Assembly: GCA_937975855.1 (NCBI GenBank) | Contig: CALJTT010000003.1 | Location: 26,901 to 90,900, forward strand | DNA: 64,000 bases | Direction of reading: 5' to 3' | From: Minisyncoccota bacterium | Lineage (GTDB): Bacteria; Patescibacteriota; Minisyncoccia; Phycocordibacterales; UBA918 | In this document: in pieces, positions 1 through 64,000 of the stretch | Layout: the number at the start of each line of letters is the position of its first letter | Numbering within the stretch: position 1 is the stretch's first letter | Made by a program: the position numbers and the translations under genes | The notes under the pieces: model-generated | The model's database searches: none | What the model was told of the DNA's origin: nothing | What the model saw: only the letters and a program-made list of their open reading frames with translations

Positions 1-1
1 C

Positions 2-157
2 GGCTGCGCTGGCGTTTGGTTCCAAGCCAGAAAACGCGAAGCGCATCCGTCGATGGACAATGCAAGCTACTCTGAGCGCTGGCCATTAATCGAACGGCAA
101 GTGACAGCGATGATTGTCATAATTATCATTGCTTCGTTCGCAATTATCACAACGTGA
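2..157 (+). CDS. 3' end of an unidentified CDS entering from upstream (partial)
   Basis: Frame 2 is open from the window edge to TGA at 155-157. The tail ...ERWPLIERQVTAMIVIIIIASFAIITT* is a hydrophobic helix. The stop is followed within 10 nt by a hairpin plus T-run. It is absent from the ORF track because it is open-ended. Confidence 0.4.
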   Translation, partial: GCAGVWFQARKREAHPSMDNASYSERWPLIERQVTAMIVIIIIASFAIITT

Positions 158-163
158 ATTTGG

Positions 164-189
164 ACGCGCCCCACCGGGGCGCGTTTTTC
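164..189 (+). terminator. Rho-independent terminator of the upstream gene
   Basis: Perfect stem GCGCCCC (166-172) / GGGGCGC (176-182), loop ACC, followed by TTTTT (184-188). Confidence 0.65.
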
Positions 190-194
190 ATTTC

Positions 195-203
195 TGCTAT
201 ACT
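195..203 (+). promoter_or_regulatory. Extended -10 box TGCTATACT, 7 nt upstream of the dnaE ATG (candidate leaderless promoter)
   Basis: TGC (195-197) + TATACT (198-203), then 7 nt (acaccca), then ATG at 211. No SD-like purine run in between. Confidence 0.5.
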
Positions 204-210
204 ACACCCA

Positions 211-3200
211 ATGCCTGAAACGACCGAGACTCCAGTTGCAGCGGATTTTGTACACCTTCATGTGCATTCGATGTATTCCCTTCTGAACGCCGTCCCAACA
301 CCAAAGGAACTAGTCGCGGCCGCGAAGGCGGACGGACAAACGTCGCTGGCAATCACTGACGCGGGAGCGATGTATGGTGTCATTGATTTTTACCAAGCCT
401 GTCACAACGAGGACATTAAACCCATCCTCGGTCTCGACGCCTATCTCGCCCCTCGTACTCGTCACGACAAAGAACATCCTGTAGACCGACCTCGCAGCCG
501 CGTCGTACTGTTGGCAAAGACATTCAAGGGATACCAAAATTTGATCCAGCTCGTAACACTATCGAACACAGAGGGGGCCTACTACAAGCCACGGTTGGAT
601 GACGAGCTGCTAACTAAATACAAAGAAGACCTGGTTTGTATCATTCCGTCATTCGCTGGCGAGGTGGCGCAGTCACTCAAAGACTCATTACCAGAACGCG
701 CGTCCGAGCGACTCGATTTTTATAAGAAGCTGTACGGCGAAGATTGTTATCTGGAAATCTCTCACCATCCTGAAATGTTTGGCCACGTGGAAGTGCAGGA
801 GAAGATCAAAGAACTGGCCAAAGAAACTAATACTCCCCTAGTCGCTGCGCACGACGTGTACTACATCAAGCCGACCGACCGATTGGCGCGTGAGACGATG
901 ATCAAGATCGGCACCGGTGGAGTCGTCGACACCACCGCAGACGACTCCGGCGAGGACTTCTCATTCAAGACCCAGGCGCAGATGAAGGAATGGTTTGCAG
1001 ACGTGCCCGAAGCTATTTCAAACACAGTAAAAATTGCGGACCAATGTAATGTAGAGATCACCCTCGGGCAAGAAGCCTGGGTATTTCCTGACTACATTAT
1101 AGAAAGCGGCAAAGAGCCAGATGACGAATTGCACGACACCGCCTGGGCTGGTGTGAAGTGGCGCGGACTCGACCCTGAGGACCCTGAACTTAAAAAGCGT
1201 CTGACGTTCGAACTCGATGTCATTAAAATGAAAGGCTACGCCAAGTACTTCCTGGTAGTAGGCGATCTTTTGCGCGAGTCGCGCGACCGTGGGATCTTGA
1301 CCACTATTCGAGGTTCGGTGGCTGGCTCGCTGACGACCTATGTTCTAGGGATTACCAACGTGGACCCGCTGGAGTATCGACTTCCCTTTGAGCGATTCCT
1401 CAACCCCGAACGACCGTCGGCACCTGATATCGATATGGACTTTGCTGATAACCGGCGTGACGAAATCATCGAGTATTCAAAAGCTAAATACGGTGAAGAC
1501 AAGGTGGCGCAGATCGGTACGTTTGGAACCATGGCAGCCAAAGCGGCCGTGCGTGACGTGGCGCGTGCACTGGGGCACAGCTACAGCACTGGTGATCGGA
1601 TTTCAAAACTTATCCCGTTGGGCGCACAAGGCTTCCCTATGACTATCGACCGCGCACTGGTCGAGGAAAAAGAACTGGCCGAACTATATAAGAAAGACGC
1701 CGAGAGTCGCGAGGTCATCGACCTGGCCAAACAGATCGAGGGCCGCGTTCGACACATCGGCGTGCATGCTGCTGGTGTGGTGATCTCGCCCGTACCACTG
1801 AACGAATACGTCCCCGTCCAACCCGACTCGAAAACTGGCAAATGGGTAACGCAGTACGAAATGCACAGCGTAGGTGAAGACGGCGTCGGACTCTTGAAAT
1901 TCGACTTCCTTGGAATCAAGAACCTGGCCATTTTGGCTGACGCGGTAAAGCGAGTGAAGAAAATTCGTGACGTTGACGTCGACATCGAGAACATTCCGCT
2001 GGACGATACCAAGACATTTGAAATGCTTGCCCGCGGCGAGACGATGGGATTGTTCCAGCTGAACGGAACAGGGATGACTTCATTCCTCAAGCAACTTAAG
2101 CCAACCAGCATTCATGACATTAATGCGATGGTGGCGCTGTATCGCCCTGGTCCGATGGAAATGATTCCGACTTATATTGAACGAAAGCACAACCCGTCAT
2201 TGGTGACATACCTCGACCCGCGTCTAGAGAACATTGTAGAGCGTTCTTACGGAGTCATCACCTACCAGGACGACGTGATGATGACGTCGATCGAACTGGC
2301 CGGCTACAGCTGGCTCGAAGCGGACAAGCTGCGTAAGGCCATGGGTAAGAAAATTCCCGAGGTAATGGCAGCCGAGAAAGATAAACTTTTTCAGGGACTC
2401 ATCGACAACGGCATGAGCTCACAAAAAGCCGAGCAACTATGGAAGTTGATCGAGCCGTTTGCAGCGTACGGGTTCAACAAGGCTCACGCTGCCTCTTACG
2501 GACGTGTCGCCTATCAGACTGCGTACATGAAGGCTAACTTCCCCGTCGAATACATGTCAGCGGTTCTTACCGCTGACTCTGGCGACACCGAGCAAATCTA
2601 TGCCATCATTTCTGAATGTAAGCGCATGGATATCGACGTCCTTCCACCAGACATTAACGAATCGTTTGCGGACTTTTCGGTGGTGCCCGGTACACAGACG
2701 ATTCGTTTTGGACTGACAACTATCAAGAACTTTGGCGCGGGTATTGCTGACATCATAATCGAAGATCGCAAAAATAACGGACCGTTTGCCGACATGCAAG
2801 ATTTTCTGTCGCGCATCCACGACCGCGCCTTGAACAAGAAATCAATGGAAGCACTTATCTGCACCGGCGCCTTCGACAGCTTCGACCGGCGCAGCGTTTT
2901 GTATCACAACCTAGAGATCCTACTCGCTTACAACAAAGAGCAAGTGTCCGAAAAAGAAACTGGGCAAGATTCTTTATTCGGCGGCATGGACGAAGTTGCT
3001 GGGCTAACTTTATTACCTGCCGAACAACTACCGACCCTACAAAAACTAACCTGGGAAAAAGACTTGCTGGGTGTGTATTTGTCCGGACACCCACTCGATG
3101 CATTCGAAGACGAACTAAAAAAACGTTCGCCACTATCGACAGTAAAATCAGACGGCCGTCAGGGCATCCCTGTCGTCACCGCTGGAATGATCGAAACCGT

Positions 3201-3468
3201 CAAAGAGCTCATCACCAAAAAGGGAGACAAGATGGCCTTCGTGCAACTTGTTTCCAAAGAAGAATCAATGGAAATGGTCACCTTCCCCGAATGTTTCGAA
3301 ACCCACCGCGATATGCTGGTGCCCGGCACTTGTGTGGCAGTAAAAGGTAAGCTGAACATCAGGAATGACGAACCGAGTATTTTGGTGGATAAGTTGAAAA
3401 GACTAGGTGGAGTACCAGAAGTAGAGGGAGGAGAAGTTGACAAGGAAACTCCTCAGCCTGTAGGATAG
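211..3468 (+). CDS. dnaE: DNA polymerase III alpha subunit
   Basis: PHP-domain start FVHLHVHSMYSLL, GFNKAHAASY motif, about 1085 aa. The ORF track starts at GTG 154, inside the upstream terminator. ATG 211 (MPETTETP...) is the more plausible start. Confidence 0.95.
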   Translation: MPETTETPVAADFVHLHVHSMYSLLNAVPTPKELVAAAKADGQTSLAITDAGAMYGVIDFYQACHNEDIKPILGLDAYLAPRTRHDKEHPVDRPRSRVVLLAKTFKGYQNLIQLVTLSNTEGAYYKPRLDDELLTKYKEDLVCIIPSFAGEVAQSLKDSLPERASERLDFYKKLYGEDCYLEISHHPEMFGHVEVQEKIKELAKETNTPLVAAHDVYYIKPTDRLARETMIKIGTGGVVDTTADDSGEDFSFKTQAQMKEWFADVPEAISNTVKIADQCNVEITLGQEAWVFPDYIIESGKEPDDELHDTAWAGVKWRGLDPEDPELKKRLTFELDVIKMKGYAKYFLVVGDLLRESRDRGILTTIRGSVAGSLTTYVLGITNVDPLEYRLPFERFLNPERPSAPDIDMDFADNRRDEIIEYSKAKYGEDKVAQIGTFGTMAAKAAVRDVARALGHSYSTGDRISKLIPLGAQGFPMTIDRALVEEKELAELYKKDAESREVIDLAKQIEGRVRHIGVHAAGVVISPVPLNEYVPVQPDSKTGKWVTQYEMHSVGEDGVGLLKFDFLGIKNLAILADAVKRVKKIRDVDVDIENIPLDDTKTFEMLARGETMGLFQLNGTGMTSFLKQLKPTSIHDINAMVALYRPGPMEMIPTYIERKHNPSLVTYLDPRLENIVERSYGVITYQDDVMMTSIELAGYSWLEADKLRKAMGKKIPEVMAAEKDKLFQGLIDNGMSSQKAEQLWKLIEPFAAYGFNKAHAASYGRVAYQTAYMKANFPVEYMSAVLTADSGDTEQIYAIISECKRMDIDVLPPDINESFADFSVVPGTQTIRFGLTTIKNFGAGIADIIIEDRKNNGPFADMQDFLSRIHDRALNKKSMEALICTGAFDSFDRRSVLYHNLEILLAYNKEQVSEKETGQDSLFGGMDEVAGLTLLPAEQLPTLQKLTWEKDLLGVYLSGHPLDAFEDELKKRSPLSTVKSDGRQGIPVVTAGMIETVKELITKKGDKMAFVQLVSKEESMEMVTFPECFETHRDMLVPGTCVAVKGKLNIRNDEPSILVDKLKRLGGVPEVEGGEVDKETPQPVG
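3437..3466 (+). promoter_or_regulatory. Candidate sigma70-type promoter for the thrS leader (TTGACA-18 nt-TAGGAT)
   Basis: TTGACA at 3437-3442 and TAGGAT at 3461-3466, inside the 3' end of dnaE. Would place the transcription start site (TSS) near 3473. Confidence 0.35.
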
Positions 3469-3472
3469 TAAC

Positions 3473-3640
3473 AACAGAGATTGTGGCGCTTACCAACCGC
3501 CAGGCTATTGCTCGGGAAACCCTAATCTGTATATAAAGTGTCAGGTACAAACCTGGAAGCCCGGTGGAACCGCGGCCGTCACAGACGGAACGTCCGAGCG
3601 AAGACATGAATTATTTTCGTGTAGTCGCTCGGACTTTTCT
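3473..3640 (+). promoter_or_regulatory. T-box riboswitch leader (threonine-type by context) controlling thrS
   Basis: T-box core GGUGGAACCGCG at 3563-3574. A 7-nt bulge UGGAACC (3565-3571) is flanked by a helix pairing 3559-3564 with 3594-3599. That 3' strand overlaps the 5' arm of the terminator hairpin (3592-3601 / 3625-3634). Sits directly upstream of an aaRS gene. Small 5' hairpin 3484-3502 has the loop CUUACCAAC, with ACC followed by A. Confidence 0.75.
3592..3640 (+). terminator. T-box expression-platform terminator
   Basis: GTCCGAGCGA (3592-3601) pairs with TCGCTCGGAC (3625-3634), followed by TTTTCTTATTTTT. Confidence 0.75.
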
Positions 3641-3657
3641 TATTTTTAATTATTCTT

Positions 3658-5415
3658 ATGGAACAACAACTCGAACACAAACGACATACACTTGCTCACC
3701 TACTTGCCGCGGCAATAGTTGAACAATATCCGCACGCCAAGCTGACCCTCGGCCCGGCAATCGATAATGGATTTTATTACGACATTGATTTTTCTGCTGG
3801 CGAGGCGCCGGGAGAAGACGACCTGAAAGGTCTACAAAAGTCGATGAAGAAAACTGTGAACAAGTGGACAGAGTGGTCGCACGAAGAAGTCTCTGCCGAC
3901 AAGGCACGGGAGGTGTTCGCCGGGAATGAGTTTAAACTTGAGCTGATCGACGAGATCGAGAGCAAGGGCGAGACAATCACTCTGTACACTTGCGGCGGTT
4001 TCACCGACCTATGTCGTGGTGGTCATGTAGAAAATCCAAAAGAAGAAATCGCTGCTGACGCGTTCAAACTCGACAAAATCGCTGGCGCCTACTGGCGAGG
4101 AAGTGAAAAGAACCCGATGCTGACACGCATCTACGGCGTTGCGTTTGACACAAAAAAAGACCTTGAAGCCTACGAAGAGCAAGTGAGGCTGGCCAAAGAA
4201 CGTGACCATCGCAAGATTGGGAAAGAACTTGGTCTGTTTACTTTTTCAGATTTAGTTGGCCCTGGACTTCCTCTCTACACTCCAAAAGGCCAGCTGATGC
4301 GCGAGGCTATCAAAGACCTGTTGTGGAACCTGTCTAAAGAATACGGTTACCAAAAGGTAGAAATCCCCCACCTCGCTAAGATTGATCTATACGAAAAAAG
4401 TGGCCACGCAGCCAAATTCAAAGATGAGTTTTTCTACGTACACGGAGCACAAAGTGGAGACGACTTTGTGGTCAAACCAATGAACTGCCCGCATCACACC
4501 CAGATTTATGACTGCCAACCTCGTAGCTATCGCGATCTGCCGATCCGCATGGCTGAAGTTACACATATGTACCGCGACGAAAAGGTTGGGCAGCTATCAG
4601 GTCTCGGGCGCGTCCGTTCGATCGCGATCGACGACGCACATGTATTCTGCCGACCAGATCAGATCAAAGAAGAGGCTTGTAACATCGCCGAGATCGTCCG
4701 TCGGTTCTACACAAAATTTGGTCTGTGGGAAAAGGGTAAAACTTTTTGGGTGTCACTGTCAGTTCGCGATCCAGAAACACCAGAAAAGTATCTCGGACAA
4801 GACGAGAACTGGGAGAAGGCTGAAGCTTACTTACAAGAAGTGTCGGACGACCTCGAGCTTGATGCCAAGCGCATGGAGGGCGAAGCGGCGTTCTATGGTC
4901 CAAAGTTAGACTTCATGTTTACTGATGCTCTCGGTCGCGAACGGCAACTGGCGACCATCCAAATCGACTTTGTACAACCCGAGCGATTCAACCTAACTTA
5001 CACAGACAGCGACGGTAGCGACCAGCCAGCTGTGATGATCCACCGCGCTGTAGCTGGTTCGCTCGAGCGATTTATGGCTATTATGATTGAACACTACGCT
5101 GGCGCCTTCCCTCTATGGCTGTCACCAGATCAAGTACGGATTATTACAGTGTCAGACGTCCATCTTCCATATGCGAAAGAAGTCTTGGCCGAACTGCGAA
5201 AGGCCGATTTCCGAGTTGAACTAGACGACAGCAACGACAGCATGGGGAAGAAAATCCGCAATGCAAAAAAAAGCAAGCTCCCCTATCTAATCGTCATTGG
5301 TGACAAGGAAGTCGAGAGTGGGACGATCACCCTGGAAAGTCGAGATACCGAAGAATCAACAACGCACAGTGTTGCAGACTTGATCAAGAAATTAACTGCC
5401 GAGTTAGAAGTGTAG
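3658..5415 (+). CDS. thrS: Threonyl-tRNA synthetase (no N-terminal TGS domain)
   Basis: DHRKIGKELGLF and VVKPMNCPHHTQIY class II motifs, plus an anticodon-binding C-terminus. The protein starts at the editing-domain segment (HTLAHLLAAAI...GPAIDNGFYYD). Confidence 0.95.
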   Translation: MEQQLEHKRHTLAHLLAAAIVEQYPHAKLTLGPAIDNGFYYDIDFSAGEAPGEDDLKGLQKSMKKTVNKWTEWSHEEVSADKAREVFAGNEFKLELIDEIESKGETITLYTCGGFTDLCRGGHVENPKEEIAADAFKLDKIAGAYWRGSEKNPMLTRIYGVAFDTKKDLEAYEEQVRLAKERDHRKIGKELGLFTFSDLVGPGLPLYTPKGQLMREAIKDLLWNLSKEYGYQKVEIPHLAKIDLYEKSGHAAKFKDEFFYVHGAQSGDDFVVKPMNCPHHTQIYDCQPRSYRDLPIRMAEVTHMYRDEKVGQLSGLGRVRSIAIDDAHVFCRPDQIKEEACNIAEIVRRFYTKFGLWEKGKTFWVSLSVRDPETPEKYLGQDENWEKAEAYLQEVSDDLELDAKRMEGEAAFYGPKLDFMFTDALGRERQLATIQIDFVQPERFNLTYTDSDGSDQPAVMIHRAVAGSLERFMAIMIEHYAGAFPLWLSPDQVRIITVSDVHLPYAKEVLAELRKADFRVELDDSNDSMGKKIRNAKKSKLPYLIVIGDKEVESGTITLESRDTEESTTHSVADLIKKLTAELEV

Positions 5416-5430
5416 AAGATTAGACAACAC

Positions 5431-5467
5431 AAACAAAAACAGCGCCCAATAGGCGCTGTTTTTGTTT
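5431..5467. terminator. Bidirectional terminator between convergent thrS and the surface-protein gene
   Basis: Perfect 16-bp palindrome AAACAAAAACAGCGCC / GGCGCTGTTTTTGTTT with loop CAATA. A/T runs on both sides. Confidence 0.8.
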
Positions 5468-5478
5468 GTGTTTGCTGC

Positions 5479-7713
5479 TTACGCTGTAAGCAATGCAAGC
5501 ATTCGATCGTTGTTGATCACTACCCATCCGTCTTCTAGTGGGAACTGTGCTTTTGCACTGTTCAATACTTCGAAGATTTTGGTAAGTTGGTCAGCAACTG
5601 GAATAGTGTTGACAAAAGTCTTGATCGCGTCGCTTGAGAGCAATGCTTGATTACTCTGAGCAATCGCTTCAAGAGCCGCAACTTCAACTGGAGTGTTGTC
5701 AGTAACCATAGCCGCTCGCGTTGGTACTTCAGCAACTGGTGCTACAGGAGCAACTGCGATAGGTAGATTAGCTGGTGCAACTGCTACTGAAGCAGCGACG
5801 TTTGTTGCTGGGGCTGCAGGTGCAACCGATGCAAACAAATCTGGTCGAGCAGCTTCAGCTCGCTGCATCTGTTCTACTGGTGTTGGAGTGAAAGAAGATT
5901 CTTTCGCAAGACTCATCGCTGCCTTAGGTACAACTAGTACGTAAGTCAGATATAGAGCCCAAGCAGTAAGCAACATGTAGAAGAAAGTTGTCATCATCGG
6001 ACCAGCTTCGAATCCAGTGTATGGCACTTGAGCCAACGAGATACCAGACACAAGTGGAGATTGATCACGCACTTGTAGGATTTGAAGTTCCTCTTCTACT
6101 TCTACTTCTACTGTACAACTTCGGTCACGTGAACCACGTTCTGCAGTCAATGTGTAAACTGTGTCAGTAGTTGGATTCACTCTGAATGATGAGTTCAATA
6201 GTTCGTCTTTGTCGTCAGACAAAAGTGTGTCAGTTGTAACGATCACGTTACCTTCGTCATCAGTCAATGTGATTTCACGTGCTCGGCTAGTTTCCCATGT
6301 AAGAGTTACTGTTTCTCCAGCGCTGATAGACGAGTCAGAAACTTCTAGTTCACAACGTGGTGAAGAGCTTCCTCCGCCACCTCCGCCTGAAGTAGTAGTT
6401 ACTACAGTTGTTGTAGTACATGATCCGTCGTCTTCAGTCGCGTTAGCGTTGTAGTTAGTTGCAGTTGAATCTGTACAACCGCGAACTGGGTCTGGATCTA
6501 CTGAATAAACACATGAGTTGTCGTTCTGCGTTGCGTTAGCATCGTAGTTTGTCGCGTCTATATCTGTACATCCTAGAACCGGGTCTGGCTCGTTTGTCGC
6601 TACAATATCGATTGCTGCACAGATCGGATAAAGACTGTTAGCGAACAATACATCTGGGTAGTATGGGTGTACTCCACTGATTCCTGTAATGTCGGTTGAA
6701 AGCTCTAGTGAAGAGTTAACCATCTCTACCTTTCCGTCTTCTCGTACGTTATCAGCAAGGTCAGAACTGTATCCTGAAGCTGCCATGATAGTAGTTCCGT
6801 TTAGGAAATGTAGTTTCCACTGTTCGTTTGGCTGACTAGTGTTAACTCGGTTTAGGTAACCGTCCCAAGACTGCAATGTAACTTTGTAGTTACCAGCAGC
6901 AAGGTTAACTGATTGCGCTGCAGTTTTTGCAGATGCTGCACCTTGGTCAGTTCGTAGTTTTTCGCCACCGAAGTCAACGATAGTACGACCGTCCTGTGCG
7001 TCAAACGAACATACTGGTGCAATTGGGTAATTGTACTCACAATCAGCTTCAGCCTGGTAGTTGTTTGCAAGTGGGTCTTCACACGTAACTGTTACAGGTG
7101 TGTATTCACATGCTTCACCAGCTACTGTAGCTTCAGGGTTGTAATTGTTTGCGTCAGCGTCCATACAACCTGAGATAGGTGTTACGACTACAGGGTACTC
7201 ACAGTCGCCTGCTTGTCCGTAGTTTGTTGCATCTTGATCTTCACAAGTTGCTACTGGCTGTGCAAGACAAACAACATTGAAAGTCTGTGAACAGTTGTCG
7301 CCGTTAGCATTAGTAACTTCTACGGTGTAGGTGGTATCAATCGTTAGATCAGTGAATGTGATGTCGCCTTTATCTTGAAAAGCAACTTCTTGACCGTTAA
7401 CCTTAACAGTATCAAATCCAACAGTGTCCCATGAAAGAGTCACACTGCCGCCGTATTCAACTGTGTCGGCACTACTAGTCAGCTCACAAGAAGTTTCAGA
7501 CTGTACTGAAACAACAGTCACTGTGTCTCCACCTGTGGTATCTAGGTTATCTAGATCAATATTAGTAGTTGTAAGATCTACCGTTGGCAGATCAATTGTA
7601 AAGTTTAGAGAGTCAAGAAGTGAAGCTGACGAAACCGTCGGCGCCATAATTGCTCCTGACACTACGACTACCGCTAGAACGCGCGCAAGTCGTGAAATTG
7701 TGTTTGAAAACAT
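5479..7713 (-). CDS. Large secreted surface protein with a sortase-like VPYTG+TM signal and a ~155-aa cytoplasmic tail
   Basis: Signal-like start MFSNTISRLARVLAVVVVSGAIMAP (ATG 7713; the ORF track extends to TTG 7824). Two Ig-like modules bracketed by Cys (CELTSS...NVVC; CELEVSD...SCTVEVEV). Five short C-x-D-x2-A-x-NY...C repeats and a G6S3 linker. VPYTG is encoded at 6015-6029, followed by the helix MMTTFFYMLLTAWALYLTYVLVV and an Ala/Pro/Val-rich tail. Confidence 0.8.
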   Translation of the reverse strand: MFSNTISRLARVLAVVVVSGAIMAPTVSSASLLDSLNFTIDLPTVDLTTTNIDLDNLDTTGGDTVTVVSVQSETSCELTSSADTVEYGGSVTLSWDTVGFDTVKVNGQEVAFQDKGDITFTDLTIDTTYTVEVTNANGDNCSQTFNVVCLAQPVATCEDQDATNYGQAGDCEYPVVVTPISGCMDADANNYNPEATVAGEACEYTPVTVTCEDPLANNYQAEADCEYNYPIAPVCSFDAQDGRTIVDFGGEKLRTDQGAASAKTAAQSVNLAAGNYKVTLQSWDGYLNRVNTSQPNEQWKLHFLNGTTIMAASGYSSDLADNVREDGKVEMVNSSLELSTDITGISGVHPYYPDVLFANSLYPICAAIDIVATNEPDPVLGCTDIDATNYDANATQNDNSCVYSVDPDPVRGCTDSTATNYNANATEDDGSCTTTTVVTTTSGGGGGGSSSPRCELEVSDSSISAGETVTLTWETSRAREITLTDDEGNVIVTTDTLLSDDKDELLNSSFRVNPTTDTVYTLTAERGSRDRSCTVEVEVEEELQILQVRDQSPLVSGISLAQVPYTGFEAGPMMTTFFYMLLTAWALYLTYVLVVPKAAMSLAKESSFTPTPVEQMQRAEAARPDLFASVAPAAPATNVAASVAVAPANLPIAVAPVAPVAEVPTRAAMVTDNTPVEVAALEAIAQSNQALLSSDAIKTFVNTIPVADQLTKIFEVLNSAKAQFPLEDGWVVINNDRMLALLTA

Positions 7714-7858
7714 AATGATAATTAAGTTAAACCTCCTAAGATTAATACTCTCACCTACACCAAGATACGCAAGAGTAATCAAACCTACGAAATTATTATA
7801 GAAATCAACGAGCGCGTTAGCCAAGCTAACAGAAGGAGCAATATGAATCGCGCCTATA

Positions 7859-7887
7859 TTAATACACTATTTTTACTAATTTGTCAA
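7859..7887 (-). promoter_or_regulatory. Candidate promoter TTGACA-17 nt-TATTAA for the surface-protein gene
   Basis: Minus-strand TTGACA (7887-7882) and TATTAA (7864-7859). Confidence 0.45.
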
Positions 7888-7891
7888 GTGT

Positions 7892-8614
7892 TTAGCTCGA
7901 ACGTACTACTTGGCGCGAAGCTTCCACGATGTATCTGTCATCTGCACTACCGAAACTGTTGCAAGTAGCCAGAGTTAGCATGTTTCCTGTATCAGCGATT
8001 GGCACCACTAGTTCCGAAGCTTTAGCTTTGTACACCTTTTCAACGCGGTAAACGTAAGTTTTGTCACCTCCAGACACCTCAATAGTGTCTCCCCACTGGA
8101 GATTCTGAATACCATTTAGAGCCTGGTAGTTCTTATTAAGTACGTTAGGCAGGTAACTTGAGTGCCCAAGAATGAACACGTTGCCCTCCCTATCCAGTGT
8201 CGCTGAGTCAGGATGCCGAACAACTCCACCCAAAAGGGCTGTATCTAGGTCGGCAACAGATCGCGAAATAGGATTCAAAACGTCGACAGTTTTGTCGAGC
8301 TTGGCAATGTAAATTGACTGAGGCAGTACTTTTTCAATCGGAGCGATAGTTACTGGCTCTTCAGTAATATCAATATTAAGAGGCTCTGTTGTTGCAGGCT
8401 CGAGTGTTTCAGCTTGGAAAATACCATTTGACATAGTGTCAGACGTTACAGAGGTAGCGGGGGCTACCGTTTTTACTTCTTCTGTTGGAGCTTCCGGCAA
8501 GAAATCAACCACATACAAAATAGTGTAGGTTGTAGTGAAGATTAGGAAAAACATTACGACAAAGCGAATTTTTCTTTCCCAAACTAGCTGAAACAAGTTA
8601 GATGTATTAATCAT
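7892..8614 (-). CDS. Sortase-family transpeptidase
   Basis: N-terminal TM (IRFVVMFFLIFTTTYTILYVV), His motif FILGHSS, catalytic LTLATCN (TLxTC), downstream Arg (DRYIVEA). Start ambiguity: the ORF track uses ATG 8632, but a -10 box overlaps it, so ATG 8614 (MINTSN...) is preferred. Confidence 0.8.
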   Translation of the reverse strand: MINTSNLFQLVWERKIRFVVMFFLIFTTTYTILYVVDFLPEAPTEEVKTVAPATSVTSDTMSNGIFQAETLEPATTEPLNIDITEEPVTIAPIEKVLPQSIYIAKLDKTVDVLNPISRSVADLDTALLGGVVRHPDSATLDREGNVFILGHSSYLPNVLNKNYQALNGIQNLQWGDTIEVSGGDKTYVYRVEKVYKAKASELVVPIADTGNMLTLATCNSFGSADDRYIVEASRQVVRSS

Positions 8615-8622
8615 TGCGAAAT

Positions 8623-8650
8623 ATGATAGCATTTATTTAAAATTTGTCAA
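8623..8650 (-). promoter_or_regulatory. Promoter TTGACA-16 nt-TGCTATCAT, 8 nt upstream of sortase ATG 8614 (leaderless candidate)
   Basis: Minus-strand TTGACA = 8650-8645 and TGCTATCAT = 8631-8623. The -35 region is an inverted copy of the one at 8720. Confidence 0.5.
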
Positions 8651-8719
8651 TACTATATTAGTGATACTATTCTGCTTAGTAGAACGTCAATATAAAGTGA
8701 ACACGAGACCTAAATATTA

Positions 8720-8747
8720 TTGACAAATTTGTAATGAATGTTAATAT
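8720..8747 (+). promoter_or_regulatory. Promoter TTGACA-16 nt-TAATAT (with TGT extension), 9 nt upstream of ATG 8757
   Basis: TTGACA at 8720-8725 and TGTTAATAT at 8739-8747. Divergent partner of the sortase promoter. Confidence 0.5.
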
Positions 8748-8756
8748 CGCAAAATT

Positions 8757-9797
8757 ATGAACAACAACACTTCACCCGAAAAGAAAGGTTCGATTATGAA
8801 AACACTGGCTGTGGCCGGATTTATCGGCATATTGATGCTGGTAGCATGGCTTTCTGTGCAACTAGTACATCTATTCCCTTCAGCTGTAACATCGCTCGCC
8901 TCCCTGGCAGACGGAGTAAACCAATATCCTGGAAACATCACCGAGGGTGACACAGAACCGCTTCCTTTGAACATCACCAGCGACACGTCACTGCTCGCCT
9001 CAGGTGAAGCGCTAACACTTAAGTGGAACAAAGTGCAGAGCGCCGGCGAATACATCTTTGCGTACGAATGTGTTGAGGGTGTTTCGGTATCACACCAGTC
9101 TGCACTAGGTAACCGGGCAATCGATTGTGCAACAAACTACAATATAGGACCAGTCGATACTCTAACCATGAACGTAGAGTCAGAAAAAAATCGCTACTCT
9201 GACCTGGCTTACACAGTCTCTTTCTTACACGCTGGCGAAGCAGCTCCTAGAGCAGCTGGAAAAAATACAGTGACTATTGTAAATACCGACGTAGTAAGTG
9301 ACCAGTTTGCTTTCTCACCCGAAGTTGTCGAGGTAGAACCAGAAGTGGCACCTGTTGCTGAACCAGCGGTAACACCCGAACCAGCTACACCACAAGAAAC
9401 AGTAGCCGAGGTAGTAACTACACCTGTTACTCCAACAGTAGTTGTCGACCCATACACCGACCTTACAACTTCATTTATGAGTGTGGGTGAAATCATCAAC
9501 AATCAGTTCGTGCCTGGACCAGTCAGTACTAAAAATGCTGGAGCGGTTCAGTTTGCGGTCAAGAACATCGGTACAGAAACTTCTGGTGGTTGGACCTACA
9601 GCATTTCTCTACCTAATGACAATACGTACGTATCCCCCATCCAAACACAGCTAGTGCCCGGAGAGCGAGCAATTATTTCAATTGGCTTCCCTGCCAGTGG
9701 TCGTAATTCTCACGTATTTTCAGTAGCTGCTGCAGAAGCTGGCGACACAGAACTAACAAATAACACATTCCGACAAACGGTGGCATTTGTAAACTAG
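8757..9797 (+). CDS. N-terminally anchored surface protein with a CARDB-like C-terminal domain
   Basis: TM segment KTLAVAGFIGILMLVAWLSV. C-terminal segment AVQFAVKNIGTETSGGWTYSISLP...ERAIISIGF...TELTNNTFRQTV resembles CARDB/Ig-like folds. An alternative start at ATG 8796 is preceded by GAAAGG. Confidence 0.65.
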   Translation: MNNNTSPEKKGSIMKTLAVAGFIGILMLVAWLSVQLVHLFPSAVTSLASLADGVNQYPGNITEGDTEPLPLNITSDTSLLASGEALTLKWNKVQSAGEYIFAYECVEGVSVSHQSALGNRAIDCATNYNIGPVDTLTMNVESEKNRYSDLAYTVSFLHAGEAAPRAAGKNTVTIVNTDVVSDQFAFSPEVVEVEPEVAPVAEPAVTPEPATPQETVAEVVTTPVTPTVVVDPYTDLTTSFMSVGEIINNQFVPGPVSTKNAGAVQFAVKNIGTETSGGWTYSISLPNDNTYVSPIQTQLVPGERAIISIGFPASGRNSHVFSVAAAEAGDTELTNNTFRQTVAFVN

Positions 9798-9814
9798 TGA
9801 TCAAGAAAGGAAAC

Positions 9815-9847
9815 AAAAAAATCGCGCCCTAAGGCGCGATTTTTTAA
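9815..9847. terminator. Bidirectional terminator between the CARDB-like gene and gyrB
   Basis: AAAAAAA-TCGCGCC-CTAA-GGCGCGA-TTTTTT. Confidence 0.8.
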
Positions 9848-9848
9848 T

Positions 9849-11948
9849 TTAAATATCCAAGGTTGCAGTCTTTGCGTTGTTTTGAATAAACGATTTTCTA
9901 CTTGGCACATCTGTACCCATCAGAATGTCGAAAACTTTATCAGCCGCGAGAGCATCGTCAATCGTTACCTGTTTTAAGATACGATTATTGATATCCATTG
10001 TTGTTTCACCGAGCTCTTCAGCGTTCATTTCTCCCAGACCTTTATATCGCTGGATACGAACCTTGCTAGTTTTCTTAGTGGCGGTTTCTTCGACCTCTTC
10101 GGCCGCTTCATCTTCTGCGCCGCCATCTTCATCTACAACTTCGGCGTCCATATCTTCGCTTACTTCTTCCCCCATATCTTTAAGGACTTCAAATTTTTCT
10201 TCCTCGGTATAAGCGTAGCGAGTTTCTTTTCCTTTCTGAATCTTGTACAAAGGAGGCATAGCAATGTATACGTATCCCTCATCAATCAATGATCGGAAGT
10301 AACGGAAGAAAAGTGTCAGGAGCAAAGTTCGAATGTGCGCACCGTCGACGTCCGCGTCAGTCGCGATGATGATCTTGTGATAGCGCAGCTTCGACACGTC
10401 GAACACGTCGCCGATAGCGGTCCCAAGCGCGATCACCAGATTCTTGATCTGTTCACTAGCGAGCATCTTGTCGATGCGCGCTCGTTCGACGTTGAGAATT
10501 TTTCCTCGCAATGGAAGAATCGCTTGTGTCTTACGGTCTCGCCCCATCTTGGCTGAACCTCCCGCCGAGTCCCCCTCTACAATAAACAGCTCCGAGTCTT
10601 CTGCTCTCTTGCTCTGACAGTCAGCCAGCTTGCCGGGCAGCGACATACCCTCCAGTGCACCCTTACGCAACACGCTGTCTTTTGCAGCTTTGGCTGCCTT
10701 ACGTGCCTTTACCGCCAGGATAACCTTATTGATCATTGCCTTAGCGTCATCAGGATGTTCCTCGAGGAACGTGGCGAAAGCTTCTGAAAAAACACTCTCA
10801 GTTGCGCCGCGAGCCTCGACTGAACCAAGCTTAGCTTTGGTCTGACCTTCGAACTGAATCTCTGGCATCTTTACCGACACTACGGCGGTGATTCCCTCTA
10901 GAACATCATCACCAGTAAAACTAGCGTCTTTTTCTTTAACCGAGAAGAAATTTCCTTTCTTCGCATAAGCATTGAGCGTTCGTGTAAGTGCCGTCTTGAA
11001 TCCAGTAATGTGCGTCCCGTGTTCAGGGTTATAAATATTGTTCGCAAAGGCTGTAATGCGCGGCGAGATATCGTCGACATACTGCAAGGCAATTTCAACC
11101 GTCAGAACCTCCGGGCTCACGTCGTGCTTTTCTACGTAAAAAATATTCTTGTGGATCGGCTTTTGGTAGCTGTTGTTAAACGCAACCAATGAACGCAGTC
11201 CACCCTCAAAGTAAAACGTCTCGTGCGGCACCGGCAAGTGTCGATCAGAAATGTAAACCGTGTCCTCGAGTGACTTTGGATCAAGCTTCTCTTCGCTGTC
11301 GCGAGCATCGATCACAGTCAGGTTCATTCCCTTTACTAGGTACGCCTGTTGCCTGAGATGATTCACAATCTTCTTCCATTCGAACTTGATCTCAGGGAAA
11401 ATCGTCGGGTCAGCCTGAAAAATAACAGTCGTACCGTTGTGCTTGGTTTTGCCAAGCTTCTTTACTTTAGCTTTAGCAATACCGATGTTGTATTCCTGCA
11501 TGTAGTGATCACCTCCCTTGTGAACGTCGACGCGAGTATGTGTCGACAAAGCGTTCACTACTGAGATTCCTACTCCATGAAGTCCACCGGACACTTTGTA
11601 TCCAGATTCGTCCCCACCGAATTTTCCACCGGCGTGCAGTGTACACATGATAGTTTCAAGCGCTGAAACTTTAGTCTGCTTGTGAATGTCGACCGGAATA
11701 CCTCGTCCGTTATCGACTACGCGAATGTGATTGTCAGGCAAAAGCGCCACCTCAACTCGGTTCGCAAAACCACCCATCGCCTCGTCACGAGAGTTATCAA
11801 AAATCTCCCAGATCATATGATGCAGACCCTCGGGACCGGTCGTCCCGATGTACATACCTGGCCGCTTTCGAACCGGCTCGAGCCCTTCTAGGACCGAGAT
11901 AGCCGAAGCGTCGTAGCTTTTATTTTTACTGTCTTTTTTTGCTGCCAT
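9849..11948 (-). CDS. gyrB: DNA gyrase subunit B
   Basis: LEGLEPVRKRPGMYIG, HGVGISVVNALS, EGDSAGGSAK, PLRGKILNVE and a TOPRIM DxD (TDADVDGAHI). Acidic insertion near the C-terminus. Start at ATG 11948 (MAAKKDSK...). Confidence 0.95.
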   Translation of the reverse strand: MAAKKDSKNKSYDASAISVLEGLEPVRKRPGMYIGTTGPEGLHHMIWEIFDNSRDEAMGGFANRVEVALLPDNHIRVVDNGRGIPVDIHKQTKVSALETIMCTLHAGGKFGGDESGYKVSGGLHGVGISVVNALSTHTRVDVHKGGDHYMQEYNIGIAKAKVKKLGKTKHNGTTVIFQADPTIFPEIKFEWKKIVNHLRQQAYLVKGMNLTVIDARDSEEKLDPKSLEDTVYISDRHLPVPHETFYFEGGLRSLVAFNNSYQKPIHKNIFYVEKHDVSPEVLTVEIALQYVDDISPRITAFANNIYNPEHGTHITGFKTALTRTLNAYAKKGNFFSVKEKDASFTGDDVLEGITAVVSVKMPEIQFEGQTKAKLGSVEARGATESVFSEAFATFLEEHPDDAKAMINKVILAVKARKAAKAAKDSVLRKGALEGMSLPGKLADCQSKRAEDSELFIVEGDSAGGSAKMGRDRKTQAILPLRGKILNVERARIDKMLASEQIKNLVIALGTAIGDVFDVSKLRYHKIIIATDADVDGAHIRTLLLTLFFRYFRSLIDEGYVYIAMPPLYKIQKGKETRYAYTEEEKFEVLKDMGEEVSEDMDAEVVDEDGGAEDEAAEEVEETATKKTSKVRIQRYKGLGEMNAEELGETTMDINNRILKQVTIDDALAADKVFDILMGTDVPSRKSFIQNNAKTATLDI

Positions 11949-11979
11949 GCGGAAGTGAGTATAATGAAATAACACTTAC

Positions 11980-12009
11980 ATTATAGCATTATTTTAACAA
12001 CAGAAGTAA
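11980..12009 (-). promoter_or_regulatory. Candidate gyrB promoter TTACTT-18 nt-TGCTATAAT
   Basis: Minus-strand TATAAT = 11985-11980 with TGC extension; TTACTT = 12009-12004. A second TATACT (11963-11958) lies 9 nt from the ATG. Confidence 0.4.
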
Positions 12010-12029
12010 TCCGAGCTTTATTTAAAAAC

Positions 12030-12656
12030 CTATTTGACAATTCTCTGTATCGAAAATTGAAAACCATCCTCTTTGCAAATCTCCCAGTCAGGCAAAAAGG
12101 TACGAAGATGTCTTTTGAACAAACGAGCGCGTGCCAGTCGATTACGGTCTTGAGGTGATTTGTCAGATAGTTCGTAACTATCTCCAAAAAGATCATAATA
12201 TCGATCAAAAATCTCACCCCCAGGGAATTCTTCTATTAAGGATTCTCTACTCATCTCATTGTTTTTATGCGACAATATTTTATCAACACAATCTTCAACC
12301 TCGGAAGCACGATGACCATCGTCCGAGGGGGTTATTTCGACAACTTTTAGCAAGTCACCATGTTGACTAACACCTTCCTGAAGCAGGATAGTAATAGAAT
12401 CACCAATTTGTTTAATACTGTTCTGATCCAAGCCAACAACGCCCACATCGTACTCTTCGGTTTCGTAATGGAGCACAAAAGTTCCTTCACCCAATCCTCC
12501 GAGAGTTTCAAGTTTAAATACAAAGTGCAATCCTGCGATAGTCCTATAGAGATGAATATCTTCACCATTTTCACATACTATCTCATAACTACCAGCTTCT
12601 GATATAGAGAGAGATTCGTCGCCTGAATTTACTCTATGAAATTTATCAAGATTCAT
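12030..12656 (-). CDS. Hypothetical cytoplasmic acidic protein (orphan)
   Basis: 208-aa ORF with no signal peptide and no motif I recognise. Somewhat AT-richer than its neighbours. Inserted between gyrB and pheT. Confidence 0.55.
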   Translation of the reverse strand: MNLDKFHRVNSGDESLSISEAGSYEIVCENGEDIHLYRTIAGLHFVFKLETLGGLGEGTFVLHYETEEYDVGVVGLDQNSIKQIGDSITILLQEGVSQHGDLLKVVEITPSDDGHRASEVEDCVDKILSHKNNEMSRESLIEEFPGGEIFDRYYDLFGDSYELSDKSPQDRNRLARARLFKRHLRTFLPDWEICKEDGFQFSIQRIVK

Positions 12657-12680
12657 ATTTGTATTATTAATTACAACAAC

Positions 12681-14627
12681 TTATCGCACCTCCCACCCGA
12701 GCTCACTTGCAGCCTGGTTTACGCGATCCATGATTGTGTTCACCTCGCTGTCGGTGAGCGTTTTTGCGTGTGATTGGAATACTAGACGGAACGCGTACGA
12801 AGTTCGACCTTCTTTCTCGAACTCGTCGAACAGGTCGAGGCGAACGCACAATTCGCTGGCTTCGGTTTTAATTGTTTCTGCGACTTGTTCGGTCGTGATT
12901 TCACTTTGCACCCACAAGGCGATGTCGCGGGCGACGGCTGGATATGGTGATACGGGTCGGTAGGTCTTGTCTTCGCTTTTTACAAATGGCTCGTAGGCGC
13001 TTGGCGTCTCCAGGCTTTCAATCGTCTCGTCAAAGTTTACTTCAGCCACGCCCTTTTCAATATTCCAGTCAATGTCTTTACCAAGCGTCTCTGCGACCGC
13101 AGCTAGCGCCGCCTGCAGCGTCGCGTCGTCCTTTGGTGTGTAGCCACTCCCCTTACTGCGCACACCAACACACAGCGACATGTGCTCACCAACATTTTCT
13201 TCACCAGCCTCAAACACCGTACCGATTTCAAAAATCTTAATAATAGGCATGCCCAACAAATCACCATGGGCGTAGTTTGCGTCGAGAGCGGCGTTCATGT
13301 TTTTACTCAGTCCACTACGGACGTATGATTTGTCGCTGGCCAGGGCGTTCTGCAACTGGATCTTGTCTTTCTTTTGAAAGCTCGAGGTTACCACTTCAGA
13401 CAAACCGACTTTCAACAAAGTCTGACGAACCGCCTCGCTGTAGTATTGTCGTTTGTTGACCACCGCCGCAGACGACGTGTCTGGAGCGACTGACGTAATG
13501 TTGTCGAGTCCATGCAAGCGTCCAATCTCTTCGATGAAATCTACTTCGATATTTAAATCTGTCCGTTCAAAAGGACCAACAGCTGTGAACGTTCCGTTTT
13601 TGTCCAGTGAGTCAGCCTCGAGAGACGCGCCAAGCAACAGGCAGTACGCGACCATTTCTTCTTTCGTCAGGGCGAGTCCGAGCAGCGCATTAGCGCGTTC
13701 CGGATTCACCTTCACCGCTGGGTTCGGTTTGGTTTCGTGGTACTGGTCGATTGTGCCGACACACTCGCCGCCGGCGATGTCTTTGATTAGTTTGATGATT
13801 TCGTACTGACCAAATGGCGGCAGTTCGCGCGAACATTCGTTCTCGAATCGTTTCGACGCGTCGATGACGATACCCAGTCGACGAGCCGTCTTGCGCGTGA
13901 CCGTCGGGTCAAAGTGCGCCGCCTCGATAATGATGTTCGTGCTGCCTGCATGCACGCCTGCGAACTGTCCACCCTTTACACCAGCCAGGCCAATCGGTGT
14001 GTTTGATGATTCGTCTACAATCAAAAGTTCCGTTCCTTTACATTCGACAATACGCTCTTCGTCTTTCCCGCCTTCGGCCAACAAGCTGACAGTCTCGCCT
14101 TCTTCACCGAACCTGACACCGAACTGCCATTTACCATCTACCTGCGGGAACAGATCCGCGTCGTAAGCGTGCAGCGGCTGTCCGATTGCGTACATCACAT
14201 AGTTTGTCGCGTCGACGATATTGTTGATACTGCGCTGCCCCAGTGACTCAAGTCTCTCCTTCAACCATCCAGGAGACTCTTTGACTTTTATTCCTGTAAT
14301 GAGCGACGCCGTGAATCGCGGACAAGCTGCAGTGTCTGCGATGTTGACCTGGATCTTGTCTGTAGTGTCCAGGCTCGGTGGCGCTGCCAGCGGGTCATAG
14401 TGCAGGCCGACACCAAGGATCGTCGCGATCTCGCGCGCGATTCCTCGGTGACACAAACAGTCCGAAGAGCGGTTCGGTAATACGTCTACATCAATCACAG
14501 TATGTTCCCCCACTTGCTCAACTCCTTCTATTTCAAAAGCGTGCGCAGTTAATAGCGCGTCGACTTCAGCCGTCTCCGGCATTGCCTCACCCACATAGTC
14601 TTTCAGCCAGTTGTAGTTTACTTTCAT
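12681..14627 (-). CDS. pheT: Phenylalanyl-tRNA synthetase beta subunit (short form, OB-fold B2 domain missing)
   Basis: N-terminus MKVNYNWLKDYV, B3/4 and B5 segments, C-terminal FDEFEKEGRTSYAFRLVFQS. 648 aa versus about 795 in E. coli. Confidence 0.9.
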   Translation of the reverse strand: MKVNYNWLKDYVGEAMPETAEVDALLTAHAFEIEGVEQVGEHTVIDVDVLPNRSSDCLCHRGIAREIATILGVGLHYDPLAAPPSLDTTDKIQVNIADTAACPRFTASLITGIKVKESPGWLKERLESLGQRSINNIVDATNYVMYAIGQPLHAYDADLFPQVDGKWQFGVRFGEEGETVSLLAEGGKDEERIVECKGTELLIVDESSNTPIGLAGVKGGQFAGVHAGSTNIIIEAAHFDPTVTRKTARRLGIVIDASKRFENECSRELPPFGQYEIIKLIKDIAGGECVGTIDQYHETKPNPAVKVNPERANALLGLALTKEEMVAYCLLLGASLEADSLDKNGTFTAVGPFERTDLNIEVDFIEEIGRLHGLDNITSVAPDTSSAAVVNKRQYYSEAVRQTLLKVGLSEVVTSSFQKKDKIQLQNALASDKSYVRSGLSKNMNAALDANYAHGDLLGMPIIKIFEIGTVFEAGEENVGEHMSLCVGVRSKGSGYTPKDDATLQAALAAVAETLGKDIDWNIEKGVAEVNFDETIESLETPSAYEPFVKSEDKTYRPVSPYPAVARDIALWVQSEITTEQVAETIKTEASELCVRLDLFDEFEKEGRTSYAFRLVFQSHAKTLTDSEVNTIMDRVNQAASELGWEVR

Positions 14628-14639
14628 ATCAAATATTAT

Positions 14640-15362
14640 CTAAAACTGATTAACAAACCGCAGGTCGCCGGTGTAGTAGTCGCGGATATCTTCGATTCCG
14701 TATTTCATCACTCCCAAGCGATCAATTCCCATTCCAAATGCGTAGCCAGTGAACTCGTTGGCATCGACACCACTGTTTGTGAGCACGTTTGGATGTACCA
14801 TGCCCGCTCCCATAACTTCGATCCATTTGCCGACATGGCGACTCTCGCCCTCGAGCAGGCGCATGTCCACCTCGACTCCTGGCTCAACAAACGGAAAGAA
14901 GCTGGGGCGAAACCGCACCTCCGTCTTGCCGTCAAAAAACTTTGAAAAGAAGTGTTCAAGCGTACCCTTCAGGTGACCAAGATGTACTCCTTTACCAACA
15001 TGCAGTCCTTCCAGTTGATAGAACTGCGCCTCGTGCGTCGCGTCGGTAGCTTCGTTGCGAAAGACCTTGCCTGGAACGATGATTTTGCATGGCGCGCCGT
15101 TCTCTTCCATATAGCGTGCCTGCACTGGGCTGGTTTGAGTACGCAAAACTGTGGGCTCACTCACGTCCTTTCCTTTGAACCAAAATGTGTCCTGCATGTC
15201 TCTGCTGGGATGGTCTTTAGGGACATTCAGTTGGTCGAAGTTGTAGTGTTCGGTTTCAGCCTCTGGCCCTTCTGCAAAGACAAAGCCGATCTCGGCAAAG
15301 ATACTGTTGATTTCTGAGATCATCTGCGTCAGCGGATGCTGGTGTCCGGGTGTTTCTTTCAT
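14640..15362 (-). CDS. pheS: Phenylalanyl-tRNA synthetase alpha subunit (catalytic core only)
   Basis: HPLTQMISEI..., FRPSFFPFVEPGVEVD (motif 2), GMGIDRLGVMKYG (motif 3). 240 aa, so it lacks the N-terminal coiled-coil arm. Confidence 0.9.
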   Translation of the reverse strand: MKETPGHQHPLTQMISEINSIFAEIGFVFAEGPEAETEHYNFDQLNVPKDHPSRDMQDTFWFKGKDVSEPTVLRTQTSPVQARYMEENGAPCKIIVPGKVFRNEATDATHEAQFYQLEGLHVGKGVHLGHLKGTLEHFFSKFFDGKTEVRFRPSFFPFVEPGVEVDMRLLEGESRHVGKWIEVMGAGMVHPNVLTNSGVDANEFTGYAFGMGIDRLGVMKYGIEDIRDYYTGDLRFVNQF

Positions 15363-15385
15363 GAAGTTTCTAGTGTAGCACGGGG

Positions 15386-16555
15386 TTAATTTTCTTCAAT
15401 TTCTGTTATTAATTCAAAATAATATCCATCACGCTTGATGTAAATGATGTCGTTTTGCATTACGACTGTAAAGTCTTGCCCAGGCAAAAGTTCTTGAGTG
15501 TTCTGCCAAGCGCGGTCGTCGATTTCTGTCACGTATAAACCATTCTCGAGATGAAGCAAAACCAGGTCGGCCGACCCTGGAAAAAAATCGTAATAGTAGA
15601 CGTCTTGCTGCAAGTGATCGAGTTTGATGCTGGTGCGGCAAGTTCTGTCGTCCAAGGTAAACAAAGCAGACGAGGTAGACGTGGTCGCTAGGTCGAGAGA
15701 GATCTGCTGCGCGATGTGCGAACCGTAGCGCTCGCTGGTGCTGGCGATACTTGAACTACTAACGCAGAAGTAATACGGCACGTCACTCTCGCTCCCCTGC
15801 CACTGTGCGTACAATTCCCAGCCGAGGTCGACCAGTCTCACATCACCTTGTTCAAACCTGGGTGCGGTCGTGGTTGACGTTGTTGCGGCGTCACCTGACA
15901 GTGTCGGTTTAGCAAATTGAAAGCGCGCCTCTGGTTCATTGTCCGCAAAGACCGACACAACGTCCGCGGTCGAACTGGCAAATATAGCCTGAACAAAAGC
16001 GTACTCGGGGTTTAGTTCAAGTTGTGTGATGTCCGTACTGGTCGAAAAGAGTGCCAGTTCAGTACTAGTAGCATTTTTAAATATAGAGGCTTCGGCGCCT
16101 GTTGTTGCCACAAAATAAACAGCCACGCCAGCATCGTTTTGATACCGGGTAATGGGGCGAAGTCTGGGTGTAACAGGCACGTTAAACGCCGAGACTTCTG
16201 TAACAATGTAAGGGTCGACCGGCAATTCTTTGACCCAAGTATGCAGGCCGGCCGACTGTACGACAATCCGATGCTGCCCAATAGCAGTGTTCTGCAAGTA
16301 GTACGCGCTTTGGAACAGACGCGGTCGGTCGTACTGCTCTTCGTCTATATAAACTTCGACGTCGGTATTTTCAGTATCAATATAGATACCGCCGGTCGTG
16401 ACAATGCTGGTTTCATCATTCTCAAAACTAAGTCGATAGCCAGTTGTATAGAAAATAACTGCTGGCAGCGCACACACAAAAATCAACACCAGCACCCAAA
16501 AAAACCGCGAGCGCCGTTGTTGAGTCAAACCTTTAATCTGTGGTTCTTCGGGCAT
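15386..16555 (-). CDS. Membrane-anchored PEGA-like domain protein
   Basis: N-terminal TM (FFWVLVLIFVCALPAVIFYTTG), followed by GGIYIDTENTDVEVYIDEE...GQHRIVVQSAGLHTWVKELPV, a PEGA-like beta-sandwich pattern. Confidence 0.5.
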   Translation of the reverse strand: MPEEPQIKGLTQQRRSRFFWVLVLIFVCALPAVIFYTTGYRLSFENDETSIVTTGGIYIDTENTDVEVYIDEEQYDRPRLFQSAYYLQNTAIGQHRIVVQSAGLHTWVKELPVDPYIVTEVSAFNVPVTPRLRPITRYQNDAGVAVYFVATTGAEASIFKNATSTELALFSTSTDITQLELNPEYAFVQAIFASSTADVVSVFADNEPEARFQFAKPTLSGDAATTSTTTAPRFEQGDVRLVDLGWELYAQWQGSESDVPYYFCVSSSSIASTSERYGSHIAQQISLDLATTSTSSALFTLDDRTCRTSIKLDHLQQDVYYYDFFPGSADLVLLHLENGLYVTEIDDRAWQNTQELLPGQDFTVVMQNDIIYIKRDGYYFELITEIEEN

Positions 16556-16560
16556 AGTTA

Positions 16561-18123
16561 CTACGATTGTACACGCTTAGGTGTCACCCAAAAACCCATG
16601 TAGCGGCCAAACATCAGTCTAGTCTGAGCGTCGAGTCCAGGGATGGCACTAAACACGATCATCGTCATTGGCACCATGATCCACTGCAATGCCATCACAA
16701 CGTAACGAAAGCGACTGTGTCCTTCTGGTCGTGGCGGTGTAAGTGAGAGTGAGATCACCGCTGAGATAACCAATCCGACCATAGCTACAGTCAGCATATT
16801 CCGCACCAAAATCGGTAGTTCGTAGGACAACACTGTCTCGTGAAATTCACGCGTCCCCAAGAAAATCGGAGCCCAACCGAGAATGAAGAGCATGATCGGG
16901 TTCGTCACCAGCGACCAATATCCTTCACCCTGAAGCAAGGCGATACCCCAACGCTTGCGCAGTGGGATCGATTTGTTCTTAGTGAAATGATAAACGATGT
17001 AACACCAGTTCTCTACACCATAAGTCCAGCGGCGGTGCTGCTTGTAGATATTAACGATAGTCCCCCACAACGTTGGTGCTGTGGTGGCGTCCATCGCTAT
17101 CGGGTAAGAAATCGGCACGATGTCGAAGTTACCGTCGTTCGCCAACAGCAAGTTCCAATAGATACGCGAGTCTTCACTAACTACATTCGCTTGCCCATAA
17201 CCGATTTCATACAACGCCTGATAACTCACCGAGTGTGAAGAAAAAGTGGCCGCCTTGTCTGGCCGCTCCTGCATAATCATTTGCCAAAAGGTACTAGACA
17301 TTGCCATCACCCGAGACAAGGCTGGTGCTTCCCACAAGTTATTGGTGAACAGAGGCACCGGCTGGTACGCACTTTTGTACGGCTGCTCGGCAGTCATAAA
17401 GTGCCAAATGAGACAATTGAAATAGTCCGGGTATATCACTGTGTCGACATCAAAAATAGAAGTGAGGATTTTCTTGTGGCTAATCTGTTCTTTTTCGATT
17501 ACAGCTTTGTGCACCTGATGAAGCGCGTAGTGAACGTTTGAACCCTTCCCAGCGATCTCCCCCGAAGTATCCGCAGGATGGACCGAGGCGACCACGTATC
17601 CAAACTTGTCAGCGTACAACGCTTCCATTTCACGCGCGAGTTCTGCCTGCTCTTTCCCAGCTCGCTCTTCAGCAGCAATCACTACGATCAATTTTTTTGG
17701 ATCGTACCTTGCATCCAGCAAACCCTGAAGTGCCGCCACCAACACTTCGCGTGGCTCTTTATAAAAAGGAAATACAACCAGGTGGTAATAGTCATCGTAG
17801 TCAAACCGTTTGATCAGGTGCTCCCAATCCAAGCTCATGTGATGCTTTAAACGTTTCCAGTTGTATCGCACGTGATACGAAAGAAAGATGGTCTTCAGAA
17901 CCCAGTAGATGGAGAAAGCAATAATGAAATAGGCCGCAAAGAAAGACCAGTAGATTGAGGCAAGCACAATCCCAATCAAAGCCGACCACGAAGCGACTCC
18001 GGGTACAATCTCCAAAAAGCGATAGAACCGGGCATCTTTGCCTTTCAGCTCATTTGCTCTACCCACTTTAAAATCTGCCCGACGGGCATACGGCAACAAA
18101 TCCTCCTGGGGTATCTCACTCAT
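16561..18123 (-). CDS. Processive family-2 glycosyltransferase (membrane-embedded, QxxRW type)
   Basis: DVD (IFDVDTV), SEDSRIY and QHRRW motifs, with multiple TM helices at both ends. Start at ATG 18123 (MSEIPQ...). The longer track ORF runs into the tRNA gene. Confidence 0.8.
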   Translation of the reverse strand: MSEIPQEDLLPYARRADFKVGRANELKGKDARFYRFLEIVPGVASWSALIGIVLASIYWSFFAAYFIIAFSIYWVLKTIFLSYHVRYNWKRLKHHMSLDWEHLIKRFDYDDYYHLVVFPFYKEPREVLVAALQGLLDARYDPKKLIVVIAAEERAGKEQAELAREMEALYADKFGYVVASVHPADTSGEIAGKGSNVHYALHQVHKAVIEKEQISHKKILTSIFDVDTVIYPDYFNCLIWHFMTAEQPYKSAYQPVPLFTNNLWEAPALSRVMAMSSTFWQMIMQERPDKAATFSSHSVSYQALYEIGYGQANVVSEDSRIYWNLLLANDGNFDIVPISYPIAMDATTAPTLWGTIVNIYKQHRRWTYGVENWCYIVYHFTKNKSIPLRKRWGIALLQGEGYWSLVTNPIMLFILGWAPIFLGTREFHETVLSYELPILVRNMLTVAMVGLVISAVISLSLTPPRPEGHSRFRYVVMALQWIMVPMTMIVFSAIPGLDAQTRLMFGRYMGFWVTPKRVQS

Positions 18124-18210
18124 AACTAATACGAGCGAGTATAGCTTTATTTTGCTTGGAAATAAAGCTTTTAATTCAACGTGAGCCCATACTATTGGGA
18201 CTCTTACTTG

Positions 18211-18283
18211 AGCCACCTGTCAGGCTCGAACTGACGACCTACGCGTTACAAATGCGTTGCTCTACCAACTGAGCTAAGGTGGC
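18211..18283 (-). tRNA. tRNA-Thr (anticodon UGU), discriminator U73, no encoded CCA
   Basis: Hand fold: acceptor GCCACCT/AGGTGGC, D-arm GCTC-AGTTGGTA-GAGC, anticodon arm ACGCA-TTTGTAA-CGCGT (one A-C mismatch), variable loop AGGTC, T-arm GTCAG-TTCGAGC-CTGAC. Confidence 0.9.
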
Positions 18284-18322
18284 TTATTTAGTTTTCTTCA
18301 CGCATCAAATATAAGTACCTAG

Positions 18323-18393
18323 CATTTGTAATATTACAAATGGTTCAACAGTCTCCCAGACTGTCTCACCTCTACCAACTGAGCTAAGGTGGC
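18323..18393 (-). other. tRNA 5'-half remnant (24-26 nt exact copy of the tRNA-Thr 5' half) plus two perfect hairpins
   Basis: 18370-18393 is identical to 18260-18283 (GCCACCTTAGCTCAGTTGGTAGAG on the minus strand). It is followed by hairpin ACAGTCT-GGG-AGACTGT (18348-18364) and the 20-nt palindrome CATTTGTAATATTACAAATG (18323-18342). No T-arm and no 3' acceptor strand. Confidence 0.6.
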
Positions 18394-18442
18394 TTTTATT
18401 TGGTGCATGAATAGTACCAAATATTTATTTTTTAGCTAGTGC

Positions 18443-20209
18443 TTAATCCTGCAAAAACCCTCCAGCCTGATGTTCCCATAGCTTGGCGTAGAGACCGCCG
18501 CCTGCAGCCAGTTCGTCGTGCGAACCATCCTCGATGATTTGTCCGTTTTCAAATACAAGAATCCTGTCCATCTTGCGTAGTGTTGATAAGCGGTGAGCGA
18601 CAGCGATCACAGTCTTGCCTTCCATCAGTTCTTCTAGAGCTGCTTGGATAGCCACTTCACTTTCACTATCGAGGGCGCTGGTCGCTTCGTCCAAAACAAG
18701 CAATGGTGCTTCTTTCAACATCGCGCGTGCGATGGCGACACGTTGTTTTTGTCCACCGGATAACTTCACTCCACGTTCACCAACCAGCGTGTTGTATTTT
18801 TCTGGTAACTGGTCGATGAACTCGTGTGCTTGGGCTCGTGTCGCAGCCAGGATCATTTCTTCTTCTGTAGCATCCGGCTTGCCGTACAGGATGTTCTCGC
18901 GGATGGTGCGGTGGAACAACATCGGCTCCTGCGGCACCAGGGCAATGTTTTGTCGCAGACTGTCCTGTGTCACCTGCGCGATGTTCTGACCATCGATCAT
19001 AATCTGTCCATACTGAATGTCGTGCTGACGCAGCAACAGAGAAACAAAGGTGGACTTCCCTGCACCAGATGGTCCAACCAGACCCACGCGCTCGCCTGGT
19101 TTGATATTGAGTGATAGTCGTTTGAAGATATCTTCCTCCTGGTACGCGAAAGTAACAGCTTGCCAGGTGATGGAGCCGGTTGGGACGGAGAGGTTGGCGG
19201 CGGAGGGATGGTCGGTGATTTCGTGGTTGATGAGGATATCTTGGAGGCCTTCTTCCATTTCTCCAAAAGCTTGGGAAAACGCGTCGAACGTTTTTCCAAT
19301 TGTGGTCAAGTTGTAAGCAACTTGAGTAACTAGTGTCAAAATTAATACCAATTCACCAGTTGTAGCCGTACCATTCTGCCAACTTTCTACTAAGATGTAG
19401 AACATCGCACTCGTTGCGGCAAACAAAATTGCTGAGTTTACCAACCTTGTTTTCTCAGAATATTTCCAAGTTCGTTCATGCTCTATCTTTCGTTTTGTAG
19501 TCAGCTCTTCTAAATCTAGTATCTCTTGACGCAAGCGAACATATTGTCTAGCAGCTTGAACGTTACTCAGCACGTCAGCAGTCCTGCCAGTTAACTTAGT
19601 TCGAGCTGCCGCATGCTTGCGAGACAATCGTCTTTTTTCCGGCGAAAGTTTTGCATTCAACACAACCATTACCGCTACCAACACCAAAAAAATGCCCGCT
19701 ACTTGCACGTTGACCGTTAGCATAAAAATAAAAGCGACCAAAAATGAAGTGAAGTTGCCTAGAATACTCCAAAAGAAATCAGGGATTATTTGACCAAAAC
19801 CACCAATCACATTTCCGAACTTGGTGAGAATGGAACCAGAAAATCTGTTAGAGAAATAAAAGTGACTATGGTTCAGTGTGTGTGCAGCCAACACATCAGA
19901 GCAACGTTTCATTGTCGGTGTCAGATATCTCATTCCTGTCACTGAAGATAATCGAAACAGTATTTGCACAATGAAAATAGCTAGCGGATACAGCAGGGCA
20001 TAAAATACGACGGTATCTGATTGGCCTGCCTCAGCCGCATCCACAATTAACTTAAACAAGTAACTAAGGCTCTGGTTAATTACTGACGCTCCAACAACAA
20101 TGAGTACCGTCAGGATAAAGTACAATTTGTAAGGCTGACTGACATACTGCAAAAAAGCCCAGGGCGTATTAGGAATATCTCCAGTATATGTGTTTTCTTG
20201 CTTTTCCAT
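18443..20209 (-). CDS. ABC exporter, fused permease/ATPase (MsbA-like)
   Basis: Six-TM N-terminal half. Walker A GPSGAGKST, signature LSGGQKQR, Walker B LLVLDEATSALD, H-loop AHRLST. Confidence 0.9.
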   Translation of the reverse strand: MEKQENTYTGDIPNTPWAFLQYVSQPYKLYFILTVLIVVGASVINQSLSYLFKLIVDAAEAGQSDTVVFYALLYPLAIFIVQILFRLSSVTGMRYLTPTMKRCSDVLAAHTLNHSHFYFSNRFSGSILTKFGNVIGGFGQIIPDFFWSILGNFTSFLVAFIFMLTVNVQVAGIFLVLVAVMVVLNAKLSPEKRRLSRKHAAARTKLTGRTADVLSNVQAARQYVRLRQEILDLEELTTKRKIEHERTWKYSEKTRLVNSAILFAATSAMFYILVESWQNGTATTGELVLILTLVTQVAYNLTTIGKTFDAFSQAFGEMEEGLQDILINHEITDHPSAANLSVPTGSITWQAVTFAYQEEDIFKRLSLNIKPGERVGLVGPSGAGKSTFVSLLLRQHDIQYGQIMIDGQNIAQVTQDSLRQNIALVPQEPMLFHRTIRENILYGKPDATEEEMILAATRAQAHEFIDQLPEKYNTLVGERGVKLSGGQKQRVAIARAMLKEAPLLVLDEATSALDSESEVAIQAALEELMEGKTVIAVAHRLSTLRKMDRILVFENGQIIEDGSHDELAAGGGLYAKLWEHQAGGFLQD

Positions 20210-20244
20210 AGAGTGTGTCTACTAGTTTGTAGACGGGTGGGAGA

Positions 20245-20640
20245 CTAAAACCTTTCTTCTAATTTTTGTTTGTTGAGTTTGCGTTTTTGGGCTGCGGTTA
20301 GGGCTGTCTCGGTTTTGTGTTCGTACATCTTGGATAAGTGACTGTCGTTATGCACAACTGTCAGCGGTGTCTGGGTAGCATGACGCAGGAGTGCGGTCAT
20401 AACTGCGTTGTCTGCAGTGCCAGTTTTTGAGCTTGCGTGTGTGAGCCTGCTGCGCGAGAAACTCTGCAACTTGCCAAGTATCGACCCACCGTAATCTAAG
20501 GCCCTGTCAGCGTGATTTCGCACGCCATTGAGGTACAGTCTTTCACCATGCTGTTTTTCCAGCATGACTAATCGAAAAGCAAAAACAAAAAGCGCCGTGG
20601 TGGCGCCAAATGTGACTGCTGATAGCAGTAGCGTCTCCAT
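20245..20640 (-). CDS. Hypothetical single-TM protein
   Basis: 131-aa ORF with N-terminal helix LLLSAVTFGATTALFVFAF and a basic C-terminus. Packed 10 nt downstream of tsf. Confidence 0.5.
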   Translation of the reverse strand: METLLLSAVTFGATTALFVFAFRLVMLEKQHGERLYLNGVRNHADRALDYGGSILGKLQSFSRSRLTHASSKTGTADNAVMTALLRHATQTPLTVVHNDSHLSKMYEHKTETALTAAQKRKLNKQKLEERF

Positions 20641-20649
20641 TCCTCTATT

Positions 20650-21234
20650 CTACTTCACTGACACGCGGTTAATTTGAGCGATGTTGATATTCTCGCCAAA
20701 CTTTTGAATGCCTCCTGAGACCATTTCTGCGATAGTCGTTTCCGGGTTCTTGATAAAGTCTTGTTCCATCAAAATCTGATCTTTGAAGTATGCGTTGACC
20801 TTGCCTTCCATGATCTTTTCGTGCATATCTTCCGGCTTGCCTTCTAGCTCTGGAGCAAAAACTTCTTTAGCTTTCTCCAGCGCATCTTCTGGCATTTCAT
20901 CTCGATTGATGAACTTAGGGTCTGTTCCAGCTACTTGCAAAGCAATGTCTTTTGCCAGGGCAACAAATTCTTCGTTCTTTGACACAAAGTCAGTCTCACA
21001 AACAAGCAACACCGTCGCTGCGACTTCGTTGGTGTTGTGTACGTATACACCAACAGCGCCAGCGCCGAATTCTCGGTCAGATTTTTTCTCAGCTGCTTCG
21101 CTTCGCTTCTTCTTTAGGATGATGACAGCTTTGTCCATGTCTCCTTCTGCTTCAACCAATGCCTTCTTGCATTGCATGACTGAGATTCCAGTCTTCTCTC
21201 GTAGTTCTTTTAATTGTGCTGATGAGGTTTCCAT
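20650..21234 (-). CDS. tsf: Elongation factor Ts (short form)
   Basis: LKELREKTGISVMQCKKALVEAEGDMDKAV UBA-like N-terminus. Adjacent to rpsB, as in most bacteria. Confidence 0.9.
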   Translation of the reverse strand: METSSAQLKELREKTGISVMQCKKALVEAEGDMDKAVIILKKKRSEAAEKKSDREFGAGAVGVYVHNTNEVAATVLLVCETDFVSKNEEFVALAKDIALQVAGTDPKFINRDEMPEDALEKAKEVFAPELEGKPEDMHEKIMEGKVNAYFKDQILMEQDFIKNPETTIAEMVSGGIQKFGENINIAQINRVSVK

Positions 21235-21313
21235 AATGATTCAATCTTCAAACTAAATAACAATATTATCGCGGTCAGTATACCGCGGGCCGGACTAATT
21301 CCGAAGTCGCAAA

Positions 21314-22057
21314 CTATGCGCGCGGGCGTCGTGCTGGTGCTGCTTTTTCAGCTGCTGGCTTTGGGACGAATGCTGCCTTTCCTTCGTTGTATGCAGCTAC
21401 TAGTTCGTCCATTACAAGAGAGACACTTGAAGTAAGTGAGTCGTTGGCAACGATTGGGTGAGCGATCAATGACGCGTCACTGTCAGTTCCAAGCAAGGCC
21501 ATCACTGGGATGTTCTTATCTTGTGCCTCAGAGACTGCGATGTGGTCGTGCCGTGGGTCAACTACTATCATAAGTTCTGGCAATTTTGGAAGTGACACAA
21601 TTCCACCAAAGTTGAACTCTAGCTTGTCTGCCTCACGTCCGATAACCACTCGCTCTTTTTTGGTGTACTTTCGGTCTAGTTCTCCGCTAGCTTTTTCAGC
21701 TGTTAGAACCTCAAGACGATTGATTCGCTTTTTGATTTCTGTGTAGTTAGTCATCATTCCACCGATCCAACGGTTTGTGACGTACGCAACTTCAGCTTTT
21801 TGTGCAGCAGCGTGTACGATTTTGCTAGCTTCGTCTTTTGTTCCAACGAACATGACAACGCGGCCGTTCATACCGGCTTCTTTAATAGTTTCTTTGGCAG
21901 CTTTGATTGACGTCTCAGTTTTAGACAAGTCAATAACATCACTACCGTCTTTGGTAGCGTAGAGATACGAAGACACCGTTGGGTGACGTCGAGCTTTCTT
22001 AAAGCCGAAGTGTGCGCCCGCTTCAAACAGACGACTTACCAGATTTTTGTCTGACAT
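21314..22057 (-). CDS. rpsB: 30S ribosomal protein S2
   Basis: LFEAGAHFGFKKARRHP..., DVIDLSKT, VTNRWIGGMMTN. Confidence 0.95.
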   Translation of the reverse strand: MSDKNLVSRLFEAGAHFGFKKARRHPTVSSYLYATKDGSDVIDLSKTETSIKAAKETIKEAGMNGRVVMFVGTKDEASKIVHAAAQKAEVAYVTNRWIGGMMTNYTEIKKRINRLEVLTAEKASGELDRKYTKKERVVIGREADKLEFNFGGIVSLPKLPELMIVVDPRHDHIAVSEAQDKNIPVMALLGTDSDASLIAHPIVANDSLTSSVSLVMDELVAAYNEGKAAFVPKPAAEKAAPARRPRA

Positions 22058-22260
22058 ATTTAAATATGTTTATGGTGATAACACCAAGCTGCCGGTTAAA
22101 ATGATAAAGCTAGAATACGTGGATCCATCGAGGGGCGCCGGGGCGAAAATTTAGTGTAAAAATTTTCGCCCCTTAACGCACACGAGCCACAGACAGCTAC
22201 GGTGCCTGGAGACATACGGTACAAGTACCGAAATGTGGCAGTACATTACTATGAAAAGGT

Positions 22261-23238
22261 TTATTCTGCAACGCCATCAGCACCAAAAGATGATAGCGCG
22301 TCGACAATCGGTTTCAAGTCCCCTGCCAAAGTTGCTTCGATCGTGTGCCATGACTGCTTGATGCGGTGGTCGGTGATGCGGTTTTGCGGGAAGTTGTAAG
22401 TACGGATTTTTTCGCTACGATCACCGGTTCCGATCTGACCCTTTCTTACAGCGGCGTGTTTTTTGGCTTCTTCTTCTTCGTGAAGCGCTTCCAGTTTGGC
22501 AGTCAACATTTCCATCGCCTTGAGCCGGTTCTTTAGTTGAGAACGATCGTTCTCACAACGCACGTCGATACCAGTTGGACGATGAACCAGGCGAACGGCT
22601 GTTTCAACCTTGTTGACGTTCTGTCCGCCAGCACCGCCAGCGCGCGAGAACTCCATGTCAATGTCTTGTGGGTTAATTTCCACTTTCGGTTTTTTACGCA
22701 TCGGCAAAACTGCCACCGACGCAGTCGAGGTATGGATCCGGCCCTGTTTCTCTGTGGCCGGCACTCGCTGCACTCGGTGCACACCAGTTTCATATTGAAG
22801 GTGTTCGTACACGTCAGGGTGCAAAAACTCGAAAGAGGCTTCTTTGTATCCACCAGCTTCGTTCATGCTGGTGTTGTTAATTAGTGTCTGCCACCCATTG
22901 GTAGCGGCGTATGCCTGATACATCTGCGCCAGTTCTCCTGCGAACAATGAGGCCTCGTCTCCTCCGGCACCTGCTCGCACTTCAATCATCACACCGTATG
23001 GTTTTTCGTCTTCTACTCTACTAGCCTCGATTATGCGATCCATCTCGTCGAACTGGTCCTGCAGCTGTTTGGTAAGCTGGGCGATTTCTTCTTGCGCTAG
23101 TTCGGCCATCTCAGGGTCGCTGTCAGCCAGCTCTTGTGCCTCGGTTAGTTTGACCATCTCACTATCAAACTGCGACGCGAGAAATTGCGTCTTTTGATTT
23201 TCCTTAAATTCTGTGAGTTTGTCTTGGTCAAATTCCAT
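22261..23238 (-). CDS. prfA: Peptide chain release factor 1
   Basis: GGQ motif ([19 protein letters not shown]) and the RF1-type tripeptide PAT (RVQRVPATE). No internal frameshift. Confidence 0.9.
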
Positions 23239-23245
23239 ATGTTTC

Positions 23246-23251
23246 AGTATA
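23246..23251 (-). promoter_or_regulatory. -10 box TATACT, 7 nt upstream of the prfA ATG (leaderless candidate)
   Basis: Minus-strand TTGTATACT-gaaacat-ATG, immediately after the rpmE terminator. Confidence 0.45.
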
Positions 23252-23254
23252 CAA

Positions 23255-23294
23255 GAAAACGCAGCCGGCGATCTTTGGTGCCGGCTGCGTTTTC
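23255..23294 (-). terminator. Rho-independent terminator after rpmE
   Basis: 15-bp stem GAAAACGCAGCCGGC / GCCGGCTGCGTTTTC, with a T-run on the minus strand. Confidence 0.8.
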
Positions 23295-23301
23295 ATCAAA
23301 G

Positions 23302-23574
23302 CTAAGCTTTTTTCTTTCGCCGCTCAGCAGCCGCTGCAGTACGATTTTTGAATCGTTCAACACGCCCTGCGCTGTCCATGACCTTTTCTTGTCCTGTGTA
23401 GAAAGGGTGAGAAGTTGAAGAAACATCAACAGTCACAAGCGGGTACTCGTTTCCGTCAGTCCATTTGTCAGTCGCTTCAGTTTCAACAACTGAACCAACC
23501 AGCACACGGTCGTTGTTTGATGTATCTTGAAAAATTACCTTTCGGTAGTTATCTGGGTGAATATCTTTTTTCAT
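23302..23574 (-). CDS. rpmE: 50S ribosomal protein L31 (type B, no CxxC zinc motif)
   Basis: [10 protein letters not shown]..., [23 protein letters not shown]. Start at ATG 23574. Confidence 0.9.
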
Positions 23575-23680
23575 ATTGCAAACACTTCGGCGCACTCAAA
23601 AGGAATAGAATAAGCGAGTACACCTACTAGTGGTGCGCGAACTATAGCAAAAAGGGCTGTTTTGGCAAGCGGTCGAAATC

Positions 23681-25036
23681 TTAATTACTCAAGATCTGGA
23701 TCTCTTGGGCTAGGCGGGATTTTCGGTTCATTACTTGGTTTCCGTAGAAGGCGTTGGCGGGGTTGTTTGCTCCTCCCCAGCCGGCATAGTAGCGCAGTGC
23801 TGCCATACGATCGCCGTTGTATGTGCCGTCGGCGCCGTTGTCACGCATCAGGAGGGCTGTAGCAATAAACGCGTCACGGTTATTGAAAGGGTTCGCGATA
23901 TCTCCACCGTTGATAGCACGAATGGCGTCAGAACCACGGCTGTAAACATAGCCTCCGGCACCGTCACTAACAATTCCGCCGTAGTATGCCCAGGTAGAAG
24001 GGATAAACTGTGAAGGTCCCATAGCTCCACCCCAGCCGACGCGTTGTCCCCCCTGATGAATCGGACACGACACGGTACGAGTCGTTGGGTCAAACCCAAG
24101 AATCTCTGCGATTGCCAAAAATACTGGTTCGTCTCGTGTTGGGTGCATCACTGGTCGAGACGAATTACTATCTGTAAACAGGCAACTGCCGAGATTTGAA
24201 CCAATGTTAGTTTCCTGTTCGAGAATAGCAAGAATCAATGCAGCGTCGACACCAGTTACCTGCGAAGCGTACTTTGCCAAGTCGACTGCCTGCGGCAACG
24301 GGATTCCTCCGCCTCCACCAAGAAGTGTGAAGAGCTGGTTACGTAGCTGTGCAGCGGTTTTTTCTTGTGATTTTAAAAGTGCGACATATTCGTTTTCTTC
24401 GCCTTTAGTCACGTTGAGGATCTGCGCTTTGGTCCTTTCGCGCTCTTCGATAGTCTTTTTTTCCAACTCTTGGATTCGCTTCATCTCAGCTTCTGTTTCT
24501 TTTTTGCTGGCGAGTTGTTCTTTTTGCTCAACTGTGTCGCTACGAATTTCGTGGAGAATTTCAAGAGACTCGTTTAGCGAATCTTTTAATGTATTGAAAG
24601 TGGCAACGTCACTAAAGAACTCTGAAAAATTTTGCTTACTCAACACAACCTCGACCAACGTGTGATCTGACTGCAGGGCAGACTTACGCACCAAGTCTGC
24701 TAGCGACGCGTGTTGCTTTTGTGTCTTTTCGCTAAGTACATCAAGTACAACTTCTTTGTCGCCGATCTGGTCAGACAGCTGCTCGATGGCAGCAGCTCTG
24801 GCCTGAATGCCGAGTTGAGCCTGAGTGATCTCACCTTCAATAATAGAAATGTCACGCTCGATAGATCGACGTTCCAATTTTTTATCTTCAACTAGTCTTT
24901 GCTGGGTGAGGATTTGACGCTCGACTTGCATCAACTGATTTTCAATACGACTACGACGCTCCGTCTCGCTTTCTGCAAAAACAGAATACGGAAGAACAAA
25001 CAATGCGATCAAAAAACAGGCCAACAATTTATGCAT
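23681..25036 (-). CDS. Secreted coiled-coil protein with a C-terminal lytic transglycosylase-like (MltB/SLT_2-like) domain
   Basis: Signal peptide MHKLLACFLIALFVLPYSVFA, then about 220 aa of heptad-rich sequence. The C-terminus has GWGGAMGPSQFIPSTW, resembling the MltB GAMGQ-QFMPS motif. Confidence 0.65.
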   Translation of the reverse strand: MHKLLACFLIALFVLPYSVFAESETERRSRIENQLMQVERQILTQQRLVEDKKLERRSIERDISIIEGEITQAQLGIQARAAAIEQLSDQIGDKEVVLDVLSEKTQKQHASLADLVRKSALQSDHTLVEVVLSKQNFSEFFSDVATFNTLKDSLNESLEILHEIRSDTVEQKEQLASKKETEAEMKRIQELEKKTIEERERTKAQILNVTKGEENEYVALLKSQEKTAAQLRNQLFTLLGGGGGIPLPQAVDLAKYASQVTGVDAALILAILEQETNIGSNLGSCLFTDSNSSRPVMHPTRDEPVFLAIAEILGFDPTTRTVSCPIHQGGQRVGWGGAMGPSQFIPSTWAYYGGIVSDGAGGYVYSRGSDAIRAINGGDIANPFNNRDAFIATALLMRDNGADGTYNGDRMAALRYYAGWGGANNPANAFYGNQVMNRKSRLAQEIQILSN

Positions 25037-25042
25037 GCTGTT

Positions 25043-25051
25043 AGTATACCA
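25043..25051 (-). promoter_or_regulatory. Extended -10 TGGTATACT, 6 nt upstream of ATG 25036 (leaderless candidate)
   Basis: Minus-strand TGGTATACT-aacagc-ATG, directly after the terminator hairpin. Confidence 0.45.
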
Positions 25052-25090
25052 AAACCGGGGGAATTTGCTTTCGCAAATTCCCCCGGTTTT
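25051..25090. terminator. Terminator after rplY (symmetrical hairpin)
   Basis: 18-bp perfect stem AAAACCGGGGGAATTTGC / GCAAATTCCCCCGGTTTT with loop TTTC. Confidence 0.8.
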
Positions 25091-25102
25091 GTCTTCGCTT
25101 TA

Positions 25103-25738
25103 TTACTCGGCTGGCTTCTCTTCTGTTTCTGCCCCAGCCTCTGGCGCTTCTCCTTCGGCTCCTTCTTCTGCAACCACTTCTTCTTCGACTTCTTCTTTCT
25201 GGACACTGATTACCGCTACTGGGTCTTCAGCTTCTGCATTGTAAGTTACACCTTCAATTTTCGGCAAATCTCCGACAGTAATCTTGTCGTTTTCTGTCGC
25301 CAGAGTCGAAACATCAACCGTAATGTCTGAAGGGATGTCACTTGGCCGACAAGTAACTTCAACATCCTGAATAATTCGTGTCACTGTTCCAATACCACCC
25401 TTCTCTGCTGGAGCTTCTCCAACGAATTCTAGTGGGATTGATACAGTCATTTCTTTACCTCGCTCGATAGCGTAGAAATCAACATGAACAATCCCTTGTT
25501 TAATTGGGTTGAAATCAACTTGCTTGATCAAAACCTCAAGCTCTTCACCTAAACCAGTTAGAGTGATGATCGTTGACTCACCCGCGTCCTTGCGAACTTT
25601 ATCGAAAGTAAGTTCATCAAGGCTCATTGCAAGTGGTTCTTGCTTTGGACCATAAACTACCGCCGGCACGTGACCAGCTGGTAATGTCCCGCGCCCAGTG
25701 GCCGCGTCTCTTTTTGCTACTTCTAGTTTCATAGTCAT
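25103..25738 (-). CDS. rplY: 50S ribosomal protein L25/Ctc with an acidic C-terminal tail
   Basis: GHVPAVVYGPKQEP..., VLIKQVDFNPIKQGIVHVDF, C-terminal EEVEEEVVAEEGAEGE. Confidence 0.85.
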   Translation of the reverse strand: MTMKLEVAKRDAATGRGTLPAGHVPAVVYGPKQEPLAMSLDELTFDKVRKDAGESTIITLTGLGEELEVLIKQVDFNPIKQGIVHVDFYAIERGKEMTVSIPLEFVGEAPAEKGGIGTVTRIIQDVEVTCRPSDIPSDITVDVSTLATENDKITVGDLPKIEGVTYNAEAEDPVAVISVQKEEVEEEVVAEEGAEGEAPEAGAETEEKPAE

Positions 25739-25785
25739 AGTGCGGTGTAGAGTATCACAATTTCAAGAAAATCAAAGCACTTAGC

Positions 25786-26652
25786 CTACCGACGGGCGAA
25801 CAGTCGCAATCGCTCAGCAACAACTCCTTCTAGTGCATCTCGGCCAGCTTTGATATAACGATACGGCGCAACCTCGTCTGGGTTTTCGTTCAGGTAAGCT
25901 GCGATTCCGTCACGGTAGGCTTTGCGGATTTCTGTGTTGATATGAACCAATCCGATACCTGCTTCGATCGCTGACCTGAAGTCTTCGTCAGTAATACCAG
26001 ACCCGCCGTGCAATACCATCGGTACTCCACCAGCCTCACGCAGCTGGGCGATTCGTTCAATATTAAGTCGTGGGTTGTTGCCGTGCTTCATCATGCCGTG
26101 CAGGTTACCAACGGCTGGCGCGATCAGATCGACACCGGTCGCTGACACGAACTCGGCCAATTCCTCTGGCACGGTCAACATTTCTTCAGTGATTTCCGCT
26201 CCTTCTGGAATACCGTCCAGCATCTTTGACGACATTCCAATGTTGCCCAACTCAGCCTCGACCAAAATATCTCGGTCTTGAGCACGCGCGTATTCAACAC
26301 ATTGCTTTGTAACGATTACGTTTTGATCGTGACCTACCTTGTTACCGTCAAAAATAACAGCGTCGAACCCAGCGTCGATCGCCTCCTTCACTCGTTCGAA
26401 AGAATAGGTGTGGTCGGCGTTGGTGTAGATCGGATAGTCGAACTCTTCGCGAATACTTTTAACTAACGCCACCATTTGTTTTACCCCAACAAAGTCTCGC
26501 TCACCTTCTGACGCGCCGATAACAACTGGCAAGTCCAGCTCCTTGGCTGCGTTGAAAATCCCCCACAGCTGACTTGAGTCAGAAATATTAAAATGCCCAA
26601 TCGCAATCTTCTGTTCTTCCGCTTCCTTGATGACTTCTCGCAGTGATTTCAT
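25786..26652 (-). CDS. fba: Class II fructose/tagatose-bisphosphate aldolase family protein
   Basis: IAIGHFNISD, VIGASEGE, VEAELGNIG, NLHG, LHGGSG. Confidence 0.85.
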   Translation of the reverse strand: MKSLREVIKEAEEQKIAIGHFNISDSSQLWGIFNAAKELDLPVVIGASEGERDFVGVKQMVALVKSIREEFDYPIYTNADHTYSFERVKEAIDAGFDAVIFDGNKVGHDQNVIVTKQCVEYARAQDRDILVEAELGNIGMSSKMLDGIPEGAEITEEMLTVPEELAEFVSATGVDLIAPAVGNLHGMMKHGNNPRLNIERIAQLREAGGVPMVLHGGSGITDEDFRSAIEAGIGLVHINTEIRKAYRDGIAAYLNENPDEVAPYRYIKAGRDALEGVVAERLRLFARR

Positions 26653-26706
26653 GGTTTAGTTAATTTATCTATACCTGGTAATAGTACCAAAAGCTGCGCC
26701 CGCACT

Positions 26707-26715
26707 TGTTATACT
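26707..26715 (+). promoter_or_regulatory. Extended -10 TGTTATACT, 8 nt upstream of ATG 26724 (leaderless candidate)
   Basis: TGT (26707-09) + TATACT (26710-15), then gggtgcat, then ATG. Confidence 0.45.
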
Positions 26716-26723
26716 GGGTGCAT

Positions 26724-27725
26724 ATGTCACAACAATACGATTTCGTTGCCATCGGCGACATCCTAATAGACGCCTTTATTCAACTTAATGAAGATCAAGC
26801 CACAGTTACTAAAGACGAAGAAACTGGACGAAAGACTCTTTCAATGGAGTTTGGTAGCAAGCTTCCCTACGACGATGTTGTAGTTGTACCAGCAGTTGGC
26901 AACTCACCAAACGCGGCTACGTCTGCTACTCGCCTAGGTCTAGAGACTGGTCTTGTTAGCCATATCGGAAACGACAAGTTCGGAAAAGAATGTCTACAGG
27001 CTCTACGCGATCGTGGCGTGCACACAGACTTTATTAAAATTCACGAAGACAAGAAGACAAACTACCACTACGTATTGCGATACGGACCAGAACGAACGAT
27101 CCTTATTAACCACGAACATTACCCATACGCATTGCCAGACTTCCCGGTTGCACCGAAGTTCTTCTACTTCTCTTCTGTAGGTGAGCACGGCATCCCGTAC
27201 CACCACGAAATTGCCGAGTACGTAAAGAACAACGAGACCAAGCTCGCCTTCCAGCCTGGAACCTTCCAGATCAAAGTTGGAGTTGATGCAATCCGAGACA
27301 TATACGAAAACTCAGAAATCTTCTTCTGCAACAAAGAAGAGGCACAAGAAATTCTTAAAACAAAAGAACAAGACATCCCAACCCTCGTACGTATGGTGCG
27401 AGAACTTGGGCCCACTATCCCAGTTGTAACCGACGGTCCTGGTGGAGCATTCACAGTTGATGCAGACGACCAAGCATGGCACATGCCAATGTACCCGGAT
27501 CCAGCTGCCCCGGTAGACCGAACTGGTGCCGGGGATGCATTCTCTTCAACTTTCACTTCAGCAATCATCCTAGGGAAAGATCCTGCTGAAGCACTATCAT
27601 GGGGACCAATCAACTCTATGAGTGTTGTGCAGCACATCGGCGCCCAAGAAGGACTCCTACCAATGGACGCCCTCCAAAAATTCCTAGCCGATCGACCCGA
27701 CGACTACGTACCGAGTAAGGTGTAG
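26724..27725 (+). CDS. PfkB-family carbohydrate kinase
   Basis: N-terminus DFVAIGDILIDAF and the C-terminal signature DRTGAGDAFSSTF. Start at ATG 26724 (MSQQYD...). Confidence 0.85.
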   Translation: MSQQYDFVAIGDILIDAFIQLNEDQATVTKDEETGRKTLSMEFGSKLPYDDVVVVPAVGNSPNAATSATRLGLETGLVSHIGNDKFGKECLQALRDRGVHTDFIKIHEDKKTNYHYVLRYGPERTILINHEHYPYALPDFPVAPKFFYFSSVGEHGIPYHHEIAEYVKNNETKLAFQPGTFQIKVGVDAIRDIYENSEIFFCNKEEAQEILKTKEQDIPTLVRMVRELGPTIPVVTDGPGGAFTVDADDQAWHMPMYPDPAAPVDRTGAGDAFSSTFTSAIILGKDPAEALSWGPINSMSVVQHIGAQEGLLPMDALQKFLADRPDDYVPSKV

Positions 27726-27744
27726 GAATTCTCTCACTAACAGA

Positions 27745-27785
27745 AAAACGCCCCACGTTTTCACGAAGGGCGTTTTTTTTATTTT
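27745..27785. terminator. Bidirectional terminator (PfkB kinase / LpxC-like gene)
   Basis: AAAAACGCCC ... GGGCGTTTTTTTT, with T-runs readable on both strands. Confidence 0.6.
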
Positions 27786-27805
27786 TTAGAACGATCATAG
27801 GCGCG

Positions 27806-28615
27806 CTAGCCTGAACTGTTCGCGTGAACAAGGAGTTGCTCATTCGCAACCCTTCCCACAAGTTGCATATCCGTCGGATGTCCAGCAAACGCCGTCTCGA
27901 TCGATCCGCCCAACTGCGCGCCAGCCGGTCTGAGGTATTCGATAGCACCAAGTAAATCCAGAGCGCGATGTAGCGCCAGTTCCTTCAGTACAGCTCGCAG
28001 CCCTTCTTCGGTTCGAGCACGACGTAGCCAGACATGCTGATCGACAACACCATGCCATCTTGCATATGGCCACAACCACAACCTACCCATAGAACGGGCC
28101 GTTGCAATTCGCCTCAGATCATCGTTGCTTTCTAAAGAAACGCGAACTGTAATGCGTTCAGTTTTTGGATATTGAACCGAAACTGAGATGTTCAGTGGCT
28201 CAGATCCCGGTGTCCAAGTCAGAGTTTTTCTGCCCTCCAAAAAAGAGACTTTTTCAGAGACGGTGTAAACAGGCATATCTCGATTCTGCTCCAAAACGCT
28301 CTCTAAAGAGTCCCAGTGCAGCACTCCACCGTTTTCATAGGGCAATCCGTTTTTGCCGACCTCGATTTCAACACCTGACGCTCGGAGCAAATGCAATACG
28401 CCAAAGAGATGTTCAGGAATCAGCACACGGCGATTGCGGTCTCTGACATAGAGAGATCGAAACAGAAGACTAAAACACCCCATCTTCAGCGTATCCAGAC
28501 TCACACTGGCGTCACCACAACGCCACCAGACGCCGGGCGTTTCTACCCGACGTAAAGTAACTTTTGCTTGCATCCCCCAGTGGTTTCTACCAACAATTTC
28601 AGCAATTAACGTCAT
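27806..28615 (-). CDS. LpxC-family (UDP-3-O-acyl-GlcNAc deacetylase-like) metalloenzyme homolog
   Basis: Aligns by eye with E. coli LpxC landmarks: IPEHLFGVL (E78-H79), ARSMGRL (ARTFGFM), LHRALDLLGA (H238...D242), AGHPTD (H265). 269 aa. Preceded by GGAG 8 nt upstream of the ATG. Confidence 0.65.
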   Translation of the reverse strand: MTLIAEIVGRNHWGMQAKVTLRRVETPGVWWRCGDASVSLDTLKMGCFSLLFRSLYVRDRNRRVLIPEHLFGVLHLLRASGVEIEVGKNGLPYENGGVLHWDSLESVLEQNRDMPVYTVSEKVSFLEGRKTLTWTPGSEPLNISVSVQYPKTERITVRVSLESNDDLRRIATARSMGRLWLWPYARWHGVVDQHVWLRRARTEEGLRAVLKELALHRALDLLGAIEYLRPAGAQLGGSIETAFAGHPTDMQLVGRVANEQLLVHANSSG

Positions 28616-28719
28616 ATGACGATCTCCCTCTTCCAGATTTTACGCTCTAAAGGAAACACTAACAACTTAATTTAAAATTGCAACAGAAACGCCTAGCTTC
28701 TTTATATATTAAAAAAATA

Positions 28720-28756
28720 AAGATAAAAGAAAAACCCCCGCACGTATGCACGGGAG
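28720..28756 (-). terminator. Probable terminator after the 28783-29907 gene
   Basis: Minus-strand imperfect GC hairpin CCCGUGCAUACGUGCGGG followed by UUUUUCUUUUAUCUUUAUUUUUUU. Confidence 0.45.
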
Positions 28757-28782
28757 CTTTTTGAAGCAGATACTTTACTCCG

Positions 28783-29907
28783 TTATTTGGCGAAAAACGC
28801 TTGTACTTGTCGCTTTTCACCTTGAGGGCAGTAGTACAAAGCCGAATTGCGATCGTAGATCATGTGAGTGACCGCTTCCGTTGGCGTGAGCAACGGGAAA
28901 CCCAGACTTGGATTTATGTCCGCCGGCGAGGGATCGGATCTGTACGAAACCCGCAATGTACCTGATGGTGTTGTTGCGAGATTGACATTGTGCCCGTTGC
29001 ACGGAACAGTCACTGAAGGATAGGCCACAGTTCGTGCAGCCTGACCGTAGGTTGCCGCTGGCGCCGGTGTGTAAACCGAAGCTTGGGCAGATGGTCGGAC
29101 TCCCCAGACGGCTGCCTGCTGCTGGGCACCCTGCCAACTTGCAGTCGGCTGAGCGGGAGCATGAGCCGCCGCGGACGTGCCATAGTCGTACGTCGTTCCA
29201 AATCCTGCAGATGATACTGTCGGGATTGCAGCGGCGTAAGAGTTGGTAGCAGCGTAAGTCGGCGACGCCGACTGGTAGGTTGGCGTTGCGTAGGTGTAAG
29301 TCTGACTCGCCGGAGGCTTGCTGACATAAGAAACGGCTTGCCCAGCGCTGTAAGCCGAAGCTGACGTTCCGGAAGTCACCGAGTACGTAGGCTGAGCATA
29401 CGCGATACGGGCTGGTGGTGGCGCGGGCACGTACGCTGACTGCGACGGTGCCGAGGTCCACACTGGCGCTGCCGCGACGGTGTTACTGCGTTGAACAACC
29501 TGCGCGTTACTGGACCGCGTCAGGTGACCAGTCTCAACAACTCCGTTTACTCGTGTTACGCGTACTGGGTACGCATAATCTGCAGTCCCGACGTAAACCG
29601 GAACGATGGAGTATCCCCAGTAAGAATCGACTCGGTGTGAATCCCAGACGCCATTGGCGCGTTGGGTTTCAAGCGAATTAACACGCGCGCCGCCGGAAAT
29701 CGATACGTTGACAATTTGCGTAGACTGCTCGACGAGCCTTGAACCGTTACCAGACCAGCTGGCCGTCGGTGCAGCACGCTCTGCTTTTTCGCAGGCTTGC
29801 CAATCAGAATCGCTTGCAGAAGCCAAGCCCGAAAACCCGACAGCCGAAAATAATCCGATTGCGATAGAAAGAACTCCCGAACGAATCCGGGTAAGAACAT
29901 AATTCAT
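28783..29907 (-). CDS. Secreted Ala/Pro/Ser/Thr/Tyr-rich protein of unknown function
   Basis: Start at ATG 29907, preceded by AAGGAG at 8 nt and by TTGACT-17-TTTAAT. Signal peptide MNYVLTRIRSGVLSIAIGLFSAVGFSGLASA. Long low-complexity middle and a Cys-containing C-terminal domain. About 60% GC in sampled lines. Confidence 0.7.
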   Translation of the reverse strand: MNYVLTRIRSGVLSIAIGLFSAVGFSGLASASDSDWQACEKAERAAPTASWSGNGSRLVEQSTQIVNVSISGGARVNSLETQRANGVWDSHRVDSYWGYSIVPVYVGTADYAYPVRVTRVNGVVETGHLTRSSNAQVVQRSNTVAAAPVWTSAPSQSAYVPAPPPARIAYAQPTYSVTSGTSASAYSAGQAVSYVSKPPASQTYTYATPTYQSASPTYAATNSYAAAIPTVSSAGFGTTYDYGTSAAAHAPAQPTASWQGAQQQAAVWGVRPSAQASVYTPAPAATYGQAARTVAYPSVTVPCNGHNVNLATTPSGTLRVSYRSDPSPADINPSLGFPLLTPTEAVTHMIYDRNSALYYCPQGEKRQVQAFFAK

Positions 29908-29992
29908 GGTAGTCACTCCTTCAAATTTTGGCGAAACGCCGTGACCCTACTATTAAAGACCGTGAACTGTAATAAGTCAACCTGTTTTGGTT

Positions 29993-30589
29993 CTATTTGT
30001 AGACACAGACTTCCCCTGTTCCATTCAATCTCACAACATCCTTCGCGGCCTCGTGGGCGGAATTTCCTTCACCGAAATAAATGTCGATCAATAGTGACTC
30101 GTCGTGGCCGTTGGTAACGCCAATTGTGTCGGTGATTTTATATAAATTGCCAGTTGGGCCGCCGACCCGCAGCAGCGTACCTGGCGCTAGTGTATTGGAA
30201 GCGGCGGTGCCGGGTCGATCTGGAAAGTTGGGGTCGTACGCAACCAGACATTCGCCATGCGCGTCTAGTGGGCATGGCAGGTTGATGTGTACGTTTACCT
30301 TCCCGTCGCCATCGCTATCCCACAAACCGATAACGCCAAAGCGCTCGGTGATACCCATCCATTGCACTACAAACAACCGCAGGAAGTCGAAAGGCAAAAT
30401 ATCCCCCGCTGCTTTTACATAGTCTGTGTCGATCGGTGTGAAGTAGCCGGTCAAAGTCGCTGGCCTGATCTCGCAGCTGTTGGCCTGTACACTTGTAGTT
30501 GTGACATACACAGCTACCGCGACTGAAAAAGCCACGCCCACGTATAACATCCATCGTGTTTGTATCTGCTGCATAAAGTTAGAGTGCAT
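29993..30589 (-). CDS. Secreted 3D-domain (MltA/RlpA-like double-psi beta-barrel) protein
   Basis: N-terminal TM/signal, then VAYDPNFPDRPGT...LYKITDTIGVTNGHDESLLIDIYFGEGNSAHEAAKD, which matches the three-Asp 3D-domain pattern. Start uncertain (30589 or 30574). Confidence 0.6.
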   Translation of the reverse strand: MHSNFMQQIQTRWMLYVGVAFSVAVAVYVTTTSVQANSCEIRPATLTGYFTPIDTDYVKAAGDILPFDFLRLFVVQWMGITERFGVIGLWDSDGDGKVNVHINLPCPLDAHGECLVAYDPNFPDRPGTAASNTLAPGTLLRVGGPTGNLYKITDTIGVTNGHDESLLIDIYFGEGNSAHEAAKDVVRLNGTGEVCVYK

Positions 30590-32432
30590 CAGTCGAGGTC
30601 GCCAGCGTTAGTTCGGGTTCAACTGCTTCTTCTGTCGCAGGCACCTCTATCGGGTCTAGTTCTATTAAAACTTCATCATTAACTTTTTCCTCCAACTCTC
30701 GCTCCTCAATAGCCTCACCCAAGCTGGTCGTTTGGTCGACACCCATAAGTTCAATCATCTCTAGAGAGAAGCGTGGCTGCGGCTGGCTAGCCACAACCGT
30801 TTGAGATGTAGTAGTTGCAACGGGCTCTGAAGTACTGGCGAGCGATTGTGTGTCGACAGGCAGAGTCGTTAAAGCTGTGGTGGTTGCAAACATAGCTTCG
30901 ACCAGCGTCGTGGTTGCCACTACAAATGCATCTATGGGCGAAGTAGTCGTACCGTTGGCAGCATCAACCGATTTAACTTCTTCTGTTGTGGAAGCGGTTG
31001 TGGTGACGATCTTTTGTGATGTTGTGCTGACGAACGCCAAAACTCGCTCGTCGGGATTTTCAATAAAATTGATCAGCCCAGCATCAAGCTCCGGTCTTTC
31101 TCCGATGGTGTAAATAGAGGTTCCAAGTATTCCTGCAGCTTCCGCGTAGTTTCGAGATCGCTCAAATGATTCTGGGTAGTGACCCCAATCGTCCACCTCG
31201 CGTTCGCTGTCGAGCCAACCAATTCCCACCATGACGCGATCGGCAATGTCTGGCGCCATCTGCTGCCAAGCATCGACTTCCCGTTCCCAAATACCTTGGG
31301 TCGAGCTGTATTGCATGACGTGAATAACGTCGAGCAAATCACGTCTCAGCCAGGTCGTTGGATCTTGCTGGTAATGAAACGAGGTAGCGTCGAAAACTAG
31401 ACGAGGACTGTATGTTGCCTGGGTTCGCATTTCGTATATTTCAGTTTTACTATCCTCAATCGGAGTTGTAATGAACGGGTTGTCGGGAGTCGCCTCGTAC
31501 CACTCACGGAACCACTGTGGCGTCTCACCTTCCCAAGTTACCTCTGTTGTAGTGGCATTCAGATCACCCCAGCGCCCGCCAGCATAGCTGTACAGCAATG
31601 GAAAGACGGCCGCTGACAATTGATAGTCTTTGCTGGTAGACGCACTGACAGAATCAATCGCTGTCGAGATAATCTCAACTGTGTCTGTGATGCAGGCGGT
31701 CTTTTCTTCATCTGCCATTTCCCAACCAGGGAAACGAATATAGTCGAGTTCGATCCCAGCAAGCTGAGGATAGAGCTCCAGTACGGCTGTTACCCATGTC
31801 TGCTGCGCCTCACGTTCTTCTTCCTCGCACAGGTCAACCCAGATGGCTTCTTCAACCCACTGGTCTTCTGTCAATCTTTTTCCGTTGACGATCCAGGCAT
31901 GGACGTCGACATCCTCGGACGAGAACAAGTCGAGGGCAGCTGCAAAGTCATTATGGTTTCCTACTCCTCCACCGATCAACTCGCCAGACTCGTCGAACAT
32001 CGCTGGGAAGCGCAGATAGACTTCGGTTAGACCAAGTGCCTTGGCGGTTTCAAAAGTTTCGGCCAAAGGTGAGTTTGGATCAAGACTGTCCGTAGTCGAC
32101 GCCGTTGTAGACGCGGCGGTAGTGGAACTGGTGCTAGTAGATGCTGTCAGCGAGCCTGTCTCTGTCGTGGTCGCAATATTTAAATCTTGCTCAACACTAG
32201 ATGTCGCAGTCGAAGTAGCTACAGCTAAACTGGTGGTCGACACCTCTGACACTGTCGAGGTAGCGAAGGATGCGGTTGTGGTCGCAGTAGTACTTGAATA
32301 TTCTGTGATCACAACTACCTCGGGCACAGTCGACGCAATAGCCGTCGCCTCCAGCCACGCACCGCGTTCAGCTGCAAATAATTGCACTGGTAACAAAACA
32401 AAGAATAATAGAGTGGGTAATGTGTATTTCAT
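30579..32432 (-). CDS. Secreted Ser/Thr-rich protein with a putative glycoside-hydrolase-like TIM barrel (DUF4015/GHL-like)
   Basis: Signal peptide MKYTLPTLLFFVLLPVQLFA and T/S-rich linkers at both ends. The core has LAGIELDYIRFPGW, typical of the GHL/DUF4015 family. Confidence 0.5.
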   Translation of the reverse strand: MKYTLPTLLFFVLLPVQLFAAERGAWLEATAIASTVPEVVVITEYSSTTATTTASFATSTVSEVSTTSLAVATSTATSSVEQDLNIATTTETGSLTASTSTSSTTAASTTASTTDSLDPNSPLAETFETAKALGLTEVYLRFPAMFDESGELIGGGVGNHNDFAAALDLFSSEDVDVHAWIVNGKRLTEDQWVEEAIWVDLCEEEEREAQQTWVTAVLELYPQLAGIELDYIRFPGWEMADEEKTACITDTVEIISTAIDSVSASTSKDYQLSAAVFPLLYSYAGGRWGDLNATTTEVTWEGETPQWFREWYEATPDNPFITTPIEDSKTEIYEMRTQATYSPRLVFDATSFHYQQDPTTWLRRDLLDVIHVMQYSSTQGIWEREVDAWQQMAPDIADRVMVGIGWLDSEREVDDWGHYPESFERSRNYAEAAGILGTSIYTIGERPELDAGLINFIENPDERVLAFVSTTSQKIVTTTASTTEEVKSVDAANGTTTSPIDAFVVATTTLVEAMFATTTALTTLPVDTQSLASTSEPVATTTSQTVVASQPQPRFSLEMIELMGVDQTTSLGEAIEERELEEKVNDEVLIELDPIEVPATEEAVEPELTLATSTDAL

Positions 32433-32474
32433 CGTACTGCGCTGATGTCGTTCTGAATAAATCTTCTACGAGAG

Positions 32475-32505
32475 AAAATGCCCTTACCTTTTAATAATAA
32501 GGCAT
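32475..32505 (-). terminator. Probable terminator after the pentose-phosphate/glycolysis operon
   Basis: Minus-strand ATGCCTTA...TAAGGGCAT hairpin (one bulge) followed by TTTTCTCTC. Confidence 0.45.
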
Positions 32506-32537
32506 GGATAACAATATAATTGGTCTGCTGTGGAGAA

Positions 32538-33527
32538 TTACTCTACTACCCGCTTGCCGGCTGCGACGATACTGTCGACACCCATGCCGTAGTGTTTAAC
32601 CAATTCGTCTGGTTCTCCTGATTGACCGAACTGGTCGTCAACACCGATACGTGCGATGCGAGTTGGGTTGATCTCGGCGAGAGCTTCACACACTGCGCTA
32701 CCCATACCACCAGCGATCTGATGTTCTTCAACTGTTACCAAAGCGTCGTGTTCGGCGGCAAACACATCGAGAGCTTGTACGTCTAGCGGTTTGATAGTTG
32801 CCAAGTGCAGCACTGACACGCCGATTCCTTGTGTCTGCAGTTCGTGCGCGGCCATTAGTGAGTTGTATAAAAGTGAGCCGGTAGAAATGATTCCGACCTT
32901 TTTCTCTAAAGATTCATCACGGCTGAACATGCGCTGTGCTTTACCAATTTCAAATGGCGTGTCTTTGGTAGTGACAACTGGCGTTGCACTCCTACCTAGT
33001 CGGAAGTAAACCGGCCCTTCGTACTCTGCTGCAGCCAGAGTCACTTTCCTAGCCTCTTCGGCATCTGCTGGCGCCAGTACTACCATGTTTGGAACAACCC
33101 GCATGATGGCAATATCCTCGATTGCCTGATGAGTTGCTCCATCAGGACCAACTGAAACACCAGCATGAGCACCAACAATTTTTACATTAGCGTCGTTGTA
33201 AGCAACTGTGGTACGGATCTGCTCCCAGTTGCGCCCAGGCGAAAACATCGCATAAGAAGAGATGAAGGGAATCTTCCCCATCGCTGACATACCAGAAGCA
33301 ACGGAGGCAAGATTTTGCTCAGCTACGCCAATCTGCACAAACCGGTTGGGGAATTTCTCAGCAAAGTGATGCGTGCGCGTTGACTCGGTCAAATCGCAAC
33401 AAAGGGCGACCACGTTTTTGTCGCGCTTGCCAGCCTCTAGGAGACCTTCGCCATACCCGTTTCGGGTGGGAGATTTTTCTACTTCTCCCCCAGTTCTTAT
33501 TGCTTCGTGAATGTGGTCTGCAAACAT
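32538..33527 (-). CDS. tkt: Transketolase, C-terminal (pyrimidine-binding) subunit
   Basis: RNGYGEGLLEAG..., FVQIGVAEQNLASVASGMS, GPDGATHQAIEDIA. Confidence 0.9.
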   Translation of the reverse strand: MFADHIHEAIRTGGEVEKSPTRNGYGEGLLEAGKRDKNVVALCCDLTESTRTHHFAEKFPNRFVQIGVAEQNLASVASGMSAMGKIPFISSYAMFSPGRNWEQIRTTVAYNDANVKIVGAHAGVSVGPDGATHQAIEDIAIMRVVPNMVVLAPADAEEARKVTLAAAEYEGPVYFRLGRSATPVVTTKDTPFEIGKAQRMFSRDESLEKKVGIISTGSLLYNSLMAAHELQTQGIGVSVLHLATIKPLDVQALDVFAAEHDALVTVEEHQIAGGMGSAVCEALAEINPTRIARIGVDDQFGQSGEPDELVKHYGMGVDSIVAAGKRVVE

Positions 33528-33528
33528 A

Positions 33529-34425
33529 CTATGCGTGATTATCTTTATCGATCAAACCTGCCAGAGTGCGCAGCTTCTCGAGCGCTACCTTTGACTGCTC
33601 ACTCTTTGGAACCCGGTCTTCAGGACCTTTACCTGGAGGATTGCCGTGCCATCGGAAATCTCTTTCAAATACATCTACCCCCTTACTACCGATAGTATGC
33701 GCAATGATAACTGACGGCTTGCTGTATACCGCCTGCGCTTTGCCAATCGCGTCGTTGAGGCCGCGCATGCTGTGACCATCGACTTCTTGGACGTCGAATC
33801 CAAACGCTTCCCATTTATCAGCCAGTGGCTCTAGTGGCATCACGTCTTGGGTGTAGCCGTCGATTTGGAATCCGTTACGGTCGACAATGACAATAAGATT
33901 GTGAAGTTTTTCTTTACCAGCTAGCATCGCTGCTTCCCAGATCTGTCCTTCGTTCAATTCCCCGTCTCCTGTCAAACAGTAGAAAAACTTCGACGTGTAC
34001 GGGTTGTCCATTCGTTCGGCGATAGCCATTCCAACTGCTTGTGACAGCCCTGACCCTAGTGGCCCAGATGAAGTTTCAACACCCGGCAGAACTTCTTTGT
34101 GTGGGTGTCCTTGAAGGCGACCACCAAATTTCCTCAAGGTCATCAATTCTTCTACAGGGAAATAACCCGCATGCGCCAATGTGGCATATAGGACTGGACA
34201 GATGTGTCCATTTGACAAGATAACCCGATCTCTTTCTGGCCAATCTGGTTTTTTTGGATCGTGTTTAAGGGTTGAAAAATACAAAAGCGTAAACACATCG
34301 GCCATATCGAGCGGACCGGCGGTGTGGCCACTACCAGCCTCGGTGAGCATTTCGATAATACTTTGTCTAATTGTGTTCGCTTGTTTTTCAAGCCGGGTAG
34401 CTTCAGATGAGCTGATGTACTTCAT
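33529..34425 (-). CDS. tkt: Transketolase, N-terminal (TPP-binding) subunit
   Basis: GSGHTAGPLDMADV, CLTGDGELNEGQIWEA, VIVDRNGFQIDG. Start at ATG 34425, with TATACT 9 nt upstream. Confidence 0.9.
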   Translation of the reverse strand: MKYISSSEATRLEKQANTIRQSIIEMLTEAGSGHTAGPLDMADVFTLLYFSTLKHDPKKPDWPERDRVILSNGHICPVLYATLAHAGYFPVEELMTLRKFGGRLQGHPHKEVLPGVETSSGPLGSGLSQAVGMAIAERMDNPYTSKFFYCLTGDGELNEGQIWEAAMLAGKEKLHNLIVIVDRNGFQIDGYTQDVMPLEPLADKWEAFGFDVQEVDGHSMRGLNDAIGKAQAVYSKPSVIIAHTIGSKGVDVFERDFRWHGNPPGKGPEDRVPKSEQSKVALEKLRTLAGLIDKDNHA

Positions 34426-34470
34426 ATAACAATAAGTATAACGGGTCGACGGACACTTGCCCACCGATTG

Positions 34471-35118
34471 CTAGTTAATAAGACTGCACAGTTCAGCGTG
34501 TGCTGCTTGCGGATCTTCTTGTAGTGTAATTGCTGACCCGACAATAAATCTGTCCGCGCCTGCTTCTTTTAATCTAACAATAGTGTCTTTATTTACACTA
34601 CCGTCAATAGATATAGTCTTTTCGGGAAAGGCTGTTTTAACGGCTTTAATCTTCTTGAATACCTCTTCGTCAAATGGCTGCTTCATGGCACCGACTTCGC
34701 GAATACCCATCAGTTGAACATAGTCTGCGTGCTGAGCATACTCCAAAAGCGTGTCGATCGACGTGTCGCCGTGTGCACTGATCCCAGTAGTTACGTGAGT
34801 AAACTCGTGAAAGTTTTTAAAGTTCTCTAGAGTGATTGTTTCAAGATGGAAAATCAACATGTCAGCCCCGGCAGTAATACACTCGACTGCCATAGACAGA
34901 GGATCCTCTACCATCAAGTCCACCTCCAGTGAGAACTTGTCGGTGCAGTCTTTAACATCAGCCAAGTTACCTTCTGGGTCGTACGGCCAGGAAAAATTTG
35001 GAACAAACTTGCCGTCGACCATGTCGAGATGGATCTCGTGTGAGAACGACAGTCGAGAGAGAGTCTCTCGCACATCGGTATCACTGCTGGGAATAAGGGC
35101 TGGGACGACGGGAATCAT
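34471..35118 (-). CDS. rpe: Ribulose-phosphate 3-epimerase
   Basis: HLDMVDGKFVPNFSW, DLMVEDP, ISIDGSVN. Confidence 0.85.
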   Translation of the reverse strand: MIPVVPALIPSSDTDVRETLSRLSFSHEIHLDMVDGKFVPNFSWPYDPEGNLADVKDCTDKFSLEVDLMVEDPLSMAVECITAGADMLIFHLETITLENFKNFHEFTHVTTGISAHGDTSIDTLLEYAQHADYVQLMGIREVGAMKQPFDEEVFKKIKAVKTAFPEKTISIDGSVNKDTIVRLKEAGADRFIVGSAITLQEDPQAAHAELCSLIN

Positions 35119-35579
35119 ATATGCAGGTTTCGAGTAAGCTGGTCAAGTTTTTTGTCACGGCGCAGATACTTTTCGTTGGTTGGTCCAGGTAGATGTAGCC
35201 AGCTCCAAACATGTTTCTTTGTGTCGTCGATTGAAAGCAGTCGGGCGCCGATCGATAGTACATTAGCATCATTGTGGGTACGACTGAGTAGGACGATGTT
35301 TGGCTCGTCGCTATACAAAACCGTCGCGCGTACACCAGGAAATCGATTTGCTAGCATAGCCTCCCCCTGCCCTGACCCGCCGAATATTATGGCGCGATCT
35401 TCAGTTGGATTTTTGGCCACAGCGTGCGCTGCTTTGACTATAAAGTCTGGGAAGTCGTCGTCATTGTCGTAAGTGTAGGCACCATAGTCAACAACATCAA
35501 AACCTTCGGCCGTCAGCCATTCGCTCACAGCATTTTTGTGGGCGAACCCAGCGTGATCAGTGGCAAGATGAATCTTCAT
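35115..35579 (-). CDS. rpiB: Ribose-5-phosphate isomerase B
   Basis: MKIHLATDHAGFAHK..., GGSGQGEAMLANRFPGVRA. The ATG overlaps the gap stop codon (TAATG). 4-nt overlap with rpe. Confidence 0.9.
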   Translation of the reverse strand: MKIHLATDHAGFAHKNAVSEWLTAEGFDVVDYGAYTYDNDDDFPDFIVKAAHAVAKNPTEDRAIIFGGSGQGEAMLANRFPGVRATVLYSDEPNIVLLSRTHNDANVLSIGARLLSIDDTKKHVWSWLHLPGPTNEKYLRRDKKLDQLTRNLHI

Positions 35580-36607
35580 TAAGATTTCATGTGACGCGCT
35601 GAAGCAGCAACGTGCTCTACCAGTGTCGATGTGTAACTGGTCTCGTTGTCGTACCAACCTAGAACCTTGACCAAGTTTCCTCCCACCACACGAGTGAATG
35701 AAAGGTCAGCGATAGACCCAACCCGTGAACCGATAATGTCACTTGACACAATTGGTTCGTCGGTGGCAGCAAAGATATTCTTCCAACGTGGGTCACCAGC
35801 AGCAGCAAGTAGGGCGTTGTTGATTTCTTCAACCGTTGTATCTCGAGAAGCAATGAACGTCACGTCGACGATTGATCCAACTGGTACCGGCACGCGCATA
35901 GCCATACCGTCGAACTTACCTTCTAGCTCTGGATGGGCCTTGGTTGTAGCAATTGCAGCACCAGTCGTTGTGGGAATAATATTAAGGGCAGCAGAACGTG
36001 ATTTACGGAAGTCTCCTTTTGATGGGCCATCGATCAATGACTGAGTCGAGGTGTAAGCATGAACAGTATTGAGGATTGCTTTTTCAATCCCAACAGCTTC
36101 CTTCAAAATCGCAATCAATGGACTGGTCGCGTTTGTTGTACAAGAAGCGTTAGAAGAAATATCACAAGTCTTCAGAGATTCTTCGTTTACACCCATGAGC
36201 ACAGTTGCTCCGTTCACGCCTGAAGCAGCCGGGTCGTCTTTAGCTGGGGCAGAAATCACAACTCGCCGAGCACCAGCATCCAGGTGTTGTTTCGAGTCTG
36301 CAAATTTAGAAAAGAAGCCAGTTGACTCTACAACAATGTCGATATTTAGCTCTCGCCATGGCAGCTTACTTGGCTCTCGTTCTGAGACAAATGTGATTTC
36401 GTTGTCGCCCACCTTTAACTTGTCGCCGACTACTTCTACTGGAAATGGCGCTCGTCCGTAAACAGAGTCGTATTTCAACAAGTAAGCCAGGTTGTCGAGA
36501 CTGCCGAGGTCGTTAATTGCAACGACTTCAAAGTCGTCATGCCCAAATGCTGTACGTAAAAACGTACGTCCAATTCTTCCAAATCCGTTGATTGCTACAC
36601 GAGTCAT
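35579..36607 (-). CDS. gap: Glyceraldehyde-3-phosphate dehydrogenase, type I
   Basis: RVAINGFGRIGR, SNASCTTN, WYDNE. Confidence 0.95.
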   Translation of the reverse strand: MTRVAINGFGRIGRTFLRTAFGHDDFEVVAINDLGSLDNLAYLLKYDSVYGRAPFPVEVVGDKLKVGDNEITFVSEREPSKLPWRELNIDIVVESTGFFSKFADSKQHLDAGARRVVISAPAKDDPAASGVNGATVLMGVNEESLKTCDISSNASCTTNATSPLIAILKEAVGIEKAILNTVHAYTSTQSLIDGPSKGDFRKSRSAALNIIPTTTGAAIATTKAHPELEGKFDGMAMRVPVPVGSIVDVTFIASRDTTVEEINNALLAAAGDPRWKNIFAATDEPIVSSDIIGSRVGSIADLSFTRVVGGNLVKVLGWYDNETSYTSTLVEHVAASARHMKS

Positions 36608-36659
36608 AAAAATAAATGATAGTTACTTATACCTGCCCTACAGTATACAAGCCAAGATT

Positions 36660-38294
36660 TTATGTGGCAGGGTTGTTATCCTCATCTTCGTCTCGATCTC
36701 TCTTGTAAAACAAGTACCAAAGAGACGCCAACGTTATAAATGGAACTAGAAGTAAGAGAGCCCACATCCAATACGCTGCTTGCCAATACCATTTCGCCAA
36801 GGTTGAACTGGTAGCGTTTGCCTCTCCATAGAAATTCACTGGTGTCTCGTAGCGACTGGCAACACGGGCGTCGTAGTCAAACACCTCAACTACGATAGCT
36901 GAAGGGCCAGCAAACATGATCGGGGCGATGGTTGCTTCGTACGCTTGTCGATCACTACTTTCACGTAGCAAAAACGAAAACGTATAACCTGAACCGCGCG
37001 GGTCGTAAATTGTGGCTACAATAGATTTGAATTGGCCGTCGATGGCTTCAATTGGCAACGAGATCGTAAACGGCTGGGTGCTGTCGAGCTCTAGTTCCTT
37101 GTTTGAAAATGCCCAAGTATCGTCTGTCTGAGTTACCGTAAAATCTCTGAGCCGAGGAAAACCTTCGTTTTCAAGAGTGCCTAACTGGGGCTGGTTTTCT
37201 TCTGTGGTTATAGTGACTCCTCCTCGACCGTCTTGAGTTGACGATTCACCTTGTCCCGCCGACGCTCCTGTAGAGCCGGCAAAACCACCTCTCGCGGCTG
37301 ACCTATCAACAACCGCTACTGCCCCAGAAGAAATCTGACCGTTCGGGTTGATCACAAATACTGAATAATAAACACGCGACCATTCGAGCAAAACGTTTTC
37401 GTCTCGAACTGTCTCTTGTCGCCCTTCATAGATAACAACGCCGTCATTTATGGATTGTGGGTAGCCAAAGTAATTACGCACTACGCGAACTGTCGCTCCA
37501 GGAAAAATGTCAGCCGGCAGTTCATAAGTTATGATGACATCATCTCCTTCCGGCGTGGCATTCAAGCGACTGACATTAGCTGGTGCAAAAGGAACCGAGT
37601 CATCCAGAGTTACAAAGGACCCTCGCTCCAGAACCGTCTGACCACCAGAGGGTGTGTAGCCTATAACTTCGTAATAATATTGCGTGGCAGGACTCAGATC
37701 ATCGAGCCAAACTGAGTGATCGGTTTTGTATTCGTTGCCAACAATATATGCAATCTCATAAGAACTGGTAAGGCCGATTCGCACTTCCACCTGAACGTTA
37801 CTATTTGTCTCCAGATTCAAAGCGGCGGTAGTAGTTCCAGGTATAACAACACTTGATTCCAAAATTACTCTAGCCTGAGTTGCTTCTCCGATACTCGGCT
37901 CAGGATCTGGTGGTATAAAAATATCAAGTGTAGACGTTGCTTCAGGCAAGGACAATATCGAATAGTTAGGAAACCCATCAAAAGCCGCCACTTCATAAAA
38001 ATAAGTCGTGGACGCCGACAGGCCGGTGTCGTTGTATGCTGTGGCCGTAGTGGTGGCAATAGCGAACCCGTCGCGGAAAACCACATAACCAAACACACCA
38101 AAGTTATCAGTCGAGGTCGACCAAGCAAGATTGATCTGGCTACTAGATACTGGCGTGATATTTTCGATAACTGGTGATGACGGGTCGATAGAATCAGTCG
38201 CGCCAAAGACTTTTATAGTAAAGTCGCTGGTTCCTTGCGCCCCAACCAACTGCGGCAGTAATAATATTAAAAATAGTGAAGCGAGTCTGATCAT
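36660..38294 (-). CDS. Secreted FN3-repeat protein with a C-terminal TM anchor
   Basis: Signal peptide MIRLASLFLILLLPQLVGA and three FN3-like modules (e.g. SSQINLAWSTSTDNFGVFGYVVFRDG...YFYEVAAFD). C-terminal helix WALLLLVPFITLASLWYLF + KRDRDEDED. ATGA overlap with the upstream gene. Confidence 0.75.
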   Translation of the reverse strand: MIRLASLFLILLLPQLVGAQGTSDFTIKVFGATDSIDPSSPVIENITPVSSSQINLAWSTSTDNFGVFGYVVFRDGFAIATTTATAYNDTGLSASTTYFYEVAAFDGFPNYSILSLPEATSTLDIFIPPDPEPSIGEATQARVILESSVVIPGTTTAALNLETNSNVQVEVRIGLTSSYEIAYIVGNEYKTDHSVWLDDLSPATQYYYEVIGYTPSGGQTVLERGSFVTLDDSVPFAPANVSRLNATPEGDDVIITYELPADIFPGATVRVVRNYFGYPQSINDGVVIYEGRQETVRDENVLLEWSRVYYSVFVINPNGQISSGAVAVVDRSAARGGFAGSTGASAGQGESSTQDGRGGVTITTEENQPQLGTLENEGFPRLRDFTVTQTDDTWAFSNKELELDSTQPFTISLPIEAIDGQFKSIVATIYDPRGSGYTFSFLLRESSDRQAYEATIAPIMFAGPSAIVVEVFDYDARVASRYETPVNFYGEANATSSTLAKWYWQAAYWMWALLLLVPFITLASLWYLFYKRDRDEDEDNNPAT

Positions 38295-39058
38295 AGCGGC
38301 AGTGCAGTTACAGTTGTCGTAGCATAATAAACGCCAGTCTCAACATTTGCTCCGCTGGAAATACCCACCCTAAAATGCACTGAAGTTGTCGCTCCTAGGG
38401 GATGATTAGATCCAACACCGCGAGCGATCTCAGTTGCACTAGTAGTCAGTCCAGTCCAGCAAGCAAACGCAGTGTCTCCAGTTCCGACACCACAGCTGGC
38501 GCCGTTGTCCTTATAAGCGCTGGCGATGTCGTCGCCCTCGGGAGTAAAGCCAAACTCGGCTGTCGCTGCCGGGACTGAGAACGTGAAGTCTGCACTACCG
38601 ACCTCTGTGTAGTCGGCAATAGAAGCACCGTCCGTTCGCTGCATCGCTGGATCATTTTCCGCTTCGATAGTCAGTTGATACCCGGCTGGGCTGTCGGTCA
38701 CAACTGTAAAGGTCGTAGAACCATTTGATGTACCGCCAGTTATTCCTGGCAAGTCTACATCCATCACAATCGGACCGCCCCCAGCTAGACTTAAAAAAAC
38801 TTCTTGCATTTGTTGGTAGCCTGCTTTTAGAGAAAAGTTCGTACTATCCGACGGACCGGTTGCGATCTCACCCACAGTGCTTTCTTGCACATACGAGGCA
38901 GAGTTGGAGAGTCCGCCGCCGACATTAATACTGTCGCTTTGCAATTGGTAATTATTACTACTGCGCACTTGTGCGTGCGACACAGAAAAACTACTTACCA
39001 ATAAAATTGTCACAACAAGACTGATACATGTTGTTGTAATAGCAAACGATAATCTCAT
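38291..39058 (-). CDS. Secreted beta-rich protein, paralog A of the locus (WxL-protein-like layout but no WxL motif)
   Basis: Signal peptide ...SFSVSHA|Q. Segments shared with the 244-aa paralog: GITGGTSNGSTTFTVVTDSPAGYQLTI, a C-x10-CW loop (CGVGTGDTAFACW), GATTSVHFRV...YYATTTVTALPL. Confidence 0.65.
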   Translation of the reverse strand: MRLSFAITTTCISLVVTILLVSSFSVSHAQVRSSNNYQLQSDSINVGGGLSNSASYVQESTVGEIATGPSDSTNFSLKAGYQQMQEVFLSLAGGGPIVMDVDLPGITGGTSNGSTTFTVVTDSPAGYQLTIEAENDPAMQRTDGASIADYTEVGSADFTFSVPAATAEFGFTPEGDDIASAYKDNGASCGVGTGDTAFACWTGLTTSATEIARGVGSNHPLGATTSVHFRVGISSGANVETGVYYATTTVTALPL

Positions 39059-39061
39059 GCG

Positions 39062-40051
39062 TTAGGCTTTTCGTTTAAATTCAAATGTTTTGAGGAACAA
39101 CCTGATCAAAAATACAACCATGAACACTACTCCAAAAATAAGTAACAGCAGTTTCCAAGGTAGCACCCAGAAAGTAACCTCTACAGTATCCAGTATATCA
39201 TCGTAGCCGCGGTTGACTGTCGCTTTGGCTGTGTAGCGTCCAAATAAAAATTCTCGATCCCAGGTTACTTCACGAGTACGGATGGACTGCGGCAGAACAA
39301 ACCACGGTTCCATTTCAACTCGACCGACCTCTTCACCAAAGACGTTGGCGATGGTTAGTTCTCCGTATGGGTTCACATGGATAGTACCGGTGTTTTCATA
39401 AGCGATAGCTAGTTTAATCGGCCCCGACTGGTACCACCATTGACTAGGTAAAGTTGAAAGGTCGATTGTTTCACCACTTCTACTTATATCTCCTTCTACA
39501 GTAAGAAAAACGTGTGAACCTACGCGGGCGATGATTGGATTGCGCGGCGCGACTTCATTTCCATCTTCACCCAATTGAACAGTTGATACCAATACACTAC
39601 CGTAGTAACCACCAGGCTCGGCGTCTGGAGGAACAGTAATGGTTACTGGGATGCGAGCACGCTCGCCAAGGTTCAAAGTAAAAGTGTCCTCAGGAAACGA
39701 AACGTAATCACGAATACTGTATGGTCCACGCTCTCCCTCGATGACTTGCAGCGCTGCGCTACCGTCGGCCGTACCAGAAATATCTTCTACCTGAAGTTTG
39801 AAAATTCGCTGCTCACTGATTCGGTTAGTAACCGTAACCTCGCGCACCATACTCTCGCCGGGCTTGAGAGAGACCTCTGCCCTACCAGGTCCGACTACAA
39901 AATCACCCACGTCAATTCGGCCAGAAATAGTTTCTGTGACATACCAAGGGTCTACAACCACGGGAGTAGTCAAAGGTTCATCCGTTTGTGCAAATACAAA
40001 AAATGGAGAAAAGGCTAGGAGTAATGTCGGCCAAACTCTCTTTGCGATCAT
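39062..40051 (-). CDS. Two-domain surface protein with a C-terminal TM anchor (DUF916/DUF3324-like, inferred)
   Basis: Signal peptide MIAKRVWPTLLLAFSPFFVFA and two beta-sandwich-like halves (GRAEVSLKPGESMVREVTVTN...; ARVGSHVFLTVEG...YENTGTIHVNPYGE). C-terminal WKLLLLIFGVVFMVVFLIRLF + KTFEFKRKA. The size and layout are those of WxL-cluster CscA-type proteins. Confidence 0.5.
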   Translation of the reverse strand: MIAKRVWPTLLLAFSPFFVFAQTDEPLTTPVVVDPWYVTETISGRIDVGDFVVGPGRAEVSLKPGESMVREVTVTNRISEQRIFKLQVEDISGTADGSAALQVIEGERGPYSIRDYVSFPEDTFTLNLGERARIPVTITVPPDAEPGGYYGSVLVSTVQLGEDGNEVAPRNPIIARVGSHVFLTVEGDISRSGETIDLSTLPSQWWYQSGPIKLAIAYENTGTIHVNPYGELTIANVFGEEVGRVEMEPWFVLPQSIRTREVTWDREFLFGRYTAKATVNRGYDDILDTVEVTFWVLPWKLLLLIFGVVFMVVFLIRLFLKTFEFKRKA

Positions 40052-40066
40052 ATCAACAAGGATACG

Positions 40067-40801
40067 CTAGAGGTTGTAGAGTGACAAGGTCGCTGTAGCC
40101 GTGTAAGTCTCAGCCACAGGTGTTGGCGTAGCTCCACTTGGCACAGTTACATTGAACTGGACTGAAGAAGTTGCTCCAGTGACAGCAGCGCTACTTCGTT
40201 CAACAATTCGAAAGGCAGCCGTATCTGGCGCTTTCCAACATGGGACCGTCTGTATTCCGCCGGTGTTACAGTCAGATCCGTCGTTTAGGAAAGACTGGTC
40301 TGTATCAAGCGTGCTGGACGAAGTTACTGTGTAAGCAAGCTGTGCAGAGGCACTAGTAGTGTAACCAAATGACGGTTCACCAGTAACGTCTCCCTCATAG
40401 TCGACAATAGCTTCACTTGCTGACACGTCTCCGATCATAGCTTCCGTCGTTCCGTTGTTAAAAAAGGCAATGTCAACATAGTATCCAGCGCCGTTGTTGG
40501 TTAGTACTACAAACTGAGTAGTCCCAGTAGCCTGTCCACCTGTAACACCACCAATGTCTCCAGTCATCGTTACGTCTGCCGGTTCTACCAAGAACGAGCT
40601 TTCAGCTGTGATAGTTTGTCGAATGATGAACTCTGAAGTGTCTTCCTGACTACGAGTAATTTGTGGCTCTAATATACTAAATAAAACTGCAAATCCAACT
40701 AGTGCACCGAAAGCAACGACGGTTGCATTTTGGGCAGCTGGGGTAATGTATGTGGCTTTCATACTACGTATAGTATCAGCTTTGGGGTTGACTTTACTCA
40801 T
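40067..40801 (-). CDS. Secreted/anchored beta-rich protein, paralog B of the locus
   Basis: N-terminal hydrophobic segment VVAFGALVGFAVLFSIL, GVTGGQATGTTQFVVLTNNGAGYYVDI, a C-x11-CW loop (CNTGGIQTVPCW), GATSSVQFNV...YTATATLSLYNL. Confidence 0.65.
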   Translation of the reverse strand: MSKVNPKADTIRSMKATYITPAAQNATVVAFGALVGFAVLFSILEPQITRSQEDTSEFIIRQTITAESSFLVEPADVTMTGDIGGVTGGQATGTTQFVVLTNNGAGYYVDIAFFNNGTTEAMIGDVSASEAIVDYEGDVTGEPSFGYTTSASAQLAYTVTSSSTLDTDQSFLNDGSDCNTGGIQTVPCWKAPDTAAFRIVERSSAAVTGATSSVQFNVTVPSGATPTPVAETYTATATLSLYNL

Positions 40802-40824
40802 ATGGAAGGGCTTGTTGGGGATAA

Positions 40825-43800
40825 TTAAACTGTTTCTTCCTCTACTATTTCGTCAGTTTCAACCGGTATTTCAGACTCTGATTCAACCAAATTTTCTTCC
40901 GGGACATTCTCGTCTATGACAACCTCTTCGTCAGAACTTTCAGCTGGAGACAGGGCTTCTTCTATGAGTGTCTCTGGTAACACTGATGCCGTAGTGGTCG
41001 CCTCTCCTTCAATCTCTTCAGGCATATTGACAACTACAGGATCCTCTTCGGCTTGTGTGTCAGTATTACTGGCGCTAATTGTAGCTGGTTCAGAGTCGAC
41101 TTCCTCAGCGATCACTCCCAACCCTTCCTCTTCACTTTCTATAACCGGCTCTGGGTCTTCTCCTATGACCGTAGGTGCACTTACACTTGTACCTAACTGC
41201 GACTCAATCGCCTCAAGGCGTGATCGCAAATCTTTGTTTTCTTTCTCTAACAAGTCCACCCTTTCTGTATTCCCCGTCACCACCTCCCACATCTCCCGCA
41301 ACGCCTCTAGGATGTAGAACGGTAGCGAACGGAAGTCCACCTGGCGGTACCCATCATTGTTGCGAGACACTAGTTCTGGGAACTGTTCTTCCACGTCTTG
41401 GGCGATTAAACCTGTGACTACACTAGCCTGACTCTTTTTGTACGTGTCGGCTGCTAGTTCGTTCCACTGGTATGTGACAGGGTCTAGGGCGACCAGACGT
41501 TCGATGTAGCTGCGGCCGTCGCTAGAGAGCGGGTCGATGTTCGTCTTTAGACGTTCGTCTGAGGTACAGGTTCCCCCGATATTTCCTCCAGCGAAGTCTT
41601 CGATGCAGCCGTTGGTACCGCTATTTCCGACACGGATATCTCCGTATACTTGAAGTTTTTGGGCGGGGGTGGTGGTGCCGATACCGATGTTGCCGGTAAT
41701 CAGATCTCCAAAGATAGCATCAGCAATATTCAACTGATGAGAAGCGGTAGGTGAAGTAGCCTCGACAGAGTAACCAATCAAAACATTGTCAGAACCAGTC
41801 TTGTGATTTCTACCTGCTTGGTGACCAATGAAAATATTATTGTCAGCACCAGTTTCTAGAGATAGGCCTGACTGATAACCAAAAGCTGTAAGATTTGCAA
41901 CTTCAGCACCAACTACCGCACCTCTACCAGTCTGGTATCCAAACACTGTAGCAGCAGTAGACGTCGAAATATTCCTAAGTGTATTGTAGCCAAAAGCAGA
42001 TACAAAGTTACTTGTGTTTTGGTATGCACTATTACGGCCAAAGGCAGAAACAGAGCTGCCTGTGTTTTCGAAGGCGCTATTTTGACCAAAAGCGGATACA
42101 AAGTCACCTTTGTTTTGGTATGCACTATTACGGCCAAAGGCAGAAACAGAGCTGCCTGTGTTTTGGTATGCACTAACTGTTCCAAATGCTGAAAGGCTGT
42201 CTCCTAAATTTTGGTAACCGGCCTCGGATCCTACAACCGTGATTTGATCACTCACAGTAGTAGAACCAGATTCATATCCAGCAAAGTATCCTAGCGCTAC
42301 ATTGTCCAAGCCTGTACCATTAAAAGAATTCCCTGCACTTACCCCCAAAGCGAGAGAATCAGAAGTCACGTTATAAATACCATCAGTCAGGTCATCTACA
42401 GACAGAGTCTCCGACAGAGCGCTACTGGCGTCAGTCCATTCTACACCAGAGCCATTTGACGAGAACAACTGCCCGACAGTACCAGCACTATAGGCATTGT
42501 CGTAAAGAGAGCCGGTCAGCATAGCATTCCCGTCGACAGTTAGTTTAGTGAAGGGAGTGGTGGTGCCGATGCCGATGTTGCCGGAAGAATCAATCGTCAA
42601 ACGTTCAATTGAATTTGTCCATAGTGAAAAATCATCGTCAGAATGGTTGTAGGCAAGTCTACCACGACTAGAGTTTTCTATATCACCAAAATAAATACTT
42701 CCCACAGCAGAGTTTCCGGACAAAATAGTCATACCAGCGTTTCCAGTTTGATCAATCAAAAAATCATCAGCAGAATTTGACGGATCTCTGCCTGTGGGAG
42801 AATTTTGTGTCTGGATATGAAGACCTGCAGCTGGACTACTTGTTCCAATCCCCACAAACCCCGTACTAAGATCACTAAAGAGAACGTTACCAATATTAAG
42901 CTCCTCCGAGGCTATGGGTGAAGAAGTCTCCGCGCTGTAACCAATCAAGATGTTGTCACTACCTGTAGTAACATTTTTTCCAGCCTCAAAACCAATAAAG
43001 AGATTATTGTCAGCGCCGGTCTGCAGGCTTCGTCCAGCACGGTAACCAAAAGCTGTAAGATTTGCCACTTCCGCCCCACCTAGGTCACCTTGCCCGGCCT
43101 GATAACCAAATACAGTAGCTGCCGTGGAAGTAGATATGTATCGAAGAGTACTGTGTCCGAAAGCAGAAACTCCAGTACCTACGTTTTTATAGGCACTGTT
43201 TACACCAACAGCAGTGAGAGCAGTGCCTGTATTATTAAAGGCGCTGTTTACTCCCATAGCCGTAAGACCATTTCCCCTATTACCTTCTCCAGCATTTACC
43301 CCCATAGCGGTGAGTGAGCCCCCCGTATTTGAAACAGCAGCGTTTACACCGATAGCAGTTGCGTTATCTCCTTTGTTAGAAAAAAGAGAGTTATATCCCA
43401 TAGCTGTATTGTCAGCGCCGGTGTTTTCGTACCCAGCCTGATATCCGATCAGCGTAATCCGATCTGAGTCAGTGGTACTTCCAGATTCAAAGCCAGCCTG
43501 GTATCCAATAGCGATGTTACCGAGGCCAGCTGCATTAAACGCGTTCCCAGCGTCCTCTCCCAGAGCTAGTGAGTCACTCGTACCGTTGTACAGCCCATCG
43601 GAGAGGTCATTGATTGCTAGCACGCCGGATAACGCCGCGTTAGCATCCACCCAATCAATGCCGGCCCCAGTGCTAGAAAGGAGCTGACCGTTAGTACCAG
43701 CGCTGTATGCGTTGTCATAGAGACCCCCAGTGAACATGGCGTCACCGGCGACGGTTAGTTTGGTGAAGGGGGTGGTGGTGCCGATTCCGATGTTGCCAGT

Positions 43801-45417
43801 ACTCAAATTACCGAAAATAGCATCTCCAATATTGAGCTGATTAGAGCCGGTGTTATTTGGAGCCTCAACATCGTAGCCAATAAGTATATTGTTTGAGCCA
43901 GTCGTTAAGGAGTCACCCACCCTGTACCCTAAAAAAAGGTTACTAGAACCAGTAGTCAGGTTTTCGCCTGCGTAAGCCCCCAAACCCGTGTTGCCGGAGC
44001 TTGACGTACTCAGATAAAAAACTGATGAACCGATCGCTGTGTTATTTGAACCCTCCTCATTGCCAGATAGTGCAATGAAACCAACCGCAGTGTTGTCAAA
44101 TCCAGTAGTATTGTTGGCGAGTGATCCTGATCCAAAAGCGGTCAAATCGTAACCTGTGGTGTTAAAACTAAAGACATTGTCAGTTAAGCCAAAATTACCA
44201 GCCCCTGAGTCATTGTGTAAAATTGGAGTCCCGTTTTGGGTAATTAAGACATGACTGGTGGTAGCTAAATTTAATTGACCACCTACCGACAAGATATCAC
44301 CATCAAACGTCAAATCAGCCGAATCAGTCAGTGCTGTCGCTCCACTGTTTGTGAAAGTAATCCGGTTAGCTGTGAACGAACTTTGGCTGTCGGTAAGAGA
44401 TAAGAAAGTTGACGCTCCCCCAATCCCAAGCGTACTAGTCGCCACCCACTCAAGACCAGAGCCGGTAGTCTGCAAGACCTGGCCGTTGGTGCCGCGAGTA
44501 TAGTTGTTGTCGTATATACCGGCAGCGAACAGAGCGTCCCCATCGACAGTGAGAGTATACAAGGGGGAGGTGGTGGATAGACCAATATTGCCATTTTGTC
44601 TTATGTATAGGGAAGAAGACAAACCATCTGGTCGAAAGAAGTTTGTATTCCCATCGTCTTCAAAAAGAACGACACCAGCCCCATCTCGTTGAAGTCTGAG
44701 GCCGGGCGTATTTGCTTCAAATGTCCATTTTTCACCACCTAGGGCTGTATTTTGAAGGGTTAAGTCTGGAGAGGCGCCAGCTACGTGTAGCATACTAGCT
44801 GGCGAACTCGTTCCAATCCCTACATTTCCCCCATCTGTTACCGTAAATACTTTGGTTCCGCTATCCAATAGACTAAGAATGTCTCCCGTACCTGACTGGT
44901 TGATAGTAAGTAGTGTCGATGACTCGGTAGCTGTCATAACATCCGCCTGGTCTGAGCGTAAAAAAGACGAAGACGCGATACCGTCTAATAATACACTGTC
45001 GTTTGCGGTCTGAGCCACAAATGCTGCCGGCACTGTGCCGAGAATCTTTCGCGGCGTCATTTCCCCGTCACTATCGATGTTTACACCCAGGTACAACGTC
45101 TGGTCAAAGTCTACACTCGTAAACGCCGTAGTCGATCCCAGCATGACCGAGAACAGACCGTTTACTACCGGTACCTGATTTGCACCAACGAGAGTTTCCG
45201 TCCAAATAGCAGACCCACCAGAGGCAGCGGTATACAGCCTGAACTCCATGTCGTAACTGCCGTTTGCGACAGCCACACCGGTCGAGTCAGTTAGCTTCCC
45301 TTGATAGTTGATCTGCGGATTCGCCTGCGCAAATACTGTAAGCGCAACAAAAAACAACGACAGTCCAAACGCACACATGGCATATTTTATGAAAACTGAT
45401 GTGTATGATTTACTCAT
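40825..45417 (-). CDS. Giant tail-fibre-like surface protein with a C-terminal S74-type intramolecular chaperone domain
   Basis: Start at ATG 45417 (MSKSYTSVFIKYAMCAFGLSLFFVALTVFAQA), 8-nt overlap with the upstream gene. Four copies of GNIGIGTT(S/T)P..KL.V.GD. Repeated NTA(I/M)G-type short beta-repeats. SDERLKTNIDPL...GLIAQDVEEQFPELV...VDFRSLPFYILEALREM matches the phage tail-spike/endosialidase chaperone (Peptidase_S74) pattern. Then a coiled coil and an about 150-aa acidic tail. Confidence 0.8.
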   Translation of the reverse strand: MSKSYTSVFIKYAMCAFGLSLFFVALTVFAQANPQINYQGKLTDSTGVAVANGSYDMEFRLYTAASGGSAIWTETLVGANQVPVVNGLFSVMLGSTTAFTSVDFDQTLYLGVNIDSDGEMTPRKILGTVPAAFVAQTANDSVLLDGIASSSFLRSDQADVMTATESSTLLTINQSGTGDILSLLDSGTKVFTVTDGGNVGIGTSSPASMLHVAGASPDLTLQNTALGGEKWTFEANTPGLRLQRDGAGVVLFEDDGNTNFFRPDGLSSSLYIRQNGNIGLSTTSPLYTLTVDGDALFAAGIYDNNYTRGTNGQVLQTTGSGLEWVATSTLGIGGASTFLSLTDSQSSFTANRITFTNSGATALTDSADLTFDGDILSVGGQLNLATTSHVLITQNGTPILHNDSGAGNFGLTDNVFSFNTTGYDLTAFGSGSLANNTTGFDNTAVGFIALSGNEEGSNNTAIGSSVFYLSTSSSGNTGLGAYAGENLTTGSSNLFLGYRVGDSLTTGSNNILIGYDVEAPNNTGSNQLNIGDAIFGNLSTGNIGIGTTTPFTKLTVAGDAMFTGGLYDNAYSAGTNGQLLSSTGAGIDWVDANAALSGVLAINDLSDGLYNGTSDSLALGEDAGNAFNAAGLGNIAIGYQAGFESGSTTDSDRITLIGYQAGYENTGADNTAMGYNSLFSNKGDNATAIGVNAAVSNTGGSLTAMGVNAGEGNRGNGLTAMGVNSAFNNTGTALTAVGVNSAYKNVGTGVSAFGHSTLRYISTSTAATVFGYQAGQGDLGGAEVANLTAFGYRAGRSLQTGADNNLFIGFEAGKNVTTGSDNILIGYSAETSSPIASEELNIGNVLFSDLSTGFVGIGTSSPAAGLHIQTQNSPTGRDPSNSADDFLIDQTGNAGMTILSGNSAVGSIYFGDIENSSRGRLAYNHSDDDFSLWTNSIERLTIDSSGNIGIGTTTPFTKLTVDGNAMLTGSLYDNAYSAGTVGQLFSSNGSGVEWTDASSALSETLSVDDLTDGIYNVTSDSLALGVSAGNSFNGTGLDNVALGYFAGYESGSTTVSDQITVVGSEAGYQNLGDSLSAFGTVSAYQNTGSSVSAFGRNSAYQNKGDFVSAFGQNSAFENTGSSVSAFGRNSAYQNTSNFVSAFGYNTLRNISTSTAATVFGYQTGRGAVVGAEVANLTAFGYQSGLSLETGADNNIFIGHQAGRNHKTGSDNVLIGYSVEATSPTASHQLNIADAIFGDLITGNIGIGTTTPAQKLQVYGDIRVGNSGTNGCIEDFAGGNIGGTCTSDERLKTNIDPLSSDGRSYIERLVALDPVTYQWNELAADTYKKSQASVVTGLIAQDVEEQFPELVSRNNDGYRQVDFRSLPFYILEALREMWEVVTGNTERVDLLEKENKDLRSRLEAIESQLGTSVSAPTVIGEDPEPVIESEEEGLGVIAEEVDSEPATISASNTDTQAEEDPVVVNMPEEIEGEATTTASVLPETLIEEALSPAESSDEEVVIDENVPEENLVESESEIPVETDEIVEEETV
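41960..42200 (-). repeat. In-frame 48-nt (16-aa) tandem repeats with a 54-nt block duplicated exactly at 96-nt spacing
   Basis: 42011-42064 is identical to 42107-42160. Encodes VSAFG(R/Q)NSA(Y/F)(Q/E)N(T/K)G.. units. A diverged block of the same 16-aa unit lies at about 43200-43400. Confidence 0.85.
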
Positions 45418-45976
45418 GGTTGATGTAGGTCCATTGTGCCTGAGTAATCGGATGCTCGACAAAACGTTTTTGTTCCGCCCTTACTTCATCGGTCTCTGAA
45501 AAGATCGGCCGTAAACTATCGCTAGGTTGATTGGGAAGATCACTGACGTTTTGTGTGACCACAACCGACGCCGTATTATTTTGCATATCCCCCGGCACAG
45601 CATTGAAAAAATAAAAACCTGCTACTCCTCCTGCCAAAAACATCCCTAGTGTAAGAGCGTGAGCATAGACATGGCTGTGAGATTTTTCTACAGACTGATC
45701 CGTTTGCTTTGTATACGTTTTTTTCTTTTGCACTTCCTCATTTGCCAACTGCTCGTGCTTTGTTCGTAGATCACTATCTTGATCCCTCACTAACATGTAA
45801 GAACGGAAAGAGTCATCGTTTACATACCATTGCTGGTTAATCTCAACAGCTTTAATTTTATGATCTTTAGCCAGCTGTGTAACGTATTCACCAGAACAAG
45901 AAAAAACCTCTGCAACAGTTTGTACAGCGATGAAATTTTGGTCGTTTATGTTGATACTGCCCGGTACAAACTTCAC
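45410..45976 (-). CDS. Membrane-tethered protein with an N-terminal HTH-like (excisionase/MerR-like) domain
   Basis: GTG start at 45976 with TATAAAAT 6-8 nt upstream. N-terminus IAVQTVAEVFSCSGEYVTQLAKDHKIKAVEINQQWYVNDDSF, one TM (ALTLGMFLAGGVAGFYFF) and a short C-terminal tail. Confidence 0.55.
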   Translation of the reverse strand: MKFVPGSININDQNFIAVQTVAEVFSCSGEYVTQLAKDHKIKAVEINQQWYVNDDSFRSYMLVRDQDSDLRTKHEQLANEEVQKKKTYTKQTDQSVEKSHSHVYAHALTLGMFLAGGVAGFYFFNAVPGDMQNNTASVVVTQNVSDLPNQPSDSLRPIFSETDEVRAEQKRFVEHPITQAQWTYINHE

Positions 45977-46028
45977 ATATACATTTTATAGGTAAAGGAG
46001 CCCAAAAAAGATGCCCGGTGTGTATAAA

Positions 46029-47051
46029 CTAGTCGCCGATCAATTGCTCAAAAAACTTCTGTGGATCAAGTCGCACGCTGTTAGTATGCCCTTCACCCGT
46101 AATAGTAACTTCAGTTTCCAGCATCAAGAGAAACAATCCCACAATCATAGAGACCAGCACTAAAGACAACGCTTGCCACAGACTAAGACCCTTTTTGTTA
46201 GCCTTAGCTTCGTCAGGGCTAACTATGTACAAATCACCAGAATCCGATTCTTCATAAAACTCGTCAGCAAGTTTCTCAGGTACAACTAAATCAAGATCCG
46301 GATCATGTTCATACTCAGCGGGCAAGTCCGTCTCCTCAATAGCTTCAGAAATATCAGCACTCTCCTCAATCTCGCTAGACAAAACTTCCTCTTCAACAAC
46401 CACATCTTCAGTTTCAGTGACCGCGGTTTCTCCAACAGGAGTTTCAGGCACCAAGTCTTCTTCTGGTGGCGGAAATTCCCGAGATTCTTTCACAGAAAGC
46501 TTGCCAGACAAGGATATCTCGGGTAGTTTTTCACTCTTAAATTTTGTTTGTTTATTTGCCGAAGATACAGGCACAGTTACCGCAGGAGTCCGTTCGACTA
46601 CGACAGTTTTTTTGCCGAGATCTTTTGTTACGTCAGGATGTTCTACCTTACTCTTCAGAATAGGAACAAGGACTCCTTCGTCAGAAGCGTAAGTTGCACC
46701 CACAGAATCAGACGATCGCACCGTACGACCCTGGCGAGATAGTCTGGCGGTTTTAGAACGTAACATCGGCTCGACACTCTTAGAAGACTTACGCCTCATC
46801 GTACTTTCCTTCTTTCTAGGGGTCGCGGGCTTGGCTTTGACAGCAACAGCCCCCTCTTTTAGAGCTTGATGTTTGGTCTGCCTATAGGCAGAGACTGAGA
46901 ACGGATCTACATACCAGACGCGGCCAACGCGCCTAGCGTCGACTTTTTTAGAGCGACAAAGCTGGCCCACGTAATCTTGAGTATAACGAAACTTCTTCGC
47001 GATCTCTGACGCTCTTAAATATTCTTTCCCGCTGAAGACGATCCTTTGCAC
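46029..47051 (-). CDS. Membrane-tethered protein with an N-terminal HTH-like domain (paralogous N-terminus)
   Basis: EYLRASEIAKKFRYTQDYVGQLCRSKKVDARRVGRVWYVDPFSV, a long charged linker and a TM (ALSLVLVSMIVGLFLLML). The ORF track starts at TTG 47075. I prefer GTG 47051 because TGGTACAAT lies 7 nt upstream of it. Confidence 0.55.
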   Translation of the reverse strand: MQRIVFSGKEYLRASEIAKKFRYTQDYVGQLCRSKKVDARRVGRVWYVDPFSVSAYRQTKHQALKEGAVAVKAKPATPRKKESTMRRKSSKSVEPMLRSKTARLSRQGRTVRSSDSVGATYASDEGVLVPILKSKVEHPDVTKDLGKKTVVVERTPAVTVPVSSANKQTKFKSEKLPEISLSGKLSVKESREFPPPEEDLVPETPVGETAVTETEDVVVEEEVLSSEIEESADISEAIEETDLPAEYEHDPDLDLVVPEKLADEFYEESDSGDLYIVSPDEAKANKKGLSLWQALSLVLVSMIVGLFLLMLETEVTITGEGHTNSVRLDPQKFFEQLIGD

Positions 47052-47058
47052 TGGGGTA

Positions 47059-47067
47059 ATTGTACCA
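47059..47067 (-). promoter_or_regulatory. Extended -10 TGGTACAAT, 7 nt upstream of GTG 47051 (leaderless candidate, head of the surface locus)
   Basis: Minus-strand TGGTACAAT-tacccca-GTG. Confidence 0.4.
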
Positions 47068-47111
47068 GATGGCAAAATTTAATCTGATCAAATATGGGGA
47101 GAAAAGGTGGA

Positions 47112-48524
47112 TTACTTATTTATCTCGGCTAAGAAAAGCTTCTCGAGAGCCTGAGGGTTAGCCGTCCCCTTAGTCAACTTCATACCCTGACCAACAAGGT
47201 ACTTCAGAACACTTTCTTTCCCAGAGCGAAGCTCTTCTACTTGGGTTGGGTTCTGAGAAATGATGTCAGCAACTACAGGCAGCAGTGCACTATCGTCAGA
47301 AAGCTGGACCAAACCTGCTTCTTTTACATACTCGGCTACAGATCCAGTCAATGTAGGCAGCTTTGGCAATACATCCTTTGTTGTACGCGAGCCAATATCA
47401 CCCTTCAAGGTAATCTGCATCAGTTCCAAAAGTAGTTCCGCTGGAACAGACGCAACATCAACAACTCCCTCGGCTCGCAAACGAACCATATCAACTGACA
47501 AGTAGTTGCTAGTAAGACTAAGTAGATCAGAGTCCTCAGACAAATCAGCAACCTTGGCGAACAAAGTATCTAGTTCTCTATCCGAGATAATGATGTCGGC
47601 GATGTCATCCGAGATACGATATTTCTTATATTTAAGCCTTTTCTCGGCCGGCAAAACTGGAATTCGATTCGTCAGTGACTCTGGTGAAAAGTCTGCGACC
47701 TCAGTTGTCTTTATTTTTGGAATGTCTGGATCCGGGAAGTATCGGTATTCCATAGCCGACTCTTTCTTGCGCTGCGAAAATGTGCAGTTCTTGTTCTCAT
47801 CCCAGCCACGAGTTTCTTGGACCAAGGTGTCACCCGCTTCGAGAACCTTCCTCTGTCTTGCAACCTCGTACTCGATAGCTGCCTCGACAGCCTTAAAAGA
47901 GTTGATGTTCTTAACCTCAACTTTAGTCCCAAGTTTGTCAGTATCACTAATTGATATGTTGGCTTCGATACGCATCTCTCCCCTTTCCATATTTGCACCT
48001 GATATATCTAAGGTCTGTAACAAAAGCTGCAGCTCACGGCCAAAGTTTCCGGCAGTAGCTGCGTCATGGATGACCGGCTCGGTCACCAACTCCATTAAAG
48101 GAACTCCAGCTCGGTTAAAATCGACCAAGCTTGAGTCCGTTAACTCGTGAGAGCTACGGGCGGTATCTTCTTCCAAATGAACACGCGTCAACTCAACTCC
48201 ATTTATTTCTCCACCGGTAAGAAATGGAAACTGGTACTGACTGACCTGGTATGCCTTTGGAATGTCTGGATAAAAATAGTTCTTGCGATCGAACTCTGAG
48301 TAGTCTGCCCGGGTTGCGCCAACCGCTTGTCCAAAAGTCATGACCATAGCGATCGCCTCTTTGTTTGGAACTGGAAGAGTTCCAGGGTGAGCCATACAAA
48401 CCGGGCAAGTATGCGCGTTAGGCTCACTTTCATGCGGCTGATTTTTGCAACCACAAAACATTTTTGAATTTGTAGATAGCTCGGCGTGAACTTCTAGTCC
48501 AATTGTTGTTGTGTAGGTTTTCAT
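47112..48524 (-). CDS. gatB: Asp/Glu-tRNA(Asn/Gln) amidotransferase subunit B
   Basis: TIGLEVHAELSTNSKMFCGC, YFYPDIPKAYQVSQ, C-terminal YqeY-like domain. Confidence 0.9.
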   Translation of the reverse strand: MKTYTTTIGLEVHAELSTNSKMFCGCKNQPHESEPNAHTCPVCMAHPGTLPVPNKEAIAMVMTFGQAVGATRADYSEFDRKNYFYPDIPKAYQVSQYQFPFLTGGEINGVELTRVHLEEDTARSSHELTDSSLVDFNRAGVPLMELVTEPVIHDAATAGNFGRELQLLLQTLDISGANMERGEMRIEANISISDTDKLGTKVEVKNINSFKAVEAAIEYEVARQRKVLEAGDTLVQETRGWDENKNCTFSQRKKESAMEYRYFPDPDIPKIKTTEVADFSPESLTNRIPVLPAEKRLKYKKYRISDDIADIIISDRELDTLFAKVADLSEDSDLLSLTSNYLSVDMVRLRAEGVVDVASVPAELLLELMQITLKGDIGSRTTKDVLPKLPTLTGSVAEYVKEAGLVQLSDDSALLPVVADIISQNPTQVEELRSGKESVLKYLVGQGMKLTKGTANPQALEKLFLAEINK

Positions 48525-48536
48525 ATTGTGATCAAA

Positions 48537-49514
48537 CTATTCTTCATTTTCTTCCGACAGTCGTTGTACAAGACTGTCTCTTAATTCTTTTATTGAATCT
48601 GGGTCAGTTTCAGAAATAACAAAGACACGATTTTTAAATAAAGCAAGACTTTTAACCCTGTCTTCAATATAAGCTTTGTCTACAAGGTCACTTTTGGTTA
48701 AAACAATCCACTCTTCCTTTTCAGCAAGTCCGTTTCCAAAAGTTGATAGCTCATTTCTAATGGTAGAATATGCATTCTCGACGTTTTCATCCTCTAGAGA
48801 TATAAGATGCAACAGCATCTTTGTGCGTGACACGTGCCGCAAAAACTTGTGCCCGAGCCCCTTGCCTGTAGCCGCACCCTCGATCAGACCAGGAATGTCA
48901 GCAATCGTGCGTCCGTAGAAACTTCCGAGGTGTGGCTCAAGGGTTGTGAACGGGTACGCTCCAATAGCAGACGTGGCGTTGGTCAGATTGTTAAGCAAGG
49001 TCGATTTGCCAGCGTTAGGAAATCCAATCAGACCAACATCAACTCCCAAAGAAACCTCCACCAGAAAATTTCCACCCTCTCCGGGGCTACCTTTAGTGGA
49101 CTCTACCGGACTCTGGTTAGTTGAAGATTTAAAATGCTCATTGCCGAGACCTCCTCTTCCTCCTCTAAGGATTTTTATTTCCTCACCAACACGTTCCACC
49201 TCATACACTCGCTCACGTTCAAGATCAGTTACTTTTGATCCTATCGGAACATCAATAAAAAAATCTACCCCGCCACTTCCGTGTTGCGATTGATTTGTTC
49301 CGTTCTCTCCTAACTCAGCTGCAAAGTGGTTATTCCCGGTGTACTTGGCCAAGCGGTTCATATCTTGAACACCCCTGACGTACACGTCGCCTCCGTTACC
49401 ACCGTTGCCTCCGGCTGGACCAGCTTTCGGTCTATATTTTTCTTGCCTCCATCTAACGACTCCTTGACCTCCGTCGCCAGCTTTAGCTGTTATTTCTAAT
49501 TCGTCTACAAACAT
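48537..49514 (-). CDS. obg: GTPase Obg/CgtA
   Basis: FVDELEITAKAGDGGQG and Gly-rich Obg fold. G1 GFPNAGKST, G3 DIPGLIEGA, G4 TKSD. Confidence 0.9.
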   Translation of the reverse strand: MFVDELEITAKAGDGGQGVVRWRQEKYRPKAGPAGGNGGNGGDVYVRGVQDMNRLAKYTGNNHFAAELGENGTNQSQHGSGGVDFFIDVPIGSKVTDLERERVYEVERVGEEIKILRGGRGGLGNEHFKSSTNQSPVESTKGSPGEGGNFLVEVSLGVDVGLIGFPNAGKSTLLNNLTNATSAIGAYPFTTLEPHLGSFYGRTIADIPGLIEGAATGKGLGHKFLRHVSRTKMLLHLISLEDENVENAYSTIRNELSTFGNGLAEKEEWIVLTKSDLVDKAYIEDRVKSLALFKNRVFVISETDPDSIKELRDSLVQRLSEENEE

Positions 49515-49554
49515 GGTCAATACCATACCTCACTGCCCCCAATGCAGCAATGTT

Positions 49555-49890
49555 TTACTTTAGCCACTGAGCTCCCAAGGTGCTGGAAACTGTCAAAATA
49601 AGTGACCCAATCAGTGCAGGGACAAAGCCTTCTACTGTAAATCCTTCCAAAAACGAGGCCGCGAAGAGAAAAAGGCCAGCATTTACGATAAAGGTAAAAA
49701 GGCCCAGTGTGATAATAGTAATCGGTAATGTGAGCACCAGCAACACCGGACGCACTACTGCATTAAGTAGCCCGAGGACCAACACCGCAATTCCAGCATT
49801 ATATGCGGATTCAACCGAAACTCCTGCGACGTACTCTGACATCAACAGCAAGACTAGAACGCTAAGTAGAAAACGGGCAACAAAACTCAT
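49555..49890 (-). CDS. YvlD/DUF360 (Phage_holin_4_2-type) four-TM membrane protein
   Basis: LGLLNAVVRPVLLVLTLPITIITLGLFTFIVNA closely follows the YvlD-family core. Confidence 0.7.
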   Translation of the reverse strand: MSFVARFLLSVLVLLLMSEYVAGVSVESAYNAGIAVLVLGLLNAVVRPVLLVLTLPITIITLGLFTFIVNAGLFLFAASFLEGFTVEGFVPALIGSLILTVSSTLGAQWLK

Positions 49891-49896
49891 GACTCA

Positions 49897-49905
49897 ATTA
49901 TAGCA
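49897..49905 (-). promoter_or_regulatory. Extended -10 TGCTATAAT, 6 nt upstream of ATG 49890 (leaderless candidate)
   Basis: Minus-strand TGCTATAAT-tgagtc-ATG. Confidence 0.5.
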
Positions 49906-49914
49906 AAGTAGAAG

Positions 49915-52428
49915 CTATCGTACTATTTCCCAGCCGTCACTAATCAAAGATTCAGCTTTTTTGTATTTCATCTCTCGCACTTCGCCATCCTTAGAAACAC
50001 GAACAATGTCATTACGTGAAAATTCAACGCTTTTTGTTGCTGGAGAACGTTTATTGTCAGACCTTTTATGGCCTGATCCAGCCATTTGCTGAGCTGTTTC
50101 TGATTCTGTTTTACGCTCCAGTTCTTCAGCGGCGACTTTGTTAGGCTGAAGCTGAGGAAGAACGCTTCCTAACCTTGAATAAAAAGCTTCCCACATTTGT
50201 TTAAACAGAATTACCCCCTCCTTACGATACTCGGTCAAAGGATCGCGTTGGCCATAGGCGCGCAAGTTCACACTTGATCTCGTGTACGACATAACCTCAA
50301 GATGCTCCACCCACAAAAGATCCATCATCTGCAGTGAAGCTCGACGAAACAAATCGTGAAATACCTCTTTACCGAGATCTTGTTGTTTATTAAGGATTAA
50401 ATCACGAGATTCTGGGATAAACTCTTCTAAATCTCGGATGAGATCTAGGGTGGTTTGGTCGTCAGACTGAAGTAGAGCCTGACGTTTTTGGTACAACTCC
50501 TGTCGCTGCTGATTCAAAATATCGTCATAGGCAAGAATCTGCTTTCTTGAGTCAAAGTGGAATCCTTCGATCTTGGTCTGAGCGCTTTCCAATGTTCGTG
50601 AGATCATTCCCATCTCGAGCGGCTGGTCTTCCGGGATTTTGAATGTGCCCATCAGGTTCTTTACTCGATCGCCACCAAAGACACGCATCAACGAATCATC
50701 CATGGAAACGTAAAACTGTGTCTCCCCTGGGTCACCCTGTCTACCAGAACGACCTCTCAGCTGGTTGTCGATCCGCCTAGCTTCATGCCGCTCTGTTCCG
50801 AGCACGAACAAACCGCCTAGGTTTTTGATTTCTTCTGCCTTGGCTTCGTCAGCATCAGGTCCACCGAGTTTGATATCAACACCACGACCTGCCATGTTTG
50901 TTGCCAATGTTACTGCTCCCGGCTTGCCAGCAGCTGCAATCACCTCACCTTCAGATTCGTGATTCTTTGCGTTCAACATCTGGTGTCCAACGTTGGCTTT
51001 GGTAAGAGCCTCAGACAACCGCTCGTTTGACTCAATCGAAGCTGTGCCGATGAGAATCGGCTGCCCCGTTGCGTTCACCTCTTTCACTTTACTTATGATG
51101 GCGGAGAATTTACCCGCCTCAGTCTGGTAAATCAGGTCGTTGCGGTCTAGTCGAACAACGGGCTTGTTTGTCGGCACAGGAATAACGTCTAGACCGTACA
51201 CTATAAAAAATTCTTCTTGTGAAGTCAGTCCTGTTCCTGTCATACCAGACAGCTTGTCGTACATCCGAAAGTAGTTTTGGTATGTAATTGAAGCAAAGGT
51301 CTTTGACTCACGCTGGATCGCTACGCCATGCTTGGCTTCGAGCGCTTGGTGCAGTCCGTCTGACCAACGGCGTCCTGGCTGCAGACGTCCTGTCGACTGG
51401 TCTACAATCACCACTTCCCCGTCACGAACAACGTAGTCGATGTCTGGAGTAAACACCGCCTTAGCCCTCACAGCCGTCTCAAGGTGATGGACGTGCTTAA
51501 TTCCCTTGTCAGTGTATATGTTATCGACACCGAGCATCTTCTCTGCTGCCTCGACACCTGCGTCTGTGAGTGACGCTGACTTAGACTTCTCATCGATTGT
51601 AAAGTGTTCTTCTTGCTTTAGGTTCTCTGCGATTTTGGCAAACGTAGTATAGAAGTCCCCCGCCTCTGGCGCGGGCGCTGAGATGATCAAAGGTGTCCTC
51701 GCCTCGTCGATTAAAATAGAGTCGATTTCATCAACTACCGCGTAGGCATGAGACTTTTGTCGAAGCTTGGCAGCATCGTATTCAATATTATCTCTGAGGT
51801 AGTCAAACCCGAATTCGCTGTTTGTACCATAGGTTATATCAGCTTGATACGCCTCCTGACGCGTACAAGGGCGCAAGAAGTCGTACACGATCTTGTAAGA
51901 CCCCTCAGCGTCGCGCTCAGCATCCTTTTCGGTGTGACCTGGGTCATACATGAACGACTGATCCTGGCTGTTGATAACCGCCAATGTGAATCCAAGCGCT
52001 GCGTATATCTGACCCATCCAGACCGCGTCTCGTCGGGCAAGATAGTCGTTCACTGTAACGATGTGCACCCCTTCCCCTGTAAGGGCGTTAAGAGATGCTG
52101 GTAAAGTTGCAACGAGCGTCTTTCCTTCTCCAGTTCTCATCTCAGTGATCTTGCCTCGGTGCAAAATCATTCCTCCAATCAGCTGCACGTCGTAGTGTCG
52201 CATTCCCATCGTGCGCTTGGCCGCCTCTCGTACCAAGGCAAAGGCTTCCGGCAACACATCGTCTACACTCGTACCATCTTTCACACGCTGTTTAAGAGAG
52301 GAAATTTCAGACACGAGATCAACCTCAAGAAGACTTTCTTCACGATCGTTAATAGCACTAACAAGAGGCTTAAGCTGCTTCAGCTCTTTTTCATAAGTTG
52401 GTCCAAAAAAACGATCTAGAAATGACAT
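49915..52428 (-). CDS. secA: Preprotein translocase ATPase SecA
   Basis: MRHYDVQLIGGMILHRGKITEMRTGEGKTLVATLP, DEIDSILIDEARTPLIIS, TNMAGRGVDIKLG, RIDNQLRGRSGRQGDPG. TATACT lies 7 nt upstream of the ATG. Confidence 0.95.
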   Translation of the reverse strand: MSFLDRFFGPTYEKELKQLKPLVSAINDREESLLEVDLVSEISSLKQRVKDGTSVDDVLPEAFALVREAAKRTMGMRHYDVQLIGGMILHRGKITEMRTGEGKTLVATLPASLNALTGEGVHIVTVNDYLARRDAVWMGQIYAALGFTLAVINSQDQSFMYDPGHTEKDAERDAEGSYKIVYDFLRPCTRQEAYQADITYGTNSEFGFDYLRDNIEYDAAKLRQKSHAYAVVDEIDSILIDEARTPLIISAPAPEAGDFYTTFAKIAENLKQEEHFTIDEKSKSASLTDAGVEAAEKMLGVDNIYTDKGIKHVHHLETAVRAKAVFTPDIDYVVRDGEVVIVDQSTGRLQPGRRWSDGLHQALEAKHGVAIQRESKTFASITYQNYFRMYDKLSGMTGTGLTSQEEFFIVYGLDVIPVPTNKPVVRLDRNDLIYQTEAGKFSAIISKVKEVNATGQPILIGTASIESNERLSEALTKANVGHQMLNAKNHESEGEVIAAAGKPGAVTLATNMAGRGVDIKLGGPDADEAKAEEIKNLGGLFVLGTERHEARRIDNQLRGRSGRQGDPGETQFYVSMDDSLMRVFGGDRVKNLMGTFKIPEDQPLEMGMISRTLESAQTKIEGFHFDSRKQILAYDDILNQQRQELYQKRQALLQSDDQTTLDLIRDLEEFIPESRDLILNKQQDLGKEVFHDLFRRASLQMMDLLWVEHLEVMSYTRSSVNLRAYGQRDPLTEYRKEGVILFKQMWEAFYSRLGSVLPQLQPNKVAAEELERKTESETAQQMAGSGHKRSDNKRSPATKSVEFSRNDIVRVSKDGEVREMKYKKAESLISDGWEIVR

Positions 52429-52464
52429 GTTCGTTAGTATATCGTCAAGTTTCGTCTAGACAAG

Positions 52465-53475
52465 CTAGACAGTGCGTACTTCTTGCTCGATGGTGAGACC
52501 TGTTTTTTCTTTTACTTCGTCTGTAACAAATTTAACAAGAGCTTCGATCTCAGCCGACTTACTACTTGTGCTCACCAGAACGAGTGCCTGGTTCTCAAAC
52601 AGACCCACCTCGCCCGTTTTATAACCCTTGAGGTCACAAATTTTATCGAGGATATAACCTAGGGATAATTTTGTTTCCATTGGAGATACTGGGTATGTTG
52701 GCAGTTCAGGGTAACGAGCCAATAGCGCATCTGCTATGTCTGTAGCAACGATCGGATTCTTAAAAAATGAGCCAGCGGTCCCAACAACATTCCAGTCAGG
52801 AAATTTTTGACTGCGAACCTCTATGACCTTTGCTCTTATATCAGACTGCGATACTGCCCCACTTTCAGAAAGTGCGGCCAAGTCTTTGTAAGCCAGAGAC
52901 GGCTTTTCTAGTGTACTGAGCTCAAGTGTCACGACTGTGATCACCCACTGGCGACCCTCTGGCGACTTGAAGAAAGATTCACGGTAAGCAAACTGGCATT
53001 CCTCCCGCGAGAAAACTTTCTCTTCGCCGGTTTCTATATTGAAAGCCGACACGCTTTTGAGCAAGTCTGAGATTTCTACTCCGTAGGCTCCGACGTTTTG
53101 CACCGGAGTGGCGCCGATTGTGCCAGGAATGTGGCTAAGGTTTTCAAGTCCCCAATAACCAAAATCGACTGTCTGTGCGACAACCTCGTCAAGAATTTCT
53201 CCAGAACCAAGTTCCGAGATAACCTTATTTTCATTGCCAATTTTATAATCTCGGCCAAAGAATTCGACTTTCACAACCAGCCCTAGGAACCCAGCGTCCC
53301 TAACAAGAATGTTAGACCCAGACCCCAGCACCAAAATCGGCACGTCCTTTTGCAAAGCGAATTGACGCGCTGATTCTAAATCAGCTATTGAACTTACGAC
53401 TGTAAAATAACGAGCTGGCCCACCGACTTTTAAAGTCGTATGCTCGGCTAAAGATACGTTTTCTTGAATATCCAT
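52465..53475 (-). CDS. murB: UDP-N-acetylenolpyruvoylglucosamine reductase
   Basis: HTTLKVGGPARYF, LGSGSNILV, GAYGVE. Start at ATG 53475. Confidence 0.9.
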   Translation of the reverse strand: MDIQENVSLAEHTTLKVGGPARYFTVVSSIADLESARQFALQKDVPILVLGSGSNILVRDAGFLGLVVKVEFFGRDYKIGNENKVISELGSGEILDEVVAQTVDFGYWGLENLSHIPGTIGATPVQNVGAYGVEISDLLKSVSAFNIETGEEKVFSREECQFAYRESFFKSPEGRQWVITVVTLELSTLEKPSLAYKDLAALSESGAVSQSDIRAKVIEVRSQKFPDWNVVGTAGSFFKNPIVATDIADALLARYPELPTYPVSPMETKLSLGYILDKICDLKGYKTGEVGLFENQALVLVSTSSKSAEIEALVKFVTDEVKEKTGLTIEQEVRTV

Positions 53476-53477
53476 GA

Positions 53478-55736
53478 CTAGCAACCTGTTTGTGGTTCAG
53501 ACGATCCAGTAACAATGTTTTGTGCGATACAAGACGCCGTGCTGGCAAAGCCAGGATTAACTCTTCCTCCTTCCTCGAGCGTAGCGATCGCTTGTTCGTT
53601 GTCTCCTTGTTCAAAATACAAGAAAGCAAGTGAGGCCCAATTTTGTGCGGTGTTTGGATCATGCTTGACACGTTCTTTGTGCAGCTCTAGCAAGAACACA
53701 GACGCTCCTGCTGTCCGCGCAGCTCCAAGAACAAAATCACTGCCGGCAAATCTTTTCTTTGTGTCTTCTGAATCCATCAGAGCAACGGCAGTTGTAGCAT
53801 TCCCAGCGTACAGCAATGCAGCCGCGTAATATTCTCGTGCCTCAATATTCTCTTCTTCTAGTTCAAAAGATTCCTGGAAAAAGTCCCTAGCTGCAATATT
53901 CTGATTTCGTGAAAGCTCGATGAAACCTTGCTGATTGATAATGGTTTGTTTGTTCGGTGAAAGCTCTCGTGCTTTTGCCATTTCAGCTGCTGCTTTTTCG
54001 ATTTGACCAACAGCTCGGTAATAGCTGGCAATGAAAACGTGGATACGTGCGTCTCCTGGCTTCTCTGCCGCCAACTTAGTTAGCTGCTCTTCCGACGTAG
54101 ACGCGAACGCTGCCCTTAACTCTGGTGTGGCCTGAGGTTGCCTGGCGATTCCCATTGTCTGCTGGGCGATTTGTTCTGTGATTTCTTGGTGTCCAAACGA
54201 TTCTCGATCGAGGGCCGTTTTGAAGTTTTCGAGCATGACCTCTGGACCTTCTGGCGGCTGCTGAACTCCCTGGACTACACTAGGCTGAACAGAACGAAAC
54301 GCGTTGATAATGTCTCCGGCTGCCGACATTGCGGGCGCGTGAACAAACACCATCACAGCGATGAACGCAGCAGCTCCAATTGGCAATACAGCCTGTGTAA
54401 TAAGGGGTTCTTCAACTTTCTTTTCTGCAATAACCTTGATCGGTGTCGATACACGAGAGTGAATTAGACCGAGAATGATGGCAAAGAAAATGTAACTGAC
54501 GATGTTATCAAACACCACCAAGTTGTGTACAAAGTACCCAGCGAGTAGACCGAGTAATATTCCCCGTTCAACCAGTGTGAACGACTCATCCTTGCGATCG
54601 CGTAGCGGTCGTACAACAAGGTAATAAGCACATGCAAAAAAGATACTGAGGTACGCTGCCAGACCTAGGAATCCACCTGCTATCAACCAGTCGATAAAGA
54701 TATTGTGGGCTCGGTCGAACCAGTGCTCTTGTGCATGAAGGCGTGGGTCATATTTTTCGTTAAATACGTAATTGAAGTTACTTTGCCCCCAGCCAAGTAG
54801 CGGACGTTCCTGAATACCCTCCCAGGCCATACCCCAGATGATGCCACGAATACGAAGGTCTTCTCCTAGGTCAATATTTGCAACACGAGCCAAGCTTGGC
54901 TGAGATTGCATTAACTCAGTATCTTTAAAAGTTACGAAACCTGCAATTAAAATCAGAATTCCGACCAAGGATCCGACGGCGTAGCGTCGGTAATCTTGAG
55001 CCTTCTCTCCCCGACCGAAGAAAAGAATATAAAGTACGGTCACTAGCGCTCCACCGACCAGAGCCAGGAACGTACCACGAGTACCCGTGGCTGTCAGAAC
55101 AAATACAAAGAACGGGATGAGAGAAGCGTAGACGATTTTTGTTTCCATGACTTTACTCTTGGCCAGCAGCCACAAAGCGATGAAGATATGGAAGAGCATG
55201 TAGACGGCCATGTATGCCGAGTTACCCAATGTACTATCGACACGAGCAGATCCCGAGCCGATATTGTAAATCTCGATGATAGAGGTGACGCTGAAATACT
55301 GCGCCAAACCACCTATCGCCACCAGCGTTGCTGCCACGAGCGAAGTATTAAGCAACCAGCTCCACTCCCTGGAAGTCTTGAGTACGGAGCCCAGAATAAT
55401 CATATATAGATACGTATGTACGAGTGACACATAGCCGTCCATACGTTCAAAGTTGCTCCAGAAACTAGACCGTGGATGCTCGCCAAAGAGGTTCGCGAAG
55501 AACATTATGACCAGTAAAGTCCCTGCCCCACCAACAATCCACGACCACTGCGGACGATATCTCGGCTCGTACATCGCCAATGCGATCCAGGCGACCAACG
55601 TAAAGTCAACTATGATTCTGAACCAAAAGTTCTTGCCAGTAATGAACGGGAAAAAATAATCATTTTCAACGTAGAGGGTCAAAAAAGGAATGGCAAACAA
55701 ACCTCCGAAGACCACCCATTTCAAGATGTCTTTCAT
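53478..55736 (-). CDS. O-antigen-ligase/polymerase-like (Wzy_C-type) polytopic membrane protein fused to C-terminal TPR repeats
   Basis: About 12 TM helices, with LTATGTRGTFLALVGG in the central loop region. The C-terminal third has TPR-like repeats (ASYYRAVGQIEKAAAEMAKARELSPN...). Start at ATG 55736. Confidence 0.75.
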   Translation of the reverse strand: MKDILKWVVFGGLFAIPFLTLYVENDYFFPFITGKNFWFRIIVDFTLVAWIALAMYEPRYRPQWSWIVGGAGTLLVIMFFANLFGEHPRSSFWSNFERMDGYVSLVHTYLYMIILGSVLKTSREWSWLLNTSLVAATLVAIGGLAQYFSVTSIIEIYNIGSGSARVDSTLGNSAYMAVYMLFHIFIALWLLAKSKVMETKIVYASLIPFFVFVLTATGTRGTFLALVGGALVTVLYILFFGRGEKAQDYRRYAVGSLVGILILIAGFVTFKDTELMQSQPSLARVANIDLGEDLRIRGIIWGMAWEGIQERPLLGWGQSNFNYVFNEKYDPRLHAQEHWFDRAHNIFIDWLIAGGFLGLAAYLSIFFACAYYLVVRPLRDRKDESFTLVERGILLGLLAGYFVHNLVVFDNIVSYIFFAIILGLIHSRVSTPIKVIAEKKVEEPLITQAVLPIGAAAFIAVMVFVHAPAMSAAGDIINAFRSVQPSVVQGVQQPPEGPEVMLENFKTALDRESFGHQEITEQIAQQTMGIARQPQATPELRAAFASTSEEQLTKLAAEKPGDARIHVFIASYYRAVGQIEKAAAEMAKARELSPNKQTIINQQGFIELSRNQNIAARDFFQESFELEEENIEAREYYAAALLYAGNATTAVALMDSEDTKKRFAGSDFVLGAARTAGASVFLLELHKERVKHDPNTAQNWASLAFLYFEQGDNEQAIATLEEGGRVNPGFASTASCIAQNIVTGSSEPQTGC

Positions 55737-55745
55737 ATGGCAGAA

Positions 55746-55754
55746 ACTATAGCA
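55746..55754 (-). promoter_or_regulatory. Extended -10 TGCTATAGT, 9 nt upstream of ATG 55736 (leaderless candidate)
   Basis: Minus-strand TGCTATAGT-ttctgccat-ATG. Confidence 0.45.
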
Positions 55755-55802
55755 CGCAGCCTTACTAGTCGGCAGTCTAGACGAACGCGCGAACAGTTGG
55801 TG

Positions 55803-55840
55803 CAAAAGGGTGGCGGGGCTTTTGCCCCGCCACCCTTTTG
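55803..55840. terminator. Terminator after the 55859-56587 methyltransferase gene
   Basis: 17-bp perfect stem CAAAAGGGTGGCGGGGC / GCCCCGCCACCCTTTTG with loop TTTT. Confidence 0.8.
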
Positions 55841-55858
55841 CTTCTTTCAGACCTAAAA

Positions 55859-56587
55859 TTATTTTTCTCCCCAAACAGCAATCGACGGGAAAAGCTTCTC
55901 CCTCACTTCGATTGGAATTGCAACAAACTCTTCTTGGTGCGCCAACTCCCAGGCAAACAATTCCTCTATCGCTGTTGAGTCAACATTGGTTAGATGTTTT
56001 TCTAAAGCTTTAGCGTTCGGCATTTGATGATAAGTGGTTTTGGTTGGAGTTATGTTGAACGCTTCGTAGTTATCACGGACTTCCGGCTCGGGCACATATC
56101 GCACAAACTGTGTCTCAGGCAAAATGCTCGGCACGTTATTACCCAAGCGCACGTGCACCCACTCTTTCCATGAATGTGAATACAGGGCGTGCCCCAGATC
56201 ATAGCGATGGACCATCAAGCCGCCCGACGCCAAGTAACGATCACAGAACTGTACAAACCCCTTTAGATTTTTGACATGCTCAAGAACGCTAAGCGATATG
56301 ATTAAATCAAACGACTCGTCCTCGCAGCCCTCAAGCGCGTCGTACGCCAAACCAAAGTGCACAGTTGCCTTCTCTATACCATCAGTGTAATTTTGTGCTT
56401 TCTCAAACGAGGCTGGGATTGGTTCAATTCCAACGTACGTGATGTCAGGATACTGCTCAAACAGGCCTGGCACGTAGTTTGCTGTGCCGCAACCGACATC
56501 TAACACACGAAGCGCACGACCACTGGTCGTGCGCTTCTGCACTTCTCCTACTACATACGCAACAAAAAGCTGTTTCAACGATTTCAT
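55859..56587 (-). CDS. Class I SAM-dependent methyltransferase
   Basis: VLDVGCGTANYV (motif I), DLIISLSVLEHV. TGATATACT lies 7 nt upstream of the ATG (56595-56603). Confidence 0.8.
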   Translation of the reverse strand: MKSLKQLFVAYVVGEVQKRTTSGRALRVLDVGCGTANYVPGLFEQYPDITYVGIEPIPASFEKAQNYTDGIEKATVHFGLAYDALEGCEDESFDLIISLSVLEHVKNLKGFVQFCDRYLASGGLMVHRYDLGHALYSHSWKEWVHVRLGNNVPSILPETQFVRYVPEPEVRDNYEAFNITPTKTTYHQMPNAKALEKHLTNVDSTAIEELFAWELAHQEEFVAIPIEVREKLFPSIAVWGEK

Positions 56588-56605
56588 TGCGAGTAGTATA
56601 TCAAA

Positions 56606-58540
56606 CTACTCCGTCACCTGAGACTCAAGCAGATCGATCACCGAAACAGCTAGCGGATGTTTGACCTTCTTAGCTTTAAACAGTTTATTCAGAACATCTA
56701 TTTGCTGCAGGCTTTGTGAGACTGTTCGTTTTTCAGATTTCTCGAAGTACTTCTCAATCCAACGAGTGAAAAACTTACGCTGTTGCGTCGTTGCATCTGC
56801 CAGCACAATGTTCAACAGCTCCGCTAATTCAATTTCTGAAATTGGCCCTTCCGTGATTTCTCCAGTCTCAAGATCGAAGGTGAAAGTGGTCGTCACACCC
56901 GGAAGAGTTTCTCCAGAAGCGGTGAAAGTTGTAGTCTCTCCAAACTCGTCGACGGTGAAGAATTCAAATGTAAACTCACCGACACCTGTGCCGACAACCT
57001 CTATAGTAAACTGCTCGCCAGCTTCGTACACCAGCAAGTGCTTGCCTTCATCAGCGCCAGCCAGAGCTCCGTCAAGGGCAATAATTTCGATATCACCGTA
57101 ACTAGCTTGCTCGAGGTCCACAACTACTTGCCCAGCGTCGTAACCAACCTGATCACCAGCAATGTTTTCAAACAACAGTTCGGCTGTCGCACTAGTTAAG
57201 TGAGCTTCAATACTTGTGCCACTTAGGCTTTCTGCACTTTCGCTAATGTTCAACACACGTGCGTCTGTAAAAGCATTGTTGTAGTCACGCACATAAGTAG
57301 AAGTGGCTGTTTTAACATCGTCAGCCGTCAGAGTGTTGTACCACCACGGGTCCAGCACAGTGTATTTGCTATCTGTTTTGTCAGCGAGCCACACATAATG
57401 TCCATCCTGGTAAGCTAGCACGACACTTCCCTCCTCACTCAACGAGTCGTCAATAAACGACATCGCAGGCTGGCTACCTGGCCGCACCGGCACTGCATTC
57501 AAACGCGACGCTAGTGTGCCGTCACTTTGGAATTCGCTAAAGTACGCTCCCGCTGCCAACCAACGCAATGCCCCATTACTAGTGTAGCCATCGACAGATT
57601 GTAGGTATTCATTAAAGTTTCCTGGATTTACATCAGCGCCCAGCACGTCTGTTGTAATATCCGCATCGCGTCCAGCCATCACCAATGAAGTCAGCACACA
57701 ACCGCACTCTCCGACAGTACTGCCACACCATCCACCATTTCCACCGTTATACAAATCACTCGCCCAAGATGCAGTTTCAGATTCAGACGGATAAGGAGAT
57801 TCGATTTGAGTGTACAGTCCTGGCCGGTCAGAAGGATCATCGTCACCAATAGTGTAGGTGATTTCGAGATAAGGGTCAGTGGAGGTCCCGAGGGCTTCGG
57901 AGGAAGCAATCGTAGCAGATCGGCGCTGTCTTCCTGGATCAATGTTGTCAAAATCGTATTCTGTTAACAAACCCACAACCGTGTAGCCATCTTTGTTAAG
58001 ATGTTTTTTTCCACCCTCTGAAAAAATAAATTCCGTTTTTAAGCCACCAGTGTTAACGACTCCGCGACTGAATGGATCCGTCCCAAAATTATCTATACGC
58101 CAATCTTGCTTATTGTAAACAGTATCAATTTGTCTTGAGTGAGATGTGATCACTATCTCTATTCCGTCATTTGCACTGTACCCTTGGCTCGCAACAAGTC
58201 GAACCTCATTCAGAGTAGCGTCCGTCGGAACTACGCTTGTGTCAAAAGGAATAGACCCTCTATAAATTCTATAATTCCCTACTCCTCGGTCTGAACGCAT
58301 GGGAATCTCTTCAAGCAGCACAGCTGGACTTAGACTAATCTCCCCAGAAAAAGCACGAGCTTGCTCCCAGTCATAAACTGCGTCAAGATCGCCTAAAGAT
58401 GCGACTCCGTCACTATGATGTGAGTAAATTTTAATTGTCTCAGTTTCCTTTGCGTACAAAGGACCAGAAAATAACAAACCTAGAATTAAGGTAAAAATTA
58501 GTCCTAAATGTTTGCAAGATATACAATTGTGAACGAACAT
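56606..58540 (-). CDS. Secreted multidomain protein with a central papain-like (Peptidase_C39-like) domain
   Basis: Signal peptide ...LLFSGPLYA. WCGSTVGECGCVLTSLVMAG (candidate Cys), VVLAYQDGHYVWLADK...VLDPWW (candidate His). Flanking beta-rich domains and a helical C-terminus. Confidence 0.5.
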   Translation of the reverse strand: MFVHNCISCKHLGLIFTLILGLLFSGPLYAKETETIKIYSHHSDGVASLGDLDAVYDWEQARAFSGEISLSPAVLLEEIPMRSDRGVGNYRIYRGSIPFDTSVVPTDATLNEVRLVASQGYSANDGIEIVITSHSRQIDTVYNKQDWRIDNFGTDPFSRGVVNTGGLKTEFIFSEGGKKHLNKDGYTVVGLLTEYDFDNIDPGRQRRSATIASSEALGTSTDPYLEITYTIGDDDPSDRPGLYTQIESPYPSESETASWASDLYNGGNGGWCGSTVGECGCVLTSLVMAGRDADITTDVLGADVNPGNFNEYLQSVDGYTSNGALRWLAAGAYFSEFQSDGTLASRLNAVPVRPGSQPAMSFIDDSLSEEGSVVLAYQDGHYVWLADKTDSKYTVLDPWWYNTLTADDVKTATSTYVRDYNNAFTDARVLNISESAESLSGTSIEAHLTSATAELLFENIAGDQVGYDAGQVVVDLEQASYGDIEIIALDGALAGADEGKHLLVYEAGEQFTIEVVGTGVGEFTFEFFTVDEFGETTTFTASGETLPGVTTTFTFDLETGEITEGPISEIELAELLNIVLADATTQQRKFFTRWIEKYFEKSEKRTVSQSLQQIDVLNKLFKAKKVKHPLAVSVIDLLESQVTE

Positions 58541-58561
58541 AAAAAATAAAATAACTTATAC

Positions 58562-58580
58562 GAATGTTATTATAACATTC
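58562..58580. promoter_or_regulatory. 19-nt palindrome holding two overlapping face-to-face extended -10 boxes
   Basis: GAATGTTAT-T-ATAACATTC. Plus-strand TGTTATTAT (58565-58573) and minus-strand TGTTATAAT (58577-58569). Each is exactly 28 nt from its ATG (58602 and 58540). Confidence 0.45.
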
Positions 58581-58601
58581 AGTAATTCACACTCACAAAT
58601 C

Positions 58602-59351
58602 ATGCAAACAAAAGAAGAGCGGCAGGAAATCCAGTACACATTTCCCTACCACCATTTAGCTTACAAGAAACATGGCGGTGTATTTATTTTTAAACATCTT
58701 TTCTGGGGAATTGAACACCTGTCGTACATAGATGTCGTTATAGATAAAGTTAAAAATCTTAACCCAGAAACATTAACCGACGTTGGTTGTGGTGAAGGTA
58801 GAATAATTTCTGATTTAGGACAAGCTGACTTAAAAACCTCATTTACTGGTGTCGATATTTCAAAACGTGCAATTCAGTTCGCTGAAGCCTTCTGCAACAA
58901 AGGCACGTTCTTCGTGCACGACATTATAGAAAAACCCCTTCCAGAAAAGGCCGACGTGATTATATCTTGCGAGGTAATCGAACACATAAAACCCGATCAG
59001 GTCCAAAAATACATTGACAATATTTATTCCAGCATGAATCCTGGCGGCAGAATTATAATCACCACCCCTACCACAAACGTGCCGACTATTCCTAAGCACT
59101 ACCAACATTTCGACGCTAAAAAATTTGACGCTTTATTGGGTGGAAAATTTGAATCTGTTGAATATACATACCTAAACGTTGTTAATCGTCTAACTTGGGT
59201 ACTAAATCGTCTAGTAGCGAACCGGCTATTCTTTTCTAACTCCGTGGTTTTGAATCGTTTCGTATACCAAACATATAAAAAACACCTTTTATTTGGAACT
59301 GCAAAAACCGGAAGTCGGATTTTGGTTACAGCGACTAAGAAGGCTTCGTAG
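58602..59351 (+). CDS. Class I SAM-dependent methyltransferase
   Basis: LTDVGCGEGRI (motif I), DVIISCEVIEHI, NPGGRIIITTP. Confidence 0.8.
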   Translation: MQTKEERQEIQYTFPYHHLAYKKHGGVFIFKHLFWGIEHLSYIDVVIDKVKNLNPETLTDVGCGEGRIISDLGQADLKTSFTGVDISKRAIQFAEAFCNKGTFFVHDIIEKPLPEKADVIISCEVIEHIKPDQVQKYIDNIYSSMNPGGRIIITTPTTNVPTIPKHYQHFDAKKFDALLGGKFESVEYTYLNVVNRLTWVLNRLVANRLFFSNSVVLNRFVYQTYKKHLLFGTAKTGSRILVTATKKAS

Positions 59352-59982
59352 CAACTAGATAGTATCCTGTTGTAATGAAGGGCGAGACATCCGTCTCTTT
59401 CCCTATGTCTCCATATTCATTTTTAATTAGCCACCCACTCTTTTGCAAAATCAAAACAAACAAATAAATGAGCGCTTTTGTTATTTTTCCTCCTCGTAGA
59501 TCAGTCTGAAAAATAACTCTCTGTAAGATAGCTGCCAAGGCTTCAAAAGACTGTGTCTCTGGCGTTATTTCTAATCGCTCCCAGTTTCGGAACAAATGCT
59601 CAAGGCCATATTTTGTGTACCGATAATAGTCATGGGGGATATCATGCAATGGATACATAAATCTTGTCGTCAATATCAACTTTCCTCCTGGACGCAGAAC
59701 TCGGTACATCTCTGACACCGCTTGCTCCGGAGTATGTAAATGCTCCAAAACCTCAGTACATAAAATCGTACCAAAAGCCTCACTTTCAATCGGCAAATGA
59801 TGAGCATCCCCAACAATATCTGGTTCCCTAGTTGGATCAACATCAACAATGTACCTATCAGGAAACAGAGACTCATATGAGTGATTGGTGTTCACGCGCC
59901 CACCGCCAATATCTAGCACTCGCTCTTGAGTCAAGTGGGTTTCGAGAAAATTTCTTAAATGGGGCCTAGTAATCTTTTTCAT
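59335..59982 (-). CDS. Class I SAM-dependent methyltransferase
   Basis: VLDIGGGRV, GTILCTEVLEHL, LRPGGKLILTT. Converges on the previous gene with a 17-nt overlap. 4-nt overlap with the GT4 gene. Confidence 0.8.
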   Translation of the reverse strand: MKKITRPHLRNFLETHLTQERVLDIGGGRVNTNHSYESLFPDRYIVDVDPTREPDIVGDAHHLPIESEAFGTILCTEVLEHLHTPEQAVSEMYRVLRPGGKLILTTRFMYPLHDIPHDYYRYTKYGLEHLFRNWERLEITPETQSFEALAAILQRVIFQTDLRGGKITKALIYLFVLILQKSGWLIKNEYGDIGKETDVSPFITTGYYLVATKPS

Positions 59983-61091
59983 TGAAAATCATCTACAAAC
60001 CCCAAAACCCTTCCCGCTCTCTCAGTCCACGTATACCGCTTAGCCTTCACACTAAGTAGTCGGGCGGCGGCTTGTTTGTTTTCGTAATCTTGTCGCACTG
60101 CAGAAATGCCGGCGGCAAGTGCGCCAGAGTTGTCGGGCTGCACCAGTGTAACATCATCACCCAAAACCACAGAAGTGAGACTTGGAATGTCTGACGCAAC
60201 AATTGGAACTCCAGAGGCCATGTGGGCGAATAGCTTGAGTGGCGAAGTGTATTCGTTCGACAGAGGTGTGGTGGCTGTATTTGGTATAACAAGCACGTTT
60301 GCCGCCTGCTGGTTGTCGCGTAATTCTCGATAAGGCAACTTGCCTAAAAATCTGACATGCGGATACTTTTTCTTGATCACTGCAACTTGTTCTGTTGAGC
60401 CTCCGATTGCGACCACTGTGACGTCGAGCAGTTTGGCACCAGCCTCGAACAAAGTGTCGACTCCTTTATATGTATCGAACCCACCGATATACATGACAAT
60501 AAATTCTTCTGGCGGAAGATTAAGTTTGTTCCGCACTGTTGCACGACTAGGTAGTGATTCGAAAAAAGATTCGTCTATACCGTCATCAGCAACAAGCAGT
60601 TGATCTGCGGGGATGTTTTGTTGCCGATAAAAATCGTATATCCCTTTTGATATGACAACCACTGGTAACCCAAGTCGAAACAAACGACGAACCGCAAAGT
60701 TGTATTTGGCCTCATGCGATTCGTACACGAGTTTAGTCCTCGGCATCAAGACAGACAACGTGCACAAAACCAATTCGTGTCTCGAGTAAATAACATCGTG
60801 ACTATCTTTGCCATGACGCCGCCAAAAATAAAAAGCGAATAAAACTTCGCGAAGATAGAAACTAAGTTTTGATTTAAAAAATAGTTTTGTCGGAGGAAGT
60901 TGCTCGAGTGAAAATTTTGGCTCGATGCCAAACTTCGTGACAATGTCTTCTTGCGAAGATTCAAAATAAGCGTTGGTGAAAAGTGTAACGTCTGCTTTTT
61001 GGTTAGAAAAAGCCTGACACATATGAGTGATCTGGGCGGCATGGGCGCGGTCAGTTGGATATGGAACGTTAGCCAAATAGGCGACTTTCAT
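59979..61091 (-). CDS. GT4-family (GT-B) glycosyltransferase
   Basis: GGFDTYKGVDTL..., SPLKLFAHMASGVPIVASD (E/x7/E-region equivalent). Confidence 0.8.
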   Translation of the reverse strand: MKVAYLANVPYPTDRAHAAQITHMCQAFSNQKADVTLFTNAYFESSQEDIVTKFGIEPKFSLEQLPPTKLFFKSKLSFYLREVLFAFYFWRRHGKDSHDVIYSRHELVLCTLSVLMPRTKLVYESHEAKYNFAVRRLFRLGLPVVVISKGIYDFYRQQNIPADQLLVADDGIDESFFESLPSRATVRNKLNLPPEEFIVMYIGGFDTYKGVDTLFEAGAKLLDVTVVAIGGSTEQVAVIKKKYPHVRFLGKLPYRELRDNQQAANVLVIPNTATTPLSNEYTSPLKLFAHMASGVPIVASDIPSLTSVVLGDDVTLVQPDNSGALAAGISAVRQDYENKQAAARLLSVKAKRYTWTERAGRVLGFVDDFQ

Positions 61092-61100
61092 AATGATGGC

Positions 61101-61109
61101 ATTATAACA
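61101..61109 (-). promoter_or_regulatory. Extended -10 TGTTATAAT, 9 nt upstream of ATG 61091 (leaderless candidate)
   Basis: Minus-strand TGTTATAAT-gccatcatt-ATG. Confidence 0.5.
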
Positions 61110-61163
61110 AACATACTTTAGTAACTACATAGACCTGGATTTTGTTACACTGTCATACACGTT

Positions 61164-62405
61164 ATGATTGCCACCTTATTAAACAAAGCGGAACAACTAT
61201 TCCAAACTGACATGCGCTATTTTATAAAAAATGGTGGATGGTTACTGATGGGACAAATTCTACTGGCGGTACTTGGTTTTGTTCTCACGATCGCGTTTGC
61301 GAACCTGTTGTCACAACAAGAATACGGCGTTTATAAATTCATCATAGCGACTGGCGGGTTACTGGCAGCACTACGATTGAACGGACTGAGACTGGCAGTC
61401 ACACAAGCTGTGGCACGTGGAGCGTACGGCACGGCGCGAGATGCCCTGTTCCTGGCTGCACGCTGGAACACCTTGGTGATTGTCGCCTCTTGTGCTGTTG
61501 CGGGATACTATTTATTTCAAGACAACTACATTCTGGCGATCGGTATTTTAGCTGTTGGAAGTTACAACGCTATCATCGGCGCTCTCCGGGTCTACCGTGG
61601 CTATCTGTCTGGGACTGAACAATTTCACATTGGCACAATTCACGATCTAGTAACTACCGCGCTTGCAACTGGGAGCATCTTCCTTGCCCTTCTGTATACC
61701 GACAACGTCCTGGTCCTAGTTGCCGCGGGGATCGTCCTCCCCTTTCTGGCGATCGCTTGGTTTGCTTGGAACACACTGAGGAAAATTGACCGTACGGCGT
61801 CGTCGTCAGAGTCAGCCCTGACCTTTGGAAAACATATGAGCGCCCAGAACTTTCTATTGAATGTTGGTGTGCACATCGACAAGGTAATTTTATTTCAATG
61901 GCTAGGTAGTATCGAATTGGCAGTCTACGCTTTTGCCCTACTATTACCCGACCACGTAGGCGGACTATTTAAAAGCGTCCTTGGTATCGTCGTTCCCAAG
62001 TTTGCTCAGAAGGAACAAGCTGACCTGCGCCGCAGTATTAAACGCAAACTCGTACAACTAACCTTATTTATGATTCTGTCCGTGGTCGGCTACATTTTGG
62101 TTGCACCGTATTTATTCGCTTGGCTATTCCCTGTTTACGTAGATTCAGTTTGGTATTCTCAACTACTAATCATCGGACTATTGGGATTCCCGGCGTCTTA
62201 TCTCTTTACAGCGTACTTCGACGCACTGCAGCGTACTCGTACACTTTACAAAACAAAGATTTCTACAAGCATGCTGAAGATTTTATTTATCTTGGTATGC
62301 ACTTGGACTCTAGGACTCTTTGGTGCAGTTTTGGCACACCTTATGGCTCGAGTAGCGACAGTCACTATTCTTGGGTATTACTATTATTCCGAAAAATCCG
62401 CTTAA
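61164..62405 (+). CDS. Oligosaccharide/polysaccharide flippase (Wzx/MOP-superfamily-like)
   Basis: 413 aa, about 12 predicted TM helices, sited in a glycan-assembly context. TGTTACACT lies 12 nt upstream of the ATG. Confidence 0.65.
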   Translation: MIATLLNKAEQLFQTDMRYFIKNGGWLLMGQILLAVLGFVLTIAFANLLSQQEYGVYKFIIATGGLLAALRLNGLRLAVTQAVARGAYGTARDALFLAARWNTLVIVASCAVAGYYLFQDNYILAIGILAVGSYNAIIGALRVYRGYLSGTEQFHIGTIHDLVTTALATGSIFLALLYTDNVLVLVAAGIVLPFLAIAWFAWNTLRKIDRTASSSESALTFGKHMSAQNFLLNVGVHIDKVILFQWLGSIELAVYAFALLLPDHVGGLFKSVLGIVVPKFAQKEQADLRRSIKRKLVQLTLFMILSVVGYILVAPYLFAWLFPVYVDSVWYSQLLIIGLLGFPASYLFTAYFDALQRTRTLYKTKISTSMLKILFILVCTWTLGLFGAVLAHLMARVATVTILGYYYYSEKSA

Positions 62406-62436
62406 AGAGCTGACGGAAAATCCTTCTTACCAAATT

Positions 62437-62445
62437 TGTTACAAT
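62437..62445 (+). promoter_or_regulatory. Extended -10 TGTTACAAT, 7 nt upstream of ATG 62453 (leaderless candidate)
   Basis: TGT (62437-39) + TACAAT (62440-45), then accgatc, then ATG. Confidence 0.5.
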
Positions 62446-62452
62446 ACCGATC

Positions 62453-64000
62453 ATGTTTTTCAGACTCCAGCAAAAAAATAATATTGTCACGACTGACCAC
62501 ACTGGATACGAAACCAAAGACTTCGACGAGTTCACTCTGATTACTTACAACATTCCACCAGAAGACAGGGCAAAACTGCTGGAAGCTTATAAAAACAAGA
62601 GTCTCCCGGAAACCTTGCAAACTTATAAAAGAAACGACTTTCTTTTTACTCTACACGACCACAAAAAACATTGTCTTATAGTTGCGAACGACCACTTTGG
62701 ATCGAATGAGATTTTATTCAAAGTAACTAAAAACGCAACCATAGTCACCGACTCTTTATCTGAACTCAAAAAACTATATCCAGACATTTCGATAGACTTG
62801 GATCGCGTCAACGAATATTTTGCATTCGGCTCAATCCAGCCACCCCAAAGTATTTTTAAAGAAGTCTTTGCAGTACCTTCAGCTCACCTGCTAACAATAG
62901 ACTGCAAAACCAAGAAGTACGATCTGCAAGAATACTGGAATCCGGCCAGCACTCTTGCTGATAAATATGAATCGTACGATGAGGGTTTGAGGGAAATACG
63001 GACAAAGATTGCTGCGAGTGCAGAGCAAGAAATTCCTTTCAGGGAAACATACGGTTCTTCTTTGTCTGGTGGAGTGGACTCGGGAGGACTTTTGTCGGCG
63101 CTACACGATGCAACCGGTGTCGCAGGCACAGCAATCACCATCGGACCATACGGTGAAGATTCGGGAGACCTTCCCAGCGCTCGCAAAACTGCGGCTCACG
63201 TTGGCGCAGATCATATCGAACTATATCCAACGGCTGACAGTCTTAAACATCTGCCACGCTACATGAAGCACCTAAACCAGCCAATGGACGGTCAAGCAAT
63301 TTTAACTAACGGACTGACGTTTGACGCAGCTCGTGAGAAAGGAATAACCAGAATGTTGTTCGGGTTTGGTACCGACAACATGTTGGGTTGTCAAAAATAC
63401 AGTCGTCTAGCTGTCATGTTACAAAAAATCTCCTGGCTTCCAATGTCAATTCAAAAACTTGGCTTGTCTGTGGTTTTGAAGATGCGGGGTAACATTTCTA
63501 AAGACCAGAAAGAAGTTATTCTAGCTTCCACAAACACCGAGCGCTTCCTGCGAATAAAATCTATTCACTTTTGGGCGAACCAGCCGTTTCTTAAGCATCC
63601 AAGCGACCCTTACAAAACAATCGAAACCAAAAAACTTAATGAGATCTTTTCTCGCTCAGATCTTGGGCCAGTTGATAAATACATATTCGCCGACTGGAGT
63701 CACATTCATATCTACAACCGTCATGGAATGGTCAGTAGGCTAGCGCGCCCCCAAGGTATTAGTGTCTACAATCCAGCGTATACGCCGCTAGTCAGCGGAG
63801 CTTTGTTGCGAGCAACTGACCATATGCGAATGCGCAATGACTGGGACAAGGAAATATTTCGAGAAGCTGTCCGACCTGTTTCGCCCGAGCACCTGTACAC
63901 AAATAAACGAAAGTCTTGTATCTTGGAAATGAAAAAATGGTTTGCCGATGAAAAGACTCGATTTGACGCTAAAAAGATTCTAGAAGACTCCGAATTCATT
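62453..64000 (+). CDS. Asparagine-synthetase-like PP-loop ATP pyrophosphatase, partial (runs off the window); no N-terminal Cys nucleophile
   Basis: My own translation of frame 2 gives 516 codons with no stop up to the window end (MFFRLQQKNN...). It contains SLSGGVDSGGLL (the SGGxDS PP-loop) and AsnB-like segments (LIVANDHFGSNEILF; FKEVFAVPSAHLL). Absent from the ORF track because it has no stop in the window. Confidence 0.75.
   Translation, partial: MFFRLQQKNNIVTTDHTGYETKDFDEFTLITYNIPPEDRAKLLEAYKNKSLPETLQTYKRNDFLFTLHDHKKHCLIVANDHFGSNEILFKVTKNATIVTDSLSELKKLYPDISIDLDRVNEYFAFGSIQPPQSIFKEVFAVPSAHLLTIDCKTKKYDLQEYWNPASTLADKYESYDEGLREIRTKIAASAEQEIPFRETYGSSLSGGVDSGGLLSALHDATGVAGTAITIGPYGEDSGDLPSARKTAAHVGADHIELYPTADSLKHLPRYMKHLNQPMDGQAILTNGLTFDAAREKGITRMLFGFGTDNMLGCQKYSRLAVMLQKISWLPMSIQKLGLSVVLKMRGNISKDQKEVILASTNTERFLRIKSIHFWANQPFLKHPSDPYKTIETKKLNEIFSRSDLGPVDKYIFADWSHIHIYNRHGMVSRLARPQGISVYNPAYTPLVSGALLRATDHMRMRNDWDKEIFREAVRPVSPEHLYTNKRKSCILEMKKWFADEKTRFDAKKILEDSEFI

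Follow-up and report, generated by a model that had tools for sequence, protein, structure and literature searches.

Leaderless gene starts are well known from Actinobacteria, Deinococcus, and archaea, and a route involving the 70S ribosome and initiator tRNA has been described for leaderless mRNAs. RNA polymerase starts transcription ~6-8 nt after the -10 box. Patescibacteria, whose ribosomes are reduced, account for a large part of the diversity of bacteria.

In the GeneMarkS-2 classification, genomes belong to group C if a Pribnow box lies ~10 nt before their gene starts, with 6-8 nt predicted in Mycobacterium tuberculosis; the predicted leaderless share in group C bacteria is 25-50%, and 167 of 262 mapped genes are leaderless in Deinococcus deserti (PMC6028130). 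In group B, by definition, one motif precedes all genes, internal ones included (PMC6028130). In Parcubacteria, the CCTCCT anti-Shine-Dalgarno (anti-SD) motif was detected in only 48%, and SD helices were proposed not to form in those without it (Tsurumaki et al. 2022, RNA 28:1041, PMC9297842). Lineages without the anti-SD partly coincide with those that have no ribosomal protein uL1 (PMC9297842). Our literature search found no paper on leaderless architecture in Patescibacteria/CPR, Parcubacteria, or Saccharibacteria.

The window analyzed here, a stretch of DNA of 64,000 nt, belongs to an uncultured, ultra-small Patescibacteria (CPR) bacterium, probably of the class Paceibacteria. Relatives whose GyrB is 74-90% identical carry the labels Paceibacteria, Kaiserbacteria, Nomurabacteria, or Parcubacteria, and some have an automated "Saccharibacteria" label. 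The window represents a known gene-start design, that of group C, in a new lineage, but with the remaining genes lacking SD sequences. As in the group C organisms M. tuberculosis, Streptomyces, Corynebacterium, and D. deserti, a -10 box is found ~6-10 nt before the first genes of a large share of transcription units, and its spacers are sharply distributed. The other genes of group C organisms use SD sequences, whereas internal and leadered genes in our window have none; the lineage is one that the main text of PMC6028130 omits, the -10 box prefers TATACT and is often TG-extended, and the genome is far more compact. Extended -10 (TGnTATAAT) σ70 promoters resemble our sites, judged from sequence alone, in the TG at -15/-14, one base upstream of the hexamer, and in a dispensable -35 element, but three promoters here do carry a TTGACAAAT -35 element. 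The anti-SD-lacking Parcubacteria probably belong to the same broad lineage, and a missing SD signal is what such ribosomes would predict; that study, however, concerned rRNA and ribosomal proteins rather than gene starts and offered no alternative initiation signal (PMC9297842). The SD-poor Bacteroidota and cyanobacteria of group B share little or no SD use and A/U-rich 5' regions, but there a non-SD motif precedes all genes inside leaders, whereas we find a promoter-like element that is rare before internal genes. Finally, in the leaderless transcriptomes of haloarchaea and Sulfolobus (group D), most transcription units are leaderless, as is probable here, and a promoter element defines the translation start, but this is an archaeal TATA box at about -26 used with TBP/TFB, and not a bacterial -10 box at about -10.

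A -10 Box Is Enriched Next to Start Codons

We curated the start codons of 50 genes in the window and counted good -10 boxes at a spacer of 5-10 nt. Eight starts were picked partly with the motif in mind, and a motif-blind rule, which takes the first ATG of each ORF, gave the same picture. With motif-blind starts, TATACT is the top enriched 6-mer in the region from -30 to -1 (9 of 50 genes, 0.19 expected, p = 4.5e-13). A good box precedes 19 of the 50 genes, compared with 1.76 ± 1.27 in 2000 dinucleotide shuffles of the upstream regions, none of which reached 19, and is found at none of 293 in-frame internal ATG decoys. The TG-extended form TGnTANNNT occurs at 13 gene starts versus 0.52 in shuffles, and 9 of the 14 best extended -10 matches on both strands of the whole window sit 6-9 nt upstream of the start of a long ORF. 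At control offsets in the same spacers, good boxes amount to only 0-5%, and the loose TANNNT pattern to 10-22% per 6-nt window. An earlier, sequence-only reading had claimed a recurrent, often TG-extended -10 box 6-9 nt upstream of start codons; these counts place it far above chance, and all 16 rows of box, spacer, and start given there are reproduced exactly as written in the sequence. The names "CARDB-like" and "HTH-TM" used in that reading find no support in Pfam.

The 19 genes that we class as leaderless-type use 17 ATG, 2 GTG, and no TTG start codons:

162..186, plus strand: intrinsic terminator hairpin with an 11-bp stem, ending 8 nt upstream of the dnaE -10 box
195..213, plus strand: dnaE, extended -10 box TGCTATACT (195-203), 7-nt spacer, ATG 211-213; Pfam PHP domain from residue 15; TGnTATACT retained at 7-9 nt in two orthologues
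8614..8656, minus strand: sortase, TTGACA -35 element (8650-8645), TGCTATCAT (8631-8623), 8-nt spacer, ATG 8614; TTGACA and extended -10 box at 8-11 nt kept in the closest relatives
8714..8759, plus strand: gene 8757, TTGACA -35 element (8720), TGTTAATAT (8739-8747), 9-nt spacer, ATG 8757; no Pfam family
15362..15380, minus strand: pheS (Pfam tRNA-synt_2d), TGCTACACT, 9-nt spacer, ATG 15362; absent from the earlier list
20640..20652, minus strand: gene 20640, TAGAAT, in which TAG doubles as the stop codon of tsf, 6-nt spacer, ATG 20640; TAAAAT at the same place in three relatives
23238..23253, minus strand: prfA (Pfam PCRF/RF-1), TGTATACT, 7-nt spacer, ATG 23238; GC hairpin and T-run upstream
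25036..25091, minus strand: SLT-domain gene, TGGTATACT (25051-25043) overlapped by a 19-bp terminator hairpin (25091-25050), 6-nt spacer, ATG 25036; TGnTATAMT at 8-11 nt kept in 3 of 3 orthologues
25738..25757, minus strand: gene 25738 (211 amino acids), TGATACTCT, 10-nt spacer, ATG 25738, counted as leaderless-type; box at 9-10 nt in two orthologues
26707..26726, plus strand: PfkB kinase, TGTTATACT, 8-nt spacer, ATG 26724; extended -10 box at 8-9 nt in 3 of 4 orthologues
34425..34440, minus strand: transketolase N-terminal subunit (tktN), TATACT, 9-nt spacer, ATG 34425; -10 box at 8-10 nt in 3 of 4 orthologues
45976..45990, minus strand: gene 45976, TATAAAAT, 6-nt spacer, GTG 45976; conservation partial, with the box at 8-21 nt in relatives
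47051..47067, minus strand: gene 47051, TGGTACAAT, 7-nt spacer, GTG 47051
49514..49527, minus strand: obg, weak box TATGGT, 7-nt spacer, ATG 49514; MFVDE N terminus conserved
49890..49905, minus strand: Holin-4-like (YvlD-like) gene, TGCTATAAT, 6-nt spacer, ATG 49890
52428..52441, minus strand: secA, TATACT, 7-nt spacer, ATG 52428
55736..55841, minus strand: Wzy_C/TPR gene, 18-bp terminator hairpin (55841-55802), TGCTATAGT (55754-55746), 9-nt spacer, ATG 55736
56587..56603, minus strand: methyltransferase, TGATATACT right behind the upstream stop codon, 7-nt spacer, ATG 56587; the single orthologue has TGCTACACT at 6 nt
61091..61109, minus strand: GT4 glycosyltransferase, TGTTATAAT, 9-nt spacer, ATG 61091; no orthologue among the related loci
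62437..62455, plus strand: Asn-synthase-like gene, TGTTACAAT, 7-nt spacer, ATG 62453; no orthologue among the related loci

Several of the boxes are weak (TATGGT, TATCAT, and TACTCT). The prfA box, TGTATACT, has no genuine TGn extension.

Conservation and Probable Promoter Character of the Box

We compared the boxes across 160 loci related via gyrB and secA, reaching down to ~55% SecA identity, by scoring TANNNT at a spacer of 5-10 nt against control offsets. In seven families, the distance from box to start is kept while the flanking sequences diverge, at 61-93% versus 14-22% in the control: gene 47051 (93% of 30 orthologues versus 16%), the Wzy_C/TPR gene (92% versus 22%), secA (83% of 69 orthologues versus 20%), the holin-like gene (76% versus 14%), gene 8757 (71% of 55 orthologues versus 21%), pheS (68% versus 15%), and prfA (61% versus 17%). 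The obg box is found in 40% of orthologues versus 16%, and the sortase box is only weakly above control across its family (45% versus 34%). The TG extension itself is conserved in orthologues of pheS, 47051, 55736, and 8757. Box frequency varies with the gap to the upstream gene, from 2% before overlapping genes to 29-42% at gaps of 16-120 nt, and boxes are found in gaps of 12-36 nt. The conserved internal genes pheT and 53475 have rates of 13% and 10%, respectively.

Several features point to promoters. At dnaE, the SLT-domain gene, and the Wzy_C/TPR gene, the box comes after an intrinsic terminator. TTGACA is located 16 nt upstream of the box at two sites, and the TTGACAAAT -35 element is present at three promoters (7887, 8650, and 8720). 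Consensus pairs of -35 and -10 hexamers are not above shuffles in the window (26 versus 20.0, 18 versus 20.2, and 20 versus 24.6), and at several sites a terminator hairpin sits where the -35 element would be. We read this lack of enrichment as indicating -35-independent promoters, not as promoter absence. Before genes that have leaders, this box is conserved at a distance of 28-66 nt. In these respects the boxes act like promoters set at leaderless distance, and the sites would fit extended -10, -35-independent σ70 promoters. When tRNA genes were used to look at the promoter motif independently of translation, nearly all of the 52 tRNAs represented one tRNA-Thr locus, with only weak TGnnAnnAT-like boxes ~30-45 nt upstream.

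Choice of Start Codons

Longer upstream ORF starts exist for dnaE, gyrB, PfkB, tktN, sortase, obg, the Wzy_C/TPR gene, and 47051. Conserved N termini reach the chosen ATG in secA (MSFLDRFFGPTY, near-invariant), in the Wzy_C/TPR gene (MKDFLK), and in obg (MFVDE), and gene 47051 has both a conserved N terminus, VQKISFGNKEYV, and a conserved GTG. Only a few residues separate the chosen starts from the onset of Pfam domains, and hairpins cover the alternative upstream starts at dnaE and 55736. The proposal that the boxes resolve ambiguous starts agrees with conserved N termini in dnaE, PfkB, tktN, the Wzy_C/TPR gene, 47051, and sortase. For obg, we replaced ATG 49526 by ATG 49514, from which the conserved N terminus begins. 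A T at position -1 is common to all gene classes, and some mRNA-level start context thus exists.

Genes with Leaders and Coupled Genes

Of the 50 window genes, 19 are leaderless-type, 2 have a very short leader, 8 have a leader without SD sequence, 13 are stop-start coupled, and 8 are unclassified. The genes with a very short leader and those with SD-less leaders for which we located a box are:

18123..18143, minus strand: GT2-like gene, TATACT 14 nt upstream of ATG 18123, implied leader of ~7 nt; TATACT at 9-14 nt conserved in relatives
61143..61166, plus strand: gene 61164, TGTTACACT, 12-nt spacer, ATG 61164, implied leader of ~5 nt
11948..11988, minus strand: gyrB, conserved TGCTATAAT (11988-11980) 31 nt upstream of ATG 11948, leader of ~24 nt
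21234..21282, minus strand: tsf, TATACT 42 nt upstream of ATG 21234, no SD
23574..23649, minus strand: rpmE (L31), TGCTATAGT (23649-23641) 66 nt upstream of ATG 23574, conserved GCGCCGAAGT in the leader
26652..26689, minus strand: gene 26652, tentatively leadered and divergent from PfkB, TGGTACTAT (26689-26681) 28 nt upstream of ATG 26652
36607..36649, minus strand: gene 36607, TGTATACT 34 nt upstream of the ATG, at an identical distance in relatives
58540..58604, both strands: divergent leadered pair with overlapping extended -10 boxes, TGTTATAAT (minus strand, 58577-58569) and TGTTATTAT (plus strand, 58565-58573), each 28 nt from its own ATG (58540 and 58602)

Leaders of ~20-60 nt lacking an SD sequence are predicted at a minority of genes, gyrB, tsf, rpmE, 36607, 58540, 58602, and 26652, and thrS has an SD-less T-box leader of roughly 190 nt. 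The sequence-only reading had listed gyrB with TATACT at a 9-nt spacer. This box is present (11963-11958), yet it lies inside the leader and is not the conserved promoter, which is the TGCTATAAT box farther upstream, found in most of the 80 relatives shown; TANNNT at a spacer of 5-10 nt is not enriched in gyrB orthologues (32% versus 41% in the control). We consequently rejected gyrB as leaderless; the case shows that even a convincing box with a 9-nt spacer can be there by coincidence.

Coupled genes overlap by -4 or -1 or are separated by gaps of +1 to +5. We treated two further candidates as coupled internal genes: pheT (14627), which has TAATAT at 5 nt that is not conserved beyond the closest relatives, and gene 16555, whose TACAAT at 10 nt is conserved in the closest relatives only. 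That leaderless initiation is the default mode of this organism, as had been suggested, holds for independently transcribed genes, where leaderless-type and very-short-leader genes make up ~21 of ~37 (42% of all genes), but not for the 13 coupled genes or for at least 8 leadered genes.

Shine-Dalgarno Signals

SD-like words, scored from -20 to -4, are at or below background in the window (6% of genes) and in ~1,600 genes of relatives (3-11%). The same pipeline yields 39-57% for Escherichia coli, and the metric thus works. In two window genes, 29907 and 28615, the SD-like words AAGGAG/GGGAG lie 8 nt from the start, and chance alone would yield about as many. The previously noted scarcity of SD use therefore amounts to essentially none, and the internal genes 40801, 40051, and 39058, said to lack SD sequences, have none. 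On the ribosome side, Rfam and ARAGORN detected tRNA-Thr only and no rRNA in the window, and conserved 16S/23S segment patterns had no match in the 160 loci. The L11/L1 gene cluster is in none of the loci; a tblastn search of the loci with E. coli L11, L1, L10, and S21 gave no match, which is a weak test.

Proposed Mode of Initiation and Alternatives

We propose that the recurrent element is a housekeeping-σ -10 box with the consensus TGnTATACT/TATAAT, usually without a recognizable -35 element. In ~40% of genes, the box lies 6-10 nt upstream of an ATG or GTG, and because transcription starts ~6-8 nt after a -10 box, the 5' end of these mRNAs would coincide with the start codon or precede it by 1-3 nt. 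For the six boxes with a 9-nt spacer, leaders of 1-3 nt are more likely than truly leaderless mRNAs. Such mRNAs would leave no space for an SD sequence, and their translation may then proceed by direct recognition of the 5'-terminal AUG or GUG, as in the 70S and initiator-tRNA route mentioned above, whereas closely packed genes most likely use termination-reinitiation coupling. Overall, we consider it likely that the window combines -10 promoters at leaderless distance with SD-less starts.

The element could alternatively be a non-SD ribosome-binding or enhancer signal on leadered polycistronic mRNAs, of the Bacteroidota type seen in group B, with no promoter involved. It does sit where a ribosome-binding site (RBS) would be, 6-9 nt from the start, it also occurs in 12-24-nt gaps inside apparent gene strings (56587, 49890, and 15362), and the T at -1 shared by all gene classes speaks for some signal at the mRNA level. 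We nevertheless regard this explanation as very unlikely: a group B motif would precede all genes, whereas the box is scarce before overlapping (2%) and conserved internal genes (10-13%). The TG extension, the TTGACA partners, and the position right after terminators are promoter features, and the box is also conserved 28-66 nt ahead of leadered genes. Another explanation accepts the promoters but places the true starts farther downstream, or transcription starts farther upstream, so that the mRNAs would carry short leaders of the usual kind and would look leaderless only through the start codons chosen. Our start codons are indeed inferred, spacings reach 10-14 nt at 18123, 61164, and 25738, the gyrB box is misleading, and the obg start had to be moved. 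Conserved N termini extending up to the chosen starts (secA, the Wzy_C/TPR gene, 47051, and obg), Pfam domains beginning close to them, and hairpins sitting on the upstream alternatives at dnaE and 55736 make this improbable, if somewhat less so than the ribosome-binding signal. A pattern without function, arising from intergenic A+T richness and from TAA/TAG stop codons close by, would account for the frequency of loose TANNNT in such spacers and for boxes that overlap stop codons, as at 20640. It is effectively refuted by the shuffles, decoys, and control offsets, and by conservation at a fixed distance across divergent relatives, which composition alone would not lead one to expect.

Starting from promoters at leaderless distance, we tentatively consider a broader reading, to which we give slightly less than an even chance: in this Paceibacteria lineage the promoter may have taken over the job of the RBS and the ribosome may have lost anti-SD function, with most genes translated either by stop-start reinitiation or from a leaderless mRNA of their own. 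The -10 box for such an mRNA would then fit into the very small space behind the upstream stop codon, or overlap that codon. If correct, this would explain the -10 boxes inside gene strings (secA, the holin-like gene, obg, and gatB) and how the Parcubacteria described in 2022 as having no anti-SD initiate translation. That study reported the anti-SD to be missing from about half of Parcubacteria and did not account for initiation in them (PMC9297842); a box at leaderless distance together with a missing SD sequence offers a concrete, testable answer. Expression constructs for such organisms should need no RBS, and gene callers that seek an SD sequence or the longest ORF would misplace starts in the window. 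Gene 40801, for which one orthologue is available for comparison, may instead start at ATG 40762, which TGATACTAT precedes by 7 nt.

A -10 box just upstream of start codons

The sequence-only reading had listed 16 genes in which a promoter -10 element, often TGn-extended, lies a few nucleotides ahead of the start codon (genes are named by start-codon position, e.g. 47051). Each row was re-read, and box, spacer length and start codon were all found in place. At dnaE, the flagged site is arranged as follows.

162-186: 11-bp GC-rich hairpin with T-run, directly ahead of the -10 box
195-203: -10 box TGCTATACT, followed by acaccca and ATG 211-213

The window is dense with ~50 genes, most of them minus-strand; it also carries a single tRNA-Thr and lacks rRNA. 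To avoid circularity, start codons were first set blind to the motif (longest-ORF start; first-ATG rule). With longest-ORF starts, TANNNT peaks at -15 to -12, in 15 of 50 genes compared with ~1.3 per position elsewhere. In an unbiased test on first-ATG starts, TATACT was the top 6-mer in -30 to -1 (9 genes versus 0.19 expected, p = 4.5e-13), followed by its flanking words TGTTAT and GCTATA; the Shine-Dalgarno (SD)-like words AGGAG, GGAG, GAGG and AGGA were at or under background in the same analysis. With curated starts, a good box at a spacer of 5-10 nt precedes 19 of 50 genes (1.76 ± 1.27 in 2000 dinucleotide shuffles) and TGnTANNNT precedes 13 (0.52 expected from shuffles); no good box stands before any of the 293 in-frame ATGs inside genes that served as decoys. 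Seen from the motif side, a long-ORF start follows 9 of the window's 14 best extended -10 matches at a distance of 6-9 nt; for another three the distance is 12 nt (one match) or 28-31 nt (two), and the last two fall inside genes. To test the method, a 50-kb stretch of E. coli K-12 was put through the same pipeline and showed TANNNT at spacer 5-10 in 2-5% of genes, versus 47-56% in the window.

Two high-scoring extended -10 boxes fall within coding regions, TGATATACT at 39189-39197 (-) and TGTTACACT at 60142-60150 (-); the genes that follow, 39058 and 59982, start 130-165 nt downstream. The two boxes may represent internal promoters or chance matches.

Promoter versus ribosome-binding site

Several features point to the recurrent box being a promoter rather than a ribosome-binding site: its TG extension, TTGACA partners, placement behind terminators, long conserved distances and dependence on intergenic gaps. 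TTGACA is found 16 nt upstream of the box at the sortase and 8757 promoters. At dnaE, the SLT-domain gene and 55736 the box immediately follows a strong terminator, and at prfA a GC hairpin with T-run. Leadered genes have the same box too, farther upstream and again at a conserved distance. A good box (spacer 5-10) is found in 2% of genes overlapping their upstream neighbor, 16% at gaps of 0-5 nt and 29-42% at 16-120 nt, with the share falling beyond 120 nt. A generic two-hexamer -35/-10 scan was not above shuffles, which fits promoters of the -35-independent extended -10 type.

The window has just three copies of TTGACAAAT, at 7887 (-), 8650 (-) and 8720 (+), and all three are promoter -35 elements; the genes behind them are sortase, 8757 and 7713, which encodes a 744-aa secreted protein. 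The sortase and 8757 promoter modules form a 30-nt inverted repeat (8627-8656/8714-8743). Shared regulation of these three as a cell-surface set is possible; no LPXTG motif was found in either neighbor. At tsf, stop codon and promoter overlap: TAG also begins the TAGAAT box (20647-20652 (-)) of the gene with ATG 20640, supplying its first half, and three relatives show this layout with TAAAAT.

Conservation among relatives

The 80 best matches to GyrB in the genome collection share 74-90% identity with it and come from MAGs. They are labeled Patescibacteria, Paceibacteria/Paceibacterota, Kaiserbacteria, Nomurabacteria or Parcubacteria, with some automated 'Saccharibacteria' labels, and the window therefore derives from a CPR bacterium, most likely of the class Paceibacteria. 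We compared 80 gyrB loci and 80 metagenome secA loci (2.27 Mb), placing orthologues of each window gene by their N-terminus and reading the DNA ahead of the conserved start.

Share of orthologues with TANNNT at spacer 5-10, and at equally wide control offsets
47051: 93%, control 16%
55736 (Wzy_C/TPR gene): 92%, control 22%
secA: 83%, control 20%
49890 (holin-like gene): 76%, control 14%
8757: 71%, control 21%
pheS: 68%, control 15%
prfA: 61%, control 17%

Box and N-terminal peptide are kept while the flanks diverge, as in the conserved start regions of secA (...TATATACTagctggt ATG MSFLDRFFGPTY) and 55736 (gTGATATAGTttcacccat ATG MKDFLK). The few orthologues found for dnaE, the SLT-domain gene, PfkB, tktN and the methyltransferase agree; none of the GT4 and Asn-synthase-like genes was found in the 160 loci. 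Internal genes lack the signal (pheT 13%, 53475 10% of orthologues).

Shine-Dalgarno words and start context

The little SD use noted from the sequence alone is borne out: SD words are at background, in 6% of window genes compared with 39% (blind starts) or 57% (annotated starts) in E. coli K-12. In ~1,600 genes of relatives, 3-11% have SD words at -16 to -5, versus 1-7% at control positions, and same-strand gap classes up to 120 nt, internal genes included, show 1-7%. In the window, 28615 and 29907 each have an SD-like word, a number expected by chance. Same-strand gaps peak at -4, -1 and +1 to +5, which is the geometry of termination-reinitiation coupling. An anti-SD motif was found in only 48% of Parcubacteria; the lineages without it overlap the group lacking uL1, and bS21 is often absent (PMC9297842). 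In the 160 loci, neither 16S rRNA sequence nor an L1 locus turned up.

T precedes the start codon (-1) in ~59% of 1,557 genes from the window and the 160 loci (background 30%; G 7%). As its share is equal in leaderless-type, coupled and other genes, this is a lineage-wide start context and not only the pyrimidine-purine preference of transcription starts.

Transketolase appears to be encoded in two pieces, an N-terminal subunit gene and a C-terminal one (33529-34425 and 32538-33527 (-)), 1 nt apart; the Pfam check covered the N-terminal part. The second gene has neither SD nor box and is therefore probably translated by coupling.

Gene classes and comparison with group C

We classified 50 window genes ourselves.

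Leaderless-type (box ~6-10 nt before the start), 19: 211, 8614, 8757, 15362, 20640, 23238, 25036, 25738, 26724, 34425, 45976, 47051, 49514, 49890, 52428, 55736, 56587, 61091, 62453
Very short leader, 2: 18123, 61164
Leadered without SD, 8: gyrB, tsf, rpmE, 36607, 58540, 58602, 26652, thrS
Coupled to upstream gene, 13: 14627, 16555, 30589, 33527, 35118, 35579, 38294, 39058, 40051, 45417, 48524, 53475, 59982
Outside these four classes, 8: 7713, 12656, 20209, 22057, 28615, 29907, 32432, 40801

What the sequence shows is a -10 box conserved at 6-10 nt, the absence of SDs, and stop and start codons set close together at gene junctions. RNA polymerase initiates ~6-8 nt downstream of the -10 hexamer, and ribosomes begin on leaderless mRNAs at an AUG or GUG at the very 5' end, with no need of an SD. 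Spacers of 6-8 nt would thus yield leaderless mRNAs and spacers of 9 nt near-leaderless ones with a 1-3-nt leader; in-string genes preceded by a box would be translated from a transcript of their own, and coupled genes would rely on reinitiation.

Leaderless-type and very-short-leader genes make up 42% of all genes and ~57% of those not tightly coupled to a neighbor. Leaderless initiation, proposed as the default, would hold for independently transcribed genes (about 21 of about 37), but not for the 13 coupled genes or the 8 or more leadered ones. The window shows the GeneMarkS-2 group C design, and its share reaches the upper end of the 25-50% range predicted for such bacteria or exceeds it (PMC6028130); it differs in one defining respect, as its remaining genes also lack SDs. 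Full-text literature searches for a leaderless design in Patescibacteria, CPR, Parcubacteria or Saccharibacteria returned nothing relevant, and this is hence a known design in a lineage for which we found no report. It offers a testable explanation for translation initiation in Parcubacteria that lack the anti-SD.

gyrB and other leadered genes

The TATACT listed 9 nt before gyrB did not hold up in relatives: TANNNT at spacer 5-10 is present in 32% of orthologues versus 41% at control offsets. Most of the best 80 relatives instead conserve TGCTATAAT 28-35 nt before the ATG, and gyrB is therefore leadered, with a ~24-nt leader and no SD. An A/U-rich element, TTATTtATTGATTATTT, is conserved downstream of TGCTATAAT in most relatives; it may be regulatory, e.g. 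supercoiling-responsive. The boxes of the other leadered genes below are either conserved or plausible; apart from thrS, the SD-less leaders of this class measure ~20-60 nt.

11988-11980 (-): gyrB box TGCTATAAT, 31 nt before ATG 11948
11949-11988 (-): gyrB leader
tsf: box 42 nt before ATG
23575-23649 (-): rpmE (L31), TGCTATAGT 66 nt upstream, conserved leader element GCGCCGAAGT
36607: box 34 nt before ATG, distance equal in relatives
58565-58577: overlapping opposite-strand extended -10 boxes TGTTATAATAACA of the divergent pair 58540/58602, each exactly 28 nt from its ATG
26652 (tentative): box 28 nt before ATG
3414-3657 (+): divergent T-box leader of the thrS-like gene, ATG 3658

Several relatives have TGnTATAGT 8-10 nt before rpmE instead, and the gene thus switches between leadered and leaderless-type within the lineage. 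The thrS T-box scores 21.7 bits in Rfam (E = 0.005, far under gathering) but spans the full model and contains GGUGGAACCGCG; its terminator, GUCCGAGCG ... CGCUCGGAC with U-run, is retained immediately ahead of the ATG in relatives. The 5' end of this leader lies within the dnaE 3' end.

The 7713 leader (7713-7790 (-)) has a conserved GTAGGTGAGAGTATTAAnCTTATGAA-like element, as compared in loci L006, L020, L024 and L029. Where the window reads AGG (cttAGGagg), an in-frame ATG is found in relatives, and the start has therefore shifted. AGGAGGT is found 18 nt before the 7713 ATG in the window, too distant for a normal SD.

Follow-up and report, generated by a model that had tools for sequence, protein, structure and literature searches.

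Which of the genes between pfkB and tktC are newcomers, and from where, is the question raised by a GC-rich segment in this genome of a Minisyncoccota bacterium, one of the Patescibacteria (Paceibacteria-type CPR). An initial annotation, made from the sequence alone, had described positions 27,745–30,589 as a horizontally acquired or compositionally distinct envelope-remodelling cassette, whose products would be an LpxC-like enzyme, a signal-peptide Ala/Pro/Tyr-rich protein and a 3D-domain (MltA-like) protein. Our analysis of the genome covered the surrounding 64-kb stretch (hereafter the window), in which leaderless and Shine-Dalgarno (SD) use was predicted from motifs.

Gene content at the pfkB–tktC junction

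Four genes and two hairpin structures make up the locus:

27744–27787, both strands: bidirectional intrinsic terminator between pfkB (+) and the LpxC-like gene (−)
27806–28615, − strand: LpxC-like zinc-deacetylase homologue, 269 aa, no signal peptide (from Pfam, PDB and fold)
28783–29907, − strand: APY374, orphan secreted protein of 374 aa (from translation and composition)
29993–30589, − strand: p198, small secreted or membrane-anchored protein, no SD, tightly coupled to the T617 stop codon
30579–32432, − strand: T617, secreted Thr-rich protein of 617 aa with a conserved central domain that includes ELDYIRF, reaching beyond the segment first annotated
32469–32505, − strand: hairpin and T-run downstream of tktC

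At the left edge, an inverted repeat (27744–27758 and 27763–27777) is flanked by an A-run and a T-run, and a terminator scan lists a bidirectional terminator on the − strand at 27768–27751, in agreement with the terminator proposed there initially. The hairpin downstream of tktC was found by eye (arms ATGCCCTTA and TAAGGCAT with one bulge, followed by TTTTCTCTC) and is absent from the terminator-scan list; it probably terminates the tkt operon and marks the right-hand border of the insertion, which extends to 32537 and takes in T617.

Comparison with related genomes revealed that pfkB and tktC, separated here by 4812 nt, are normally adjacent: across 73 sister species, the gap has a median of 169 nt. 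The LpxC-like gene, APY374, p198 and T617 were all absent from ~80 sister-species loci. In 20 of the 73 species the gap holds other inserts, among them several metabolic genes and, in 12 loci, genes of pilin-like proteins. The nearest relatives (L092–L094), in which PfkB is 91–92% identical, carry homologues of T617 and p198 without APY374 and the LpxC-like gene, and in one of them (L094) a different pair of additional genes occupies this position, each with an SD-like GAGGGA or GGGAG.

We put at roughly 65% the probability that the pfkB/tkt junction is a hotspot of the clade, filled stepwise by T617 and p198 and then by APY374 and the LpxC-like gene, from a native-like source. The convergent junction of pfkB and the tkt operon would thereby be a site of variable gene content, with at least two filling steps in this lineage. 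The first step would have placed T617 and p198 there, a translationally coupled, SD-less secreted pair common to the nearest relatives, and the second would have inserted APY374 and the cytoplasmic LpxC-like homologue between p198 and the pfkB terminator. On this model the LpxC-like gene would carry its own promoter-like site, short SD leader and terminator, and APY374 would have an SD and a terminator, with a less convincing candidate promoter. Synteny in this way upholds horizontal acquisition, on which base composition is negative, and alters the extent of the proposed cassette: its two SD-led genes stand as a new layer, while p198 belongs with T617 and the block runs to the tkt side.

The opposite history, in which the block was present at this site from the start and disappeared repeatedly from the sisters, the SD serving gene-specific regulation, is unlikely. 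It would fit the native-like composition described below, which does not by itself tell a gain from long residence and loss in other lineages, and the age and diversity of the LpxC-like family in several Patescibacteria groups, two loci of which (L088 and L089) have the gene at a position that they share. However, not one of the four genes occurs in any of the 73 sister species that have both flanking genes, what is missing from the three closest relatives is precisely the distal pair, and the unrelated inserts found at the site elsewhere are expected of a gain hotspot. Moreover, the closest relative of the LpxC-like protein is 41% identical, whereas the flanking genes are 80–92% identical to their counterparts.

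None of the four inserted genes has an integrase or transposase Pfam domain, the borders show no convincing repeats, whether direct or inverted, and no convincing att-like sites, and the single tRNA gene of the window, at 18.2 kb, lies away from them. Two terminators match at 14 of 16 nt, a similarity that we take as generic terminator composition. A permissive Rfam search of 27600–32600 for known RNAs or riboswitches in the leaders returned a chance-level match only. The locus resembles plasticity-region islets in its fixed site between conserved genes and in a cargo that varies by lineage and here is specific to the strain or species, most of it proteins of the cell surface. It differs from them in lacking an integrase, tRNA, repeats or compositional anomaly, and in having apparently been built gene by gene, with new genes that bring their own SD and terminator, and a promoter-like site that is clear for the LpxC-like gene and weak for APY374. 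The locus is an ordinary hotspot island with an LpxC-fold variant of predicted function, and may serve as a worked example of a reduced CPR genome adding surface genes singly at one fixed hotspot.

The T617 and p198 pair

Homologues of T617 with 43–48% identity occupy the same site in the three nearest relatives, and L094 has an additional T617 paralogue of 325 aa. The start of p198 is likely at 30574 or 30550, giving a protein of 193 or 185 aa, and its four relatives (183–185 aa, 67–75% identity) lie behind the T617 homologue in L092–L094. Searches of Pfam, NCBIfam and PDB profiles were empty for both proteins, as was a metagenome scan with the p198 alignment, and the AF2 model of p198 (pLDDT 38) was unusable. 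The DYIRFP motif of T617 may resemble GHL-type TIM-barrel hydrolases.

The assignment of a 3D or MltA-like domain to p198 found no support in these searches. By eye, the C-terminus of p198 (TAASNTLAPGT...ITDTIG...LIDIYFGEG) is similar to the 3D domain (PF06725), but Ser replaces the first of the three Asp residues. Likewise, hhalign pairs LIDIYFGEG...VCV with residues 327–352 of E. coli MltA, at a probability of 3% over 26 columns. The 3D domain is thus unsupported as a basis for envelope remodelling, which is itself a suggested role.

APY374 and its transcription signals

Three further signals, all on the − strand, surround the two distal genes:

29908–29980, − strand: candidate APY374 promoter seen in the sequence, TTGACT (29980–29975), 17-nt spacer, TTTAAT (29957–29952)
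28720–28761, − strand: strong intrinsic terminator after APY374 (28761–28730), 14-bp stem and T-run, from the terminator scan
28616–28665, − strand: promoter-like TTGTTA-17-TAAAAT (28665–28637) ahead of the LpxC-like gene, from a consensus scan

APY374 has a Sec-type signal peptide, with cleavage likely after ...GLASA as judged by eye, a globular N-terminal part, a nearly uncharged region of 152 aa composed of Ala, Ser, Thr, Pro, Tyr and Gln, and a Cys-containing C-terminal part. The signal peptide and the Ala/Pro/Tyr-rich character first described (Ala/Ser/Pro/Tyr-rich on our reading) are confirmed by the sequence. Tandem repeats were not found in the protein, no Pfam or NCBIfam entry matches it, and a word-index search of 5.8 billion proteins returned the self-match only. 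The full 374-aa product is called in two other assemblies (L001 and L002), and a product cut at the contig end in another (L003).

These results could also be read to mean that APY374 is no protein at all, being an open frame in a GC-rich spacer or a young de novo gene, so that a single LpxC-like gene was acquired together with non-coding DNA. The lack of any homologue, the low-complexity central region and two ORFs (214 and 105 aa) that overlap it in other frames are in keeping with this reading, which we nevertheless regard as improbable. The frame of 374 codons has an SD at ideal spacing, a canonical signal peptide, a strong terminator 22 nt after the stop codon, typical codon usage (chi2/df 1.44) and a GC3 below its GC2, and its sequence is identical in independent assemblies. 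It is the gene signals that make the whole case for a real protein.

The promoter proposed for APY374 has both hexamers at the spacing described, and it is missing from the consensus-scan list because position 2 of its −10 hexamer is not the conserved A. Since no terminator separates p198 from APY374, read-through from T617–p198 is also possible. With a terminator following APY374, the LpxC-like gene forms a transcription unit of its own.

Base composition of the segment

The mean GC content of the 64-kb window is 47.4%, and its GC-richest 1-kb stretch is 29001–30000 (56.2%), so the GC peak lies where it was first placed. Its magnitude is smaller than the hand counts had suggested, with 50.5% instead of 52–55% for the LpxC-like gene (27806–28615) and 56.4–56.7% instead of ~60% for APY374. 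The two-gene stretch (2.27 kb) has a GC content of 51.7%, a value that ranks it no higher than the top 5.7% of all sliding windows; the dnaE and pheT regions reach 53–54%.

The excess lies mostly in Ala, Pro, Ser and Thr codons, that is, at codon position 2, where the GC content of APY374 is 0.593; the GC bump thus reflects the amino-acid composition of this protein. For the three genes of the segment, amino-acid content alone predicts GC contents of 0.52, 0.54 and 0.49, their codon-usage chi2/df values are 1.09, 1.44 (APY374) and 1.39 against a window mean of 1.55, and their GC3 z-scores are −0.6, +3.2 and +3.1 at a between-gene SD of 2.7. The dinucleotide delta* of 61 is at the median (60.7), and the tetranucleotide correlation (r = 0.64, median 0.68) is within range. 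Codon usage and both oligonucleotide signatures accordingly match the rest of the window, and compositional distinctness failed in the comparison with background statistics that the initial annotation had itself named as its refutation. As no foreign compositional signature marks a donor or a residence time, the genes most likely came from the Patescibacteria gene pool itself. What looks by eye like a bump in GC can thus be purely an amino-acid effect, yet synteny still exposes true accessory DNA.

Translation-start signals

The LpxC-like gene is preceded by GAGGGAG (28630–28624), 8 nt before the ATG at 28615, and APY374 by AAGGAG (29921–29916), 8 nt before the ATG at 29907, with anti-SD duplex energies of −8.5 and −8.9 kcal/mol, respectively. 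These are the only two SD-led starts among the 49 genes of the window, the remaining motif matches being internal codons or spurious antisense ORFs, and both the presence of the two sites and their rarity elsewhere had been correctly described. Neither the window nor the compared loci contain a 16S rRNA gene. A TATAAT-like box (at least 5 of 6 positions) ends 4–13 nt before the start codon in 24 of the 49 genes and in only 0.5% of cases before internal start codons, and the default start-site architecture of the genome looks leaderless and SD-less from these motifs.

Leaderless-dominated initiation occurs in Actinobacteria, Deinococcus and many archaea. As in those systems, a −10 box lies just upstream of the start in about half of the window genes, SD sites are rare, and genes within operons overlap the stop codon ahead of them or lie directly against it. 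Unlike in them, the SD-led minority here is enriched in accessory ORFs, and one SD-led enzyme family retains its SD across many host genomes. SD-led starts were found in 5.0% of rare ORFs compared to 0.9% of core-family ORFs (p = 4e-4), and in the literature searched we found no paper describing an SD-led accessory minority in Patescibacteria. For a gene 85–167 nt downstream of its neighbour, a leaderless start and stop-start coupling would presumably both be ruled out, so that it would need an SD-containing leader. That SD use goes with accessory genes against a leaderless background is relevant to gene calling and to the way in which foreign genes can come to be expressed in genomes of this type.

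An LpxC-fold protein with altered motifs

LpxC is the UDP-3-O-acyl-N-acetylglucosamine deacetylase that catalyses the committed step of lipid A synthesis in diderm bacteria; in the E. coli enzyme, H79, H238 and D242 are zinc ligands and E78 and H265 are catalytic. The window protein matches PF03331 over profile positions 16–266 of 268 (1.4e-12, 48.1 bits, gathering score 27), and a PDB search matches it to LpxC chains. Its AF2 model (pLDDT 92.5, pTM 0.91) has the LpxC two-domain fold, and the top 50 Foldseek matches in the PDB are all LpxC (E down to 3e-17, TM 0.70–0.76). The LpxC-like product named initially is thus confirmed by profile, structure and fold. Against the lpxC equivalog model TIGR00325 the protein scores 25.4 bits, below the cut-off of 187.25; judged by these scores, it is a member of the superfamily and probably not an LpxC orthologue.

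The protein has the motifs E68-H69, H216-R217-x-x-D220 and G-H246-x-x-D249, of which E68-H69, H216, D220 and H246 align with residues of A. aeolicus LpxC and are invariant or nearly so in an alignment of 34 family sequences. It is of the same length class as LpxC and keeps the Glu-His pair, the His...Asp zinc ligands and the distal catalytic His, with a TM score of ~0.73 to the P. aeruginosa, A. aeolicus and E. coli enzymes. It is only ~20% identical to solved LpxCs, however, and the HKxxDxxGD signature (Lys239 and Asp246 in E. coli) is incomplete in the window protein, which reads HRALDLLGA; in the HRxLDLLGA form, Lys is changed to Arg and the second Asp to Ala. An additional conserved Asp in GHxxD also sets the family apart, and its genes stand alone in varied neighbourhoods, as an accessory gene here. 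Because the metal-binding and acid-base residues are kept, the protein is probably an active N-deacetylase. A CPR genome paper reported lpxC and the lipid A genes (lpxA, lpxD, lpxB, kdsA and others) to be absent (PMC5220378), and the substrate is therefore probably not a lipid A precursor. Further lpx genes may lie elsewhere in this genome, of which 64 kb were covered. A different GlcNAc-type molecule, for example an envelope glycoconjugate precursor, would probably be the substrate.

Transcription starting ~7 nt past the −10 box would give the LpxC-like gene a leader of ~14 nt. A phage origin was considered for this gene and dropped after a tblastn search of 50,697 phage records came back empty.

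The LpxC-like family in Patescibacteria

A word-index search with the LpxC-like protein returned the self-match only, and its relatives came from an exhaustive search of representatives. The HRxxDxxG/GHxxD signature is present in ~88 of 100 representative matches and HK..D..GD in only 6, and named members belong to Paceibacterota and Falkowbacteria. By sequence, the family is large, old and diverse, and present in several Patescibacteria groups.

Its genes are SD-led in 8 of 8 cases, compared to 9 of 114 other ORFs in the same loci (p = 2.5e-8), and their neighbours look leaderless. In L087 a TAAAAT hexamer again precedes the SD of the homologue, and the homologue in L084 has an SD at similar spacing without a clear −10 hexamer. 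All close relatives with readable context are on SD-poor contigs of CPR type, yet bear an SD. As relatives within Patescibacteria are SD-led as well, the SD is a family trait and not a foreign relic.

These observations bear on a further scenario, in which a three-gene envelope cassette was transferred recently from a higher-GC, SD-using donor outside the CPR, and SD and GC content are relics of that donor. The highest 1-kb GC window, the sole two SD-led genes, the absence of the genes from all sister loci and the isolation of APY374 would suit such a transfer. It is very doubtful given that codon, dinucleotide and tetranucleotide signatures equal the background, the GC excess is at codon position 2, close LpxC-like relatives sit with their SD on CPR-type contigs, and p198 falls outside the new layer. 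Stepwise filling of the hotspot from a native-like source is the reading that we retain.

A broader proposal, which we offer tentatively as one that may well prove wrong, is that Patescibacteria have a large, old LpxC-fold zinc deacetylase family (HRxxDxxGA, GHxxD) acting on a non-lipid-A substrate, perhaps a repurposed outer-membrane relic, and that its gene retains an SD leader at whatever site it occupies in otherwise leaderless genomes, SD-dependent expression forming a separate class enriched in the mobile accessory pool. IMG and NCBI already name members of the family 'LpxC', a label that in organisms reported to lack lipid A probably misleads metabolic reconstruction, for example of LPS or an outer membrane in CPR. 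No conserved partner gene was found in the neighbourhoods of the family, which are inconsistent and give no pathway clue. Saccharopine-dehydrogenase-like genes neighbour the LpxC-like gene in two loci, and pilus genes in two.

Gene organization between pfkB and tktC

The host is placed in the Patescibacteria (Paceibacteria) by the titles of its sister genomes. The following features were identified between pfkB and the convergent tktC, including the bidirectional terminator that the initial annotation had set as the left boundary of the segment.

Features of the pfkB to tktC interval
32538–33527, minus strand: tktC
30579–32432, minus strand: T617, a 617-aa Thr-rich secreted protein with a signal peptide
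29993–30589, minus strand: p198, a small secreted or membrane-anchored protein, start overlapping or abutting the T617 stop
85-nt spacer between p198 and APY374
28783–29907, minus strand: APY374, 374 aa with a signal peptide
28761–28730, minus strand: terminator after APY374, 14-bp stem
28665–28637, minus strand: promoter-like TTGTTA-17-TAAAAT of the LpxC-like gene
27806–28615, minus strand: LpxC-like gene, 269 aa
27744–27787: bidirectional terminator common to the LpxC-like gene and pfkB
26706–27725, plus strand: pfkB

The terminator sequences that follow the LpxC-like gene (27738–27753) and APY374 (28724–28739) are alike at 14 of 16 nt (TAACAGAAAAACGCCC and TAAAAGAAAAACCCCC). This likeness probably reflects generic terminator composition; less probably, the two sites represent a duplicated terminator module.

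APY374 is composed of 15.8% Ala, 12.6% Ser, 7.8% Pro and 6.7% Tyr, and no homologue or domain was detected for it. Its predicted coding status rests on a Shine–Dalgarno (SD) site, the signal peptide, typical codon usage, a terminator 22 nt past the stop codon and identical copies in independent assemblies. Family searches with p198 and T617 gave no assignable family. The 3D-domain (MltA-like) assignment previously made for p198 comes down to a motif-level resemblance, with hhalign against E. coli MltA returning 26 columns at 3% probability.

Base composition of the segment

The region 27745–30589 had been described as a higher-GC, acquired or compositionally distinct envelope-remodelling cassette. 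The GC elevation was borne out in position, with the peak of the entire 64 kb falling in the 1-kb window 29001–30000 (56.2%; whole-window GC, 47.4%), and not in magnitude, the values for the LpxC-like gene (50.5%) and APY374 (56.4–56.7%) being below the earlier hand counts. The GC1/GC2/GC3 values of APY374 were 0.57/0.59/0.53, so that the excess sits in codon position 2. When expected GC was derived from the amino-acid content of each gene combined with synonymous codon usage in the remaining window, values of 0.517, 0.539 and 0.490 were obtained for the LpxC-like gene, APY374 and p198, versus observed values of 0.506, 0.567 and 0.519. The synonymous-codon χ2/df of these three genes (1.09, 1.44 and 1.39) and of T617 (1.10) all lie below the window mean of 1.55, and the GC3 z-scores of the three were −0.6, +3.2 and +3.1 with a between-gene standard deviation of 2.7; for comparison, dnaE and pheT reached +7.8 and +6.7. 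The two-gene stretch of APY374 and the LpxC-like gene exhibited a dinucleotide delta* of 61.0 (median 60.7) and a tetranucleotide correlation of 0.64 (median 0.68), and the 4.8-kb block is more typical in composition than most windows of the same size. Codon usage, GC3, dinucleotide and tetranucleotide measures are thus all ordinary, the outcome that the initial annotation had itself named as speaking against a distinct segment. Because of these ordinary codon and oligonucleotide measures, the flagged segment is native-like and not compositionally foreign.

A layered insertion at the pfkB/tktC junction

A PfkB scan with one genome per GTDB species yielded 80 loci of 65–91% identity, and convergent tktC follows pfkB in every one. 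The check for the segment in sister genomes that had been proposed found it absent from all 80 loci: at E ≤ 1e-5, none of the four genes (LpxC-like, APY374, p198 and T617) has a relative in them. Across 73 species the median pfkB–tktC gap is 169 nt, and inserts of 0.6–2.5 kb with unrelated cargo occupy the junction in 20 species. Junction cargo elsewhere includes PurM-like, PurN-like and dehydrogenase-like genes, a peptidase-like gene and, in 12 sister loci (L007, L010, L029, L030, L037, L038, L041, L045, L053, L057, L059 and L068), a type IV pilin-like gene, of which L041 carries two; most of these pilin-like genes have an N-terminal GFTLIELLVVIAIIG motif. The 4812-nt gap of the window is the largest seen. 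Given this gap and the unrelated inserts in 20 species, the junction varies across the clade and is a gene-content hotspot.

Four relatives of p198 (67–75% identity) were found, on contigs that represent the closest relatives found (PfkB 91–92%, GAPDH 83–87% and TktC 83% identical). Two of these loci (L092 and L093) have the order tktC, T617 homologue (43–48% identical), p198 homologue, 69 nt with a terminator, and pfkB. APY374 and the LpxC-like gene, which fill the ~2.27 kb from the stop codon of p198 at 29993 to that of pfkB at 27725, are confined to this genome and coincide exactly with the SD-bearing pair. Since T617 and p198 have homologues in the closest relatives, they appear to be the older, SD-less and translationally coupled pair of the sub-lineage, and APY374 and the LpxC-like gene a later addition. 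Both of the newest genes carry an SD and a terminator as well as a promoter-like site, a clear match in the case of the LpxC-like gene and a weak one in that of APY374. These results show that the insertion at this hotspot is layered and lineage-specific; as a genomic feature, the region is an ordinary accessory islet.

Another of the closest relatives, L094, has two further genes after p198, a cargo that parallels the pattern of SD-carrying newcomers in the window:
10646–11623: 325-aa paralogue of the T617 central domain, preceded by SD-like GAGGGA
11754–12149: 131-aa secreted protein, preceded by SD-like GGGAG

SD-led genes in a probably leaderless background

The SD sites reported before the two leftmost genes are exactly as claimed, and they are exceptional: an SD-type duplex at the gene start was found in only 2 of 49 genes, the LpxC-like gene and APY374 (−8.5 and −8.9 kcal/mol), the remaining motif matches being internal codons or belonging to spurious antisense ORFs. 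A hexamer with at least five of the six TATAAT positions (often TATACT) ends 4–13 nt before the start codon in 24 of the 49 genes, whereas the same placement occurs at 5 of 930 internal start codons (0.5%). Examples of genes with this −10 box and no SD start at 23238, 25036, 49890, 52428, 56587 and 61091 (minus strand); by their coordinates, most genes inside operons overlap the stop codon ahead of them or directly adjoin it. These patterns suggest that this Paceibacteria lineage makes leaderless mRNAs by default, a trait of which no description was found in the literature searched. If most genes are leaderless, a stand-alone newcomer far from a preceding stop would need an SD leader. SD-led starts accounted for 5.0% of rare and 0.9% of core-family ORFs among 1445 ORFs from the window and sister loci (Fisher p = 4e-4), an enrichment that is indicative only because ORF calling was crude.

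A strong SD precedes the LpxC-like gene in all eight contigs with leaderless-looking neighbours (the window, L084, L087, L088, L089, L090, L096 and L105), with examples including GGGAGGA, GAGGGAGGAG, AAAGGAG, GAGGAGG and AAAGGAGGTG, versus 9 of the 114 other ORFs in these loci (p = 2.5e-8). Among further loci, an SD is present in L098 and L099, absent in L102 and ambiguous in L097 and L101. The SD is kept across the family in SD-poor genomes, which argues that it is not a relic of a donor outside the CPR (Patescibacteria-type bacteria); to judge from these start sites, it is a conserved property of the gene family inside such genomes. The source of the new genes would be the Patescibacteria gene pool.

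Gene contexts of the family vary from locus to locus. A LAGLIDADG homing-endonuclease-like gene (4931–5923) lies immediately after the homologue in L084, and IS200-type Y1 transposases lie within 3–5 kb of the homologue in L089 (2287–2898) and L090 (1067–1741), hinting that the family tends toward variable regions. A saccharopine-dehydrogenase-like gene is directly downstream in L097 (4687–6120) and L102 (4898–6049) and not in the other loci; it may mark a functional link, for example to amine or polyamine-type chemistry. Pilus ATPase genes occur in the L084 and L096 contexts.

The LpxC-like protein

The part of the region that merits attention is the LpxC-fold family, together with the fact that its genes are SD-led among neighbours that look leaderless. 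The initial call of an LpxC-like product is upheld by three agreeing lines of evidence. Pfam LpxC matches the protein over its full length (1.4e-12); aligned with A. aeolicus LpxC from the PDB, the protein retains the Glu-His pair, the zinc ligands (H...D) and the distal His; and an AF2 model built with 34 family sequences (pLDDT 92.5) has only LpxC structures among its 50 best PDB matches (TM ~0.73, ~20% identity). The protein is thus modelled with an LpxC fold that carries the catalytic residues. It scores 25 bits with the NCBIfam equivalog for LpxC (cut-off 187), and HRALDLLGA replaces the HKxxDxxGD signature, features by which it would not be an LpxC orthologue.

A word-index search retrieved the protein itself only, and an exhaustive search of 1.84 billion representatives gave 100 matches, the best at 41% identity. 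HRxxDxxG(A) and GHxxD occur in ~88 of these 100 and the canonical signature in only 6; named members belong to Paceibacterota and Falkowbacteria, and the IMG label is LpxC. In a CPR genome paper, lpxC and lipid A synthesis were reported absent (PMC5220378). From the non-orthologue signature, the Patescibacteria hosts and this reported lack, we infer that the substrate does not belong to the lipid A pathway, and the family probably comprises Patescibacteria paralogues acting as metal-dependent deacetylases. The enzyme would deacetylate a GlcNAc-type envelope precursor, and the three secreted proteins (APY374, p198 and T617) would act at the cell surface.

Other deviant or surface-type regions

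No gene of the window deviates further in composition than 5479–7824 (minus strand, 781 aa), whose GC3 is 0.33 (z −8.4) and codon χ2/df 5.3, and whose dinucleotide delta* (~177) is the highest. Pfam gave no match for it, and as a candidate for foreign or fast-evolving DNA it outranks the flagged segment. A low-GC trough (37–40%) at 58000–60000 contains two SAM-methyltransferase genes (58602–59351, plus strand; 59335–59982, minus strand), is adjoined by gene 59979–61091 and possibly represents a variable locus for surface glycans. At 36660–45462 (minus strand) lies a run of five secreted or surface-type genes, one encoding a 1545-aa protein; where sister loci were checked, the run is conserved. 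Within it, the 39062–40051 protein weakly matches a WxL-interacting peptidoglycan-binding domain, and the dinucleotide signature is somewhat deviant near 40–40.5 kb.

Follow-up and report, generated by a model that had tools for sequence, protein, structure and literature searches.

What does an LpxC-like protein do in a bacterium when no other lipid A gene accompanies it? In genome surveys, lpxC serves as a marker of LPS and outer-membrane capacity (PMC5007114, PMC5220378), and the question is posed here by a single gene in the 64 kb stretch of DNA that we analysed (the window). We propose that this gene encodes an active, accessory, repurposed zinc amidohydrolase whose substrate differs from UDP-3-O-acyl-GlcNAc, a reading to which we give somewhat better than even chances and in which catalytic activity is deduced from the sequence.

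The open reading frame is a real gene and an LpxC homolog.

27806 to 28615, minus strand: LpxC-like coding sequence, 269 aa, with catalytic core E68, H69, H216, D220 and H246 and subfamily marks R217, A224 and D249

The original prediction assigned the product to the LpxC family from three landmarks, IPEHL, LHRALD and AGHPTD, all of which are present (as E68/H69, H216/D220 and H246). The Pfam LpxC profile (PF03331) is the protein's sole Pfam match and a significant one (48.1 bits, E=1.4e-12, cutoff 27), with residues 12-256 aligned to profile positions 16-266 of 268. Among PDB chains, those of Aquifex LpxC were matched by the single sequence at E~7e-8, and by a profile of its subfamily over the full length at E=1.6e-24. 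A template-free AlphaFold2 model (pLDDT 94.3, pTM 0.92) has the two-domain LpxC fold, and all of its top 50 Foldseek matches in the PDB are LpxC, with E-values down to 1.8e-17, TM scores of 0.69-0.76 (about 0.73), rmsd of 4.3-5.3 A and 18-21% identity. The protein had been described as shorter than typical LpxC, which holds against the E. coli enzyme (305 aa) but not against the Aquifex PDB chains (267-282 aa). Neither a signal peptide nor a membrane segment was found in it.

Homology to LpxC does not make the gene an orthodox lpxC. The NCBIfam equivalog model for lpxC, TIGR00325, scores the protein at 25.4 bits against a cutoff of 187.25, and none of 81 family members approaches that cutoff (best E 5.9e-11). 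These relatives were recovered by an exhaustive HMMER search, a word-indexed search with the single sequence having returned only the query itself; they belong to a family of some 90 sequence clusters, every one of them unnamed and of metagenomic origin, one member of which carries the NCBI label "hypothetical protein". The nearest homolog is 41% identical. Sequences outside both training sets scored 167-316 bits on an HMM of the subfamily and 22-56 on an HMM of canonical LpxC, and one sequence, P0089, showed the reverse pattern, with the canonical score the higher. In a Poisson-corrected neighbor-joining tree, the split between canonical LpxC and the subfamily received 89/100, and our protein fell within the subfamily beside P0002 and P0003 (95/100), so that the phylogeny suggested in the original prediction places it apart from bona fide LpxC. 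Judged by these profile and tree comparisons, it is an LpxC homolog yet not the product of an orthodox lpxC. The family is rare and patchily distributed and has been seen so far in Patescibacteria/CPR, a range that rests on two members; a literature search returned no published account of an LpxC-like family from CPR bacteria.

The lineage of the host bears directly on the question. SecA encoded in the same DNA shares 70-73% identity with proteins annotated as Ca. Nomurabacteria, Kaiserbacteria, Paceibacteria and Parcubacteria, and this sequence evidence assigns the host to Paceibacteria (Parcubacteria, CPR). In a genome paper on Parcubacteria, lpxC, kdsA and fatty acid synthesis are reported absent, and the envelope chemistry of CPR bacteria is described as unclear (PMC5220378). 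A scan of genome collections returned only an identical sequence, on a 4.2 kb contig binned with a MAG of Saprospiraceae, which are diderm. SecA and gene content, which put the 107 kb contig in Paceibacteria, lead us to reject Saprospiraceae as the host; the label of the 4.2 kb copy is probably a binning error, and could reflect co-abundance. A Pfam scan of every ORF of at least 150 aa across the 64 kb found none of lpxA, lpxB, lpxD or fabZ, as had been predicted for the vicinity of the gene, and what is left between these ORFs encodes nothing more than L31, a small membrane protein and a fragment of asparagine synthase. No other gene of the Raetz pathway (lpxA/D/B/K, kdsA/B) occurs in the window or in its extensions, which consist of short Logan contigs carrying polysaccharide genes, and no lipid A gene lies beside eight other members of the family. 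Within the window and its extensions the gene is an orphan, as originally proposed. Two envelope-related genes named in the same proposal, a sortase (7892-8632) and a Wzy_C/TPR protein (53478-55874), were confirmed, and polysaccharide genes are also found within the window; a heuristic search of ORFs of at least 150 aa detected no LPXTG-type sorting signal.

Comparison with six collinear relatives revealed a feature that the original prediction had not seen. The LpxC-like gene lies with three ORFan genes in an insertion that all six lack.

27726 to 32537, no strand assigned: lineage-specific insertion of 4.8 kb flanked by the stop codons of the PfkB kinase gene (27725) and the transketolase gene Tkt-C (32538)
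28783 to 29916, minus strand: islet gene, 377 aa, with an N-terminal hydrophobic segment, rich in Ser/Thr/Ala/Pro/Tyr, no family match
29993 to 30589, minus strand: islet gene, 198 aa, with an N-terminal hydrophobic segment, no family match
30579 to 32432, minus strand: islet gene, 617 aa, with a signal-peptide-like N-terminus, no family match

The gene is apparently accessory, a recent gain through this 4.8 kb insertion. An origin of the islet as a mobile element or defence system was considered and rejected: tblastn searches of phage and plasmid collections gave no match, no islet protein matched PADLOC or PHROG, neither an integrase nor convincing flanking repeats were found at the islet, and its tetranucleotide signature is no outlier. 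Nine genomic contexts of family members share no conserved neighbourhood; genes for a malic enzyme, a CsoR-like repressor and a phosphoribosyltransferase turn up no more than twice apiece. Within the islet, signals for transcription and translation can be assigned to the LpxC-like gene on its own.

28624 to 28634, minus strand: Shine-Dalgarno-like GGAAGAGGGAG, read from the sequence, 8 nt ahead of the start codon (ATG, 28615)
28637 to 28665, minus strand: sigma-70-like promoter match TTGTTA-17-TAAAAT, 9 of 12 positions, a consensus match only, the region scanned yielding on average 1.0 site of this kind when its sequence is shuffled
28730 to 28761, minus strand: terminator-like hairpin of 14 pairs with a T run, ending the gene upstream of the LpxC-like gene
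27751 to 27768, minus strand: terminator-like hairpin with a T run, 38 nt past the LpxC-like stop codon

The hairpin at 28730 to 28761 separates the LpxC-like gene from its three upstream islet genes, and the gene would form a monocistronic unit with promoter-like and terminator-like signals of its own.

Does the protein retain the means to catalyse hydrolysis? We mapped its residues onto the verified sequence of E. coli LpxC, with residue roles from the literature (PMC10254716), and measured conservation in 81 family sequences, whose mean column identity is 24%. The zinc ligands H69, H216 and D220 (E. coli His79, His238 and Asp242) are invariant, and the catalytic pair is held at 96% for E68 (E. 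coli Glu78) and 100% for H246 (E. coli His265), so that ligands and pair together are 96-100% conserved. E68, R217 and D249 are each at least 90% conserved. Against so divergent a background, residues this well conserved would hardly be expected unless selection had acted for catalysis, and the pattern is one of purifying selection on the core. The alignment of metal and catalytic residues that the original prediction recommended thus finds zinc ligands and Glu/His pair kept and the Asp of the GD motif gone. Its claim that Asp246 is replaced, giving GA, is correct, the E. coli position being occupied by A224 within LLGA; the replacement is not a one-off substitution, since Ala occurs family-wide (77%) and is paired with a new Asp. 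Only two subfamily-like sequences, P0051 and P0066, have Asp at the old position. The new Asp, D249, lies three residues past the catalytic His and is 98% conserved, and it may substitute for Asp246 as the carboxylate partner of H246. The position of Thr191, the oxyanion helper of the ARTF motif, is Ser175 in our protein (ARSM) and is shared in the family among Thr (35%), Pro (25%), Ser (22%) and Ala (11%); because this position is unconserved, a lowered activity or a different chemistry is possible.

The substrate site presents a different picture. In the pocket that holds UDP and uracil in E. coli LpxC, F161 is replaced by V147, D160 by S146 and K262 by F243, and the position of His19 is deleted in a loop that is shorter by one residue; Phe161 is the residue that stacks on uracil (PMC10254716). 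Basic residues are kept at two positions that contact the diphosphate, K130 (E. coli K143) and R217 (E. coli K239), and every pocket position except R217 is variable across the family. The canonical acyl tunnel is built on the beta-alpha-beta unit of Insert II, with Met195, Ile198, Phe212 and Val217. Insert II of our protein lacks the GGSxxN and NxxGLRF motifs and has a shortened, Trp-rich segment in their place; the mean number of Trp in Insert II is 2.9 for the family and 0.25 for canonical LpxC, in a region where the MAFFT alignment is uncertain and which is the least conserved of the family. DSSP assigned to the model a helix at 179-187 followed by a loop and a long helix at 203-228, without a beta-alpha-beta unit. 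From sequence and predicted secondary structure, we infer that the acyl tunnel is absent.

With an intact zinc site and a rebuilt substrate pocket, the protein probably deacetylates a compound other than the lipid A precursor. N-deacetylation is the most likely activity for a cytoplasmic metal-dependent amidohydrolase of this type. By analogy with LpxC, Zn2+ would be bound by H69, H216 and D220 and would activate a water molecule, with E68 acting as general base and H246 as general acid or electrostatic catalyst. The carboxylate partner of H246 would have shifted from the Asp246 position (A224) to D249, at His+3 on the same helix, while the beta-alpha-beta unit of Insert II would have been swapped for a short Trp/His-rich helix, a loop and an N-terminally extended helix. 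At positions that contact phosphate, basic residues appear to have been retained or acquired (K130, R217 and R53), and because of them our best guess, and the weakest step in this scheme, is a negatively charged N-acetylated compound, probably carrying phosphate, for example a derivative of an amino sugar. The idea of a repurposed zinc deacetylase, put forward in the original prediction, has gained ground: the protein fails the equivalog model, is part of a distinct subfamily in which the substrate site has been rebuilt, and resides in a CPR host with its zinc centre kept, the last being the reason why we regard this as the best reading. As for the substrates suggested there, a cell-wall glycopolymer or a host-derived molecule, the genomic contexts of the family single out neither.

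Other readings of the same evidence can be weighed against it. One is that the protein is a genuine, divergent LpxC: it would carry out the step that commits a precursor to lipid A, or to a lipid A-like glycolipid, and the other Raetz pathway genes would have to lie in another part of the genome. Passing the Pfam threshold, a complete LpxC fold and an intact zinc and acid/base core all agree with it, and our view extends to 64 kb and a few kb more of the genome. We nevertheless judge it very improbable given the shortfall on the equivalog model (25.4 bits against 187.25), the loss of the UDP/uracil pocket residues and of both tunnel motifs, a Paceibacteria host of a group from which lpxC, kdsA and fatty acid synthesis are reported absent (PMC5220378), and the lack of any lpx neighbour in the nine contexts; moreover, a gene missing from six collinear relatives fits an essential envelope pathway poorly. 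At the other extreme, the protein could be a decaying relic or a pseudoenzyme that hydrolyses nothing and is either being lost or serving in binding or regulation. The loss of Asp246, the unconserved Thr191 position, a patchy distribution with close relatives managing without the gene, a neighbourhood without a functional partner and a nearest homolog just 41% identical would all fit such a protein. Set against these are an intact ORF with a ribosome-binding site and promoter-like and terminator-like sites, a confidently predicted fold, four metal and catalytic residues that are invariant, at least 90% conservation of E68, R217 and D249 in 81 sequences, and the 98%-conserved Asp at His+3 that matches the loss of Asp246; we consider decay or loss of catalysis quite unlikely.

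A further possibility accepts catalysis and concerns the substrate, which might be lipid-linked: an N-acetyl sugar carried on polyprenyl diphosphate during synthesis of a surface glycopolymer or, taken from a diderm host, an LPS fragment or a precursor of lipid A, with the Trp-rich Insert II as a lipid-binding or membrane-facing element. Basic K130 and R217 at the diphosphate contacts with the uracil contacts lost, the aromatic character of Insert II, three secreted or surface proteins inserted together with the gene and the polysaccharide genes of the window are all compatible with it, as are the absence of fatty acid synthesis from CPR bacteria (PMC5220378) and, if it reflects co-abundance rather than the more probable binning error, the 4.2 kb copy in the Saprospiraceae MAG. 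In other genomes, however, family members are not consistently associated with glycosyltransferases, flippases or the islet proteins, a strong terminator-like hairpin stands between the gene and those for the secreted proteins, the protein has no membrane segment, and an Insert II that is the least conserved region of the family would be odd given a fixed lipid tail. A lipid-linked substrate is an unlikely choice, and we retain as the better reading a repurposed deacetylase with another substrate.

If the repurposed deacetylase is accepted, the family would be the first recognised with an LpxC fold outside lipid A biosynthesis: a rare accessory family, apparently gained by insertion and so far seen in CPR, that retains its zinc centre but has a rewired His-Asp dyad and, instead of the acyl tunnel, an aromatic pocket for a new substrate unrelated to lipid A. 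We put this combined description forward tentatively, at a little under even chances. A bolder version, at the level of the whole family, would trace it back to a lipid A pathway present in the ancestors of CPR, which would bear on the debate over the diderm ancestry of CPR; for the present genome, the status of a vertical relic is disfavoured because the insertion is recent. The practical lesson is not to equate a Pfam-level LpxC match with lipid A synthesis when the genome is that of a CPR bacterium or another monoderm, since a separate family that fails the equivalog model can produce it. The family also offers a natural experiment in re-specifying the LpxC active site, with the core kept, the dyad rewired and the tunnel replaced, of relevance to LpxC enzymology and inhibitor design, and it adds one more accessory enzyme to organisms whose envelope chemistry has been called unclear (PMC5220378). 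Its importance is bounded by a gene that is dispensable in close relatives, a family that is rare and a function predicted from sequence and a model.

Canonical LpxC (EC 3.5.1.108; TIGR00325; 1P42, 4MDT) shares with our protein the two-domain fold, His/His/Asp zinc ligands and a Glu/His pair at homologous positions, and the PxxDG motif, and in length the protein belongs to the class of Aquifex LpxC. The two differ in motifs, with HKxxD becoming HRxxD, GD becoming GA and GHxxN becoming GHxxD, and in setting, since canonical lpxC often lies beside fabZ, lpxA or lpxD, whereas our gene lacks an lpxA/lpxD/fabZ neighbourhood, resides in a CPR host and is dispensable in relatives. Another parallel is the orphan or paralogous "lpxC2" of Bacillota (Desulfofarcimen acetoxidans, Peptococcaceae DCMF, Sporomusa), which lies outside LPS clusters in both monoderm and diderm organisms and was read by its authors as vestigial or repurposed; in the tree of those authors these genes cluster with LpxCs of Limnochordaceae strains, Dictyoglomota, Cyanobacteriota and Deinococcota, and their region is syntenic (PMC11448272). 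Like our gene, lpxC2 is a solitary lpxC homolog, with other lpx genes absent from the organism. In a comparison made with the published description of lpxC2 (WP_015756737.1), that gene has conserved synteny, whereas our family has none and is split from canonical LpxC at 89/100.

Zinc-dependent N-acetylglucosaminyl deacetylases are also found on folds unrelated to LpxC, in the LmbE/PIG-L proteins (MshB, BshB), NagA and the CE4 peptidoglycan deacetylases. Their catalysis relies on water activated by the metal, with a carboxylate as general base and a His as general acid, to act on an N-acetyl amino sugar; MshB, BshB and NagA do so in the cytoplasm. The chemistry that we propose would be alike, but it would be carried out on a scaffold whose Pfam match and top 50 structural matches are all LpxC.

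Our analysis of the minus-strand ORF at 27806..28615 showed that its 269-aa product resembles LpxC in sequence and fold to a degree far above chance. The Pfam LpxC profile (PF03331), the check proposed in the original prediction, covers the protein near-completely at 48.1 bits (E=1.4e-12; gathering cutoff, 27 bits), and in a single-sequence search Aquifex aeolicus LpxC chains match it at E~7e-8. A template-free AlphaFold2 model built from 81 relatives (pLDDT 94.3, pTM 0.92) has LpxC as all of its top 50 PDB matches in Foldseek (best E 1.8e-17), with a modest TM-score of ~0.73 and an rmsd of ~4.7 Å against the solved enzymes. The landmarks IPEHL, LHRALD, LLGA and AGHPTD are all present, as originally read.

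The suggestion that this is not an ordinary lpxC holds. Against TIGR00325, the NCBI lpxC equivalog model, the query scores 25.4 bits where 187.25 are required, and none of 81 family members approaches that cutoff. In a word-indexed search over 5.8 billion proteins the query retrieved only itself; exhaustive HMMER over 1.84 billion cluster representatives returned 100 hits at E<=1e-3, the nearest being 41%, 37% and 35% identical. In alignment, ~88 of 96 full-length hits share a non-canonical signature:

E-H, retained as in LpxC
H-R-x-x-D, where LpxC has H-K-x-x-D
L-G-A, where LpxC has G-D
an insertion of a few residues after the L-G-A position
a late motif G-H-x-x-D, where LpxC has G-H-x-L-N

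The canonical motifs ARTF, HKxLD and GDL occur in six weak hits, and one more, the homologue cluster P0089, scores as canonical by HMM. HMMs of the canonical and subfamily groups discriminate cleanly, including sequences outside both training sets. The phylogeny called for earlier, a neighbour-joining tree with canonical LpxC sequences, splits canonical from subfamily sequences in 89/100 bootstraps and groups the query with clusters P0002 and P0003 in 95/100, within the subfamily. Its sole member with an NCBI name is a 'hypothetical protein [Candidatus Paceibacterota bacterium]'. Over its full length the subfamily profile still aligns to solved LpxCs (E=1.6e-24), which makes this a sister family sharing the LpxC fold, not a chance resemblance.

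Residues were mapped on the E. coli LpxC sequence, checked against PDB chain 4mqy_A, with roles taken from PMC10254716. In the alignment of metal and catalytic residues proposed earlier, the zinc ligands and the catalytic Glu and His are kept, and other positions differ (E. coli residue, query residue, state in the 81 members):

Zn ligands H79, H238 and D242: H69, H216 and D220; 100%
General base E78: E68; 96%
General acid H265: H246; 100%
K239: R217; Arg in 98%
D246, partner of H265: A224; Ala in 77%, Asp absent
N268: D249; Asp in 98%
T191: S175; unconserved
F161, uracil stacking: V147; Val/Ile
D160 and K262: S146 and F243; variable
H19: deleted in the query and in the family
L62 and C63: R53 and S54; Arg in 64% and 51%

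Since D249 and the catalytic His share helix 246-258 in the AlphaFold2 model (DSSP), we infer that the His-Asp dyad may have been rewired, with its Asp at D249. Insert II, which forms the acyl-chain tunnel in LpxC (M195, I198, F212, V217; PMC10254716), lacks the GGSxxN and NxxGLRF motifs throughout the family. Most members carry GWP...GWPH...WP instead and the query's clade a shorter SMGRLWLWPYARWHGVVDQHVW, with a mean of 2.9 Trp per Insert II versus 0.25 in canonical sequences. DSSP assigns this region of the model a 9-residue helix, then a loop, then a helix of 26 residues, and the missing beta-alpha-beta unit is consistent with the modest structural agreement.

A search of metagenomes with FBA, a neighbouring gene, as query gave 79 loci, none with an LpxC-like ORF, subfamily or canonical. 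Six loci (L016, L019, L020, L021, L023, L067) come from close relatives (FBA 83-86%, PfkB 87-91%, DNA identity ~72-78%) and follow the window's gene order for ~20 kb or as far as the contig reaches: GAPDH-RpiB-Rpe-TktN-TktC-PfkB-FBA-L25-SLT-RF-S2-EF-Ts. DNA homology with all six ends at the Tkt-C stop codon (~32537-32553), and in five of them at the PfkB stop (~27724); the interval between measures 143-546 bp in these relatives versus 4.81 kb in the window. The insert consists of the LpxC-like gene and three consecutive ORFan genes, each product having a signal- or TM-like N-terminus:

28783-29916, minus strand: 377 aa, Ser/Thr/Ala/Pro/Tyr/Gln-rich
29993-30589, minus strand: 198 aa
30579-32432, minus strand: 617 aa

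Searches of Pfam, NCBIfam, PADLOC and PHROGs returned nothing for any of the three, and neither the relatives' loci nor the surroundings of other LpxC-like genes hold a homologue. In more distant relatives (FBA 57-62%) Tkt-C and PfkB are still neighbours, separated by 0.6-2.9 kb of unrelated DNA, and the locus has no LpxC-like gene. The gene is thus accessory and recently inserted, gain in the window's lineage being the parsimonious reading. Islet GC is slightly raised, at 0.51 versus 0.474 (gene GC +1.2 to +3.2 SD), and by tetranucleotide signature the islet does not stand out; it holds no integrase and no convincing flanking repeats, and phage and plasmid collections gave no match. The Tkt-C/PfkB site varies among Paceibacteria relatives (loci L034, L036, L042 and L058 included) and may be a hot spot where integrations or indels recur. 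The adjacent transketolase is split into N- and C-terminal genes (32538-34464, minus strand), an arrangement kept in 6/6 close relatives. An ABC exporter (18443-20209, minus strand) adjoining tRNA-Thr marks another variable spot in the otherwise collinear region: it is 80% conserved in L016 and replaced by two tandem ABC genes (45-54% identity) in L019 and L022.

Transcription signals around the LpxC-like gene, identified as consensus matches only, are as follows:

28761-28730, minus strand: terminator-like hairpin of 14 pairs, ending the upstream gene
28665-28637, minus strand: TTGTTA-17-TAAAAT match in an AT-rich spacer
8 nt upstream of the ATG, minus strand: GGAAGAGGGAG
27768-27751, minus strand: second hairpin with a T run, after the stop codon

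With a hairpin on either side and its own TTGTTA-17-TAAAAT match, the gene looks monocistronic. Elsewhere the family is rare and patchy. The analysis covered eight other members, in clusters P0002, P0003, P0008, P0015, P0031, P0110 and P0111 (one to four sequences and one to seven contigs each) plus copies of the query; their neighbours are unrelated housekeeping genes, namely malic enzyme with type IV pilus genes; MgsA; RecG and FtsH; PNPase with a Cu-ATPase; LeuRS, TsaD and Mur ligases; and ribosomal proteins with GrpE and DnaK. No lpx gene stands beside a member in these contexts, and no partner is conserved. Directly downstream of P0002, the 41% identical homologue, an ORF of 330 aa that weakly matches LAGLIDADG_3 (metagenome locus L005, 4931-5923, plus strand) may encode a homing endonuclease.

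The window encodes DnaE, ThrRS, GyrB, PheST, EF-Ts (194 aa), S2, RF and L25; class II FBA, a PfkB kinase, the split transketolase, Rpe, RpiB and GAPDH; and GatB, Obg, SecA, MurB, polysaccharide genes and, as first described, a sortase and a Wzy_C/TPR protein. The reported absence of lipid A genes and outer-membrane proteins near the query extends to the whole 64 kb window. SecA is 70-73% identical to proteins labelled by NCBI as Candidatus Nomurabacteria, Kaiserbacteria, Paceibacteria and Parcubacteria, which identifies the host as a member of Paceibacteria (Parcubacteria/OD1) within the CPR. A 4216-bp contig (CALDTK010000111.1, L001) 100% identical to part of the locus was deposited in a MAG under the name 'uncultured Saprospiraceae bacterium'. 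Given SecA, misbinning is the most likely cause; an episymbiont and a Bacteroidota host that are abundant together could conceivably also explain it. A Parcubacteria genome is reported to lack lpxC, kdsA and fatty acid synthesis, in a paper that also describes the CPR envelope as unclear (PMC5220378). PheS (14640-15362, minus strand; <=240 aa) has the catalytic core without the usual N-terminal extension, its Pfam tRNA-synt_2d match starting at profile position 12, and with the short EF-Ts (20650-21234, minus strand) fits CPR-style protein reduction. For the sortase (7892-8632, minus strand), a simple scan of window ORFs >=150 aa for (L/I/V/S)PxT/S/A/G-G/A/S/N ahead of a hydrophobic tail gave no candidate substrate; the sorting motif could differ from the canonical form, or the genes for the substrates could be outside the window. 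At 36660-45462 (minus strand), a 1545-aa protein with a Peptidase_S74 domain, which in endosialidase and tail-fibre proteins acts as intramolecular chaperone, is followed by four secreted proteins, one weakly matching a WxL-interacting peptidoglycan-binding domain; these four are kept in close relatives at 33-70% identity, pointing to a likely surface-structure cluster, not a prophage.

We consider it likely that the query is a working metal-dependent amidohydrolase. This prediction draws on four catalytic residues invariant across sequences at a mean column identity of 24%, and on an exchange of Asp246 to Ala and Asn268 to Asp that runs across the whole family; a pseudoenzyme or relic, with these residues kept, appears improbable. 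Its substrate is very probably not UDP-3-O-acyl-GlcNAc, as uracil contacts and tunnel motifs are lost, the host belongs to the CPR and the gene is dispensable in relatives. A lipid-linked substrate seems unlikely. The weakest inference concerns what is bound instead: basic K130, R217 and R53, kept or gained, and the aromatic-rich insert suggest that an anionic N-acetylated sugar-type compound could be the substrate. Canonical LpxC is the closest family and shares the Pfam-level fold, but the query falls short on the tests by which the lipid A enzyme is recognised, and a true LpxC is very improbable.

An orphan gene for a divergent LpxC-fold enzyme, carried by a CPR host in a small lineage-specific insertion, is real. 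The family, with its conserved catalytic core and rebuilt substrate site, is apparently undescribed, and we found no description of it in CPR, Patescibacteria, Saccharibacteria or Parcubacteria in the open-access literature. It cautions against taking Pfam LpxC matches as LPS markers, and offers a tractable enzymology question. The closest published precedent is the orphan 'lpxC2' of Bacillota, which the tree in that paper groups with the LpxCs of other phyla and which occupies a region of conserved synteny (PMC11448272).
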